Source of the DNA: Macrostomum hystrix
Lineage: Eukaryota > Animalia > Platyhelminthes
Reading direction: 5' to 3'
Length of the DNA stretch: 64,000 nucleotides
NCBI GenBank assembly: GCA_950097015.1
Contig: CATNEN010000004.1
Location: forward strand, 62,001-126,000
Part shown: positions 1 to 64,000 of the stretch, piece by piece
Position numbering within the stretch: position 1 is the stretch's first letter
Layout: every line of letters begins with the position of its first letter
The notes under the pieces: generated by a model
Databases searched by the model: none
Told to the model about the DNA's origin: nothing
The model's input: only the letters and a program-made list of their open reading frames with translations
Program-made: the position numbers and the translations under genes

Positions 1-2824
1 CTTCACGCGGAATGTGGCATTGCGCGACTGCACCGCCCAGTCGGCATAGTCTGGCGTGAACGGCAGGTGAAGCCGGCGGTAGCAGTTCAAGGTTGGCGAG
101 GTCAGCGCCGCGATGGCTGGCGAGTGATGGATGAGGCCGGCTAGCCAGTGCCGCATCACGGCCGACATTTTGCGCTCATCGGTCGAGTCGAAGAATGCGT
201 TTGTGCTCCGATCCAGAGACCACAGCGAATGATTGAAGTGCAGCCCGCTGCCAGCTTCATCGGCGCAGGGCACCGCCATGAATGAGACTATGTAGCCGTG
301 GTTTGAGGCCACCTGGAAACCAGGTAATTGGGAAACTCGATTTAGAGTGATCAGTTCACTAGTCTGACTGTTTGGAGTGATCAGCTCATTCGTGTGACTG
401 TTTAGAGTGATCAGTTCACTTGTTTGACTGTTTGGAGTGATCAGTTCACTCGTGGGACTGTTTGGGGTGATCAGTTCACTCGTGGGACTGTTTGGGGTGA
501 TCAGTTCACTCATGGGACTGTTTGGGGTGATCAGTTCACTCGTGGGACTGTTTGGGGTGATCAGTTCATTCGTGTGACTGATTAGAGTGATCAGTTCATT
601 CGTGGGACTGTTTGGGGTGATCAGTTCATTCGTGTGACTGTTTAGAGTGATCAGTTCCCTTGTTTGACTGTTTTGAGTGATCGGTTCACTTGTGAGACTG
701 TTTGGAGTGATCAGTTCATTCGTGGGACTGATTGGAGTGATCAGTTCATTCGTGTGACTATTTGGAGTGATCAGTTCACTAGTGTGACTGTTGGAGTGAT
801 CAGCTCACTTGTGGGACTGTTTGGAGTGATCAGCTCACTTGTTTGACTGTTTGGAGTGATCAGTTCACTCGTGGGACTGTTTGGGGTGATCAGTTCACTC
901 GTGGGACTGTTTGGGGTGATCAGTTCATTCGTGTGACTGTTTAGAGTGATCAGTTCACTTGTTTGACTGTTTGGAGTGATCAGTTCACTTGTGAGACTGT
1001 TTGGAGTGATCAGTTCATTCGTAGGACTGTTTGGAGTGATCAGCTCACTAGTCTGACTGTTTGGAGTGATCAGCTCACTAGTCTGACTGTTTGGAGTGAT
1101 CAGCTCACTAGTGTGACTGTTTGGAGTGATCAGCTCACTAGTCTGACTGTTTGGAGTGATCAGCTCACTAGTGTAACTGTTTGGAGTGATCAGCTCACTA
1201 GTCTGACTGTTTGGAGTGATCAGCTCACTTGTGGGACTGTTTGGAGTGATCAGCTCACTTGTGGGACTGTTTGGAGTGATCAGCTCACTTGTGGGACTGT
1301 TTGGAGTGTTTGGTTTTAACCACAACCGCAATCTACTATTTATGTAGTCAATCAAATATGTGTTCCCACCTGTTTGACAATGTCCCTATACAGGAAGCCC
1401 TCGTCAGGTCCGCGGATGCCCCACCGCGGTGCCATGGTGACCTCCATCTGGCCGCAGCCGTACTCCGTGTGCAGCGCCTCAACGGACAGACCGGCCGAAT
1501 GCAGCGCCGAGTGAATGTCCAGCAGCAGTGGCTCGTATTTGTGGGCCAGAATGCTGCAGTAGGGATCCACGCGGCTCTCTTGCCAGGTGTAATCCCCACC
1601 GGCCTCCTGCGGATCAGGTTTCATGCGACGGGAACAGTTTGCGGGACGAAATCCTATATAGTCCCGTGCCATCCAATCCCATCCCATCCCATCCCATCCC
1701 ATCCCATCCCATCCCATCCCATCCAATCCAATCCCATCCCATGCCATCCAATCCAATCCCATCCAGTCCAACCCCATCCCATCCCATTCAATCCCATCCA
1801 ATCCCATCCAATCCCATCCCATCCAATCCCATTCCATTCCATCTCATCCAATCCCATCCAATCCTATCCAATCCCATCCCATCCAATCCCATTCCATCCC
1901 ATCCAATCCCATTCCATCCCATCCTATTCCATCCCATCCCATCCCATACCATCCCATCCAATCCCATCCCATCCTATCCAATCCCATCCCATCCAATCCC
2001 ATCCAATCCCATCCAATCCCATCCAATCCCATCCAATCCTATCCCATCCCATCCCATCCCATCCCATCCAATCCCATCCCATCCTATCCCATCCCATCCC
2101 ATCCAATCCCATTCCATCCCATCCAATCCCATTCCATCCCATCCTATTCCATCCCATCCCATCCCATACCATCCCATCCAATCCCATCCCATCCTATCCA
2201 ATCCCATCCCATCCAATCCCATCCAATCCCATCCAATCCCATCCAATCCCATCCAATCCCATCCAATCCTATCCCATCCCATCCCATCCCATCCCATCCA
2301 ATCCCATCCCATCCCATCCCATCCCATCCCATCCCATCCCATCCCATCCCAGCCACCTTCGGCTTGAGGAACAGGCGCCACTCGAGCTCAACAGCGCTGA
2401 GCATGGCCAGTCCGTGGCCGGCAAGTCTCTCCAGCTGCTTCTTGACTGCATTCCTGGGATCGAAGGACACTGCGGTGCCGTCGTGCCAGGCGGAGCCACA
2501 GATCACCTGGCCGATGCGGGCCTTGCCGTCGGGACCGGGCGGACAGCGGGACCAGCTGGCCAGGTGGAATGAGTCCGGGTCAGGCAGCATTGAGCAGTCC
2601 GGGTAGCCGTTGTCAACCACCCACTCGACCTTCGGAGCGAAGCTGCTGCAGGACAGGGAGAGCACAGCCGAGCAGCAGTCGCGTCCGCCTCGACGAACGA
2701 AGCCGCGGCACATGGCACCGGGGATCAGCTTGAGGCGGGCGTTGCCGTTCATGTCCGGAAACACCCAGCGCACTAGCGTCAGGGACTCGCATTTGCGCAG
2801 AAATTCTTCCATATTACTTTCCAT
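1..2824 (-). CDS. Glutamine synthetase type I-like / lengsin-like protein (probable gamma-glutamyl-amine ligase). Exons 2824-2357, 1606-1370 and 312-<1; the 3' end lies outside the window
   Basis: The joined exons stay in frame at GT-AG junctions (FLKPK|EAGGD, IVKQ|VASNH). GS motifs: FPDMNGNARLK, AVELEW (ExE), EALHTEYGCGQME, GSGLHFNHSLW, NCYRR, QSRNATFR. A probable 5'UTR intron runs from a donor at ~5277 (CAG|GTAAGC) to an acceptor at ~2845. Confidence 0.88.
341..1307. repeat. 30-bp minisatellite (TTTGGAGTGATCAGTTCACTCGTGGGACTG-like), ~32 copies, in a GS intron
   Basis: Periodicity is directly visible. Confidence 0.97.
1669..2350. repeat. (ATCCC/ATCCA)n pentamer microsatellite in a GS intron
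   Basis: Directly visible. Confidence 0.97.
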
Positions 2825-2898
2825 CTTACTGACAGTAGGCTGTCCTGCGTGTGCGTGCGTTTTTCGGCTTTTGATGAATATCCTAATCCCAGCTAACT

Positions 2899-3478
2899 TA
2901 AGATCCCAATTCTTACTTGAGATCCCAATTCTTACTTGAGATCCAAATTCTTACTTGAGATCCCAATTCTTACTTGAGATCCAAATTCTTACTTGAGATC
3001 CCAATTCTTACTTGAGATCCAAATTCTTACTTGAGATCCCAATTCTTACTTGAGATCCCAATTCTTACTTGAGATCCAAATTCTTACTTGAGATCCAAAT
3101 TCTTACTTGAGATCCCAATTCTTACTTGAGATCCAAATTCTTACTTGAGATCCAAATTCTTACTTGAGATCCCAATTCTTACTTGAGATCCCAATTCTTA
3201 CTTGAGATCCCAATTCTTACTTGAGATCCCAATTCTTACTTGAGATCCCAATTCTTACTTGAGATCCAAATTCTTACTTGAGATCCCAATTCTTACTTGA
3301 GATCCCAATTCTTACTTGAGATCCCAATTCTTACTTGAGATCCAAATTCTTACTTGAGATCCAAATTCTTACTTGAGATCCAAATTCTTACTTGAGATCC
3401 CAATTCTTACTTGAGATCCCAATTCTTACTTGAGATCCCAATTCTTACTTGAGATCCCAATTCTTACTTGAGATTCCA
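2899..3478. repeat. 19-bp minisatellite (GAGATCCCAATTCTTACTT)
   Basis: Directly visible. Confidence 0.97.
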
Positions 3479-4107
3479 ACTTGGGTTAGTTTCAGAGATT
3501 AATCATCTAGATAAGGATGAAAGCAGAGAAGTTGGGACAGAGGCACAATGAACGATTTGTATCTGCATATAATTTCACTTTAAAGTGCGTTGCAATTTTC
3601 AAAAGCGGTACGTAGTATTTTGTTATTTCTGGTTTTAAAAAACACTGGAGCCAGATATTTCGCGAATACCATCCTTGCTACACAGCTAATATATCAACTT
3701 CACAAAAAATCTAAAAACTGTTAGATTGGCAGCGGAAAACAGAAATTTTGTAACAGGCTCGCGACCTCAGTAAAGCAGTTACTGTTGTGTGATGCATTTT
3801 TTTGGCAAACCGGCTCATGCGACAATTGGGATTCGAGTTTGAGCCGGAAATCTATAAAAAGTGTGTCTGCTATACTGTGAAGAGCCAGTGAAATTTGAAC
3901 AAAATTTGTGCCAATTTTCTACTTTCAAAATGTGAATCCAGCGCTCTATGAGATCAAGCTGATGATGAGCATTCAAATTTTGGCAAGTTAAATTGCTGTC
4001 AGCATATTGACAAACTGAGAGAGTATGATGAAATGTAGATTTTCTAATAACTACTGATTGGTTATAATTGGTTAACCTTTTGAACTATATTTTTACCATC
4101 TACATCA

Positions 4108-5193
4108 TGATGCATCTGTAGACATTGATAGTTGCTGATAGATGATGCATCTATAGACATTGATAGTTGCTGATAGATGATGCATCTATAGACACTGATA
4201 GTTGCTGATAGATGATGCATCTATAGACATTGATAGTTGCTGATAGATGATGCATCTATAGACATTGATAGTTGCTGATAGATGATGCATCTACAGACAT
4301 TGATAGTTGCTGATAGATGATGCATCTTTAGACACTGATAGTTGCTGATAGATGATGCATCTATAGACATTGATAGTTGCTGATAGATGATGCATCTATA
4401 GACATTGATAGTTGCTGATAGATGATGCATCTATAGACATTGATAGTTGCTGATAGATGATGCATCTACAGACATTGATAGTTGCTGATAGATGATGCAT
4501 CTTTAGACACTGATAGTTGCTGATAGATGATGCATCTATAGACATTGATAGTTGCTGATAGATGATGCATCTATAGACATTGATAGTTGCTGATAGATGA
4601 TGCATCTATAGACATTGATAGTTGCTGATAGATGATGCATCTACAGACATTGATAGTTGCTGATAGATGATGCATCTATAGACACTGATAGTTGCTGATA
4701 GATGATGCATCTATAGACACTGATAGTTGCTGATAGATGATGCATCTACAGATATTGATAGTTGCTGATAGATGATGCATCTATAGACATTGATAGTTGC
4801 TGATAGATGATGCATCTATAGACACTGATAGTTGCTGATAGATGATGCATCTACAGATATTGATAGTTGCTGATAGATGATGCATCTATAGACATTGATA
4901 GTTGCTGATAGATGATGCATCTATAGACATTGATAGTTGCTGATAGATGATGCATCTATAGACACTGATAGTTGCTGATAGATGATGCATCTACAGATAT
5001 TGATAGTTGCTGATAGATGATGCATCTACAGACATTGATAGTTGCTGATAGATGATGCATCTACAGATATTGATAGTTGCTGATAGATGATGCATCTACA
5101 GACATTGATAGTTGCTGATAGATGATGCATCTACAGACACTGATAGTTGCTGATAGATGATGCATCTACAGACACTGATAGTTGCTGATAGAT
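4108..5193. repeat. 35-bp minisatellite (TGATAGTTGCTGATAGATGATGCATCTATAGACAT), ~31 copies
   Basis: Directly visible. The unit contains the inverted repeat ATAGATG-ATG-CATCTAT. Confidence 0.97.
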
Positions 5194-5919
5194 AGTGCAT
5201 TCCCGCAGACTTGCAATGTACTGATTTAGTTACAATACGAAAATATCCTAATAAAAAAACTGATAGGATAAGCTTACCTGCTTTGATGACGCAAAGAAAA
5301 GAAATTAAAGAAGAAAGCTAATCAGTGACAATTTTCACAAGCAGAGCGAATAGCTATTTCTGTCTATCTATATTTATAGTTAGAATCGGCTGCATGTGAA
5401 ATTACGGTACAGTGCGAGCCAGTTGGCAGCCTAGCGAAACCCCACTCCTTGCCTGACACTCCCACTTTGTCCTGACCCCAATGCAACCCCAACTTGGGTA
5501 ACGTTGTGCGGCAAGTTAATTTTTTTAGGCAGGGAACCAATGCCGGCTGTTCAGGAAAATGTCTTATCAACAGGCGAACGGTCCAACCCCACCTCCGCCT
5601 TAGCAAAAATGCAAACCTCTCAGTTCTGTTCGGATAGCGATCAGGGCCTTGTACAGATCTTGTGCGAGCGCGCAAGCGTAGCTTAGCGGGCTGGCAAAGT
5701 GCAAGCATTAATCTCCTGCTTGGAGACAAACTTATAGGCTAAACAATACAATAGTTCTGTCACTCTCCGAGGGACAAGATTTAGCTTGGCTGCAACAGTT
5801 ATTTGCAACTGAGGTACGCATATTAGATAGAGGTAGGGTGGCTAGATAGATATAGGGATGGCAGACAGATGCAGGGGTGGTAGATAGATGTACAAATGGT
5901 AGATGGTACCATTTGTAGG

Positions 5920-6200
5920 GTGGTAGATAGATAGATGTAGGGATGGTAGATAGATATAGGGATAGTAGATAAATACGAGTACAAGGATTCTAGATAGATG
6001 TTGGGATGGCAGATAGATGGTAGATAGATGTAGGGATGGTAGATAGATATAGGGATAGTAGATAAATACGAGTACAAGGATTCTAGATAGATGTTGGGAT
6101 GGCAGATAGATGGTAGATATATGTAGGAATGGTTGATAGATTGTAGATAGTTGCAAGGGTGGTAAATAGATGGCAGATAGATGTAGAGATGGTAGATAGC
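5920..6200. repeat. Degenerate TAGA-rich tandem duplication
   Basis: The block ...gatagtagataaatacgagtacaaggattctagatagatgttggg... occurs twice. Confidence 0.8.
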
Positions 6201-6804
6201 TCGTATATTCCAGTAGACTTCGCTGCAACGATAAGGACTCTAATTACTAATTCAAGGTTGAGAAATTGTTTGCTCTGGATTCAACTGCTGGGGCTTGCCA
6301 AAAATGTACTTTTACGGCAAGGCGATCGGCGAGAAGCGTGGAGTCAATATGAAGTCCGAAAGTGTAGATTTGAGTATACGAGAGTCGAAAATTGAATTCA
6401 TTTTCCTCGGGCCCATCATATCACATTTAGCAACTCCTTTTTAGTTATAAGGCCTGCGGTAGTAAGGCATTCTAATGCAACTAGCGTATATGGCAACTTC
6501 TGCAGTTAAGTCGAGAAATCCAGTTTTGATTTCTGTGACAGGCTTGGCGAGAAATTAATTCTAGCATTAGAGATGTTAGCGCTGAAACATTTTCAGAGAA
6601 ATTAAATAAATTTCTCTGGGGCCCGTTTATGTGCCACTGCACAGAAACATTGCTACAATATAGAATGCTTACTGTTTCTGCTTCTACCTCGTAATTTTAT
6701 TCGCAAGCAGTTTTCAAATCAGAATTGTAGGAATTTTCGGCCGAATGTAGGTTTACGAATCATAGCACAATATCTAGTTGTAGATAATTACTTAGCGATC
6801 CTGA

Positions 6805-7188
6805 ATACCTAGATATAGATACCTAGATATACCTGGCTACAGATAATCTACATGGCTTTAGATAATCTACCTGGCTACAGATAATCTACATGGCTTTAGA
6901 TAATCTACCTGGCTACAGATAATCTACCCGGCTACAGATAATCTACATGGCTTTAGATAATCTACATGGCTACAGATAATCTACCTGGCTTCAGATAATC
7001 TACATGGCTTCAGATAATCTACGTGGCTACGGATAATCTACCTGGCTTCAGATAATCTACTTGGCTTCAGATAATCTACCTGGCTTCAGATAATCTACCT
7101 GGCTTCAGATAATTTACCTGGCTACAGATAATCTACCTAGCTACAGATAATCTACCTGGCTTCAGATAATCTACCTGGCTACAGATAA
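6805..7188. repeat. 19-bp minisatellite (CTACCTGGCTACAGATAAT)
   Basis: Directly visible. Confidence 0.95.
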
Positions 7189-7811
7189 ACAACCAGGCTG
7201 TGTGTTACCAACAGTTTTGTCTTTTGAGTTGCCTGGACTGTCGTCCTAATTTGTTTTTTCTTCAGAAACGCACTCAGCATCCCGCAGTGTGGCAAATATT
7301 TTCACTACCTCGGTAAAGCACAGATCCACGGCTACTGTTAAGATAAAAGCACTTCTAAGAAACTGCGTACAATTATTATGCAAAGGAGAGATGATAAACT
7401 CCGATGCGACTCAAAGACCAACCCGGCTGAGCATGCACAGAAAGGCCGGCAGAAATAGCAAATTAACCCCTTTCGCCTCGGGAACTAATTAACCTGGCAT
7501 AGCCACTCGAAAGATGATGAGGCAGTTGCCGCTGAGAACTGCAGATTAAACTGATAAGAGCAAAGAGGCTGCTGCAAGCTGCATCTTCACATTCTTTTCT
7601 TGTTGCAGAAATAATAAAAAAGAAGCAAACTTTCTCTCAGAAACCATTGTGCATTCACTGCCTTGCTAGCAAAACAGTTTTCAGAGTAGGCGCGGCTTTC
7701 ATACTCGTACTAAAGATGCCGCACTCCGTGTATTTCGCTAATTACTTTTATGGGCTCGTGAATACATTCAAATTGATAACTCTTACTATTCACTTCCAAA
7801 ACTTAGGTAAA

Positions 7812-8725
7812 ATTTCAGGGATCCAGCTGTTCCTTCAGTGACATTTCAGGGATCCAGCTGTTCCTTCAGTGATATTTCAGGGATCCAGCTGTTCCTTCAG
7901 TGACATTTCAGGGATCCAGCTGTTCCCTCAGTGACATTTCAGGGATCCAGCTGTTCCTTCAGTGATATTTCAGGGATCCAGCTGTTCCTTCAGTGACATT
8001 TCAGGGATCCAGCTGTTCCTTCAGTGACATTTCAGGGATCCAGCTGTTCCTTCAGTGACATTTCAGGGATCCAGCTGCTCCTTGAATGACATTTCAGGGA
8101 TCCAGCTGTTCCTTCAGTGACATTTCAGGGATCCAGCTGTTCCTTGAATGACATTTCAGGGATCCAGCTGTTCCTTCAGTGACATTTCAGGGATCCAACT
8201 GTTCCTTCAGTGACATTTCAGGGATCCAGCTGTTCCTTCAGTGACATTTCAGGGATCCAGCTGTTCCTTCAGTGACATTTCAGGGATCCAGCAGCTCCTT
8301 CAGTGACATTTCAGGGATCCAGCTGTTCCTTCAGTGACATTTCAGGGATCCAGCTGTTCCTTGAATGACATTTCAGGGATCCAGCTGTTCCTTCAGTGAC
8401 ATTTCAGGGATCCAGCTGTTCCTTCAGTGACATTTCAGGGATCCAGCAGCTCCTTCAGTGACATTTCAGGGATCCAGCTGCTCCTTCAGTGACATTTCAG
8501 GGATCCAGCTGTTCCTTCAGTGACATTTCAGGGATCCAGCTGTTCCTTCAGTGACATTTCAGGGATCCAGCTGTTCCTTCAGTGACATTTCAGGGATCCA
8601 GCTGCTCCTTCAGTGACATTTCAGGGATCCAGCTGTTCCTTCAGTGACATTTCAGGGATCCAGCTGTTCCTGTATCAGTGACATTTCAGGGATCCAGCTG
8701 TTCCTGTATCAGTGATATTTCAGGG
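7812..8725. repeat. 31-bp minisatellite (CAGTGACATTTCAGGGATCCAGCTGTTCCTT)
   Basis: Directly visible. Confidence 0.97.
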
Positions 8726-9707
8726 AATTAAAATATTAGCACAAGAAACTAAAAACGTTGAAAACGCTAGGACAGAAAACAAGGACAAATATATAGTTAA
8801 TCTTAGATAAAACCTGGCGGACACTACTTGCAGCAGCAGTAGTGGTGGTTTCGCTTTAAAAGGGACTAAATTTTAACAGAAACAATCGACATTGTCTTAA
8901 ATGCACGCGCTAAAGTAATAGAAAGAACACACGAACTGTACGCTTTGTCTCCCCAGCTAATAAACAAAAAATAATGATACAGTGAAACAGCAAACACTTT
9001 GATTGTTTTAAGTATCGAAACAAACATGCGCCCTATTTTAAAAATAATTTAATTATCTTAACGACTTTTCTTCAATAAACTGAATTGTACCGCATTGTAA
9101 AGAAATGAATAAAATATAAATATAAATATCGGCTTCAAGAGCCACAACAGCAGAAACAAGACTGCTCGAAAGAAGAAGTAATAAGAAAACTGCTAGAAAA
9201 AATGTTTGAAAGCACGCATTAAAAAGCAATTACATTGTTTATAATTTGCTAGTTAAAAACACACGATTGAAAGTTTAAAGGACCAACGGTCAGACAGACA
9301 GGAGTAGATAACTAGGACAGAAAATCCGATGCTACTCTTCTGCTACTACTGACGAGTAGCAATGTAAGCGACTGAGCTTCAATCAAGTTTCGCCCATCAT
9401 TACAAACGGAAAAATAAAAATTGCAACTGTTTAATAAAGCAAAGAGAAATTTACAACAGGCAATAGACAGACTCTGGCTTATTTACAGCAGTTATAATGC
9501 AATGTAAAAGTCAATCTGGGTGTTAAACAATGAACAAATTTGGATAGATAATATTTTAAAAGAGAGGCAATTACTCACATAGCTCATGCAGAAAAACTAA
9601 CAAAAAGTCCTTAACAAAAATTTCTCGATAGTAAAGCTGGTTCTGTTTATTTAGAGCCACTAATATTCAATCCATTTTGCAAGGTAGAGCGTTCGGTGGT
9701 GAATAGG

Positions 9708-10345
9708 AGTTGTTAGGTGGCTTTGTGAAGTGAGGTGGCTAGGCGGAGTGAGGTGGCTAGGTGAAGAGAGGTGGCTAGGCGGAGTGAGGTGGCCAGGCGC
9801 AATAAAGTGGCTAGGCGGAATGAGGTGGCTAGGCGGAGTGAGGTGGCTAGGTGGAGTAAAGTGGACGCGTAGGAGAGAAGAACAGAACAAACACGCAAAT
9901 ATTTGAGCTTTTGTCAGCAATAACCGCTCCGCAGAATAGTCTGATTAAGACAACAGAACGTCAGGAAATAAACTTAGATAGTACAATTTTAAAAAGTTTC
10001 GCCTAAGAATTTTCATTTAAATGTTGCCACGTTTTTTTCTGCAAAGAATAGTAAAACAAGTATGCCAGAAAAAAGGAATAAAAAGCCGAAAATTCCGATT
10101 AAAATCTGAAAATTATAATCTTAGGTTACATAAAACACGTCTAAACGCGATATTGTAGGCATTCAAAAAGGGCGACGTAAAAAAATTAGTTGAGAAACCT
10201 GCAACAACAAAAAGAATGGTAGGTTGGTAATTATAAAAGGTTACGTAAGTAGATGGAGTGAGGTGGTTATGCGTAGTGAGGTGGGTAGCTGGAGTGAAGT
10301 GGGTAGCCGGAGTGAGGTGGGTAGCCGGAGTGAGGTGGGTAGGAC
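9708..10345. repeat. Two short related 18-bp arrays (9708-9865 GAGGTGGCTAGGCGGAGT; 10250-10345 GAGGTGGGTAGCCGGAGT) in the probable Suv4-20 3'UTR
   Basis: Directly visible. Confidence 0.85.
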
Positions 10346-10406
10346 GAGGGTAGGTGGATTTTATGATAAACACGCAATAGTGGGGAGCCCTTCTACAGGC
10401 CAAAGT

Positions 10407-13134
10407 TCATGAGGGAGCTGGGCTGTGATTGGATGGCGAGGCGCAACCAATAGATGATGCCGGAGTAGACGAGCTTCGACCGTCGCTGGGGTCAGTAGCG
10501 GAGGCAGTAACAGATGACGGGCCGGCGGCAGCGGGGGCAGCCAAGGAGGGCGAAACCGAATCGGATTCCGAGGCCGTCGAGGCAGAGGATGAGGTTGTGA
10601 ACTCAGCGGACGAAGTAACTGAGGCGGTGGTCAAGCTGACGAGCTCGTACCTGAGAGGATCCTTCAGCTGCCGGATCCGAATTAGCAGACGCGGCAACTT
10701 CAAAGGCGGCTGATTAAATCTACTTGTATTTGCTTCTTCATCGCACTCGCCATTTGTTTTTTCTTCTTCGCGATCTCGTTTGGCTGCCGCCGCGGCGGCG
10801 AGCCGGCGCAGCCGCTTATCGGTGTCGCGGAATCTATAGCCTTTGTCCTCGCCGGCAGGCGGCTGCTGCTGGGCGAAGGCGCCGGTGCGGCGACGCTCGC
10901 AGGTTTCGCATTCGCACTCGCAGTTAGACTTGCCGAAGAAGTGGGCCCCATAAAATAGCAGGATCTCGTCGCCTTTGCGAATTGGTCGAATCACCTGCGA
11001 TAAAAATTCGTGATCGAGTGTTTCATCTGCATTGTTGTACTACCTGTGACTGATCAGCAAGCACCGATTCCTCACCTGATAGTGAGCCGAATGGGGTCCA
11101 GTGGGTACAAATCTCACATTGGGCCGGCAGTCGTGATTGATGTAAGCGGCTGGGCCAAGCCACAGCTGTGAGCAGTGCTTGCGAGTTGAGTACATCACTG
11201 AGAAGTCGTTGTGACCAGGCCGCAGGTAGCTGCGCTCTTCGTCCTGCGTCAGTTCAGCGATGCAGCCTGCGAGGACAGGCGGAATTTGGGATCTCTGTAA
11301 CCGATCAACAAATATAGGCAGTCCCTTACGGCCACCAAATCTGCTATCCAGCTATCCAATCAACTATCCAGCTATCCAGCCATCCAATCAGCTATCCAGC
11401 AATCCAGCCATCCAATCAACTATCCAGCAATCCAGCCATCCAATCAACTATCCAGCCATCCAATCAACTATCCAGCTATCCAGCCATCCAATCAGCTATC
11501 CAGCAATCCAGCCATCCAATCAACCAATCAGCTATCCAGCCATCCAATCAACTATCCAGCTATCTAATCAGCTATCCAGCCATCCAATCAGCTATCCAGC
11601 CATCCAATCAACTATCCAGCTATCCAGCTATCTAATCAACTATCCAGCTATCCAGCTATCTAATCAACTATCCAGCTATCTAATCAACTATCCAGCTATC
11701 CAATCAGCTATTCAGCTATCTAATCAGCTATCCAGTTATCTAATCAGCTATCCAGCTATCCAGCCATTAATAAAAAATGAAATTTTAAGAGGCCAATTAT
11801 CAAAAGAAAAAAGTTTGACAATGCACACCAATCAGCATGTCAATCTTCTCATTAGCCTCCCAGTCTCTGGTTGAAACAATTCGAGCCCCGGTGCGATTTT
11901 CATGCGCATAGCGGCGGCACAGTTCAATCCGTACACCGGAGCGCCTGTCGAACAGGTGCAGGTAGCGGTACAGATGCAGGCGAAGGCTGGCGTCCGTGCG
12001 GCGAGCTTCGGTTAGGAACGGCCGGCCGGCCTCAGCTCCGAATTCTGACGGCCGGGCCACGAGGTGAGCATAGGCGGCGGCGTAGTCCTAAGTATAAATT
12101 GGATTTTTAGCTTGTGTTTCTACCGATTGTAGAGTGCTATAGCATCAGTTCTATTAGTTTTTTATCATCTACTGATAGGTGAGATGCAATGATGATGGGA
12201 AACTGATGGGATTAATATGGAAACTGATGGGATTAATATGGAAACTGATGGGATTAATATGGAAACTGATGGGACAAATATGGAAACTGATGGGATTAAT
12301 ATGGAAACTGATGGGACAAATATGGAAACTGATGGGATTAATATGGAAACTGATGGGATTAATATGGAAACTGATGGGATTAATATGGAAACTGATGGGA
12401 CAAATATGGAAACTGATGGGATTAATATGGAAACTGATGGGATTATTATGTAATCTGATGGGATTAATATGGAAACTGATGGGATTAATATGGAATCTGA
12501 TGGGATTAATATGGAAACTGATGGGATTAATATGGAAACTGATGGGATTAATATGGAAACTGATGGGATTAATATGGAAACTGATGGGACAAATATGGAA
12601 ACTCATTGAATCGATATGCAAATTGATAGGATTAATATGGGAAATTATGGGACAAATTTCAAACTGATCGGGATGTGGATAATACTGACAGATAACTGGA
12701 AACTGGGAAATGTTAATTGTGCATTCAAAAGACAGATAAAACAATGTCCAAGCTAGGATTGTTAAAACCCTGATTACCTGATCAATCAGGAAAGCTTCAA
12801 TAGCCGATCTCCAACGCGTAATATGCGACGCAGACGGCTGTCTGAATCGTTCGGCCATTTTGTGACTAACAATGCCCAGCAGCGAGTCCACCACCATGCA
12901 ATTAGCCAGGTCGTCTATGGCACCAAGCTCACGGGCGGACAGGCCACCAGTGTATGGACACGGAGTTGCCACATCTGGTGGACCTAAAGAAGAAGAAGAC
13001 TGCTGCTGCTGCGAGGAAAGCAAAGGCGGCGGCGTGGACACCAGGCGCTGCAGTGAGGCTGGGGAGGAGGGCTGCTGCGATACTGCAGCAGAGGCTGGCT
13101 GGCCAGCTGTGGGGTTGCACTTGGCCTTGCTGGC
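10407..13134 (-). CDS. KMT5B: Histone H4K20 methyltransferase Suv4-20 (KMT5B/C orthologue). Exons 13134-12778, 12087-11829, 11266-11076 and 10994-10407; the first coding exon is unresolved
   Basis: N-terminal [30 protein letters not shown] domain [10 protein letters not shown]...[31 protein letters not shown]...EILLFYG. Post-[14 protein letters not shown]. All junctions are GT-AG and in frame. Confidence 0.93.
11340..11765. repeat. Degenerate ATCCAGCT/ATCCAATCAACT intronic array
   Basis: Directly visible. Confidence 0.9.
12195..12655. repeat. 21-bp intronic minisatellite (GGAAACTGATGGGATTAATAT)
   Basis: Directly visible. Confidence 0.95.
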
Positions 13135-16100
13135 CTGAAAGGTGTACAGATAAAATTGTTTTTTACTGATAATAATAGCTTGTATAGTGGAGCAAAAAAT
13201 GGCATACAAAGTGAGCATCTAATAAATTTCAACTAGCTACACAAAAAACTATAATTTAATTTTAATAACTTTACCCTGGCATACTAGCAAAAATAATACT
13301 GTCATTACTGCCAGTATTTATAATATTTATAATGATATCCATACTTTATAAAAGTTGAACTTGATTATTTGTTTTATATATAAAGCAAGTTTTGGATTTT
13401 GCCATGCAAAGGGGGGTCAATGGCAGGGCAGTTTATACATTTGTCTCTCGTACCAAGGTCCTAAGCTGTATTTTGCAGCAAGGCTACATTCATTTAAGGA
13501 GCAACTGCTGAGAAAAAGCTGAAAAAGGTAGGGGCCTAATTAAGTTGGTCATATTTGGGAACTCTCCTAATATAACTATCACCATTAGGCCAGATATATA
13601 GCTAGCCTAGTCAAAACTAGATATCATTGGCCTTGGCCAACATTTTTTTCTTTGTGAATATGCCTAGCATATATATCTACACAAAACTATATTTTTTTGA
13701 AATATTGCTTATCAACAACAACAAAATACACTAGCAGGATAGAAAAAATGCTGTCATAGGGCACACTTCAGAGCCTGACCACAAACTAAGGCTGCACTGC
13801 TTGCATTAACCAGCAATAGCAGTCAGTTGACAAAATGTGAATTTGCATTTCATTGACTACTAATGCTTAGCAACACTTAGATTATAGCATTATGATATTA
13901 TATTTACATACCCAGCTATAGCCATAGCCACGACAGCTAGGCATGGGTTCTAGTTCTACTGAAGCAAACTAGCAATGCAATGCCAATAGATGCATATTAT
14001 TATTAATATTTGTGACTTGAAGCTGTTTAGTGACAGTCAAATTGGAAAAAGGAACACAGAGAGAACCAATTCTAAGAATTATGTTTTGCAATTAGAATAC
14101 AATCATAAAAAATCAAATGTAATATACATATTTCCAGTGTTAAGAAAAAGCCTAGGCCTAGTAAAATGTATTCAGCAATTTATTAATGCGAAAATAGTTT
14201 AACAAGGAAATATAGCGATATTTCATTAAACACAAGATAAGCCTTACTAATGGCCTTACATATGTTAAGGCTAGGCCTATTTGCTTTAAATTGCTTTAAA
14301 TTTGCTTTAAATTTGCTTTGCTTTAAAGGCTATTGACTAAATTCGTTTTTGGCATAACATAGGACAAAAATTTGTTTGTTTTACCATTTTTGTGTAATTA
14401 AAAGCGAACTGTATAATATATTATTATGGCTATATTGGTTTAACAGATGAATAATTTGCGGTCATAGTGAGATATCACAGGACAGCAGTAATTTACTACT
14501 CTGAGTTAAGCAGCAGCAGCCGGCAGTGAATCTGGTCATGGTCATGGTCAACCACGAAATGAAAGAGAAAATCTAACTCGCGCACGAGTTGAATTCTCGC
14601 TTTAGTTTCTAAGAAACTAGTAAATAAAAACGATTTGCTTTAAGTCCATCGATATGAAAATTTGTTTCGAAAGAAGCAGCTTTGAAAAGGCAAATTCTTA
14701 AAAAATTAACTTTACCTAGGCTCGCAAGTTGAAATGAACATTAAATTCATCAAAACTACCAGAGGCAAAAACGGAAACGCGAATGGTGCATTGAGGAAAA
14801 GTATTGTTGAAAATATAGTTTCTTGACTCTGCTTCTGCGCAAACGGAGTTTCCCGGTTTCGCCTAAATCATCCAAAGTAACTTTTCGGCGCCCTCCATTG
14901 AGCTCCAACAGCCAGATCCAACCCAAGAAGCTCGATGAGTGGCCCCCTCCTGTCAGTTTTTACTCGCGAATGGGCAGAATTTTTCTTCTTTTCTTTTCTT
15001 CAGAATTTTCGCAACCCTGCAACTACTATCTGCAGTCGCCGAGCATGGCATGCGCTGTCAGACAATATTGAGCGTTTCTAAGCTAGGCTGTCGGCACAGC
15101 TTGGCCAGCCAAATTAACCTACGGCGTCCGGAGCTTCTACCAGAGCTTCTACCAAACTCTCGACACCTTGGGGGACCACGATCTCACAGGCATAATACAG
15201 CTATGCCGGAGAGGGGCAGGAATTTTTAAGGGTCAGGAATAGCCCGAACTCGCGCCTTTAGCACTGTATCCAGGGGGGCGAGGCTGTTGTCCGGGTGGCT
15301 TCGGCTTGGCCACACCGGATTTCCGACGCTTGAATCAGAAAGCAGATCGGAAAGGGTCACGGTGAGGGCATTTGAACACGGCCTTCCGTTATGGCTAACT
15401 AATACGCGCGCGCGACTGTCACAGTATATAACCTTTCCTATTTCAATAAAGCATTTGGTGCCTTATGTTTAATTATATTATTCTAATTAATAATTTATTA
15501 GTAAATTGTTCAATTTTAAGTTCACGCGTTAGCGTGTCTATACCCCTGCGCCGCAGGGTATAGATGTACATACTCATCCTACAAAGCATGATTCTTCCGT
15601 TAAATACGAGTAGAAACAATTACTAAAAAGTATTATATGCAAGTTGAATATGTTTAATTCTTTGCTATTCAAATTACAAAGGGCTAATATATACATTTTA
15701 TACAGTTCAGTGTATATACATTATATAGACCTTATTAGCTCGCATTAATAAAATCAACACATGGTTTACACTTGTACGATAGTACACGAACTGTCGAGCG
15801 TACACAGCTGCAATTACATACCAGGATTACCATACCGTACACTTGGCATCACAACACACAAAGCAGGTAAAATATATTTGAGAACAAATAAAATCTAGCA
15901 CCGCAAAAGGGTAGGCGCAATTTCTAATTTAATTTTTTTCCATTTCAGATGTCTGCGAAAAAAATTGCAACACAAGTACGCTTGTATTGTAAACAATTTA
16001 CGAGCAATAGAAACACAAAAAGACAGGTAGTTATTTAAACAAGACACAGTACATGAACAAAACACAGTACATGTAAATATAAGCACTCTGTACGACAGAA

Positions 16101-16308
16101 AAGGTATTTCTGGTTCAATTAATATTTTTTCCCAAACCTTCTATTTTTTTAGAGTCTGAGTTTAAGTTCGAACTAGAGCCTATACACGTTCTGGTTCCGT
16201 GTCGATCAAAGCATGAGCAAATTGAAGCCTTAAATCACTCAGACAATTATTCTTGAGTACAATCTTTGTATCCTCGTATCGGTCATTCGGTGACCAAAGC
16301 CTAGCAGT

Positions 16309-19300
16309 TCACTGAAAGCTGACACTCTTCTTCCTACTGTCGGCCGCCACTCGCTTTCGGTTGCTATCAAAGTTCAGCGTCACCTGCATCTCTCCACCAT
16401 TGGTCACGGCGGTCACTGGCCCTGGCGAGTCTGGCGCCCTCTCAGTCCTCACTGCCGGCTTGGTGCTCCGCTTGCTGACCCTTGGCTGAACCAGCAGGCA
16501 GGACAGAATGTCCGCATGACAGGCGCGGCAGGTCTTGGCCTCCGATTCCTGCGCCTCCTTGGGCGAGAGCCATTCGCCCCAGAAGGTCATCTCGCCGCAC
16601 TCGGGACACTTCACCTCGCGGCGAAACCAGGCAGCTGTGAGAGTAGTTTTTAGGCAAATCTTTAATTGACTTCTTTTGCTGGATTGGAAAAGCTTGCATT
16701 CAATTTGTATATAAACGATATATACTCTTTATGTAAGTGAAGGCATTAGTGTTCTAACAAACTTACCTGGGTATTGTTTCAGCAATTTTTCAGCTTCTAG
16801 TAGTGCCGGGAGAAGACACTTCCACACGCGAGCCAACTGAGTCTTCAACGCGACAACCTCCTCGCTCTCTTCAACTGGCTCCTCCGTCGGGATTCTCTCC
16901 TCGCGCACATAGCTGAACGTCTCTTCCGACACGAGACCACAGGAGAGCATCACAAGGTAGGAGTTGTCTTCGGGGTTCTCTTTAGTCACCCGAAGCCACA
17001 CGCTGCTGTCTTCGGTGTCAAACGCGAGAACCCCGTTACGCCAGTGGTACTGATAGCGCAGCCTCTCCGTGTGCAGACAGACCGTGAGTCGCTCGTGAAA
17101 CATGTGCGGTGTAAAGCGTGTGAATCGAAATCCTGCGCAAACGCGCAGCTCAGCGCGCTGCCAATGATCCAGGGCCACTTTTGGTTCTGGAGACTTGACC
17201 AGGGTGGGCACCAGCAGGCCGATCTTAGACGTGTCCGTGATTAATGCGCCATCTTCGGCTCGTTCAAGATCAAAGTTGAGCTCTCGCTGATGCGGAAGAT
17301 CACTGTCTGTGTGCTCTTTTGGACCACCAATACGATAGCACCACTGCAGGCAGTCGCACAAGTAGTTAATTAAGGTAAACCGCCGCTTTCCAGTACCGAA
17401 GAGCGTTTTAAGAAGGCTGTGCGGCACGATTCCGTGAACCGTGCAGAGTTCCACCGCCTTTGTAAACTCGTCGGCGGAGAAGGCCCTAACAAATCGTTCT
17501 CTGACCTCTTCTTTGTCACTGGGGTCCATTAGAAAGTCATACAGGTTGTGACGGAACACCATGCTGGTGAGCTCAAACAATGCGCTTGGCCGCAGCACCA
17601 CGGTTTCTTTGAACGATGGCTCTCGTTCGTGGTAGATTGCGCGGCCGTTGTCGTGAAGGTACTGGCAAATCTGAGATGTCAGATGCCGTAGACCAAACTG
17701 CTTGTGAACAATGTTCGCCAATTCGTTGAAGCTGATTATGTTTTGATTCTGGCCGAAGTCGTCGAAGTAGTTGTCAGCGTCGCCCCAGAGAGCTGGGATG
17801 ACGCGCATCACTGACGGAAAGGTCTTCGTCTGGGTTGCCAGCTCTACAAGCACTGCTTCAAGGCGTTCAAAACCTAGCATCTGCGCACTGCTCGTGATGA
17901 GTGCCTCCGGGTGGAACAAAGGCTTGAAATTCTTCAGACTTAGATATTGCTTGTACTGCTCATTGAAGGCAGCGGAGATCTGATCAAGGCGCTCAATGCA
18001 GCCAATCTCATGATCGATGCTGGCAAGGTAGTTCTTAATGTACTCCTCGGTGTCATGCTGGGCAAGTTCTAGAACTTTCTCGGGCTTGACCGACTTGTCG
18101 CACAAGTCCGCTTTGGTGCCGATGAGGATAAAGACTGCGCGGTTATTGCGCAGGATTAGCGTGTCAATCCATTGGCCAATCAGCTGCTGAAACTTCTCTG
18201 TGCTGTACTCGGTCAGGTCGAACAAAATCAGAGCCAGCGAGGGAACGTGCAAGAATGGGAAGATGTACGGCATATATTCAAGATTTCCGGAGCAGTCCCA
18301 GATCGACAGGCTCAGAGGCCTTGGATCGGCCAGGTCGTCAGACGTATCGATTTGATAGTCGTAGATGTCTAGGCAGACTGTCTCCTCATCTTCCGTGCAC
18401 AAGCGTGACTGCTGGTCAAGGAAGGTCTGCACAAGACTGGACTTGCCGCAGCCACGTGAGCCCAGCAGAAAAACTTTAATGCCTTGGTAGATCTTGCTGT
18501 CAACCTTAGTCTCGTAGTAGTAATGCAACATGGCCTTCAAGCCACTCTCGCACACATCCCTGGGAGGACTGTTCAGTGGGTTGCCCTGCATGCTGAGCTG
18601 TTTGCTTGTTCTCCAGTCCAGCTTCTTAAATGCGGAGTTGGCAATCACCCTGATGGAGTTCGACGTCAAGTCAAGGTTTTCGGAAATCATAAAGACGTTT
18701 TCGGGGAATCTGGTCAGCTTATTGAAGGATATGTCGACTGACTCAATGAGCCGCTTGTTTTTGGTCTTCAGTGACACAGTTGGAATCTTGGCGACTTCAT
18801 TATTGCTCACTTGAAGACCGTCCAATTTTGGCAGCAGGAAGAGGTCAGGAATTAGGAACGTCAGGCGATTGTGTGACAGGTCGAGCTCCCTGAGGTTAAT
18901 CAGCCTCTTAACATCCACAGTGACGGAAGCGATGTTGTTGTGGCTAAGGTTTAAACACTCGAGCTTCTTCAGCGCATAGAAGTCTCGCGGTATCTCCTCG
19001 ATACAGTTGCCTTGCAGGCTGAGAACCTGCAGTTTGCTCAGCCTTTCCAGATACTTCAGGCTGGCAATCTGATTGTTGTCCGCCAGAAGGGTGTTGAGCT
19101 GGAAGAGATAGGACCAGCTAGATGGGATGGCCGTCAGATGATTGTTGCGCACACTCAAGCTGGCGAGTGACACTAAATCCTTGAAGCAGGTAGGGAAGCC
19201 CTCAGTCGTCAGGCCATTGTCGTCCAAGATTAGCGTCTCAATGTTCAGCAGTCGCTCGGCCAACTCTTGCGGGAAGGCGAATAGTCCTGTGCCGCTCAGT

Positions 19301-19608
19301 TCAAGTGTGCGCAGCGTATCAGCAATGCTGTGCACGTAGTCCAGGTTCTGATAGTACATGCTGTTCAGACGGGCACTCTTCGGTCGCTCCTTGCGTCCGG
19401 ATGGCAGCCGCTCCGGTCGATAATGCCGGTCGCCGCTGACTTGAATCTCGGCCAGGCCGGCCAGGCCCCATGGCGATTCGGCCACCGGCCTGCTGCAGTA
19501 GTTCGCGGCCTCCACTGAGAGCGGCGTCCGGTACAGCCGGCTGGCGTCCTCCTCCTCCTGGATGCGGACCTCCTTCCTAGTCCGGCCTCCGGGCCTTCGC
19601 CTGCTCAT
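16309..19608 (-). CDS. ROCO protein (LRR-ROC-COR), MFHAS1/MASL1-like. Exons 19608-16767 and 16634-16309, ~1055 aa
   Basis: About 10 LRRs (LxxLxLxxNxL). ROC GTPase motifs GSRGCGKS (G1), WDCSG (G3) and TKAD (G4). COR-like region PALW...LHDNG...VVLRP. The intron CAG|GTAAGT...CACAG joins YP|AAWFRREVKCPECG, and the last exon carries two CxxC pairs. Confidence 0.9.
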
Positions 19609-19795
19609 GACCGCCTTGAATTAGCTGAGCTCTCTAGATCCCTGGCGCCACCAACTTGAGTCTACAAATGGCTGAATGCTTTACCAGCAAAAAACTGTCC
19701 TGCGGTAGACACCAAGCTGCACGCCTCTCTCGATTGCTCAGATTTTCAGTCTTATTAAACGCGCCCTAGACCCTCCCCGTCGCCGAAACCCTATA

Positions 19796-19808
19796 GTAGC
19801 CTGGCAAC
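19796..19808. promoter_or_regulatory. Candidate RFX X-box (GTAGCC-T-GGCAAC) 188 bp upstream of the ROCO ATG
   Basis: Exact fit to GTNRCC-N(0-3)-RGYAAC. Confidence 0.4.
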
Positions 19809-20477
19809 ACCAAAAGAAAAAATGCACCGTACACCCTCCGCCCCACCGACCTGCCCGGCCTAAATAGAAAGGCTTCACTCGTCTCTCTCTCTCTCTATCG
19901 CCCGTCTCCAAATCTTTATTTTCTGTTCCAGGCGCGCTCACACTTACAGGCGAGTGCACTAAACCATTGGGCCACAAAAGAATACTTGACCGTCCTCATT
20001 GCGCTTGAGCGACGAAAAAATCTGAGGGACGGAGACACTGGGGGCCGCAGCTAACCCTTCACACAATGCTCTGATTCTGTCCATTTCACAGGCTGTGCGC
20101 GCTTGTGACTTTTCGCTGACCATCTACAGACTGACGGGATAATAAAATGTGCCATGGGCTTTGAAGATGCTTCACCGTAGTTTAGTTACCTCCACAATAA
20201 GTTGCTAGACTGAGTGTAAGAACTCAGTGAGAGCCTGAATGCATTCTACACTCTCATTAGACGTCTTTGAGTTACATTTTCACATTTTCTCGCAGCTCTC
20301 ACTAAATTTTTCTTCTGAAAAAGTGACACTTAACAAACTGCGCCCCGTCTCTCTTACTTTAGAGCGGTACCCGCTTCGAGTCTTTTAGCAACGGTCAGAT
20401 TTTTGTTATAATGATTCAAATAGCTCTTAAAGATTTTAACAGCAGGAGCTACCAAGCCCCTGAAAAACTATTTGACA

Positions 20478-20950
20478 CAGCGTTGGGTGGTTGGTTGATT
20501 GGTTGACAGACTAGGCGATGTTGTTCTGTGATTGAGCTGCGCCTAATATTTAGGCTTTAAAGTGAAAATATCGAAGAAATTCGCGTCAGGGTGTCCATAG
20601 TGGCTTAGTTCCACCTGTTGTAGCCCTTGAAGGTCAAGCAGTCCGTCTAGATAAAGGTAGGGGACCACCGAAGACGGAGATGATGCAGGCACATTCGGGT
20701 GACATGCTGATCAATTTTGAAGGCCTGGCAAGGCCGCACTGAGGCGCAGTGCCAGTTCGTGTATCCGGGTGAATGAAATACACTAGCGCTTATGGGAAAA
20801 ATCCGACCTTCGGCCTGAACCATTGAATATCTTGACGGTCTGAAGAGCTGGCGACTTGATTCTTGTTTCAGAAGATTAGCAACAAAAAGTTGGTCTTGTG
20901 TTCTTGAGTTTCGTGTGCTTGCGTTGCTCCATTCGGGTGCAGCACAAAAA
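20478..20950. mobile_element. ~470-bp dispersed repeat, copy A (MITE-like non-autonomous element)
   Basis: Collinear with and highly similar to 54311-54781. The flanks are imperfectly inverted (CCCCTGA / TCAGGGG). Confidence 0.75.
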
Positions 20951-21024
20951 GTGTCAGGGGACCCCCCTTTGGTAGTTCTAGTGTTAACAACAAATTTCTC
21001 CAACCGTAATTTCTATAGGCAAAG

Positions 21025-21240
21025 CCTGTGTGCAACTACTCAGTCCGTGGACTGGAGAGGCCATCGCAGCCACCCGAATTTCTACTTCAGGTGATTCTGG
21101 TACCCATTTTACAGCTATTGGTGAACAGACGCACTAGGGAATTAAGTGCCTTGCTCAAGGACATAAACTCTTGGGCTGAGATTCGAACTCCAGACCTTTC
21201 AGTCAGAAGTCCGAAGCTCCCAGCTTGAAGCCAGAAGCCA
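21025..21240 (-). mobile_element. tRNA-derived SINE (related subfamily, partial)
   Basis: On the minus strand: B-box GAGTTCGAATC, central ...AAGGCACTTAA...AGCTGTAAATGGGTACC block and a CAGTCCACGGACTG hairpin. Confidence 0.75.
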
Positions 21241-21820
21241 GACCAATCACATAACAGACTAATAACAGTAATGCGTGGTTGATTTCGCAGCCTTGATCTG
21301 GGAGATAATTTTTGGGATTCGCGTTAGCATTAAAAACTATAAGATATAACTTGGGTGTGGCCAATACTGCCCCCTATTGGACTGAATAGTGCATCATGGG
21401 CACACCCTGGCTATATGTTCCGGACCTTCACAACAGCTCAAATTTCATATGAGCTTCTTGCTTACCAACAATTGACTAGCGTACAGTAATTCATTTCTTC
21501 TCATTTTAATACCCACGCATTTTCATGGTTTGGTCATACTGCTTCTATCTCACACCAAATCCTCCTATTAGACTAGCCACAAACATAGTTGCTTTCACTG
21601 TACACAGATGTCTGGCAAAGGAAGGCGCACACTGACTGTGCGTACAAATGTACACTCAAGGACAGAGAGGAAAGACATGCTATTTAGGGGCAGAAGCAGA
21701 AGCGCTGTAAATGCATAGGTTAAGCACAATTGCACATGGGCTTCACTGCGGCGATTGCAGCTAGAAAAACTGCAAACGGTTGGGTCGCTCTTCAGTAAAG
21801 CTTGGAAGGTTCCCTGAGCC

Positions 21821-22645
21821 ATGGAGCCGCATCGGGTGCTGGAGCAACACGCCAGCCTGCCAGTCTGGTGCCTGAGCCGAGCCAATCTCCGCCTGGCTGA
21901 TACGCAGCTGCGCCCGCTGGTCGAGTATGCTGGCACAGTCAGCTGCGACAGCCGGCACTACACCAGCGATCTGCTTGGCCTATTCGAACTGCTCAATGTG
22001 CGCTACATGCGCGAGGAAGCCGAATGCTGCGAGACGATCCGGCTCAGTCTGAGCTGGCTGCTCAGAGCCTGGCTCCGGGCCAGCCCCAAGGAGGCCACCC
22101 TGGGCAACCTGTTCAGCTGTCTGCAACAGCTGGGTCGACCCGACATACTTCAGCGACTGGAAACGCGTATATTTGTCGAGTACTATCACGTGTACATCGG
22201 CTATGACAGGGTCGACGCTGCGAAGGCCAGGAGCCTGATGGACAAGCTGGTTCAGCTGGAGCCCAGCTGGCTTCTGCTGGACTGTCAGCTGGTGTCAGCC
22301 ACGGAATTCCCGCCAACAGCCGTGCTACAGAGATGCTTCAGCAGTATCCTGCTCGTGTCGCAAGCTTACCTGACTGGCAACTCCAGAGCAGCCAATCACG
22401 ATTATATGCGCCTACTGGTCCAGGAGAAGTGCAGAAATTATCCGGCATTCTTCATCACAACGGACTCCACCGCGGCTAGAAATTTGCCAAACGGAATGCG
22501 CCTGTTCCCAATCCTGTCCTGGGGTTTGCTGTCTGTAACCCCAAGGTTCCTAGATCAGGTGCGCCAATGCGTTAAGCATAGAGCCAGGGAGGTTGGTCAG
22601 GGCCATGCGATGCAAGCCGACCCGGTACAGATGGACCAAGATTAA
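21821..22645 (+). CDS. Intronless MyD88-like adaptor: N-terminal Death domain plus C-terminal TIR domain (274 aa)
   Basis: Strong Kozak context GCCATGG. Death-domain signatures SLPVWCLSRANLR and LLRAW...ATLGNLFSCLQQLGRPDILQRL parallel the recalled MyD88 SLPLAALN and LLDAW...ASVGRLLELLTKLGRDDVL. TIR-like YHVYIGY (box 1) and QRCFSSILLVSQAYL (cf. RCRRMVVVVSDDYL). Confidence 0.75.
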   Translation: MEPHRVLEQHASLPVWCLSRANLRLADTQLRPLVEYAGTVSCDSRHYTSDLLGLFELLNVRYMREEAECCETIRLSLSWLLRAWLRASPKEATLGNLFSCLQQLGRPDILQRLETRIFVEYYHVYIGYDRVDAAKARSLMDKLVQLEPSWLLLDCQLVSATEFPPTAVLQRCFSSILLVSQAYLTGNSRAANHDYMRLLVQEKCRNYPAFFITTDSTAARNLPNGMRLFPILSWGLLSVTPRFLDQVRQCVKHRAREVGQGHAMQADPVQMDQD

Positions 22646-22724
22646 TGCCGCCTGCTCAGCCTGACATTTCATTCTCACAGATTCTTCTTCATTGACATGA
22701 TCCCTCAGATTCTCTCCCCCCAGA

Positions 22725-23320
22725 TTCATTCTCCCAGATCCCCAAAAGGTTCTTCCTCTCAGATTCCCAAAAGGTTCTTCCTCTCAGATTCCCAAAAGGT
22801 TCTTCCTCTCAGATCCCCAAAAGGTTCTTCCTCTCAGATCCCCAAAAGGTTCTTCCTTTCAGATCCCCAAAAGGTTCTTCCTCTCAGGTCCCCAAAAGGT
22901 TCTTCCTCTCAGATCCCCAAAAGGTTCTTCCTCTCAGATCCCCAAAAGGTTCTTCATCTCAAATCCCCAAAAGGTTCTTCATCTCAAATCCCCAAAAGGT
23001 TCTTCCTCTCAGATCCCCAAAAGGTTCTTCCTCTCAGATCCCCAAAAGGTTCTTCCTCTCAGGTCCCCAAAAGGTTCTTCCTCTCAGGTCCCCAAAAGGT
23101 TCTTCCTCTCAGATCCCCAAAAGGTTCTTCCTCTCAGATCCCCAAAAGGTTCTTCCTCTCAGGTCCCCAAAAGGTTCTTCCTCTCAGATCCCCAAAAGGT
23201 TCTTCCTCTCAGATCCCCAAAAGGTTCTTCCTCTCAGATCCCCAAAAGGTTCTTCCTCTCAGATCCCCAAAAGGTTCTTCCTCTCAGATCCTCCAAAAGG
23301 TTCTTCCTCTCAGATCTTCT
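22725..23320. repeat. 25-bp minisatellite (CCCCAAAAGGTTCTTCCTCTCAGAT) just 3' of the MyD88-like gene
   Basis: Directly visible. Confidence 0.97.
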
Positions 23321-23859
23321 CCCCAAGATTCTCCCATCTGATTCTAGCCCAGGATTATTACAGAATATTCCCTAACAGATTCCTCCCTTAAGTAATCTGA
23401 ACAAACGCAAGACAGCTTAATGTGACATATAAGCCTAGGCTTATGTAATGAATAGAGAATATAATGATGCCGTAAGACGCCACGGTAGATACAACAAGTG
23501 TCAAGAATGGCAACACATACCTACCGTACAAATTGACATGGCATGCATGCTAATGATGACACCTGAATACGAAGTATTTAGTTCGTTTTGTAAATTAGCA
23601 ATTTATTCCTATATTTTATACGTGCTGCACCACACTGAACCAATTAATCTCCGGTCTACTTTTGCATGAAAAAGTTAATTATTACAATTACGATTGTGCG
23701 ATAAAAATAGACGGAGTTCATAGAATGCAGACTTCAAAATTGTAGTCCAGGTTCCAAAACTGATCTCGATTTCCATTTAAAAGTTGGTGTTGTTTGTATG
23801 TACTCGTATTTGTGCTTAGGTAGGTGAATAATTTTTGGGTGAGGGTGTCTTGGGGTCCA

Positions 23860-24475
23860 CCAACACTAGTTTTTGGGGTGGTGGGTCGCCACGACTGGTT
23901 TGTGTGGTGGTGGGTCGCCACGACTGGTTTGTAGGGTGGTGGGTCGCCAAGACTGGTTTGTGGGGTGGTGGGTCGCCAAGAATGGTTTGTGGGGTGGTGG
24001 GTCGCCAAGACTGGTTTGTGGGGTGGTGGGTCGCCAAGACTAGTTTGTGGGGTGGTGGGTCGCCAAGACTAGTTTGTGGGGTGGTGGGTCGCGACGACTG
24101 GTTTGTGGGGTGGTGGGTCGCCAAGACTAGTTTGTGGGGTGGAGGGTCGCGACGACTGGTTTGTGGGATGGTGGGTCGCGACGACTGGTTTGTGGGGTGG
24201 TGGGCTGCCAAGACTGGTTTGTGGGGTGGTGGGTCGCCAAGACTAGTTTGTGGGGTGGTGGGTCGCTACGACTGGTTTGTGGGGTGGTCGGTCGCCAAGA
24301 CTGGTTTGTGGGGTGGTGGGTCGCCAAGACTGGTTTGTGGGGTGGTGGGTCGCTACGACTGGTTTGTGGGGTGGTCGGTCGCCAAGACTGGTTTGTGGGG
24401 TGGTGGGTCGCCAAGACTGGTTTGTGGGGTGGTGGGTCGCTATGGCTGCTTTGTGGGGTGGTGGGTCGCCACCAC
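23860..24475. repeat. ~29-bp G-rich minisatellite (GGTTTGTGGGGTGGTGGGTCGCCAAGACT)
   Basis: Directly visible. The multiple G-tracts are G4-prone. Confidence 0.95.
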
Positions 24476-25927
24476 TATTTTATGAGGCCTCCATTTGTTT
24501 GGGAGTGCGCCGCCACGTAGAATTTTTATGAGAATTTTAATGCTTCACTCGTATTTTGATTTGCTGGTAAGCATAGCTCTTGCAAAAGGACACCTTAAAA
24601 CAAGCCACACCCAACACACTATGCCGGTAAAGTGCACAATTTGTCTTTTGTCAGTTTATTAATTTGTTTTTCCAAATTGGGCTGGGTGAGATCGGCTCAT
24701 ATACAGTTTTTTGCTGACTATTATTCTGTCAATGTAATAATGTTTCCAATAGAAAAATAACTGTACGAATGCGTGTCTAATACGATCTGAATTATTTGTG
24801 CTACACTGTCCCACTCATAATTCTCACTCATCCTCAACACTCGCGGAAAGCAAGATTATCATGTAAGAACATATCTAAAAATTCCAATGAAATGCAGCCG
24901 AACTCAGCAGAAAATCTATGCTCATCTATGCTCATGACTTCATTAGCTTTGTTTCCCAGTGCGTGCTGAGGACTGTCTGAAGAAGTGGCGAACCCATAAC
25001 CCCCTCTGCACCCATGGAATCGCCTTATAGAGAGGGACTCCGAAGGGTGGATCGGAGGAAGGTGTGGTCCGCTGTGCTCAGCTGTGCTCAGCCAAACGGC
25101 TGATTCGACATCTGCCTTCGTGCACCTCTAGCCGTCCCTCCCTAACCTTCGTCGCCCCAACCCGACCTACCCGTGGCTCTCGGCGAGATTAGCCGTTAAG
25201 GGGGGCCTTGCCCACCTCCTCATACCTTTATTTCATATTTCCTCATCTGTTTTCGTCGTTCCATATCTTTTTGCTCGCGGTCCCAAATCAACTGGCTATA
25301 GGACACTGCAAAGGACTCTCAGGTGCTGCTCACTATATTAGCCACTCTGTCTCACCCCCTTCTGTGACCAGCATAGCGTGCCAGTGCCTCTTCCTCTAGA
25401 AGAAGCAGCTACTCTTATCTTTTGTGAGGCTCGGGGTGAAAATCTTCAAGCCTGCTCATTAACTTCTCTGCCCCCCTCAGACAGGCGGTCGGAGGTTCTT
25501 ATTCCCCGTTCCTCTTTCGAATCGGCTGCTTTCTGTCTCCGACTGTTTCTTGGGCTGCTGTGAGCAACTCCGGCTCAGCTAATCACAGCTAATCACTGCC
25601 ATCGACTGCCGTCTAGAACAGGTGGAACTTTGCTCCACCTCCCGCCTCACTGTACTCTTCATCCTTAAATCTGCTTGACAAGCAAACTTTTCTTTTCTTG
25701 CTTTTTTCGTTGTCCAATTTCTGAAAAGCTTTGTTTTACCTTAGATCTTATTTTAGCTCAAGCAGAAATCGGTATCTGATAACTTCTTCTGTCGATAATA
25801 AACTCTTGGCACTTGAAAATTTCAATATTCTAGATACAGGTAAGAATAACCTTTGCGCTTTTGTACCTGTTTTGTAATCGCAATGTCAAAGCAGTCACGA
25901 CTCACGACTCACATTGCATAACGACTT

Positions 25928-26408
25928 TAGATAGTGGGATAGTGGGATAGTGGGGATAGTGGGATAGTGGGATAGTGTGACAGTGAGATAGTGGGATAGT
26001 GGGATAGTGGGATAGTGGGATAGTGGGATACTGGGATACTGGGATAGTGGGATAGTGGGATAGTGGGATAGTAGGATAGTGGGATAGTGGGACAGTGGGA
26101 TAGTGGGACAGTGGGATAGTGTGACAGTGAGATAGTGGGATAGTGGGATAGTGGGATAGTGGGATAGTGGGATACTGGGATACTGGGATAGTGGGATAGT
26201 GGGATAGTGGGATAGTAGGATAGTGGGATAGTGGGACAGTGGGATAGTGGGACAGTGGGATAGTGTGACAGTGAGATAGTGGGATAGTGGGATAGTGGGA
26301 TAGTGGGATACTGGGATACTGGGATAGTGGGATAGTGGGATAGTGGGATAATGGGAGACTGTGATAGTGGGATAGTGGGATAGTGGGATAGTGGGATAGT
26401 GGGATAGT
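25928..26408. repeat. 8-bp (GATAGTGG)n array with ~150-bp higher-order repetition
   Basis: Directly visible. The variant block GTGTGACAGTGAG recurs. Confidence 0.95.
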
Positions 26409-26485
26409 TGGACAGTGGGGCAGGGTGTCTTAGCACGGCATTTCAGACTGTCTGTGATCACATTAAAATTTTTCAGAAAACTCGC

Positions 26486-28581
26486 ATGGAGGCAGCAGGT
26501 TCGAGTCCTGAAAATGCCGAAGGACCCTCCGCCGCCGCTTCTGGCAGAGGTCGTCAGGCGGAGGTCAGCACCAGGATGAAGGGGGTGCATCGGCAGCTGG
26601 AGGAGCTGGACCGCTTCCGCGAGGAGCGTCGCCGAGCCGAAGAGATCGACGACGACAATGAGAAGTCGCTGACTAACAAGGACGCCCTGCTGATTGAGAC
26701 CAACCCGTTGGAGCGGGCGGAGGTGCTTGCCAACGAGGAAGCTGGGCGACGGGACCGGATGAGGCGAGAGGACAGCAAAAAGGTGCTGCAGCAGTACATC
26801 GGCATGCAGGTAGGATAAATTTAACACCCTTGTGCCACCTGGGAAACTGGAATGGGAATGAGAAACGAAGGGGTTGACGAAACTCCAAATGCAACAAAAT
26901 TATTTCGACATGATGAAATATGGTCTGTCTCGCGCAAAATCCCTCGAGGCCAAAGACTGCATCGCAAATCTGCTTGATTGTGATTTCGAAACGTTAGCCT
27001 TGCTGTGTACAGGTGTTCTCAAATTCTGAAAGGTCCTCCCTGTAATGATTTTTGCTTGATAAAATGCATTCGGATGCATTAAACATTTTGATCGGGATTA
27101 ATTCTCTTTAAAGTTAATTCTACAGCTTGATGTCTCTTTTTTCTGTACAGATAACAAATCAAATGATAATTACGTGTATAACAAACGACAATAGAAAGAC
27201 AGTCAAATGCAGCACAAACAAACAATTATTAAATCTTTAGTACAGCGAGCAAAGCTCCTTATTCACCCCACCAGCTCCTGTGTCTCATCTCTTCCGTGTC
27301 TCATCTCTCCAATGTTGTCTCATCTCTCCAGTGTTGTCTCATCTCTCCGGTGTTGTCTCATCTCTCCAGTGTTGTCTCATCTCTTCAGTGTTGTCTCATC
27401 TCTCCGGTGTTGTCTTATCTCTCCGGTGTTGTCTCATCTCTCCGGTGTTGTCTCATCTCTCCGGTGTTGTCTCATCTCTCCGGTGTTGTCTCATCTCTTC
27501 AGTGTTGTCTCATCTCTCCGGTGTTGTCTCATATCTCCGGTGTTGTCTCATCTCTCCGGTGTTGTCTCATCTCTCCAGTGTTGTCTCATCTCTTCAGTGT
27601 TGTCTCATCTCTCCAGTGTTGTCTCATCTCTTCAGTGTTGTCTCATCTCTCCAGTGTTGTCTCATCACTCCAGTGTTGTCTCGTCTATCCCGCGTCGTCT
27701 CGTTTCTCCCAATCTCTAATCTCTCCTATTTTCCAGTTTTATTCTGCATTCACACCTTCGAGTTCAATGAAAACTGAAAGGTTATGGCGGAAATCAAGCG
27801 GCGAAAGCGGCTGAGCGCAGCGGGCCGGACCAGCAGCCAAATGGACAGCTCCAGCGACGATGAGCACAATGACGACGAGAAAGCTTGCGAGGCGGAGGAC
27901 ACGGATGCTCAGGATGCGTCCCCAGGAACCAAGGAGGAAGCTGCTACGGAGGCTGGCACCGCGACGCCAGTTGATGAGGCTGATACGGAGGCTGGCACTG
28001 CCGCGCCAGTTGATGAGGCTTCTACGGAGGCTGGCACTGCCGCGCCAGTTGATGAGGCTGCTACGGAGGCTGGCACCACCGCGCCAGTTGATGAAGCCGC
28101 TACGGAGGCTGGCACTGCCGCGCCAGTTGATGAAGCCGCTACGGAGGCTGGCACTGCCGCGCCAGTTGATGAAGCCGCTACGGAGGCTGGCACTGCCGCG
28201 CCAGTTGATGAAGCCGCTACGGAGGCTGGCACTGCCGCGCCAGTTGATGAAGCCGCTACGGAGGCTGGCACTGCCGCGCCAGTTGATGAAGCCGCTACGG
28301 AGGCTGGCACTGCCGCGCCAGTTGATGAAGCCGCTATGGAGGCTGGCACTGCCGCGCCAGTTGATGAAGCCGCTACGGAGGCTGGCACTGCCGCGCCAGT
28401 TGATGAGGCTGATACGGAGGCTGGCACTGCCGCGCCAGTTGATGAAGCCGCTACGGAGGCTGGCACTGCCGCGCCAGTTGATGAAGCTGCTACGGAGGCT
28501 GGCACTGCTGCCATTGCAACTAACGCAGATGTGAAGTCAACTTCGATGAATTCCGAAACTAAACTAGCCTCCGCAACGTAA
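26486..28581 (+). CDS. Uncharacterised protein with a charged helical N-terminus and ~15 copies of a 13-aa acidic repeat (TEAGTAAPVDEAA). Exons ~26486-26809 and 27781-28581 (or to a donor at ~28577)
   Basis: Two GC-rich ORFs join in frame via CAG|GTAGG...GAAAG|GTT (YIGMQ|VMAEIKRRK). No family recognised. Confidence 0.6.
27268..27680. repeat. 19-bp intronic minisatellite (TGTTGTCTCATCTCTCCAG)
   Basis: Directly visible. Confidence 0.95.
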
Positions 28582-29205
28582 GTTTAATTTTTCTCTCCCC
28601 AGATAGTATCTGTGATTTTTTTCAACACATTTCCCCGTCATGCATCAAATTAATGCTATCATTACTACATTGCAGGTCGCATGACAGTGACATGCACCGC
28701 TTTGATTACGTCTGACAGTTTCTGCATAATGCACAAATCGCGAATAACTCGCATGACTCACATGTACTTTTATGTACTTTACAATCAAAACTTGTGAATC
28801 GCCATAGAGTTAACATTGATACGATCTGCAAAAACACAAAAATCGTATTTTATAGGAATCAGTCTAGCTTTTCGGCTACAATGTTATCGGTATGAATATA
28901 TTCGAGCAAGAATAAGACACCGTCGCACACTACTGCATATATATGCGCATCTACGAAAATAAACTGAATATAATTAAGCTTGTCATGCTTTTTATAGCTG
29001 AAATTTACACGCTTGTTTAGGTGAAATAGTTGCATTCGAATCGCTTGAAATTATCGGTCATTTCAATCCAAATTACAATCAATATAGTACCATCGGAATA
29101 GTGATATTAAAGCAAACTCAGTGCTTTTAATAAGCTATCACTTCTTAGACTATTATACTCTTGTCCTGAAATTTTCATTCTTTTCATTTCACTTAAAGCG
29201 ATAGC

Positions 29206-29390
29206 TACGAGGGGTGTCCCAAAAGTCCGTGCACTTTCTTTATTTCAGCCGGTTCTGAGCAACCAAAAATATTCAGACTGCAGCAGTTATAAAGACAATT
29301 ATCTGCCCGTAAAAATGACCTGCTGTTTGTTCATGTATCTAGTAGCTGTCATTCTCGAGATATTTCACTTTTAGTGCCCCACCCCCCTAT
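29206..29390 (+). mobile_element. Tc1/mariner-like terminal remnant (TA + CGAGGGGTGTCCCAAAAGT)
   Basis: Resembles mariner-type TIR starts after a TA target. A matching right TIR is not clearly present. Confidence 0.45.
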
Positions 29391-32026
29391 CCCTATTCCC
29401 TATTTTTCTTTTTTTAGGTAGCAGGTCAGGTAGCAGGGGAGCTGTGTCCTTTCTGCCAATTCAAGTGACTTGACTGCCATGTCAAAAGCCGGCATATTCA
29501 AAGGCAATAAACGATAGCGAAATTCATAATCTGACACGCAGCTCCCCAAATAAAGACGGAGACAATTATTTTAGGAGTAGTTGGGGATATTATACCTTAA
29601 TCTGTAACAAAATTATAATTAATGATGTCGTATTGTTTATTCATGAAACTTAAATGGCTTGAATGCCAATCAATAAAATACCATGCTTACTATAGAGTTA
29701 TTACAGTACACAAATTAAACCAATCACTATCGATGTGTAGTACAAGGACTACAGTAGTATAACTACATATAATATTATACTGCAGTGGTCCTTGGTGTAT
29801 TGACAGTGTAGAGACTCAGGTAGGGCCTAACTCAGTTGATTGAGAGGAAGGTAAAAGGCTGCTCTCTAGCTATAGGGCGAACATCTTTTTAATTTTAACT
29901 AATCTATGGTTTGGGACTCAATCACGCGATAAGTATTTACTATTTACTAGAACTTGGACGCGCGCAGTGTACATAGTAAAATGTACATAGTTAGGCCTAA
30001 CATACTCTGCTAGCGGCATGACACACAGTTCCACAAAACCAAAGTAAGACGATTGTTGAGTTCGTATCGCAAGCAACGGAATGAAGGAACTTAAGTGCAA
30101 GTTTTAAACAAATACCTACGACAGTGTTGTGATTTACCGGGTCTATGTAGCTATTTTACACATTTTCAAAACTTATACCTTAAAAGAAAAAAATGTGCAT
30201 GTGCAATAGTATTTCTTAAAAAAGAATGGTCATCCGTAATGCAAACTTTATTTTTCTTTTTTTGTAATTAATTTCTCTTAATTTTCAACTCGCCTCTGTA
30301 TGCTATAAAAATGACAATATAACACTTGCAAAGTGCAATGACTAAAAAAGTTTAGCGGGGTCTTAAATAACAGGCCTACTTCGTGTTCAGGAAAATTCCA
30401 TAAATAATGTTTTCATACAGTTCAGTTTTTACAATACCTTGAATACAATACAATGGCTTAGATCTATATTGTCTTTACTCTTTATTAATGACAATATTAT
30501 ACAGAATGCATTTGTTAAGCCCACTTTTATCTTTATTGCATTTTTGTGTAAAAGTGTTCTCATTAGCTTATGTATAAAGACCCAAGCGCCTAGGGTCTAT
30601 GACTGTTATAAAATTTTTTGTTTTTTAAGTGTAGTTGTTTAAGGAAATAAATTTTGTTCCTGAAAGATTAGAAAAGACTGGAAAAGATTGAATCATTAGA
30701 ATGAAAACTACAATATTATAATTAGCTCGATATAAAAAATGGCCTAGCTGTTTGTTTTTTCTACAATTATTTTCATATACATTATTTGTTACCTTTTAGA
30801 TTTTATGTATACAACTAAGATCAGTTATATACATTAGCATCAAGCCTTAAGCAAGTTTTGGCTTGGGTAGCTATATATTTGGCATATATGTGGTTTGATT
30901 TATTAAACCCAAATTTGTGCAGAAAATAAAAACTGGTGTAACAAGGATAATTGGTGATATTTAATAGGTTAGAACTATAGCTGTAGGCCTAAGCAGAACT
31001 ACAGTAGTACTGCTCTATAAGACATGATGCAATTTAGAAAATGCAGGAAATTGAGGTGCTGGAACATTTTTAAACACAAAAACTCTTGAAAATTTGTTTC
31101 AAAAAGTTGTGGCTGTGTGCCATAAATATTTTTAGCTTGTCCTTTGTATGGGCCTATATACTCTCTTTAGCTAGTTTAATTTGCCATGAAAATTTAATTT
31201 ATACTCAAATTCAGTGCCCTCTGCCATCATCCATGGGTATATTTTGGCCATAGACAATGCTAGATCAGTGCAATGATACTTGAATTTCAATCCAAGTATA
31301 TTTTTATGGCTATAGGCCTACTTTCATTTGTCACACAATTTTGATTTCAATGAACTGAGCTATATTTATTCCTTATGTTTGTTCAGACAAATATATGTAT
31401 AGCTTATGAATAAGTCTATCAGCCTTTTCCCTATAGTAAGCTTTGCTTCAACATATTGTACATTATAAATAAATCATTGTTGTGGCCAGACTATACACAA
31501 CCAGCAGGCACCAGTGTAGTTGCACTAAAACCCCTCAACCACTATCTAGTCAAGGTAGGGTTGGCGCAACACCCAGTCAGCTTGATAAGCTGGGGGATTT
31601 GGTAAAGTCATGTACCACATTTTTGCACCTCCTTAGGCCCCTCTATACTGCACTGGTTGTACATATAAATATATATGCAATAATCACAAATATTTGCTGC
31701 TACTTCAACTCTTCAACAAAAGGCAATGTGTGCCTCAGAATTTCAGTTTTATAATTAAAATTAAATATTATCACCTAGACAAGCACATACTACATACAAG
31801 CACACCTAGACAGCAGCATTTATAATTAAAAATATATATTTATTTATTATAAATAGCAATTTATTTTTTTATATAAAGTATTGAGTCCGAAAATGATATA
31901 TTCCATTAAAATAAAAAACAATGCTTTTTCCAGATAATCAATCAGATCCAATTATAGAATTCTGTCATCAGATCTATCTTGAACAGATCAGGCTGTTATC
32001 AGACAGTCGTCAACACAGAATAGGTC

Positions 32027-34093
32027 ATGCCATTTGTAAAGCGCCTAGTTGAGCCAACGGCCATCAGTCGAGTGGAAGCTAATGAAGGCGCCACTGGCAA
32101 TCAACAGCAGCAGCGACCAAAAGTTACAGACGAACTGCAGTACACAAACAATCTGACCCTCAGTCGTTTAATAGAGCAGATGAGCTCGTTCAGTCGTCAC
32201 ACCAGCGACATATTTCGCGAATTATCCTCTGAGATGTCGGCCCTGGCTACCCGCACAGCCGCTGTTAGCCAGCGAGTCAAACGACTGCACGACAAGGCCG
32301 AACTGCTCAATTCGGACTCAGACACTTTTGTCACTGTGTCCGGCGCCGACCGATTTGAATCGGACCAGACTGTCCGATCCGGTCTGGTCCGGCCGGATTC
32401 CATGCCGGCCTCAGTTGCCACCCTGTATAAATCCTGCGAAACTCCGCCTGATCTTTACAAACTCGACCCACTGCGCGACGACGGTAAAAAAAGTATGAAA
32501 ATCTACTCGGATCCTGAGTTCTTCTTCGATCTATGGGCCAAGCAGATGCTCGAGGAGGCGCAGAAATCTCTGCGGCCAGCGGCAAACGCTGCTGGCGGCG
32601 GGCACAAGGGCGGCCCTGGCGGCGGCAAGCACAAGCGAAAGAAGCGCCAGAGACCGCAGCAGGCCAGGCCTGACTATGAGCACCTGAAGAAGGGCGTCGA
32701 GTTTATACCAGCCGGTGCTGGCGAGGCTGCGGCCGGTCACGCCCCAGCTAACGGTGGTGTTGGCGCAACGGCTGCGGCTAATCACCATGCTTCGGGTGGA
32801 GAGCAGCAGCAGCAGCAATCGTCTTCTTATCCGTCGCCTCCGCCGCCACCTCCGATATTGAAACAGCAGCAGCCACAGGTGAGATATTTTAACTTATAAT
32901 TTAATAATCAATGTAATTGATTACACTTGCCACGATTGGGCCAGATGTGTAGCTATTGCGCGGCGCATCTGAAGGTTGCGTACAGCTGTTCAGTCCATGG
33001 ACTGGGGGAACGCCACACCCACTCTCAATTACCCAAGCTAATGCTGGTACCCATTCAAAAGCTGGGTGAACTGAAGCAATGCAGAGTTAAGTTTGTTGCT
33101 AATGGACACAAATTGTTCCAGTGGAGTCGGGAATCGAACCCCCGACCTTATAGTCGTGAGTCCGACGGTCTAGCCACAAGGCTACAACCTCTTGCAAACT
33201 TGTTAACTGAAATTATGTTAATGTTTCTGCGCAGGTGTCGCCGCCGCCGCCACCGCCGCCGCCACCTCCGTCGGATGCTCAAACCCAGAATTATCTTTAT
33301 CAGCAGCAGCAGCAGCAGCAGGCGGCATCGGGTCGCTATCATCAGACCCAGCCGCCACCGCCACCGGCTATTTCTGAGGATGACGATCTGCGCCCGCCAC
33401 CTCCCATGCCCAGCCTGCAGGGCTACGGTTATGCCACTCCAGGCTCGCAGCAGCAGCAGCAGCAGCAGCCTGGGCCGCCAAAGCCACCAGCTCCTGGTCT
33501 CAGCCAGCGTCACCCAATGCGGCAATACGTTGACGATCAAGCGATCTACGCCGACAGGCAGCAGGCGATGCACGGCCTGACACCAGTGGCTCCGGCCGAC
33601 TCCGCCCTGCCCCCGCCGCCTCTGCCTCTGGCTCAGCAGGGTGCCACTAATACCGATCTCGGCGCTAGCATCGACATGCTGCCTCCGCCGCCTCCTGACA
33701 CTGTGTTTGGCGGCCTGCCGGCTGTCACACCGCCGCCTCCTCCACCACCGCCGCCGCCGCCACCGCCGCCTACGCCTCCCGCCCTATCGGCTGTTGCCCG
33801 ACCGCCGCCCGTTGCCGCCCCGCCGCCACCTCCGCCGGCGCCGCCGCCGCCCGCCCCGCCAGCCACCCAGGGTGGCAACCTGTTGGACCAGATTCGCAAG
33901 GGCATCGAATTGAAGAAAGGTGTCAGCCACACCGCAGATCACAAGCGGCTACAATACTATTAGAAGTCGGGCCAAGCCGCACTGCGATGTACAGGCCATC
34001 TTTGACGCCATCAATTCCATCAGGCCGAATATTCAGCCGGAGTCCGACTCGGAGTCTGGCGGCTCCGGCGACTGGGGTTCCGAGGAAGATTAG
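32027..34093 (+). CDS. WASF: WAVE/SCAR (WASF) actin nucleation-promoting factor. Exons 32027-32878 and 33235-34093, with a +1 frameshift at ~33917
   Basis: WHD (MPFVKRLVEP...ELQYTNNLTLSRLIEQMSSFSRHTSDIFREL...YSDPEFFFDLW), basic region, polyproline and WH2 (NLLDQIRKGIELKK). The C/A region DVQAIFDAINSIRPNIQPESDSESGGSGDWGSEED* lies in the next frame. Confidence 0.92.
32914..33189 (-). mobile_element. tRNA-derived SINE in the WAVE intron
   Basis: Reverse complement of 53779-54092 with an internal deletion. A-box TAGCCTTGTGG, B-box GGTTCGATTCC. Confidence 0.88.
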
Positions 34094-34209
34094 GAAGGCC
34101 GCTTCACTGCTGTTTTATGAATCGTGATTGCTGTTACTTATGTTTTTATTTAGCTTCTTTCTACTGCTGATCCACCCCTCGGCCTTCTTCTTGTATTTTT
34201 ACTTAATTC

Positions 34210-35385
34210 TTCAGGGATCCTCCACTGTTTCTCCTGATCCTTCAGGGATCCTCCGCTATTGACCCAGGTTCTCCATGGATCCTCCGCTATTGACCCAGGT
34301 TCTCCATGGATCCTCCGCTATTGACCCAGGTTCTTCAAGGATCCTCCGCTATTGACCCAGGTTCTTCAAGGATCCTCCGCTATTGACCCAGGTTCTTCAA
34401 GGATCCTCCGCTATTGACCCAGATTCTCCATGGATCCTCCGCTATTGACCCAGGTTCTTCAAGGATCCTCCGCTATTGACCCAGGTTCTTCAAGGATCCT
34501 CCGCTATTGACCCAGGTTCTTCAAGGATCCTCCGCTATTGACCCAGGTTCTTCAAGGATCCTCCGCTATTGACCCAGGTTCTTCAAGGATCCTCCGCTAT
34601 TGACCCAGGTTCTTCAGGGATCCTCCGCTATTGACCCAGGTTCTTCAGGGATCCTCCGCTATTGACCCAGGTTCTCCATGGATCCTCCGCTATTAATCCA
34701 GGTTCTCCATGGATCCTCCGCTATTGATCCAGGTTCTCCATGGATCCTCCGCTATTGATCCAGGTTCTCCATGGATCCTCCGCTATTAATCCAGGTTCTC
34801 CATGGATCCTCCGCTATTGATCCAGATTCTCCATGGATCCTCCGCTATTGACCCAGGTTCTCCATGGATCCTCCGCTATTAATCCAGATTCTCCATGGAT
34901 CCTCCGCTATTGACCCAGGTTCTCCATGGATCCTCCGCTATTAATCCAGTTTCTCCATGGATCCTCCGCTATTGACCCAGGTTCTCCATGGATCCTCCGC
35001 TATTGATCCAGGTTCTCCATGGATCCTCCGCTATTGACCCAGGTTCTCCATGGACCCTCCGCTATTGACCCAGGTTCTCCATGGATCCTCCGCTATTGAT
35101 CCAGGTTCTCCATGGATCCTCCGCTATTAATCCAGGTTCTCCATGGATCCTCCGCTATTGATCCAGGTTCTCCATGGATCCTCCGCTATTGATCCAGGTT
35201 CTTCAAGGATCCTCCGCTATTGCCCCAGGTTCTTCAAGGATCCTCCGCTATTGACCCAGGTTCTTCAAGGATCCTCCGCTATTGACCCAGGTTCTTCAAG
35301 GATCCTCCGCTATTGATCCAGGTTCTCCATGGATCCTCCGCTATTGATCCAGGTTCTTCAAGGATCCTCCGCTATTGACCCAGAT
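34210..35385. repeat. 31-bp minisatellite (GGATCCTCCGCTATTGACCCAGGTTCTCCAT) downstream of the WAVE stop
   Basis: Directly visible. Two variants (CTCCAT / CTTCAA) occur in blocks. Confidence 0.97.
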
Positions 35386-37589
35386 CCAAAATGGGGATAA
35401 TTTGGGAACAAAATGTACTTTTTTGTTTTATTCCTTTTTAGAATTGTTTAATTACTTTTTAAAACATTTTAAATCTGTACCCATTTGTGTTTGTTCTCTC
35501 TTTTTCCGTAGTTTAGCTCGCTTTGTCACCGAATATTTTGCGTCATAGTAGTGAGTATAAGCTTATATTTTGTAATGTAATATCATTTAGAAACTTCTAA
35601 ATCGCGTGTTTATTATATATTAATATTTTTTCGCTTAGATTATTAAATTTGCGTTTATTTTTTCATACTGAAAGCGTTTACTTAATTTGCTGCTTGATCA
35701 TCTTTTTGTAACGGTTTATTAAACTTCGCTACTTCTATCTTCTGTTTAATTATGCCATATTATAGTTTATCTCCCTCACTGTCTGTCACTGTCAACCTAC
35801 TATCAGTGCTAGTATCAGTTAAAATTTTAATCATCGCTCTAACGATTAGCTGTTGTCGCATTTCGCGCTAAGCGATTACCATTATTATCTTTAGCTAACG
35901 TGATAACAACAAACCTGTGCCCTGTGCCCTTTTTTGTGAAACTGTAACACCGGTAATTTGGTAGTGACTCTCCGGTTGTACTTTTCGGCAGTCGATGCTT
36001 GCACCTCAGTGTTTAGTGGGCCATTTGTACTATTGAATTATAATTTTCCCAGGCGCAGATTACCTGGTGAAGCAAAAACTAATTCGATGATTAGTTTATT
36101 TGGTCGGATAATATAATTTATTTACTGCTCTATTTATGCTAGAGACTTAGTATGATATGCGGACCATAATGCCAGTTTTTTTTACAAATTTCTGTCTGGT
36201 GAGCAGCCAGCTCTTTTTAGCGCAGGTAATTCAACTATTTACTGTTTCGTGTTTACCTTTTTAATTTTTGTTTTTTTCATTGCTATTTCCTTGTTTCTAA
36301 CCATCTTTCTAATGGGCCTGTCTGTATTCTAGGCACATTGTTGTGTATATTTCTCTATCTAACTCTTTGTGTGTGTATTTTTTAACTGATGGTTAATCCC
36401 GAGTCTTTTTTGTCTTCCTTTATTTGCTGACCAAGCTACTAAACATTGCTAATGTGCGCGAGAAAAGTTTATGTTAAATAGAAATTTACCTAAAACTGTT
36501 CGTTTTAGCTAAAAAGGCAAAGCACACACACAAAAGTATGCTTTACAACTGCGCTTTGCTTGCACTTTTATATTAGCTTTTATGCCACAAGTATTTGAAT
36601 TGGTTTCTTGTTGGATTTCTAATTTTAATACGAGCGTACAGACAGGAACGATTGCTGAATCAGAAAACAATCGATAGTACGTGCCAATCTGTCAATTACA
36701 GAAACAATTAGTTGTATAATTAAGAATTGTACATCTGTTAATTACAGCCTGTATTAGAGTTGTTTATATGTAAGGCTAGTTCACGTTTTTGCGTCCAATA
36801 CTGACAGTAAAAACTGGAATGTGACTCAGACTAGGCAGCTTACGTATGTATGTAAATTCGTATGTAAATTCGCGGCTGAGTGCTAGGTAAAAGTGGAACG
36901 AATCTGCTCTGCATTTGCGTATAAATTTAACAGGCTCATACATTTACAATTATTTATTGAACAAACCTGAGTGCGCATTTCTAATTAATGCTTTGAATAC
37001 CACATACATATCAGTTTATGGTATGTAAACTTCGCGTACTTGTATTTTCGTATTCAATTATACGGCTCGTATAGTACATGCGTTTGCATCTCTATTGGAA
37101 TGAGCAAAAATAGCTAGAGTGAATCGTTTACAACCTATCATTAACAACTTAGCAATATGCATCTTTTTATGTAAACCTTAATGTGTAAGGAAGTTAAACT
37201 TATGCATCAAAGTTTTACTTTTACAACCCGATAAATAACACCATGGAAGTACATATTGATGAAAATGTATTTACCAAAAATACGCAAAGCTAAGTCCATT
37301 AATTTACTCGATAAGTTTTACATGACCTAGCACGTAAAATTTGTGTTGAATTTTACTCTAGTCAACCGAATTCCACTTTTTATTAGATTTATATTTAACA
37401 ACAGCTTGCTAATTAGCAAAATTTGCTTGTTCTGCTAATGCGTAATTTAAAATTACACCGTAAAGGCGTAAAAATAACAAAGGAAAGAAATAAAAAACAA
37501 GATTAGCATACAATAAAAGGTCTTAGTCAAAATTAATAAAAATGTTGTTTTTATGTTGTCGACCAAGGTTACGTTTAGCTTTTTCTGTT

Positions 37590-37604
37590 GTCGCTAGTAG
37601 CAAC
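37590..37604. promoter_or_regulatory. Candidate RFX X-box (GTCGCT-AGT-AGCAAC) 145 bp upstream of DNAJB13
   Basis: One mismatch to the X-box consensus. DNAJB13 is a motile-cilia gene. Confidence 0.4.
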
Positions 37605-37748
37605 AATTTGGGTTCGAGAAAAGCAGTTTAATTTTTATTTTCTCTTTTTTTAACTTGTCGTTACAATATTGTTTAACTTGTAGTTAAAAATATTACTCAG
37701 AGCTTTATATTTTAGCCTAACTTAATTTTGCTTAAGCTAATTATAAGC

Positions 37749-40043
37749 ATGGGCAGGGACTACTACAAAACACTAAATCTATCTGCTAACTGCACGGTGG
37801 ACGATGTGAAAAGGGCGTAAGTAGTTTCAACTTTTTTCTTCATATTCATATTCTATTTTTTTAATACGATTTGTCAATGGACCTATTGCTTGCATTTTTT
37901 CTTGGCTGCCTTGTCATATAGAATGTTGCGTTTTAATTTTGAAAGCAGCATATTTTGTCCCTCAATTTATTTTGTATATGTCTTAGAACAAAAAATAAAG
38001 AAAAATAAAGTTTCTTATTATATAGTACTTGTCCCTAATGGTCATTTTCCTATTATCAAATTTAATTACGCATTCTATAATCTATAAATAGTTGTTATAT
38101 TTTACTCTTACCTAATAGCCTCGCTTATATTCACTTTCTGAGAAAATATGTTATAGTCCTATTTCAGTATTTAGATAGACGACTATCTAGCATTTGAATA
38201 TAAATATAGTAAGTACCTTAAAAGGCATACTTATGTGTTCCAAGCTTCTCAACTAGACGATTTTAGCTTAAATCGTGTTGCACTGAAAGCACCAAAAAGG
38301 CTCTTCGCTATAGTTTTGTATTTAAACTTTTCTTCAATGAAATTGAATATAATTTACATTGAAATATCACAATACAACAATACAATTTGGACTGAACCAG
38401 AAAGCAAAATGGATTTTACATTCGAACATTCAGCACTTTTTAAACTAATAATAATTTTTATTATTAAGACAACAAATATCCATTTGCAATTGTAAAATAT
38501 TACACATTTCTCAAGACTTTACAACATTAGAAGCACCAAAAATAATTATTAATTGTATTTTCTCCATGTGTGCAGTTACCGCAAGCTAGCATTGAAGTAC
38601 CATCCGCAAAAGAATGCCGAGGAGTCAGCCAAAGAGAAATTCTTGCAAATCGCCGAGGCTTACGACGTGCTGTCCGACCCGCGTAAGCGCGCCGTCTACG
38701 ACCAGTTCGGCGAGGAGGGCCTGAAGGCCGGCGTGCCGCACGGATTCAACCGCAGCGGCGCCCACACTGAGGGCTACACATTTCACGGCGACCCGCTGCG
38801 GGTCTTTTTGGAGTTCTTTGGCAACGAGAACCCGTTCCGTGAATTCTTCGACCGCGTCGATGGCGACATGCACATGAGTTTCGGCGGCCTGCATGGCCGC
38901 GGTCAAAAGAAGAAGGACGAGCCGATCGAGCGCGACCTGCTGGTGTCGCTGGAGGAGATCTACCACGGCTGCGTCAAGAAAATGAAGATCGCCAGGCGGG
39001 TGAGTTTCGATCCTGATAGACTGTTGCCATTGTGCATCGGTATCGATAAAATTTGTAATTGAGCTCAGATCAAGTCAACTCGACTCCATCGCTGCAGGTA
39101 ATGAATGAAGACGGCCACACGAGCAGCGTCCGCGAGAAGATTCTCACAATTGTTGTGAAGCGCGGCTGGCGACAGGGCACTAAGATCACATTTCCTGAGG
39201 AGGGCGACCAGGGGCCAAACAATGTCCCAGGTAATTCTTTTTTATTGACAACTATCACAACAGAAGAAGCTTGAATTCAGGGCACTCGTGCTATTTTTTA
39301 GCCGACATCGTCTTTGTTGTCAAGGACAAGCCGCATCCGAGGTTCCGGCGCGAGGGCTCCGATCTGATCTACACGGCGAACATCCCGCTGGGCAGGGCTC
39401 TCACCTCCTACACGGTGGACATCATCACCCTGGATGACCGGATCCTGCACATCCCCATCACCGACATTGTGCAGTGAGATTTTTTAGTCATCTAATTTTT
39501 GTGCTTGTGTGTTTTTGGGCAGGAGTCGAAGAAATTGAATGCACGTAAAATCAGCAGTTAGATGGTTTGGGCGAGTTTTGAATGGACATTAAACCAAGCC
39601 GTGAGGTGGCTGTGTGGGCAAGGGATAGGAAATATCGAATGTACATCAAACCAAGCCGTGAGGTGGCTGTGTGGGCAAGGGATAGGAAATATCGAATGTA
39701 CATCAAACCAAGTCATGAGGTGGCTGTATGGGCAAGGGATAGGAAATATCGAATGTACATCAAGCCAAGTCATGAGGTGGCTGTGTGGGCAAGGGATAGG
39801 AAATATCGAATGTACATCCAATTAAGGTATAATCTATTCCATAGAAAAATAGATCGTGTTTCTAGTTGCGCTCCCAAACCCGCATTCTCCAGTCCGACCT
39901 TCGTGAAGACGGTGCCAGGCGAGGGAATGCCACTGCCGGAGAATCCATCGCAGAAGGGCGACCTTCACATTCACTTCAACGTTCAGTTCCCAACGAAGCT
40001 GAGCGCCGAGCAGCGCAAAGCCATTGCTGATGTTCTGTGCTAA
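37749..40043 (+). CDS. DNAJB13: DnaJ homolog subfamily B member 13 (radial-spoke HSP40). Exons 37749-37816, 38576-38999, 39098-39230, 39302-39473 and 39893-40043
   Basis: MGRDYYK...[14 protein letters not shown] (HPD changed to HPQ, a non-canonical J motif as in DNAJB13). [27 protein letters not shown]; VPGEGMP. All junctions are GT-AG and in frame. Confidence 0.92.
39591..39820. repeat. 57-bp intronic repeat, 4 copies
   Basis: Directly visible. Confidence 0.95.
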
Positions 40044-40679
40044 GGCAGCACTTGGAAAATTTCGCTACTAGAAGCGACAATTAACAAATGAAATTGTGAA
40101 TGCACTTTACAATGAACATTAACTTGTACTTTTGATTGATTTTAGGCGATAAAGTTTTTGTTGTTACTTTATGTAAGAAAACTTCAGAGTGTTTACACGA
40201 TACGTTTAACAGTTTCATTGGAATGAATATCGGCAAATTTAATTAATTGACGTCAAAATAAATTGCGTCTTATTCTACTGATAGTAGTACTCTATGGTGT
40301 GAGATTTCCCTTCAAATATTGAGTAAACTGCTACGCAAAAGTTAACACCTTTCATTTTTACGACTCGGAACTTTATTAAACTTGTTTGAAAGCGCTTTGT
40401 CTCCCCCTTTTCAGAAGTCTTTGCTCACTTACAGCAATGTAATATTGTAAATGGAATAGGAAATGTAACAAAGACAATTTAACTAACTGAAGACTGTTCA
40501 CAATCTCTTTGTAAATAATCTGAAGGGGAGACGGCCCCATCCAACCTCAATTACGACCCTGAATAATCTGATTTAAAACACATGAGAAAATTTTCGAATT
40601 TGTGTACAAAGCGAAAAAATTATTCGGATCTGGAGTTGAATCTTAAAGTACATTGCTTCTCCTCTGTAGGCATTAGCAA

Positions 40680-41500
40680 GCAGAGCCAGTCAATTATCCA
40701 ACAGAGCCAGTCAATTATCCAACAGAACCAGTCAATTATCCAGCAGAACCAGTCAATTATCCAGCAGAACTAGTCAATTATCCAGAAGAACCAAGTAAAT
40801 TATCCAGCAGAACTAGTCAATTATCCAGCAGAACCAAGTAAATTATCAGGCAGAACCAAGTCAATTATCGGGCAGAACCAGTAAATTATCCAGCAGAACC
40901 AGTCAATTATCCAGCAGAACCAGCAAATTATCAGGCAGAACCAAGTCAATTATCCAGCAGAACCAGTGAATTATCCAGCAGAACCAGTGAATTATCCAGC
41001 AGAACCAAGTAAATTATCAGGCAGAACCGAGTCAATTATCCAGCAGAACCAGTGAATTATTCAGCGGAACCAGTAAATTATCCAGCAGAACCAGTAAATT
41101 ATCCAGCAGAACCAAGTAAATTATCCAGCAGAACCAAGTCAATTATACAGCAGAACCAGTCAATTATCCAGCAGAACCAAGTCAATTATCCAGCAGAACC
41201 AAGTCAATTACCCAGCAGAACTAGTCAATTATCCAACAGAACCAAGTAAATTATCCAGCAGAACCAGTCAATTATCCAACAGAACCAAGTAAATTATCCA
41301 GCAGAACCAGTCAATTATCCAGCAGAACCAAGTAAATTATCAGGCAGAACCAGTCAATTATCCAGCAGAACCAAGTAAATTATCGGGCAGAACCAGTAAA
41401 TTATCCAGCAGAACCAAGTAAATTATCGAGCAAAACTAGTCAATTATCACGTAGAAAACCCACCATTGTGAACAGGAAGACCCAGTAAATTATCCAGCAG
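40680..41500. repeat. 21/22-bp minisatellite (AGAACCAGTCAATTATCCAGC)
   Basis: Directly visible. Confidence 0.95.
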
Positions 41501-41644
41501 AAGACACAGGACCTGCAAGCTCGCAATGGAATTAAGTTTAGTCTCACTGTCGTGTGAAGCACATGAAGCACTGTCGTGTTGCACGTAATTCTCCGTGGAA
41601 GCAAATATATTTATTACCGCCCGTCAGCCCCATCGTGCCGGTCA

Positions 41645-41693
<49 letters not shown>

Positions 41694-42348
41694 TCTACTT
41701 GGCTGTGAATCAGTCATTAATTTTATTTCGGACCAATTAATTATGCTGCGGCTAAGGTGTTGGGATCTGCCCAAGCCGGGGCTCCGATGCCACTTCAGTT
41801 CAAACCAGAGAAGGTGAGCTATTATTCATTAAGAAATTTTTTTAGCCCTTGGAAAGGAAGAATTTGTTTAATCAAGACGCTGTGCACGGCTACCACTAGA
41901 TTCCGGCAGTGTCCGTGATTAAAAATCGAAAATCCCATTAGCATTAACAGAAGCTGAGTTTGAGCAGTATTTTCCGTAAGTTGACTTTGTCAAATATTCA
42001 TCACCAATTGGCCGCCGGTTGGGGAAGGGGAGGAACAGTCGCGCCCTTCACCCCCGGAGCTAGGAAACAGGAGAAAGGCAAAGAGAAAGTGGGAGAATGA
42101 AGCATAGCAACGCAAAACTCACTCGCAGTCTCTACGCCAGCCAAAATCTAGCTTCTTTTTCCCCGTCCGCGTTCACAATCGCAGCATAAATTATGATAAT
42201 TAAGGTGCTGATCCTCTTTGGTTCCAAAGTTCCCAGCTCTAATACAGGATCAACTATTCATAATTCATCTGTTTACCCAAAATTCCCTGCTGGCCTGGTC
42301 TCTGCTGAGTGTTGTAGGCCGAACGTGTTTTGGTTTCGGTCATTGCAA

Positions 42349-42381
<33 letters not shown>

Positions 42382-42614
42382 CTGTGGGGAATGTGACCTG
42401 CACTGTTCTCACTCACCAAGGATGGAGTGAGCAGCCAAGCTGGGCTGGTGTGTTTGCCCTACTTTTCACTGCAAAGTCTGTATGAGAAACGAAAGCTGTG
42501 TTTTAGAATGTTATATAGGAGCTATAGGCGAAAACATTAACTGTTTCAGGTTCAACTACAATCACCTGCATGTGCACTTTTCATACATGATGGCGATAGT
42601 TGATAATTATTCGG

Positions 42615-43982
42615 ACTCTAGCTGCGATTCCTGGTAAGATTCTACCTACAGCTTCTTTGGCGCTTCTAGCTGCGATTCCTGGTAAGATTCTACCTACAGC
42701 TTCTTTGGCGATTCTAGCTGCGATTCCTGGTAAGATTCTACCTACAGCTTCTTTGGCGATTCTAGCTGCGATTCCTGGTAAGATTCTACGTACAGCTTCT
42801 TTGGCGAATTTAGCTGCGATTCCAATCCTAAGGAGATTGTCGATAAGATGCTTCTCATAGTTCCTTGTGAGATTCTTTGAAAGATTCCAGCTAGGATTCC
42901 TAGTGAGATTCTAGCTACGATTTCAAGCGAGATTCCAGCTACGAATCTGGTAAGTTTCTAGCTACGACTCCTAGAGAGGTTCCAGCTACGATTTTTAGAG
43001 AGATTCCAGCTATGATTCCAAGTAAGATTCTAGCTACCATTCCTAGTGAGATTCCACCTACGATTCCTAGATAGATTTCAGCAACGATTCCTAGTGAGAT
43101 TCCAGCAACGATTCCTAGTGAGATTTCAGCTACGGCTCCTAGTGAGATTCCAGCTACGATTCCTAGAGAGGTTCCAGCTACGATTTTTAGAGAGATTCCA
43201 GCTATGATTCCAAGTAAGATTCTAGCTACCATTCCTAGTGAGATTCCACCTACGATTCCTAGAGAGATTCCAGCTACGATTTCTAGCGAGATTCCAGCTA
43301 CGATTCTGGTAAGTTTCTAGCTACGACTCCTAGAGAGGTTCCAGCTACGATTTTTAGAGAGATTCCAGCTATGATTCCAAGTAAGATTCTAGCTACCATT
43401 CCTAGTGAGATTCCACCTACGATTCCTAGATAGATTTCAGCAACGATTCCTAGTGAGATTTCAGCTACGATTCCTAGAGAGATTCCAGCAACGATTCCTA
43501 GTGAGATTTCAGCTACGGCTCCTAGTGAGATTCCAGCTACGATTCCTAGAGAGATTCCAGCAACGATTCCTAGTGATTATTTCAGCTACGACTCCTAGTG
43601 AGATTCCAGCTACGATTCCAGCTACGACTCCTAGAGAGATTCCAGCTACGATTCCAAGTAAGATTCTAACTACCATTCCTAGTGAGATTCCACCTACGAT
43701 TCCTAGAGAGATTCCAGCTACGATTTCTAGCGAGATTCCAGCTACGATTCTGGTAAGTTTCTAGCTACGAATCCTAGAGAGGTTCCAGCTACGATTCCTA
43801 GAGAGATTCCAGCTACCATTCCTAGTGAGATTTCAGCAACGATTCCTAGTGAGATTTCAGCTATGGCTCCTAGTGAGATTCCAGCTACGATTTCAAGTAA
43901 GATTCTAGCTACCATTCCTAGTGAGATTCCAGCTACGATTCCTAGTGAGTAGCGGCTACGATTCCAAGTGAGATTCCAGCTA
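42615..43982. repeat. Degenerate 24-bp minisatellite (GAGATTCCAGCTACGATTCCTAGT) with higher-order blocks
   Basis: Directly visible. Confidence 0.93.
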
Positions 43983-43983
43983 A

Positions 43984-44382
43984 GGGGGTCGGTGGCAGAG
44001 CGGTTAACGCGTTTGCCTCTCGCACCAAGGTCCTTAAGTTCGATTCCACGGCGAGGCCACATTTATTTGGGGCGCAGCCGCGGAGAGAAGGCTTGGGGGC
44101 TTGTCGTGCAATTTACGCCCTTGAGGGCCAACCTCCAAGGCAGAGTGAAATGTACACTGCCTGACGATGAGAAAGTCAGGGCAGATGTACACACCTGTGT
44201 GAGCGTATGCCTGCGTACAGTATCTGTGTGCGTGTGTGCTCAGGAGTCAGCGAAATGGGCAGAATTGTCTCCTCGCTGGCTGCGGGTCTAGTGTCACCAA
44301 ATGATGTGCCATTGCCCGCAGCCCTCCTGCAATTATTATTATTATTATTATCATTATTACTATCATTATTGTTATTATCATT
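43984..44382 (+). mobile_element. tRNA-headed SINE with a (TTA)n tail, inserted into the 24-bp array
   Basis: A-box TGGCAGAGCGG, B-box AGTTCGATTCC, an (ATT)n 3' tail, and array units that resume at ~44383. Confidence 0.75.
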
Positions 44383-44924
44383 AAGATTCCATCTACGATT
44401 CCATGTTCTGGTTCCTGTTGAGATCCCAGCTGCGATTCCTGCTGCGATTCTGGAAAGGAAAAAGAAAAAAGCGAGAGACATTAACAAGAGCGATAGAGCG
44501 AAAATGAAAGGGATTGTGGGCAACAAGGGCAGGAAGGAACTGCCAGCTCAACAGACGAAAGCGGACGCGCTTGTCGTACACTATGGCAACAAGCGGCTCG
44601 CAGAATGTTTGCCCAAACTCAGTCTGAGCTGCAGTCTCTCCTGTGCCATGCCAGCTCCGCTGGTCAAATAAGCTGTGTGATCTCGCTAGGGTAAAGCTAG
44701 GCCGGTACTGGCAAAGTCAAAATGTAACTGAATGGTGGAAACCTTGAGGATTTCTGTACTTCTTCTGGCTCTAATCTAACAGGAAATGATTTAGACGCGC
44801 TCTAGCTAGTGAAAGACTTGATTCTTGAACCCCAACTACTAATCAATAATATAGACACACTCTCCATTCTCATCTATCCATTATCCGTCTCTAATTTGTC
44901 CCCTATCGCTACTCTCGCATCTGT

Positions 44925-45500
44925 CCCCCATCTCTCCAGTCTCATCTGTCCCCCATCTCTCCTCTCTCATCTGTCCCCCATCTCTCCTCTCTCATCTGTC
45001 CCCCATCTCTCCAGTCTCATCTGTCCCCCCATATCTCCAGTCTCATCTGTCCCCCATCCCTCATCTGTCCCCCATCCCTCCAGTCTCATCTGACCCCCAT
45101 CTCTCCTCTCACATCTGTCCCCCATCTCTCCAGTCTCATCTGTCCCCCCATATCTCCAGTCTCATCTGTCCCCCATCCCTCCTGTCTTATCTGTCCCCCA
45201 TCTCTCCTGTCTCATCTGTCCCCCATCTCTCCAGTCTCATCTGTCCCCCGTCTCTCCAGTCTCATCTGTCCCCCGTCTCTCCTGTCTCATCTGTCCCCCA
45301 TCTCTCCTCTCTCATCTGTCCCCCATCTCTCCAGTCTCATCTGTCCCCCATCTCTCCAGTCTCATCTGTCCCCCGTCTCTCCTGTCTCATCTGTCCCCAT
45401 CTCTCCTGTCTCATCTGTCCCCCATCTCTCCAGTCTCATCTGTCCCCCATCTCTCCAGTCTCATCTGTCCCCCATTTCTCCTGTCTCATCTGTCCGCCGT
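44925..45500. repeat. 25-bp pyrimidine-rich minisatellite (CTCATCTGTCCCCCATCTCTCCAGT)
   Basis: Directly visible. Confidence 0.95.
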
Positions 45501-45852
45501 CTCTCCCCTCTCCAACTTAGGCAGTTTTCAAGTGATTCGGGCCCAGTCGGCATGCAAATTAACTGATTAAAAGTGAAAGGCTTTGCTCATAAAAGATCTC
45601 TAAGATTCATTCAATCTCATGCGGCAGCTTGCCTGGCCCTGGGGCGTCTAGTCTTTAATAAATAGCTCCTTTATATCAATTGGGTGATCCAGAGTTCTCA
45701 GCCTTAGCAACAGAATAGCTGCAGAATACCAATGCAGTTAATGCCGTGCAGTTTCCCATTCATTTCTTATTAATTCTACGATTTAGTTTTTTCGACCAGA
45801 TTCTATATTTAAAGATTCAAATGTTTTTTTATTGTGATTCAATCGGAAAGCC

Positions 45853-46170
45853 ATTTGGTCAGTCATTTCGTCAGTCATTTCGTCAGTCATTTCGTCAGTC
45901 ATTTCGTCAATCATTTTTTTTGTCATTCGGTCAGTCATTCGGTCAGTCATTTGGTTAGTCATTTGGTGAGTCATTTGGTTAGTCATTTGGTCAGTCATTT
46001 GGTGAGTCATTTGGTTAGTCATTTAGTTAGTCATTCTGTCAGTCAATTGGTCAGTCATTTAGTCAGTCATTCGGTCAGTCATTCGGTCAGTCATTTGGGC
46101 AGTCATTCGGTCAGTCATTTGGTCAGTCATTCGGTCAGTCATTTGGTCAGTCATTTGTTCAGTCATGTGG
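45853..46170. repeat. 12-bp minisatellite (CAGTCATTTGGT)
   Basis: Directly visible. Confidence 0.93.
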
Positions 46171-46799
46171 TCAGCTCTAGAATAAAATAGAGTAACAAAG
46201 TCAGAATAAAACAAAACACGAACAACCGTTTCCCTAAATATGATTTACAATTTTCGTCGTATAGTAAATCGTTTGTTGTTTTTCAGTTAAATAATAAATA
46301 TTCGATAAGACATACTTATAAGACATGCTATAACTTCCTGCTTAAGTCGTGGGCTGCCACTATTCTCCAGCATGTGTGTGACATTCTTCTTTTACAAAGT
46401 CAGCATTGTATTGATCGATGCTAACTATTGGATTGGGATCTACCGGAGATACGAGTAATATCACCCTTGACCGATCGCTAAATCAATACACCTTTAGAGA
46501 CACGGAACTAAAAGCATTACTATAACGCAAGACTTAAATTAGCCCGTAGTTTGAGATCTACTTTGAGCAACTCCCATTCGCTTTGAAAGCTACGGAACAG
46601 AAATCTACTATTGATACAAGGCAAGTTGGCAGTAAAACTATAAAACTGACATATTACGAATATTAACTGTGCACAATGTGCTGCATAACTTCACCCATTG
46701 ATTATAATAGTGCTACTGAAATTTTATAATGTAAGGCTTCACTATTTGAAAGTACACCCATGCACGTCATTTGTCTACCCCACAGTAAGGTAGAAAGAA

Positions 46800-47262
46800 T
46801 GTGAGGGAGGGTTAGAGAGAGGGAGGGAGAGTTGAAGAGTGCGATAGTGAGTTGAAGAGTGCGATAGAGAGTTGGAGAGTGCGATAGAGAGTTGGAGAGT
46901 GCGAGTTAAAGTTGGAGAGAGTGAGGTAGAGTTGGGTGGGTGTGAGGTAGAGTTGGGTGGGTGTGAGGTAGAGTTGAAGAGTGTGAGTGCGAGTGTGAGG
47001 GAGAGTGTGAGGGAGAGTTGGAGAGTGGAGGGAGGGTTGGAGAGTGTGAGTGCGAGTGTGAGGGAGAGTGTGAGGGAGAGTGTGAGGGAGAGTTGGAGAG
47101 TGTGAGGTAGAGTTGGAGAGTGGGAGTGCGAGTGTGAGGGAGAGTGTGAGGGAGAGTTGGAGAGTGGAAGGAGGGTTGGAGAGTGTGAGGGAGAGTTGGA
47201 GGGAGAGTTGGAGAGTGTGAGGGAGAGTTGGAGAGTGGAGGGAGGGTTGGAGAGTGTGAGGG
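46800..47262. repeat. GA-rich degenerate low-complexity array
   Basis: Directly visible. Confidence 0.9.
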
Positions 47263-48803
47263 AGATCAGTTTCTTAAAGCTGTCAGAGACTAAAGTAGAG
47301 CAGTTAGAGAAAATGATATTGTAGCAGAAAGGAGAGCCGGATGAAGCAGTCGATTGCGCCAGTTTGTGGCTGAGGATAATGTTTCTGTCGAATAGAAAAA
47401 TGAATTCCCTTCCGGACTCTGGGTTTATCGATTCTGTAACAGCCCTGGCATGCCACCCTGTCTCTATCTTTTATCTTTATATCTGTCTGCAATGCAATAA
47501 AAAACAATTTTCCTGAAGCCTTAAATAAAAAATGGTCTCATATTTTCGTTTCAAATTTCTATCATTTCGCAATCGAAGTCCGATCCCTCCCATGCCAGGT
47601 CTGTTATCCCAATGCGGTTCGGATCCGGTTTCTCAGACACTGAAAACTCTTGAAAGAAACTTATTGAACGCAAAGAATTCATTGAAGAAAACGACACTTT
47701 AACGAACAAAATTCTCCGACCCAACGGATTTTCTAATCTTCGTAAGATGCAGTCCCAAGGTTCAATAGTAATTCTCGCATTGTGCTTTTGCCAATGATGC
47801 CTTGAGTACAGCCATCACTCTCCGATTAGATTTCGTAGACTCTTACCCATAGATAGTAAAAGCGTGCAGCATCGTTCCGGTGTGTGGGGGCGGAGACCCC
47901 AAATGGCCAGCTAAAATTAGTTTTTCAAAAAAGTGGATATAAGAGTATATACACTTATGTCTATGGTAAGAACTAAAGGTTTATGACTAGCTGTTTCATT
48001 TTTACCACACTACAATAGGCTACGTCCTACGAAACAGTGCTATACTGTCCTGAACTAAGGAAAGGAGAAAGGTATTCTTAGTTGACTGACGAGCTTTGAA
48101 ATGACTACAACCTGGCTTCTTCATTGGGGACGCGTCAACTGGCGGAATGATAAGCGGACTTACTGGCGCCGAGATTGAGAAGTACATGGATGATTTCGAC
48201 TTTGAGACGGCTGTTAATCAGGCTTTTTTTAGAAATCGGGCAATTAACATCATTATAGAGAAGCATTTTTGGTGGCAGGAAGTTTGAAAGTTAAAACTTT
48301 TCCGTGCAATAATGCTATCTCTGCACGGCACTGATGCACGGGCCATAGAATAGAACAATTAGTATTGTATCGACTCGTTAAATAGGTTTCGACCATTTGG
48401 ATGAAACGCTGGAAAGAACATAATTAATAACTAGACATTGGCGTAGGCGCATTGTAAATTTAACTTGGATGCAAACCTGGACGTGTATCTAATGTTAGCC
48501 GGTTTTGTATCTACAATGGCGAGGATGTAATCCCACGAGAGCAGTGCTCCGCTTGTCCACAAAAAACCCAGCCATTATTCAATGGCGTCGCTAGCGAGGG
48601 GGCACTAAACAAGCAGCAGAAATGGCATTGTAAATCCAGAATGTTTTATGCTTTAGTACGCTCTACATTCTGGCTATTTGCCCATTTCCTTCTTTTGTTA
48701 CTATGTGATTTCTTCAGGGAGCCACTTACTTTCTTACCTTTTTATACTTTTACGACTAATTAATTGGTGATTGTAGAAAATGCCCTCGACATAAGCATAA
48801 CTA

Positions 48804-49208
48804 TCAGTTGCTTCATGACCTCAGAACCTGGACACCGCACAAGTGCTCACAGTTGCTTCATGACATCAGAACCTGGACACCGCACAAGTGCTCACAGTTG
48901 CTTCATGACCTCAGAACCTGGACACCGCACAAGTGCTCACAGTTGCTTCATGACCTCAGAACCTGGACACCGCACAAGTGCTCACAGTTGCTTCATGACC
49001 TCAGAACCTGGACACCGCACAAGTGCTCACAGTTGCTTCATGACCTCAGAACCTGGACACCGCACAAGTGCTCACAGTTGCTTCATGACCTCAGAACCTG
49101 GACACCGCACAAGTGCTCACAGTTGCTTCATGACCTCAGAACCTGGACACCGCACAAGTGCTCACAGTTGCTTCATGACCTCAGAACCTGGACACCGCAC
49201 AAGTGCTC
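48804..49208. repeat. 45-bp minisatellite, 9 near-identical copies
   Basis: CAGTTGCTTCATGACCTCAGAACCTGGACACCGCACAAGTGCTCA repeated. Confidence 0.97.
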
Positions 49209-49860
49209 CATTTTCAGCGGAATGAGTTTCTGCTCAATGTTTCTTTCTTTCGACCATAGACTATTCCCACCCGACCCCCCCCCAACTTGCAGTGTTTCAG
49301 TAACCCAACCCTGCCTACAGTGGCATTCGTTATCCAAAACGGAGCATCAAAATTACCACAGACGCTGTGACCGCATCACAACGTCACAGTATCGAACCAG
49401 AAATAGAATAATTAATAAGCGGAGGCTATTCAGTTGTCGAGGAGGTAATCGCAATGGCAGCGAATCACTGCATGCAGCACAGCAACCGTATATTTGCGTG
49501 AGTGCACAATAGACACAGCAGCTATAAAACTACTACAGATGAATACTCGAATCGCACTCGAATGGGCAGGTCTCAACTCTCGAGTCGCAGGTTTCATCAA
49601 CGATGAAAATAAGTCACGGTGTATTAGCGAAGTATTGCATCACAAAGAGAAGTCATAATTTCATTTTGTGATCAAACTATAATTGATTGTTGGACTAAAT
49701 TAGTTAAGATGAATATAAGCAAATGTGAGAACTAAATCAGCAAGCCGATTCATTCTTTGAAACCTTTGAAGAAGCCTGAAAGAAGAACGGCGTTGGTTTT
49801 TGGAGTTGGCTCTCACTAGCTCCTCTCACAGCTTTTTCACAACGAGTTTTTCAGTCCAGG

Positions 49861-51870
49861 TCAGCTGTCAGTGGCGGTCTGCAGCTTCAGATGGTGCTGC
49901 TCGGAAGCTGGCCCCACAGCCACCAGGAGTCCCTCGGCCTCCGACCTGTTGGCAGCACCGTCTAACCGTCTGATGCCGCCGCTGCTGGAGCCGCCACCGC
50001 CGCCGCCGCGACTGTGCCTGGTGCAAATGTCGTAGCAGTGGATGCAGAAGTCGATCAGTTCTACAACTGAGATCATTGTGAGGCCAACGAAGATGGAGAA
50101 AAGTCCACCAATCTGACTCAGGAAGGAAGTCAGAGACAGGACCTCCTTCTCCTCGACCTTGTGCAGATCAAAGTTGGGCCGGATAAGCTGAATGGACAGC
50201 AGATTGCGCTCCAGCAGGCTCTCGTGCTTCAGCGTGGTGTAGGCCTCCTTAAAGCTACCGTTTTCGCTGTTCATGATGTCTATGGCCTGTTTGTACGATT
50301 TCATCTCCGGTCGGTTCAGCAGACGCCGATAGACCCGGCTGCCAAGAAGGCGTAGCTGGAAGGACCTGGTGGGCCAGTCAGAGGTCGAGCGCTCAGTCTG
50401 GTAGCTGTAGAACGAGCACGGCAGGGTGCAGCTGGCCACCACATCTTTGGAATACTTGGAGATGACGTCGTTCTTGCAGCGGATGTAGCCATAGACCTTC
50501 AGCAGAGTGGCCCGGCAGCTGGCCAGCTTGTCCGGCTGCAAATTCGCAGTGCGCCAGTCGCAGCCGTCGCTGCGCAGGAACTCAACCAGGCCAGTACAGT
50601 AGGTGAAGTTGGCCTCCCTAACTAGCGGATACTCGATGGCCTGGCAGCCGCAGGTGCTGAGAATGTCTCGCTGGATGGTGGCCTGACGGCAGGCGTCCTC
50701 GCTATACCTGTACTCCCTGCCGAACAGGTTGAGGTTTCTTTGCGTGTCCTGCGAGCACCGACCGTAGGGCGCCTGCTTCTGAACGTTTAGCACGTGCTTT
50801 AGTTTGACCTCGGTCAGTGAGCCCGACTTCAGATGAATGGCCTCGTGGTTCACGTCCGGATAAGTGTCGCCAGCGTGTATGGTAAGAACCGCACCCGACA
50901 GCTGCGTGCTGATGTCCATTGTGTAGCAGTCAACGCAGTGGAAGTTCTCCAGGTTCCACTCATTGTCCAGGTACACTGCCATCTCAACCATGGTGGTATT
51001 GTCTCGCAGCTCCTCGTGCAGGTCAAGCGTGTAGCAGTTCATGTAGTTGCCATGCAGGAAGGCGTGAAAATTGCCGGCGTGCATGTCGGCACCGGAACCG
51101 TTCCAGGCGTATTCGGGACTGCAGAACTTCTGGTTGCGAGCGCTGCCGTTCCGGATGACGGCTCGACAGTCAAGGATAAAGTCCTGCAGCGAGTGGCCGA
51201 TGTCCCGACTGGCGGCGCTGGGCAAGCTCTCCAGGTAAGCTGGGAAACCCAGCGAGCCAGAGAAGTTGTAGTAGATAAACTGCGTGGACTCATTGTAGAA
51301 AAACAGGTTGCGGATGAATAGCTCCAGCGACTCGGAGAAGTCGCGCGGATATTTCCAGCCCTGCTCCTTCAGCCGGCGCCGGCCCTCTGAGGACAGTGGA
51401 CGCATGTTGCAGAGAGTGACTGATGGGAAGGGCGAGTTGTAGTCTTTCAGCACGCGCGGCGGATGCATGACATCGTATTCGATAAACTGCAGCGTCAGGA
51501 ACGACAAGCAAAGGATGCAGGCAACAAAAAGGGCGACAACAAAGAAGATCCACAGAAGGCGGATGCGACGGCTCTCCGACTTGACGATGCGTGGAATGCC
51601 GCGAATGGTGGTGTTCTCGCAGAAGCAGATGAACTGGCGGTGCAGGGCGCTGCGGACCGGGACAAGGTTGGCTGGCCCGGTCGCTTCCACAACTGCCAAT
51701 GAGGCCACAGCCGACGCCTGCACGTTGGCGTCAGCGTCAGCGCCATCGTCACTCCGAGCCCGACTGTTGGCCTGGACAGCGTACCGGTGCAGCGGGAGCG
51801 TCACGGAGTCATTCGTGTTAGCACCACCGTCGTCAGTTAGGTGAAGGCGCTTCGGCTGCTGTCTCGACAC
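49861..51870 (-). CDS. DEG/ENaC (amiloride-sensitive) channel subunit, intronless body; true start unresolved
   Basis: FCENTTIRGIPRI, TM1, FPSVTLCN, GNYMNCYT, cysteine-rich thumb, and TM2 FLSQIGGLFSIFVGLTMISVVELIDF. Confidence 0.93.
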   Translation of the reverse strand: MSRQQPKRLHLTDDGGANTNDSVTLPLHRYAVQANSRARSDDGADADANVQASAVASLAVVEATGPANLVPVRSALHRQFICFCENTTIRGIPRIVKSESRRIRLLWIFFVVALFVACILCLSFLTLQFIEYDVMHPPRVLKDYNSPFPSVTLCNMRPLSSEGRRRLKEQGWKYPRDFSESLELFIRNLFFYNESTQFIYYNFSGSLGFPAYLESLPSAASRDIGHSLQDFILDCRAVIRNGSARNQKFCSPEYAWNGSGADMHAGNFHAFLHGNYMNCYTLDLHEELRDNTTMVEMAVYLDNEWNLENFHCVDCYTMDISTQLSGAVLTIHAGDTYPDVNHEAIHLKSGSLTEVKLKHVLNVQKQAPYGRCSQDTQRNLNLFGREYRYSEDACRQATIQRDILSTCGCQAIEYPLVREANFTYCTGLVEFLRSDGCDWRTANLQPDKLASCRATLLKVYGYIRCKNDVISKYSKDVVASCTLPCSFYSYQTERSTSDWPTRSFQLRLLGSRVYRRLLNRPEMKSYKQAIDIMNSENGSFKEAYTTLKHESLLERNLLSIQLIRPNFDLHKVEEKEVLSLTSFLSQIGGLFSIFVGLTMISVVELIDFCIHCYDICTRHSRGGGGGGSSSGGIRRLDGAANRSEAEGLLVAVGPASEQHHLKLQTATDS

Positions 51871-53778
51871 TTCTGCGCTTCATCGCTTAGGAAGTTGCGA
51901 CTCACTCTGGAGCCGAGATTTTGTGTGCGAGAGCAGGCGAAATCAGAGTGTAAAACAGACGACTCCAGGGCCTTTTTGTAGCTTGCAGTTGCATATCCTG
52001 CCCTATATAAATTCTGCAAGAGCTTCAGTTGGGTATGGGGTTTATTTTGCGTTAACCAATAGCTGCCCAAGAGCGACATAATTGGTCTAGAGCTCTTCCG
52101 TGTGGTCGATGCAGTCGATGCGGTTCCGAAAGTGACATGCCCAAAGACTAACTTTCAAATGCCACGGGTTTTTTACGAGGTCAGCTTAAATGCGGTGACA
52201 ACGACTGTTGTCTAAGCACAGACCACAAGAATTCAAGCCTGGTACAAAATCAAAACCTCCAATGCGGCCAAACAGGCTTTAGCATTAATCTTTGTCGTAT
52301 CGGATTCTCTTTGGCAATGTGCCGCCAGTCGGCTCTCTCTGTTTCGATCAACAATGTCCGCTGGCCAGCAGAAAATTGATTGTCCCGAGCAACTCTTGAG
52401 GACTAGCTAAGGCGGATTAAGCTGGTCCCATTATATCATGGATCTTATAGCAGAGGTTTACAACCGCTGAAGACAAGACCCAAGTCTCTACAGGCTGGCT
52501 CTGGCCGTAGAGTTGGTACGGGGAAGTGGACGAGGCCCGCCCGGAGACAACCGGGTCGCCGACCCTACGGGCAGCTGAAGGATGAGGCAGAGTCCGGGGA
52601 AGGTCGCAGAGGTGGCCTTTATAGAGGTCGCTCTGTGGACCGGAGCGAAGGCGCGAGATTTCGCTGCCGAGGAGATGCGAGGAGTTCTTCCCGACGGCAA
52701 TTGCGAAATAAAGTACCGGACGATGCACAAGAAATCAACGCGATGAGAAAGGGCATTCGCACTGATGAGTAAGGGCGTAATGAGGACGGGCTGGGTAGCG
52801 GACGACGCGTGGGGTAGGGCAAGCCAGAGGCGACTAAAGCGAGGCGTGACCAATGGAACAACAGACAGAAAAGAAAAGGCGGGGAGGGGTTAGGGCCCGT
52901 GGTCTTCCCCAGCCAATCTCCACACGCAGCGGGGGCAGAGGGGGGAGGGGGAGGGCGCGCATCGGCTAACCCACACCCCCGACCCGACCGGCCAGGAGGC
53001 CAGCACCAAAACAAAAAACAAGAGAACGACTGCACTGTAGATAACCGTAGATGTGCAAAATTAAAAATATTCCTGGAAGACTTTATGTTGAATATACTCG
53101 CAGTTTTTCGTTCGGCTCTAGAACATTTCAAAGCAAAAATAATTTAAACAAGATTGTCTGTCCACTTCAAACTATAGACACACTTCCATGATTGTCATGC
53201 CTTCTTTGTCTGAAAATGATCAATGCTCACTCAGCGAATTTAGAGCTTTCCGATTTTTTCCAGTGCAGCACTAGACAGAAGTTGGACAGCAATGGCCTCT
53301 GGAAGCCGGGTATGATTGACAAGCCAGTTCTGCGATGAATAAGCATCTCCCTCATGGCCTGGAGGCATTTCCTAAACTGAAGTCCGTCCAGACTATTTTT
53401 TGTTTCGTGGCATCGTTTCGTCCTTTTTTGAACAAAAAGCAACATAAAGAGAATATTTAGCAGCACTGAAAGCAGAGGTTTAGTTTAGTTCCTCTGCTAA
53501 ACTAGGACATTTCATCCCAGATCTAGTATTAACTTTCCATTTAGTTTAAACATAGCTTTCTATGGGGTGGGTATGACATATTTATTCATGACAGATATGT
53601 TAATCCCATGACAGTGCAGAATAGAATTGACATGTTTGACCCCTATAAGCGAATGGCGAACACACTCAAGCCCTGGGAGGTTGTCAGTTACAGTTTTTTG
53701 AAAATAAAAAATCATAGCAACTTTTTTCGATAAAACCCGCGAAAGTTCATTGTAGTTTCTTACTTCGTTAATTTGTTT

Positions 53779-54092
53779 GGTTGTAGCCTTTTGGTTAGAA
53801 CGTCGGACTCACGACTTGAAGGTCGGGGGTTCGATTCCCGACTCCACTGGAGCAATTTTTGTTCATTAGGAAGGCAACTTCACTCTGCATTGCTTCAGTT
53901 CACCCAACTGTTAAATGGGTACCAGCATCAGCTAGGGTTGTTGAGGGTGAGGGTGGGTGTGGCATCTTCCCAGTCCATGGACTGACCAGCAGTACGCAGC
54001 CTTCAGATGCGCCGCGCAATAGCTGCAGCTGTGCTGTCGGCTGCAAGTTTTGCCTGATAGGGGCAGGTGTAATCAATTATTATTATTATTAA
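53779..54092 (+). mobile_element. Full-length tRNA-derived SINE with an (ATT)n tail
   Basis: A/B boxes, a conserved-type central block TTCACCCAACTGTTAAATGGGTACC, the palindrome CAGTCCATGGACTG and an ATT tail. A second copy is at 32914-33189. Confidence 0.9.
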
Positions 54093-54310
54093 AATTATTT
54101 CATTGAGTGAACTGTTGACGTTTAAAGGATGCATAAATATTAAATTAAAGTACTTTTACACAGTTAGGGAATCGGAAAAAGTGGCATTAAATCTTTGATT
54201 TTCGGATTATTGAATTTAGGGTTACGGTTTTTTTACAGTAAGACTACGAAGCCATTTTGCCACCCAGGGAAAGTTCCCCCTGACATTTTTTGGCAGCGCC
54301 TGAATGCTAA

Positions 54311-54781
54311 CAGCGTTGGGTGGTGACTGATTGGTTGACAAACTGGACGATGGTGTCCTGTGATTGAGCTGCGCCTAATATTTTGGCTTGATCGGTGATA
54401 TTGGAGAAATTCGCGTCAGGATGTCAAAAGTTGCCTAAATTTCCACTTGTTGTAGCCCTTGAAGGTCCAGCAGTCCGTCTAGATAAAGGTAGGTGACTAC
54501 CGAAGACGGAGATGATGCAGGCACATTCGCGTGACATGCTGATAAATTTTGAAGGCCTGGCAAGGCCGCACTGAGGCGTAGTGCCAATTCGTGCATCCGG
54601 GTGTATGAAATACACTAGCGCTTATGGGAAAAATATGGCCTTCGGCCAGAACCATTGAATATCTCGACGGTCTGAAGAGCTGGCGACTCGATTCTTGTTT
54701 CAGAAGATGCGCAACAAAAAGCTGGCCCGTGTTCTTGAGTTTCGTGTGCTTGCCTTGTTCCGTTCGGGTGCAGCACAAAAA
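54311..54781. mobile_element. ~470-bp dispersed repeat, copy B
   Basis: Collinear with 20478-20950. Confidence 0.75.
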
Positions 54782-56684
54782 ATGGCCTTGAATTATCGTC
54801 AGCCTTAGATTTTTACGCACAGAATTTGTAATACACACAATTCATTCTCGCATTAAACCAGATGATGACGCCTTGATAAGCTTTTGGAATTTGGAATCGA
54901 GATCAAGGATCGGGTGGCATTTCGGGAAGATGACTTCAAGGCTTGGAGTGGCAGCTTGTCCACTGGCCCGCCGCTGTATCTGGAGCAGCCCTGTTACATG
55001 CTCTTGCCTCTCTTCCTCGAGGTCTATTTATAAGAGCTGCATTGACAGGCCTGAGCACAAAATCTCAATTCATGTGGGAGACGGTGCGTGCTCTCTTGTT
55101 CCGTTTCACATATGGTCAGGTCAGCTTGGCTCAACGCCGCAGAGCAATGGGAGAGGTTCTCAGTTGCATTATGGACTCACAATCCAGATATAGAATTAAG
55201 GCGATCAATTTATGTCGCATGCATGCAGTTCTGGTTGCAGGAGTCTATTTTCCAGATTCAATTTGGAAGATTCGAGCGGAAAATATATCTATTTACAATT
55301 AACCGACCGCGGGTAAGGCAAGTTAAGTGCTATTATACCTGATCATTGGCCGGTTGGCAAGAGGAATGCATTGATCTATTCGTCAATAAATTCCTCATAC
55401 GCATGCAGGCACAATGCATGTCAAGAATGAGTACAGAAAATGCAAAACTACAGTGCATCAATCTTTTATTTTATTCATTTGATCAACAACGGAATGTCAG
55501 CTATCATGTACATTAAATTTACATGATAACATTTTTGAGCAGAAAAATGATGCCATTTTGGTTAACACACGCTCCTATGATGCACATGTATATCATATGC
55601 TACTAAATTGACGGGGCAGACCCGTCCTGATGTAATCAGGTGTTATCATCTCTATAAAGCATCGATTACGGCGGGGAACATCGGACTGATGCTGTCATAA
55701 ACTCGCTCCTGTGTTCTTTCTTAAATTTACACAGCTCTTCCAAAGCAGCGGGCAAATGCACAGAGATAATGCAATTTCCGATTGCTTTTTTAGACTCTCG
55801 GGGTGAAAATGAGATTTAATACGAGCTACATATCATTTAATACTCGTACATGCGATGCCTGTATAATGATTTGATTATACTCTAGTTATACTCTAGCCAT
55901 ACTCCTTTTTGCAAACAGCGATTTTCTGCTTAGCAAAATTGTAGACCTACTTGTACACAAGCTCATAACTATTTAATCTCAAACTTCGAGAAAATTCACC
56001 CGAGCAGTTTGGAACCGTCGATATAAAATTGGGCATGGTATTCACTTTCCTCTTCTTTCCATAAAGGGCAAACAAACGTCATATGCTACGTTTAGAAATC
56101 ATGGACTTTGTGTATAATGGGAAAGTATATTACTGAATATGTTTTGAGCATAACTCTGACTTGACTCAAGAAAATTCGAGCAAATGTTTCAAAACCTTGC
56201 CTATGATCAGAGTTTATTCTTACTGTCGCGAGTCTCTACTCAGTCGCAAGGCACCCATGTAATCAGTTTCACCAACAATGACTACTTCCAAGCACCCACG
56301 GGTAGATTGTTCTTTAAACCAATAATATGCCGAGCACAACTGTTGGCTTAGCATATTACACAAATTACTCTTATTTTTGTCCAGTGTATGCTCAAACAAG
56401 CTTTGGGATACAGTTTTTGCCCGCTGTGTCAATAAGAGGCCAAAACATTAATATGCAAAAAGGTTTTTTATTGCCCCGACTGTCCGATTTGACTGCACGT
56501 GATAGGACATCGAAACAGAGAATATTTAGAATACACTTGGGTTGTACTGCTGCTGCAATTCCTGACTGGCAAGAGGTGACACCTGCACACAAAATGCTGA
56601 GCATTATCACGGTCAAGGCCGCAGTAGAGACAGAGCGGGGGATGAGACTTTCCCGCAATGAGCTTTTCCCGAATCAGATTTCCC

Positions 56685-57425
56685 CCAGGAGCTTTTCCTG
56701 CAGCGAACCTTTACCCAGGAGCTTTTCCTGCAGCGAGCTTCTCCCCCAAGAGCTTTTCCTGCAGCGAACCTTTACCCAGGAGCTTTTCCTGCAGCGAACC
56801 TTTACCCAGGAGCTTTTCCTGCAGCGAGCTTCTCCCCTAAGAGCTTTTCCTGCAGCGAACCTTTACCCAGGAGCTTTTCCTGCAGCGAACCTTTATCCAG
56901 GAGCTTTTCCTGCAGCGAACCTTTATCCAGGAGCTTTTCCTGCAGCGAACCTTTACCCAGGAGCTTTTCCTGCAGCGAGCTTCTCCCCTAAGAGCTTTTC
57001 CTGCAGCGAACCTTTACCCAGGAGCTTTTCCTGCAGCGAACCTTTATCCAGGAGCTTTTCCTGCAGCGAACCTTTACCCAGGAGCTTTTCCTGCAGCGAG
57101 CTTCTCCCCCAAGAGCTTTTCCTGCAGCGAACCTTTACCCAGGAGCTTTTCCTGCAGCGAACCTTTACCCAGGAGCTTTTCCTGCAGTGAGCTTCTCCCC
57201 TAAGAGCTTTTCCTGCAGCGAACCTTTACCCAGGAGCTTTTCCTGCAGCGAACCTTTATCCAGGAGCTTTTCCTGCAGCGAACCTTTACCCAGGAGCTTT
57301 TCCTGCAGCGAACCTTTATCCAGGAGCTTTTCCTGCAGCGAACCTTTACCCAGGAGCTTTTCCTGCAGCGAACCTTTATCCAGGAGCTTTTCCTGCAGCG
57401 AACTTTTAACCCAAGAGCTTTTCCC
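56685..57425. repeat. 30-bp minisatellite (GAGCTTTTCCTGCAGCGAACCTTTACCCAG)
   Basis: Directly visible. Confidence 0.97.
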
Positions 57426-57679
57426 AAGAAGCAAGTCTCAGATGATCAGAGCTAAGAATAATTAAAAAGATAGACCGTATAGGAACTTCTGAATTATAAT
57501 GGCGCAATAGACAGTGAGAATTTTATTGATTTCTTTTGCATTTATTCACTAACAGATTTGGCAGGATTGGATGACTATAAAAAACTTGCGCAATTAGCGA
57601 ACTTCTCAGTTTCATTTTCAGCAAATCAGAAGGCTGTACTCTTGCGTTTTGGACTACTGTACGAGGACACTTAATTTAA

Positions 57680-57790
57680 CTGGGGCTGTCCATGGACTAA
57701 AAAGCTGTACACAGCCTTTGGCAGCGCCGTGCAATAGCTGCGGCTGTGCCACACTGGCTGCACATCTGGCCCAATTGGGTGTCATTACTG
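57680..57790 (+). mobile_element. 3' fragment of the SINE family
   Basis: GTCCATGGAC...GCGCCGTGCAATAGCTGC...CACATCTGGCCCAAT matches the copies at 53779 and 32914. Confidence 0.7.
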
Positions 57791-58247
57791 TTGTATCTGC
57801 CGCAAGCAACACTAAGAAAACCTGTCATCATGGGGGACGGAAGAAATAGTAACAGGCGCAGCAGAAAGCTTGTAGACACAAAAAGCATGTCAACCATTTT
57901 CTGCAGAGTTGAACAATTTTCATTTCATAATAATAGAAACAAAATAGGAAATAAATTTGAATAAGGAATCGAAGATAAAAGTTAACATATCAAAAGTAGC
58001 TGACACAAAAAGCTTATTTACTTAAGCGATCAATAGATCATAATTAACACAGTTAAAAGCACGGATTAGTGTTTCTGATCCGTGTCACTGATATGCAGCA
58101 CAAGAGTAATTGGAAGAAAGCGGAAACAGAAAGCAATACACGCTATCGGTAGAACTTTTCAAAGCACTAAAGTACAATAAATTACACTAAAAACTGCTAC
58201 GTCAAGAATAATGGAAACTTATAACTGCGACTCAACTGAGTGCAGAC

Positions 58248-59516
58248 TCACAAACACAATTCGGTACAAACACTGCTATCTGTTAAAAAACTATCAGTTA
58301 AACTTTTATTACTTCCCTTGCTCGCCGCATCTTCTGACGCTGGCTGGGAGGCAGCAGCTGCGCTGACATAGCCATCCACAGTTCCTGACGCTGGCTGGGA
58401 GGCAGCAGCTGCGCTGACATCACCATACGCATCTCCTGACACTGGCTGGGAGGCAGCAGCTGCGCTGACATCGCCATCCACAGTTCCTGACGCTGGCTGG
58501 GAGGCAGCAGCTGCGCTGACATCACCATACGCATCTCCTGACACTGGCTGGGAGGCAGCAGCTGCGTTGACATCGCCATACGCATCTCCTGACACTGGCT
58601 GGGAGGCAGCAGCTGCGTTGACATCGCCATACGCATCTCCTGACACTGGCTGGGAGGCAGCAGCTGCGTTGACATCGCCATACGCATCTCCTGACACTGG
58701 CTGGGAGGCAGCAGCTGCGTTGACATCGCCATCCGCATCTTCTGACGCTGGCTGACAGGCTGCATTCGACATCGCGCCTTCTTGGCCCGCCAGATAATAG
58801 AAGATGGACACAGAGGATTGGCTGTCGATCTGCAAGGTCGAGAAGCCAGCCCGCAGCAGCGAGTCAGCCAAGGCATCAGAGGTGATGTCGATGACTAGGA
58901 CAAGTTTGTATCTGGCAGCCAGATAGGGCCAAAAGTCCAAATCGGCATTGACTGAATGAGCAAAGCTCAGCACAACCATATCGGCGCCGGGTAAAACACG
59001 ACTAGCGTCGGCTGCGCACTTCACGCAGCCGGGTTTGAACCATAGACTGTAGGGCAGCCGACTCACGCGCAGCTGTTCATCCAGGGAGGCCAGGAGAGGT
59101 CGCCAGCCGGGGCAGCGGTCCACTAGGAATAGGACAAGCGGAGCGGCCTGCGCAGAGCTGTGGTGCCGCCTGGACAGCAGGGCGATGGCGTCGGACCCTG
59201 GGCCGCAGCCGACGCAGACGGCGCTCCGGCTGCTCATCAGCAGCCTGTCGACGGCTTCAATATTTGAGACAGCTTCAAGAGCTTTGGCCGAAATGCTGAC
59301 AGACCAGGGCAGCTTCGAGATGGCATAGCAACAACGGAACAGCTCATCATCGTAGTACTCCAGATGCTGCTGCTTCCATTTCTGCTGCTCCCATTCAGTG
59401 TAGCGACGCCAGCCCCGGCTGTGACTGTCCCGCTCTTTGCTCAGCTTCTCATTAGCGCACCTGTGCACCGCCTGGATCAGGGAGGCACTGAGCAAGATGC
59501 CAGCCCCACTGTCCAT
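58248..59516 (-). CDS. Intronless class I SAM-dependent methyltransferase-fold protein with a C-terminal 17-aa repeat (DVNAAAASQPVSGDAYG)
   Basis: Motif I VCVGCGPGSD, motif II LVDRCPGW, and post-II ADMVVLSF. A 51-bp coding tandem repeat spans ~58330-58755. Confidence 0.75.
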   Translation of the reverse strand: MDSGAGILLSASLIQAVHRCANEKLSKERDSHSRGWRRYTEWEQQKWKQQHLEYYDDELFRCCYAISKLPWSVSISAKALEAVSNIEAVDRLLMSSRSAVCVGCGPGSDAIALLSRRHHSSAQAAPLVLFLVDRCPGWRPLLASLDEQLRVSRLPYSLWFKPGCVKCAADASRVLPGADMVVLSFAHSVNADLDFWPYLAARYKLVLVIDITSDALADSLLRAGFSTLQIDSQSSVSIFYYLAGQEGAMSNAACQPASEDADGDVNAAAASQPVSGDAYGDVNAAAASQPVSGDAYGDVNAAAASQPVSGDAYGDVNAAAASQPVSGDAYGDVSAAAASQPASGTVDGDVSAAAASQPVSGDAYGDVSAAAASQPASGTVDGYVSAAAASQPASEDAASKGSNKSLTDSFLTDSSVCTELCL

Positions 59517-61189
59517 CTGGCCCCAGTGACTGCACTACCAAATTACTGGGCAAATTAACTTAGTTAGGCTGACCTCAGCTGCAAGAGGACAGGAGTGAAA
59601 GCCACATAGTGAAAGTAAGTCATATTAAAACAACTCCAAAAGTGAAATACTGGCAGTTTTCTGACCCATGACTTGGTCTATATTGTTTTGTTATAGCTGT
59701 TAAAACTAAAAATTACTGATTCACTATTAAATGTTTCAAGGGTGAAGCCTATGCTGATGCGGCAGTACCTAAATTTATAGAAATAATTTTGAAGGCTTTA
59801 ATTTTTTATGTATAATAGCTTTACTAGTTACATCATTTTGCAGATAGAAAAGTGTGATTGTAGTTCATGTTTCTAATGAATAATTGCTATGAAATTAATT
59901 AGTATTATTATAAAGATTTTTACAAAACAACATTTCAGACCTATACTTAGATATGTATTCCATAGTCCAAATGGTGCTATGGCTAAAAACAGAAACAAAA
60001 TGGCCAAATTTGTCAGCCAGCCAGGCTTATTCCAAAAACAAATGTGTCATATTTGGCTTGTGCTAAAAATGAAAACACAATATATAGTTAAATATGTGAA
60101 TTAGAAAAGTAAAAAACCTAGTTCAATTAAAAGTTTTCTAATAAATAAGTCTAAAAAGGGTAAAATAAATCAGTAAAAATGTTACCTAGAAGATAAGTTG
60201 AATTTGCTTTAAAAATGTTGCAATTTAATATTTTAGGCCTATAGCTTAAATTTATATTATACATAAAAAATCTAAATTAAGATTTAAGTGATCCATAACT
60301 GTTGACTGATCATTTAAAAAACTATCTTACATGATATAGGTGGTCAAAAACTTACACCAAAGCATTTATACTAAGAGTTCATTAAGCTACATTTAAGCAA
60401 GTTCAATTTTTTACCTAATATTTATACCACAACCAATGATAAGGGACCAAGATATAGCATATATTGAAGTTAGATATAGCTAGCTAATATATTTTGTACA
60501 AATTGATTGGAGACAGCTGTGCTACATATCCCTCAAGGTATCATTTAGCTAAAAGTACAGTGAAATAAAAAAAGTTGGTTTATGACTACATTTAGCTTAT
60601 CTTTACTTAGTGATTTTAGGTAGCTATACATGCTAACCTTCATCAGATCATTTAAGATCATTGAGGTAAACCAGAATATAATTTTGATTGTTAAGAATTT
60701 GAAGAGTAGAACTAAAACCAGACAATGATTTAGGTACATCGTTAATGATTATTAATTATTGCAACTATGTTATATATTTTTTAGGTCTAGCTAGGCTACT
60801 AGCAATGGTGGTTCTAGAATTTGTGTCGCAAATAATAGGTCGATGCATTTAATTTAGGCTATCTGAGATGTGAATGAATACCGATATATCATAATGATAG
60901 ACCTAGTCTAGATAATTAGAGTGGTTCAGTTCATGTACTTTCGACTTGGAGTGCTTATACTCATTTGCAGGGCTGCAGCCAGGCAGTACTCTTAAAATGT
61001 AGCAGTATAAATTTTATTGCAGACGATCTGGTCGTAAATCGTAAAGATTTTTATGGTCACGATAGGCTTGTTCACTTAGCTTATTGTTTAGAACTTATTT
61101 GATTCGAGAACCAAAGTTCGATCAGTTTCCTATATTCCAGGAAATTAAGCAGTAAAACTACCACAGGGCTCTACATTCGAGCTCCACGT

Positions 61190-62070
61190 GGTGGCCGTGT
61201 GTGTGGTAGACTGGTAGCCCTAGGAGCGGTGAGAAACTGGAAGTCGGGAGTCAGTAGAGTAGGAGCCAGCAGGCCATGTCGGCCTGCTGCTCCCAGAGCT
61301 CCCTGGTCGTAAAGATTGGTGGGTCTCGCCGGGCAATCGGAGAGATGCTGTGCATGGGCTGTGGCCCAACTGCCCGCAGTCTCGGTCTTCGACGCTGGAG
61401 TCCAGGCGGTGCTTAAAGTCGTTCAGCAGCGGACAAAAGCCAGAGCGGAGCCAGGGCGGCAACGGGCTTCGCGGGGTAGGCAGACTTCCGTGGTGCTGAT
61501 GTTGAGGCGTTCGCCAATCACCCTGTTCGGTAGCCGCGGCTCCAGCGCTTGTGCGACCACCCGGGATAGCAGGATAGTCTCTGCGTCGGACCGCGTCGGA
61601 GCAAGCTCACCTGCCTCGCCACATCGGTCGTCATGGTGATGTCTGCTAAACACTGTCAGCTTCAGAGGGCGCCAAGGAGCAGGTTTCTGTGTCAGGGCGT
61701 GGCATGAAGTGCCCCGGGTGCCTGGCTACTTGGTGCCTGGTAAATTTACTGAAAATTTACGAGAAGTTACAACGAGTGCGAACGGACGTCTAGCAGTGCA
61801 ACTTCGTCATGCCGTCAGCGCCGCGCAGTCGGTGATGCTGCGCAGGGTCTGGTTTTGCACTGCCTGCAGCCGTAACCAGAGCGATCGAGTCGGCCAGAAT
61901 CAGCGCCCAGACCGGGGCGGGATACTCCAGCACTGGCCGGCAAATCCGCTCTGTAGGTATCTAGAAGCGTCTGCTTGTCGCTCCCCAAGGAGGTGCCCGT
62001 GGCTATTAACTCTACCGGACAGGACACTACAGGACGTATCATCGCACCGAGTCTGTGAAGTTGCATTGCT
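61190..62070 (-). mobile_element. 5'-truncated, degenerate non-LTR retrotransposon (Ingi/I-group-like) 3' fragment
   Basis: Frameshifted remnants of the RT thumb and C-terminus: GTSLGSDKQTLLDTYRA, LEYPAPVW, WLRLQAVQNQTLRSITDC, PNRVIG...LPREAR, LRSGFCPLLNDFKHRLD, DCG...QHLSDCPARPTNL-TTRELW. Confidence 0.8.
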
Positions 62071-63106
62071 TCAGCTTGGTTTCAGCGTAAGCCGTCAAGG
62101 CTTACTGTATGCAGTATCCAGTATATTCTCAAGATTCTGTTTCTAATTATACTTTTTTTTGCATTTTGGCAGGTTTAGCAGTGCATGGTAGTTAATCAAT
62201 TATTTGGTATTAAAAAGGAGGGGAGTGCGTTATGGTCCTTCTTAAGCTAGCTTACAGGTTAACTGAGAAGTATGGCAAAACAGAAAGAGGCGACCTGACA
62301 CGGTACAAACCAGCCCACATGACGCGCCAATGACCTTTGTGACTTCCGCTAGCTGCTAATTAAGCCTCCAGCTCCCTCCGAGCTCGTGATGCGGTTTGAA
62401 GATCCAATATCCCTGGCTCTAGCAGTGCAGAAGCTCGGGAAATGGGAAAGGCGCGATGCGTTGCCAATCAGCTTACTGCATGCTAACTGCGTAAATGTAT
62501 CAAAGCTTTACTACGAGCTAACTAAGAGCGACATGAGTTGCTCTCTTCGATCTATGCCAATAATTTTCATACACGTCTAACACATTGGAACACATCTAAC
62601 ATTACTCCAGCTGAACATTGCATTTAGCTTTTAGCATTTAGCAGAGACTTTGCGATGCATTTTTTGCAGAACATTTTCTGTATAGTAGGGATATTTTGAG
62701 TATACATTAAATACAGTATACATTACATTAATGTAATGTATCTTAATCATTACGCGCCCTCAAAATTCTACATTGATGCCTGCAAAAAGCAATTATGTTT
62801 ATATTGTCATTATGTAGGAAAATTCCGGGTATCAATGTCGAAAATTCCGGGCTCCATGTTGTATTATAGACGCTGTTTACCATAGACAACAAAAAGAAGG
62901 AGCGTGGGTGAAATCTGGGGGTGTGAAGGCGAAGCCCACACAAGAAGGGGGCAAAGCCCCCACTCTGTATCATAGACAAAAATTTCTTTAAAAAAATTTA
63001 TTTACTTGCCCCGGCTTCCAGAGAAGCGCTGTAATTTTAACTCTGCCAGGATTTAGCAATTTTTTGACGGTCTAACCATGATCAACCATTTAATTAATTT
63101 TCCAAT

Positions 63107-64000
63107 ATGCCTGGAGAAGTTGTCTCCGGTATGTCAACCGAAGAGTTAGCTTGGATATCATCAGAATCGAACAGTCGGTATTTGGAAGAACTAAGCAAGG
63201 AATTCGCGCACAAGATGGAGTCTGAGGAGATTCAAGACGTTCCGGAGGACGTGATGCAGGAGTTGAATCAGCTTGAGCGAGATGGTCTGTCCGATTCTTC
63301 TGCACGGCAGATGAAGGAAAATGTGAACCGCTTCAAGAGATTTTTGGAAGCAAGCAAGCTGTCAACTGACCTGTTACAAAGTCTAAAGTCTATTTTGGCT
63401 GACTATTTACGCTTCTTCTATTTGAGACTGCGAACAAAGGACGAGCAGTACTATGCTCCAGCAAGTCTTATCTGCATTCGAGCCGGACGGCATCGCTTCT
63501 TCTGTCTGAACCGTCCGGATACGAGTATTAATATTATTGCGGACATTGCTTTCGCGAATGCCAATCGGATGTTGGTATCGATGGTTCACAAGTACAAGCT
63601 AGCCAATCAACCAAAATCCCGAAACAGATTTGCTGCAATTGATAATAATGACCTACAGAAAATCATGGGCTATTTTGATAGGTCAAATGGTGTCATACTA
63701 CAGCAGTAGGCCATTTTTCATCTAATTTATTATTTTGGACTGCGTGGACGAGAAACTCTACCAACGCTGACTAAGGAGAGTTTCGTGTTTTTAGAAGATT
63801 CTGAAGGCCGTGACTATGTCGCACTGAATCATGACCTTTTAAGTAAGAATTCGAAGGCATCTCTGAAGAAGACCGAATTCCATGATGCTAAGCAGGCACG
63901 CATGTATTCGGATTCCGAAAATCGAAATTGTCCCGTTGCTGCATTAAAGATGTACCTGCAGTGCCTAAACGACCTGCGCATCGAGTCGCTTTTCCCGAAG
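63107..64000 (+). mobile_element. Crypton-type (DUF3504) tyrosine recombinase ORF with an in-frame TAG at 63707-63709; runs off the window
   Basis: LADYLRFFYLRLRTKDEQYYAPASLICIRAG. After the stop the same frame continues AIFHLIYYFGLRGRE (catalytic Arg motif)...RMYSDSENRNCPVAALKMYL. Confidence 0.85.

What the first reader, a model, noticed from the sequence alone, without database searches (positions are those of the whole stretch)
16309..22645. Head-to-head LRR-ROC-COR gene and MyD88-like Death-TIR gene: candidate TLR-independent innate-immune module
Seen: a ROCO gene (ATG 19608, -) and a Death+TIR gene (ATG 21821, +) diverge from a shared 2.2-kb region, and both are nearly or wholly intronless. 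Known: MyD88 is the DD-TIR adaptor of TLR/IL-1R, vertebrate MFHAS1 is reported to modulate TLR signalling, and canonical TLRs are generally reported as missing from surveyed platyhelminths. Inference: if this is a flatworm, a retained MyD88-like adaptor paired with a cytosolic LRR-GTPase could be a co-regulated sensor-adaptor pair, analogous to head-to-head NLR pairs in plants.
Basis: partly seen in the sequence, partly recalled or inferred. Interest (0 to 1): 0.8.

Follow-up and report, generated by a model that had tools for sequence, protein, structure and literature searches.

The report
Flatworm ROCO GTPase beside MyD88-like adaptor
In a Macrostomum flatworm, a real and expressed LRR-Roc-COR GTPase gene sits back-to-back with a fast-evolving MyD88-like (Death plus TIR) adaptor gene, but nothing found here shows the two work together rather than simply being neighbours.

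Summary
A two-exon LRR-Roc-COR gene (ATG 19608, minus strand, 1055 aa) and an intronless 274-aa gene (ATG 21821, plus strand) diverge across 2,212 bp. Both are covered by spliced, zero-mismatch transcript contigs.

The host is a Macrostomum species, a congener of M. lignano (dS about 1.5). TLRs are reported absent from that lineage.

The small protein has a Death domain just above Pfam's cutoff and a very divergent C-terminal TIR. Pfam misses the TIR, and an exhaustive search finds no relative outside the genus. The TIR call rests on an in-register profile-profile match (0 of 300 shuffles reach it), on language-model features of both orthologues, and on the ESM Atlas's own model of the M. lignano orthologue.

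The functional-pair idea is not supported:
- The adjacency is conserved in M. lignano, but so is a third colinear block.
- Transcript ends lie about 2 kb apart, with a species-specific transposon copy between them.
- The only conserved non-coding element lies beside ROCO.
- No Death or TIR domain was detected in the ROCO protein.

A planarian MyD88 is already published. The scan noted Roco-TIR fusion genes and a divergent TIR adaptor (not this pair) on other pieces of this genome. Verdict: new, divergent members of known families.

The parts
16309..16634 (-). ROCO exon 2: the C-terminal tail with a CxxC...CxxC zinc-ribbon-like motif, plus the stop codon
   Evidence: It aligns to the C-terminus of M. 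lignano P0002. The spliced contigs join 16634 to 16767. The CDS is in frame.
16635..16766 (-). The single ROCO intron (132 nt, GTAAGT...CAG)
   Evidence: A joint is seen in X3 and X4 contigs with 0 mismatches. Splice sites were read.
16767..19608 (-). ROCO exon 1 coding region. LRRs span about residues 95-345 (18574-19326), Roc 378-524 (18037-18477) and COR about 605-904 (16897-17796).
   Evidence: Pfam gives LRR_8 5e-22, Roc 5.5e-13, Ras 1.2e-13, COR-A 2e-5 and COR-B 0.04. hhalign against COR profiles gives P 0.007 and is colinear. Residues 98-507 match LRRK2 1084-1461. The motifs GSRGCGKS, DCSG and TKAD are present. The protein is 87% identical to M. lignano P0002.
19609..19741 (-). Minimum ROCO 5' UTR (the contig end is not a mapped transcription start)
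   Evidence: The X3 contig reaches 19741 and the X4 contig reaches 19709.
19795..19812 (.). The only conserved non-coding block: an exact 18-mer shared with M. lignano, containing an RFX X-box-like site (GTAGCCTGGCAAC)
   Evidence: It scores 36.2 bits against a shuffle maximum of 30.2, with 0 of 100 shuffles reaching it. It lies 187 and 182 nt upstream of the ROCO ATG in the two species. It holds the sole match to the pattern in 64 kb, where 0.11 are expected.
20477..21214 (.). Dispersed high-copy repeat (transposable-element copy) inside the intergenic region
   Evidence: It is 89% identical to window 54310-54784, with a second piece matching 53803-54003 inverted, and it is absent from L001 and L002. 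It shows very high depth and many diverged contigs in the transcriptome runs. No Rfam or tRNA match was found.
21737..21820 (+). Minimum 5' UTR of the DD-TIR gene
   Evidence: The X4 contig starts at 21737 and the X3 contig at 21773, both colinear with the genome.
21821..22168 (+). Death-domain half of the adaptor (residues 1-116)
   Evidence: Pfam Death scores 24.7 bits (cutoff 22.6) here and 27.5 bits in the orthologue. The best PDB profile hits are all death domains: ankyrin, NRADD and p75NTR.
22175..22615 (+). Divergent TIR domain (residues about 119-265). Boxes 1 and 3 are recognisable and box 2 (the BB loop) is degenerate.
   Evidence: hhalign against TIR profiles gives P 4e-4, in register, with 0 of 300 shuffles reaching the score. 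Pfam TIR_2 gives E 0.056 for the orthologue's C-terminal part. Alignment A5 lines up the landmarks. The ESM Atlas's own model of P0001 best matches the MyD88 cluster, and TIR clusters align to its residues 113-263. A TIR-seeded AF2 model reaches pLDDT 81, and Foldseek's top hits are SIGIRR and MyD88 TIR.
22731..23316 (.). Tandem repeat of 25 nt x 23 copies, starting 86 nt after the DD-TIR stop, at or in the 3' UTR
   Evidence: TRF. The DD-TIR contigs run about 271 nt past 22499.

Best explanation
These are two genuine, expressed, separately transcribed neighbouring genes of a Macrostomum flatworm.

Gene 1 encodes a 1055-aa kinase-less LRR-Roc-COR GTPase of the MFHAS1 type. Its G1, G3 and G4 motifs are intact and it carries a short zinc-ribbon-like tail. 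By inference it is a GTP-controlled switch whose LRRs bind partners. It is under very strong purifying selection (dN/dS 0.04).

Gene 2 encodes a 274-aa MyD88-like adaptor: an N-terminal Death domain joined almost directly to a highly divergent TIR domain. It is under weaker purifying selection (dN/dS 0.24) and is undetectable by sequence outside the genus. By inference from the MyD88 paradigm, its TIR is recruited by TIR-bearing upstream proteins other than TLRs, and its Death domain nucleates a death-fold oligomer with downstream death-domain proteins.

Shown: gene models, expression, domain content, orthology and synteny with M. lignano. Inferred: the biochemical roles.

The head-to-head arrangement is most likely ordinary conserved microsynteny with two independent promoters, not a functional module.
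For: Gene models and expression. ROCO domains and motifs.

Flatworm origin and orthology: ROCO is 87% and DD-TIR 56% identical to M. lignano proteins, and dS is similar for both genes at 1.65 and 1.46.

Death domain.

TIR: an in-register hhalign match, P 4e-4, score 27.7-29.1 against shuffles of 12.2 +/- 2.3, with 0 of 300 reaching it. Box 1 and box 3 line up in A5. Feature similarity to MyD88 clusters is 0.92 with 172-178 shared features for both orthologues. The ESM Atlas's own single-sequence model of P0001 (pTM 0.65) best matches the MyD88 cluster (TM 0.51, residues 46-263), and 8 of 10 rows are TIR clusters.

Independent promoters and plain microsynteny: transcript ends are about 2 kb apart with a transposon copy between them. 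The only conserved non-coding block is next to ROCO. A third colinear conserved block lies at 26534-26811.
Against: The TIR call never reaches a curated threshold. Pfam TIR_2 gives E 0.056-0.13, and only in the orthologue. hhalign's own probability is 26-35%. The exhaustive search of 1.84 billion representatives found no relative besides M. lignano. The AF2 model without TIR sequences failed at pLDDT 35, and the good model is circular.

Contig ends are not transcription starts, so the true promoter spacing is unknown. Co-regulation was not tested at all. ROCO-TIR domain fusions exist in prokaryotic or metagenomic proteins and, according to unchecked scan notes, in this genome, so a ROCO-TIR functional link is not absurd.
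Confidence: 0.72

Rival explanations
1. The ROCO protein is a cytosolic LRR sensor and the DD-TIR protein is its dedicated adaptor. They are co-regulated from the shared intergenic region and stand in for TLR-MyD88 in a TLR-less animal, by analogy with plant head-to-head NLR pairs.
For: The divergent adjacency is conserved across dS of about 1.5 in both M. lignano copies. Both genes are expressed in the same whole-animal transcriptomes. TLRs are absent from M. lignano. MFHAS1 modulates TLR2 signalling in mammals. LRR-Roc-COR-TIR fusions exist in metagenomic proteins P0013, P0024 and P0027.
Against: No Death or TIR domain was detected in the ROCO protein for homotypic contact. Microsynteny extends to a third block, so the linkage is not specific to the pair. 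Transcript ends are about 2 kb apart with a lineage-specific transposon copy in between. The only conserved non-coding element is next to ROCO. The two genes evolve at rates five to six times apart, which does not suggest a tightly co-evolving pair.
Confidence: 0.1
2. The DD-TIR protein is not a signal-competent MyD88 orthologue. It is a degenerate or regulatory derivative, such as a decoy or brake like the mammalian MyD88s splice form, or an adaptor rewired to other partners.
For: There is almost no linker between the Death domain (Pfam match to residue 115) and TIR box 1 (residue about 122), whereas human MyD88 has an intermediate domain of about 45 aa (my own knowledge). The BB-loop Pro-Gly columns of the TLR TIRs align with Ser-Ala here. 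The box 1 Asp is replaced by His. dN/dS of 0.24 is high compared with the neighbouring gene. No sequence relative is detectable outside the genus.
Against: The protein is still under purifying selection in both halves, with dN 0.34 and 0.32 against dS 1.15 and 1.64, and it is expressed. Loop alignments at 12-24% identity are unreliable. Invertebrate MyD88s vary in their linkers.
Confidence: 0.25
3. The ROCO gene belongs to a ciliary (RFX-controlled) programme and has nothing to do with immunity. Its neighbour is incidental.
For: The only conserved non-coding block, about 55 nt beyond the end of the ROCO transcript contig, contains the window's sole match to an X-box-type pattern. The best solved-structure matches of its LRRs are LRRD1, a sperm axoneme component (PMC12297659).
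Against: The X-box consensus is recalled from memory, and 11 of 100 shuffles give at least one match in the window. The site has a 1-nt spacer rather than the common 2-nt spacer. The LRRD1 similarity is confined to generic LRRs. No expression pattern is known.
Confidence: 0.15

Closest known systems
MyD88 (Death-TIR adaptor of TLR/IL-1R signalling), including the in-silico Smed-MyD88 of the planarian Schmidtea mediterranea (Tsoumtsa 2018, as cited in PMC7958881)
   Same: The domain order is the same (N-terminal Death, C-terminal TIR) and the size is similar (274 aa). The nearest language-model and structure clusters are MyD88. It occurs in a phylum without canonical TLRs.
   Different: It has no significant sequence match to any MyD88. 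It has almost no intermediate domain. Box 2 (the BB loop) is degenerate and box 1 has His in place of Asp. Orthology is unproven.
MFHAS1/MASL1 and related kinase-less metazoan ROCO proteins
   Same: It has the LRR-Roc-COR architecture without a kinase, and intact GTP-binding motifs. The best named full-length relatives are amphioxus 'MFHAS1-like' proteins.
   Different: It is only 23-26% identical to them. COR is weakly recognisable. It has an extra C-terminal CxxC...CxxC tail encoded by a separate exon. Orthology to vertebrate MFHAS1 was not established.
Plant head-to-head NLR pairs (e.g. RRS1/RPS4, RGA4/RGA5)
   Same: Both are divergently oriented neighbouring genes with immune-type domains.
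   Different: Here the partners belong to different families. The intergenic distance is about 2 kb and holds a transposon copy. There is no integrated decoy and no genetic evidence of co-requirement. The resemblance is only positional.
Prokaryotic/metagenomic LRR-Roc-COR-TIR fusion proteins (P0013, P0024, P0027)
   Same: They combine a ROCO core with a TIR domain.
   Different: In those proteins both parts sit in one polypeptide, and the TIR is of the TIR_2 type. Here the two are separate genes, and the TIR protein also has a Death domain.

Membership tests
MyD88 | N-terminal Death domain | tested here: met
   Pfam Death scores 24.7 bits (cutoff 22.6) in the window protein and 27.5 bits in the orthologue. 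The PDB profile hits are all death domains.
MyD88 | C-terminal TIR domain | tested here: met
   It is below Pfam's cutoff. It is supported by an in-register hhalign match at P 4e-4 that 0 of 300 shuffles reach, by the ESM Atlas's own model of P0001 matching MyD88 and TIR clusters, and by feature scores of 0.92 in both orthologues. SEFIR ranks lower throughout.
MyD88 | Intermediate domain between Death and TIR (needed for IRAK4 recruitment in mammals; my own knowledge) | tested here: not met
   The Death match ends at residue 115 and TIR box 1 starts at about residue 122, leaving a linker of roughly 5 residues.
MyD88 | Conserved TIR box 2 / BB-loop (RDxxPG) proline | tested here: inconclusive
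   In A5 the Pro-Gly columns of the TLR TIRs align with Ser-Ala, although a conserved FP follows a few residues later. Loop alignment at 12-24% identity is unreliable.
MyD88 | Orthology by reciprocal best hit or phylogeny | tested here: inconclusive
   No significant hit was found outside Macrostomum among 1.84 billion representatives or in the PDB, so no tree is possible.
MyD88 | Signals to IRAK/Pelle-type kinases and NF-kB | not testable with these tools
   This needs biochemistry or RNAi.
ROCO (MFHAS1 type) | Roc GTPase domain with G1, G3 and G4 motifs | tested here: met
   Pfam Roc scores 49.6 bits (cutoff 27). The motifs GSRGCGKS, DCSG and TKAD are present. It aligns with LRRK2 Roc.
ROCO (MFHAS1 type) | COR domain immediately after Roc | tested here: met
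   The support is weak. COR-A gives E 2e-5 but 25 bits against a cutoff of 35.3, and COR-B gives E 0.04. hhalign gives a colinear match from COR-A to COR-B, P 0.007 over 167 columns, with signature motifs aligned.
ROCO (MFHAS1 type) | N-terminal LRRs and no kinase domain | tested here: met
   LRR_8 gives 5e-22, and no kinase family appears among the Pfam hits across the whole protein.
ROCO (MFHAS1 type) | Orthology to vertebrate MFHAS1 | tested here: inconclusive
   The best named relatives are amphioxus 'MFHAS1-like' proteins at 23-26% identity. No reciprocal search or tree was done.
Bidirectional-promoter gene pair | Divergent transcription starts within about 1 kb, sharing regulatory DNA | tested here: not met
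   Transcript contig ends lie at 19741 and 21737. No assembled transcript covers 19900-20299 or 21300-21699, and a transposon copy lies between. Caveat: contigs do not map true starts.
Functionally coupled head-to-head immune gene pair (plant NLR-pair analogy) | Linkage conserved beyond background synteny, and co-requirement | tested here: not met
   Linkage is conserved only within the genus, alongside a third colinear block. Co-requirement is not testable here.

The most novel reading that the evidence does not exclude
In TLR-less macrostomid flatworms, a genus-restricted, linker-less MyD88-like adaptor is the hub through which cytosolic ROCO GTPases signal. These could be the adjacent LRR-Roc-COR protein or, more plausibly on mechanistic grounds, the Roco proteins with fused TIR domains that the scan noted elsewhere in this genome. 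That would be a GTPase-gated, receptor-independent replacement for the TLR-MyD88 axis.
Probability: 0.08. Interest if true: 0.75.

Novelty: new member of a known kind. Interest (0 to 1): 0.3.

Why it matters
Flatworms lack canonical Toll-like receptors, so how their remaining TIR and Death-domain proteins are activated is an open question in comparative immunology. This locus supplies a clean, expressed, intronless MyD88-like gene in Macrostomum. Public databases label its M. lignano orthologue only as a 'Death domain-containing' or hypothetical protein, and standard domain scans miss its TIR half. That makes it a concrete RNAi and biochemistry target in a tractable model genus. The proposed ROCO partnership would be interesting if true, but the present evidence points to ordinary neighbours. 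The main value of this report is a corrected annotation and a set of specific tests.

Tried and rejected
- AlphaFold2 on the full protein with the two-sequence alignment gave pLDDT 35 and was unusable.
- phmmer and profile searches of the PDB found death domains only, and no TIR.
- Pfam found no TIR in the window protein even at E 10.
- The word-based search and the exhaustive protein search found only the M. lignano orthologue, so no phylogeny or reciprocal-best-hit test of MyD88 orthology was possible.
- The Atlas feature search on the C-terminal half alone gave TIR adaptors at only 0.86-0.87, below the 0.9 lead level.
- The TIR-seeded AF2 model and its Foldseek search were kept only as a compatibility check, because the alignment presupposes TIR.
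- SEFIR (an Act1-like Death-SEFIR adaptor) was considered and ranked below TIR by every method.
- Rfam and tRNA scans of the intergenic region and of the whole window found nothing.
- L003, the next-closest ROCO (32% identity, a 4.3-kb Logan contig), has no DD-TIR match and too little flank to test adjacency.
- Depth in Logan contigs cannot rank expression, so no co-expression inference was drawn.
- A 25-letter non-matching 5' end on one ROCO contig might be a trans-spliced leader, but this could not be resolved.

Full report
**Observation**

The six-frame ORF list shows a 959-aa ORF at 16729-19608 (-), a 101-aa ORF at 16309-16614 (-), and a 274-aa ORF at 21821-22645 (+).

The M. lignano protein P0002 (1058 aa, 87% identical) aligns with the long ORF and then continues into the short one. 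Transcriptome contigs from runs X3 and X4 lie on the window with zero mismatches and join 16634 to 16767. The ROCO gene therefore has one 132-nt intron (GTAAGT..CAG). Its 3168-nt CDS encodes 1055 aa, and the junction peptide is identical to the M. lignano protein.

The small gene is colinear with an intronless 263-aa M. lignano gene. Contigs cover it from 21737 to about 22770. Both genes are therefore real and expressed.

**Organism and context**

The nearest proteins are from Macrostomum lignano. Only coding DNA aligns between the two genomes: 80% nt identity for ROCO and 66% for the small gene. Synonymous divergence is near saturation and similar for the two genes, at dS 1.65 and 1.46. The window therefore comes from a congener, and the M. 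lignano genes are true orthologues.

A survey reports no TLR in the M. lignano genome or in other flatworms (PMC8609888). MFHAS1 is reported to modulate TLR2/NF-kB signalling (PMC4658032). A MyD88 has already been described in silico in the planarian S. mediterranea (PMC7958881 citing Tsoumtsa 2018, and PMC6043800).

**The ROCO protein**

- **Pfam:** LRR_8 5e-22, Roc 5.5e-13 and Ras 1.2e-13. COR-A scores 2e-5 but falls below its cutoff, COR-B scores 0.04, and there is no kinase.
- **COR:** a profile of the post-Roc region aligns colinearly with strong COR-A and COR-B profiles from other ROCO proteins (P 0.007, 167 columns). The FLHDLG, IPxLLPxxEP and WRxGV signature stretches are in register.
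- **Roc:** residues 98-507 align with LRRK2 1084-1461. The motifs GSRGCGKS, DCSG and TKAD are intact.
- **Relatives:** the best named full-length relatives are amphioxus 'MFHAS1-like' proteins at 23-26% identity.
- **Selection:** dN/dS is 0.04.

This is a kinase-less MFHAS1-type ROCO GTPase. It also has an extra CxxC...CxxC tail encoded by exon 2.

**The small protein**

The Death domain passes Pfam's cutoff narrowly, at 24.7 bits here and 27.5 bits in the orthologue. A two-sequence profile finds only death domains in the PDB.

The C-terminal half is the hard part. Pfam sees nothing in the window protein, and only a sub-threshold TIR_2 match in the orthologue (E 0.056-0.13) starting at profile position 1. 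An exhaustive HMM search of 1.84 billion representatives finds only the M. lignano orthologue.

Four further lines of evidence converge on TIR:

1. **Profile-profile match.** hhalign against seven TIR domains taken from tool-returned TLRs and ROCO-TIR proteins aligns box 1 through strand C in register. P is 4e-4 to 7e-4 and the score 27.7-29.1. Column shuffles give 12.2 +/- 2.3 (maximum 25.5, 0 of 300 reaching the real score), and the reversed control gives 11.7.
2. **Full-domain alignment.** MAFFT lines up YHVYIGY..D with YDAFISY..D, ILLVSQAYL with ICVISRRYL, and ILSW..TPRFLDQVRQCV with YLSWP..TELFWEKLRQAL.
3. **Language-model features.** The features place both orthologues nearest to MyD88 and Death+TIR clusters, at 0.92 with 172-178 shared features. 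Death-SEFIR clusters score lower.
4. **ESM Atlas model.** The Atlas's own single-sequence model of P0001 (pTM 0.65) has the MyD88 cluster as its best structural neighbour (TM 0.51 over residues 46-263), and 8 of its 10 rows are TIR clusters. TIR clusters align to residues 113-263. This evidence is independent of any TIR-seeded alignment.

An AF2 model built with TIR sequences in the alignment reaches pLDDT 81. It hits SIGIRR, MyD88, TIRAP and TLR2 TIR domains first. I count that only as compatibility, because the alignment presupposes TIR.

The protein departs from canonical MyD88 in three ways. It has almost no linker between Death and TIR. Its box 2 is degenerate. Box 1 has His in place of Asp.

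Both halves are under purifying selection (overall dN/dS 0.24), but the protein changes about five times faster than ROCO.

**Is the pair a module?**

The same divergent arrangement occurs in both M. lignano copies, L001 and L002, which are 98% identical to each other. However:

- A third block, window 26534-26811, is colinear with L001 14523-14800 at 87% nt identity. The linkage therefore reflects general microsynteny within one genus.
- The intergenic DNA cannot be aligned, apart from one exact 18-mer at 19795-19812. It scores 36.2 bits against a shuffle maximum of 30.2.
- That 18-mer lies 187 and 182 nt upstream of the ROCO ATG in the two species, just beyond the end of the ROCO contig.
- The 18-mer contains the window's only match to an X-box-type pattern, with 0.11 expected. 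Nothing is conserved near the DD-TIR start.
- The contig ends are 1,995 bp apart. No assembled transcript covers 19900-20299 or 21300-21699.
- A dispersed repeat lies at 20477-21214. A second copy sits at 53803-54784, and the repeat is absent from the M. lignano loci.
- No Death or TIR domain was detected in the ROCO protein, so no homotypic docking surface for the adaptor is apparent.

On the other side, ROCO-TIR fusions do exist in metagenomic proteins. Unchecked scan notes also report them in this genome, so a ROCO-TIR connection in general is not far-fetched. If anything, those fused proteins are better candidates for upstream partners of the adaptor than the adjacent ROCO.

**Verdict**

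The sensor-adaptor module is an untested hypothesis, and the regulatory and synteny evidence leans against it.

The genes are divergent new members of known families. The MyD88-like gene is under-annotated in public databases and would be a useful experimental handle.

All read laying input stayed within 6,000 letters.

Noticed in passing
window 19795-19812 (= L001 8401-8418): An exact 18-mer is conserved in otherwise unalignable intergenic DNA, at the same offset (about 185 nt) upstream of the ROCO ATG in both species. It contains GTAGCCTGGCAAC, an RFX X-box-like palindrome and the only such match in the 64-kb window.
   Followed up: partly
window 20477-21214 and 53803-54784: A dispersed repeat has two copies in the window (89% identical) and very high, polymorphic coverage in the transcriptome assemblies. 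It has no Rfam or tRNA match and is absent from the M. lignano orthologous loci. It is probably an active or recently active transposable element.
   Followed up: partly
window 26534-26811 (= L001 14523-14800): A 278-nt block is 87% identical to M. lignano, which is more conserved than the ROCO coding sequence. It lies inside a 310-aa ORF (25895-26827, -) that has no Pfam match. It may be a conserved exon or a non-coding element of unknown nature.
   Followed up: no
window 22731-23316 and 23860-24471: Two long tandem arrays (25 nt x 23 copies and 29 nt x 21 copies) lie directly downstream of the DD-TIR gene and create spurious 214-216-aa repeat ORFs. M. lignano also has tandem arrays downstream of its orthologue (L001 about 11630-14325).
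   Followed up: no
proteins P0013, P0024, P0027 (metagenomic ROCO hits): These are LRR-Roc-COR proteins with a C-terminal TIR_2 domain (E 7.6e-13 to 2.6e-29). They represent a ROCO-TIR domain fusion outside animals.
   Followed up: partly
window 49861-51870 (-): A 669-aa intronless ORF has a full-length amiloride-sensitive sodium channel (ASC/DEG-ENaC) match at 4e-58.
   Followed up: no
window 16309-16634 (-), ROCO exon 2: The C-terminal CPECG...CRAC zinc-ribbon-like tail is conserved with M. lignano. I am not aware of such a tail being described for MFHAS1-type ROCO proteins.
   Followed up: no
L001 vs L002 (M. lignano NIVC01000524.1 and NIVC01001392.1): The whole ROCO and DD-TIR locus is present twice in the M. 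lignano assembly at 98% identity. This is consistent with the recent genome duplication, or with uncollapsed haplotypes, of that species.
   Followed up: no
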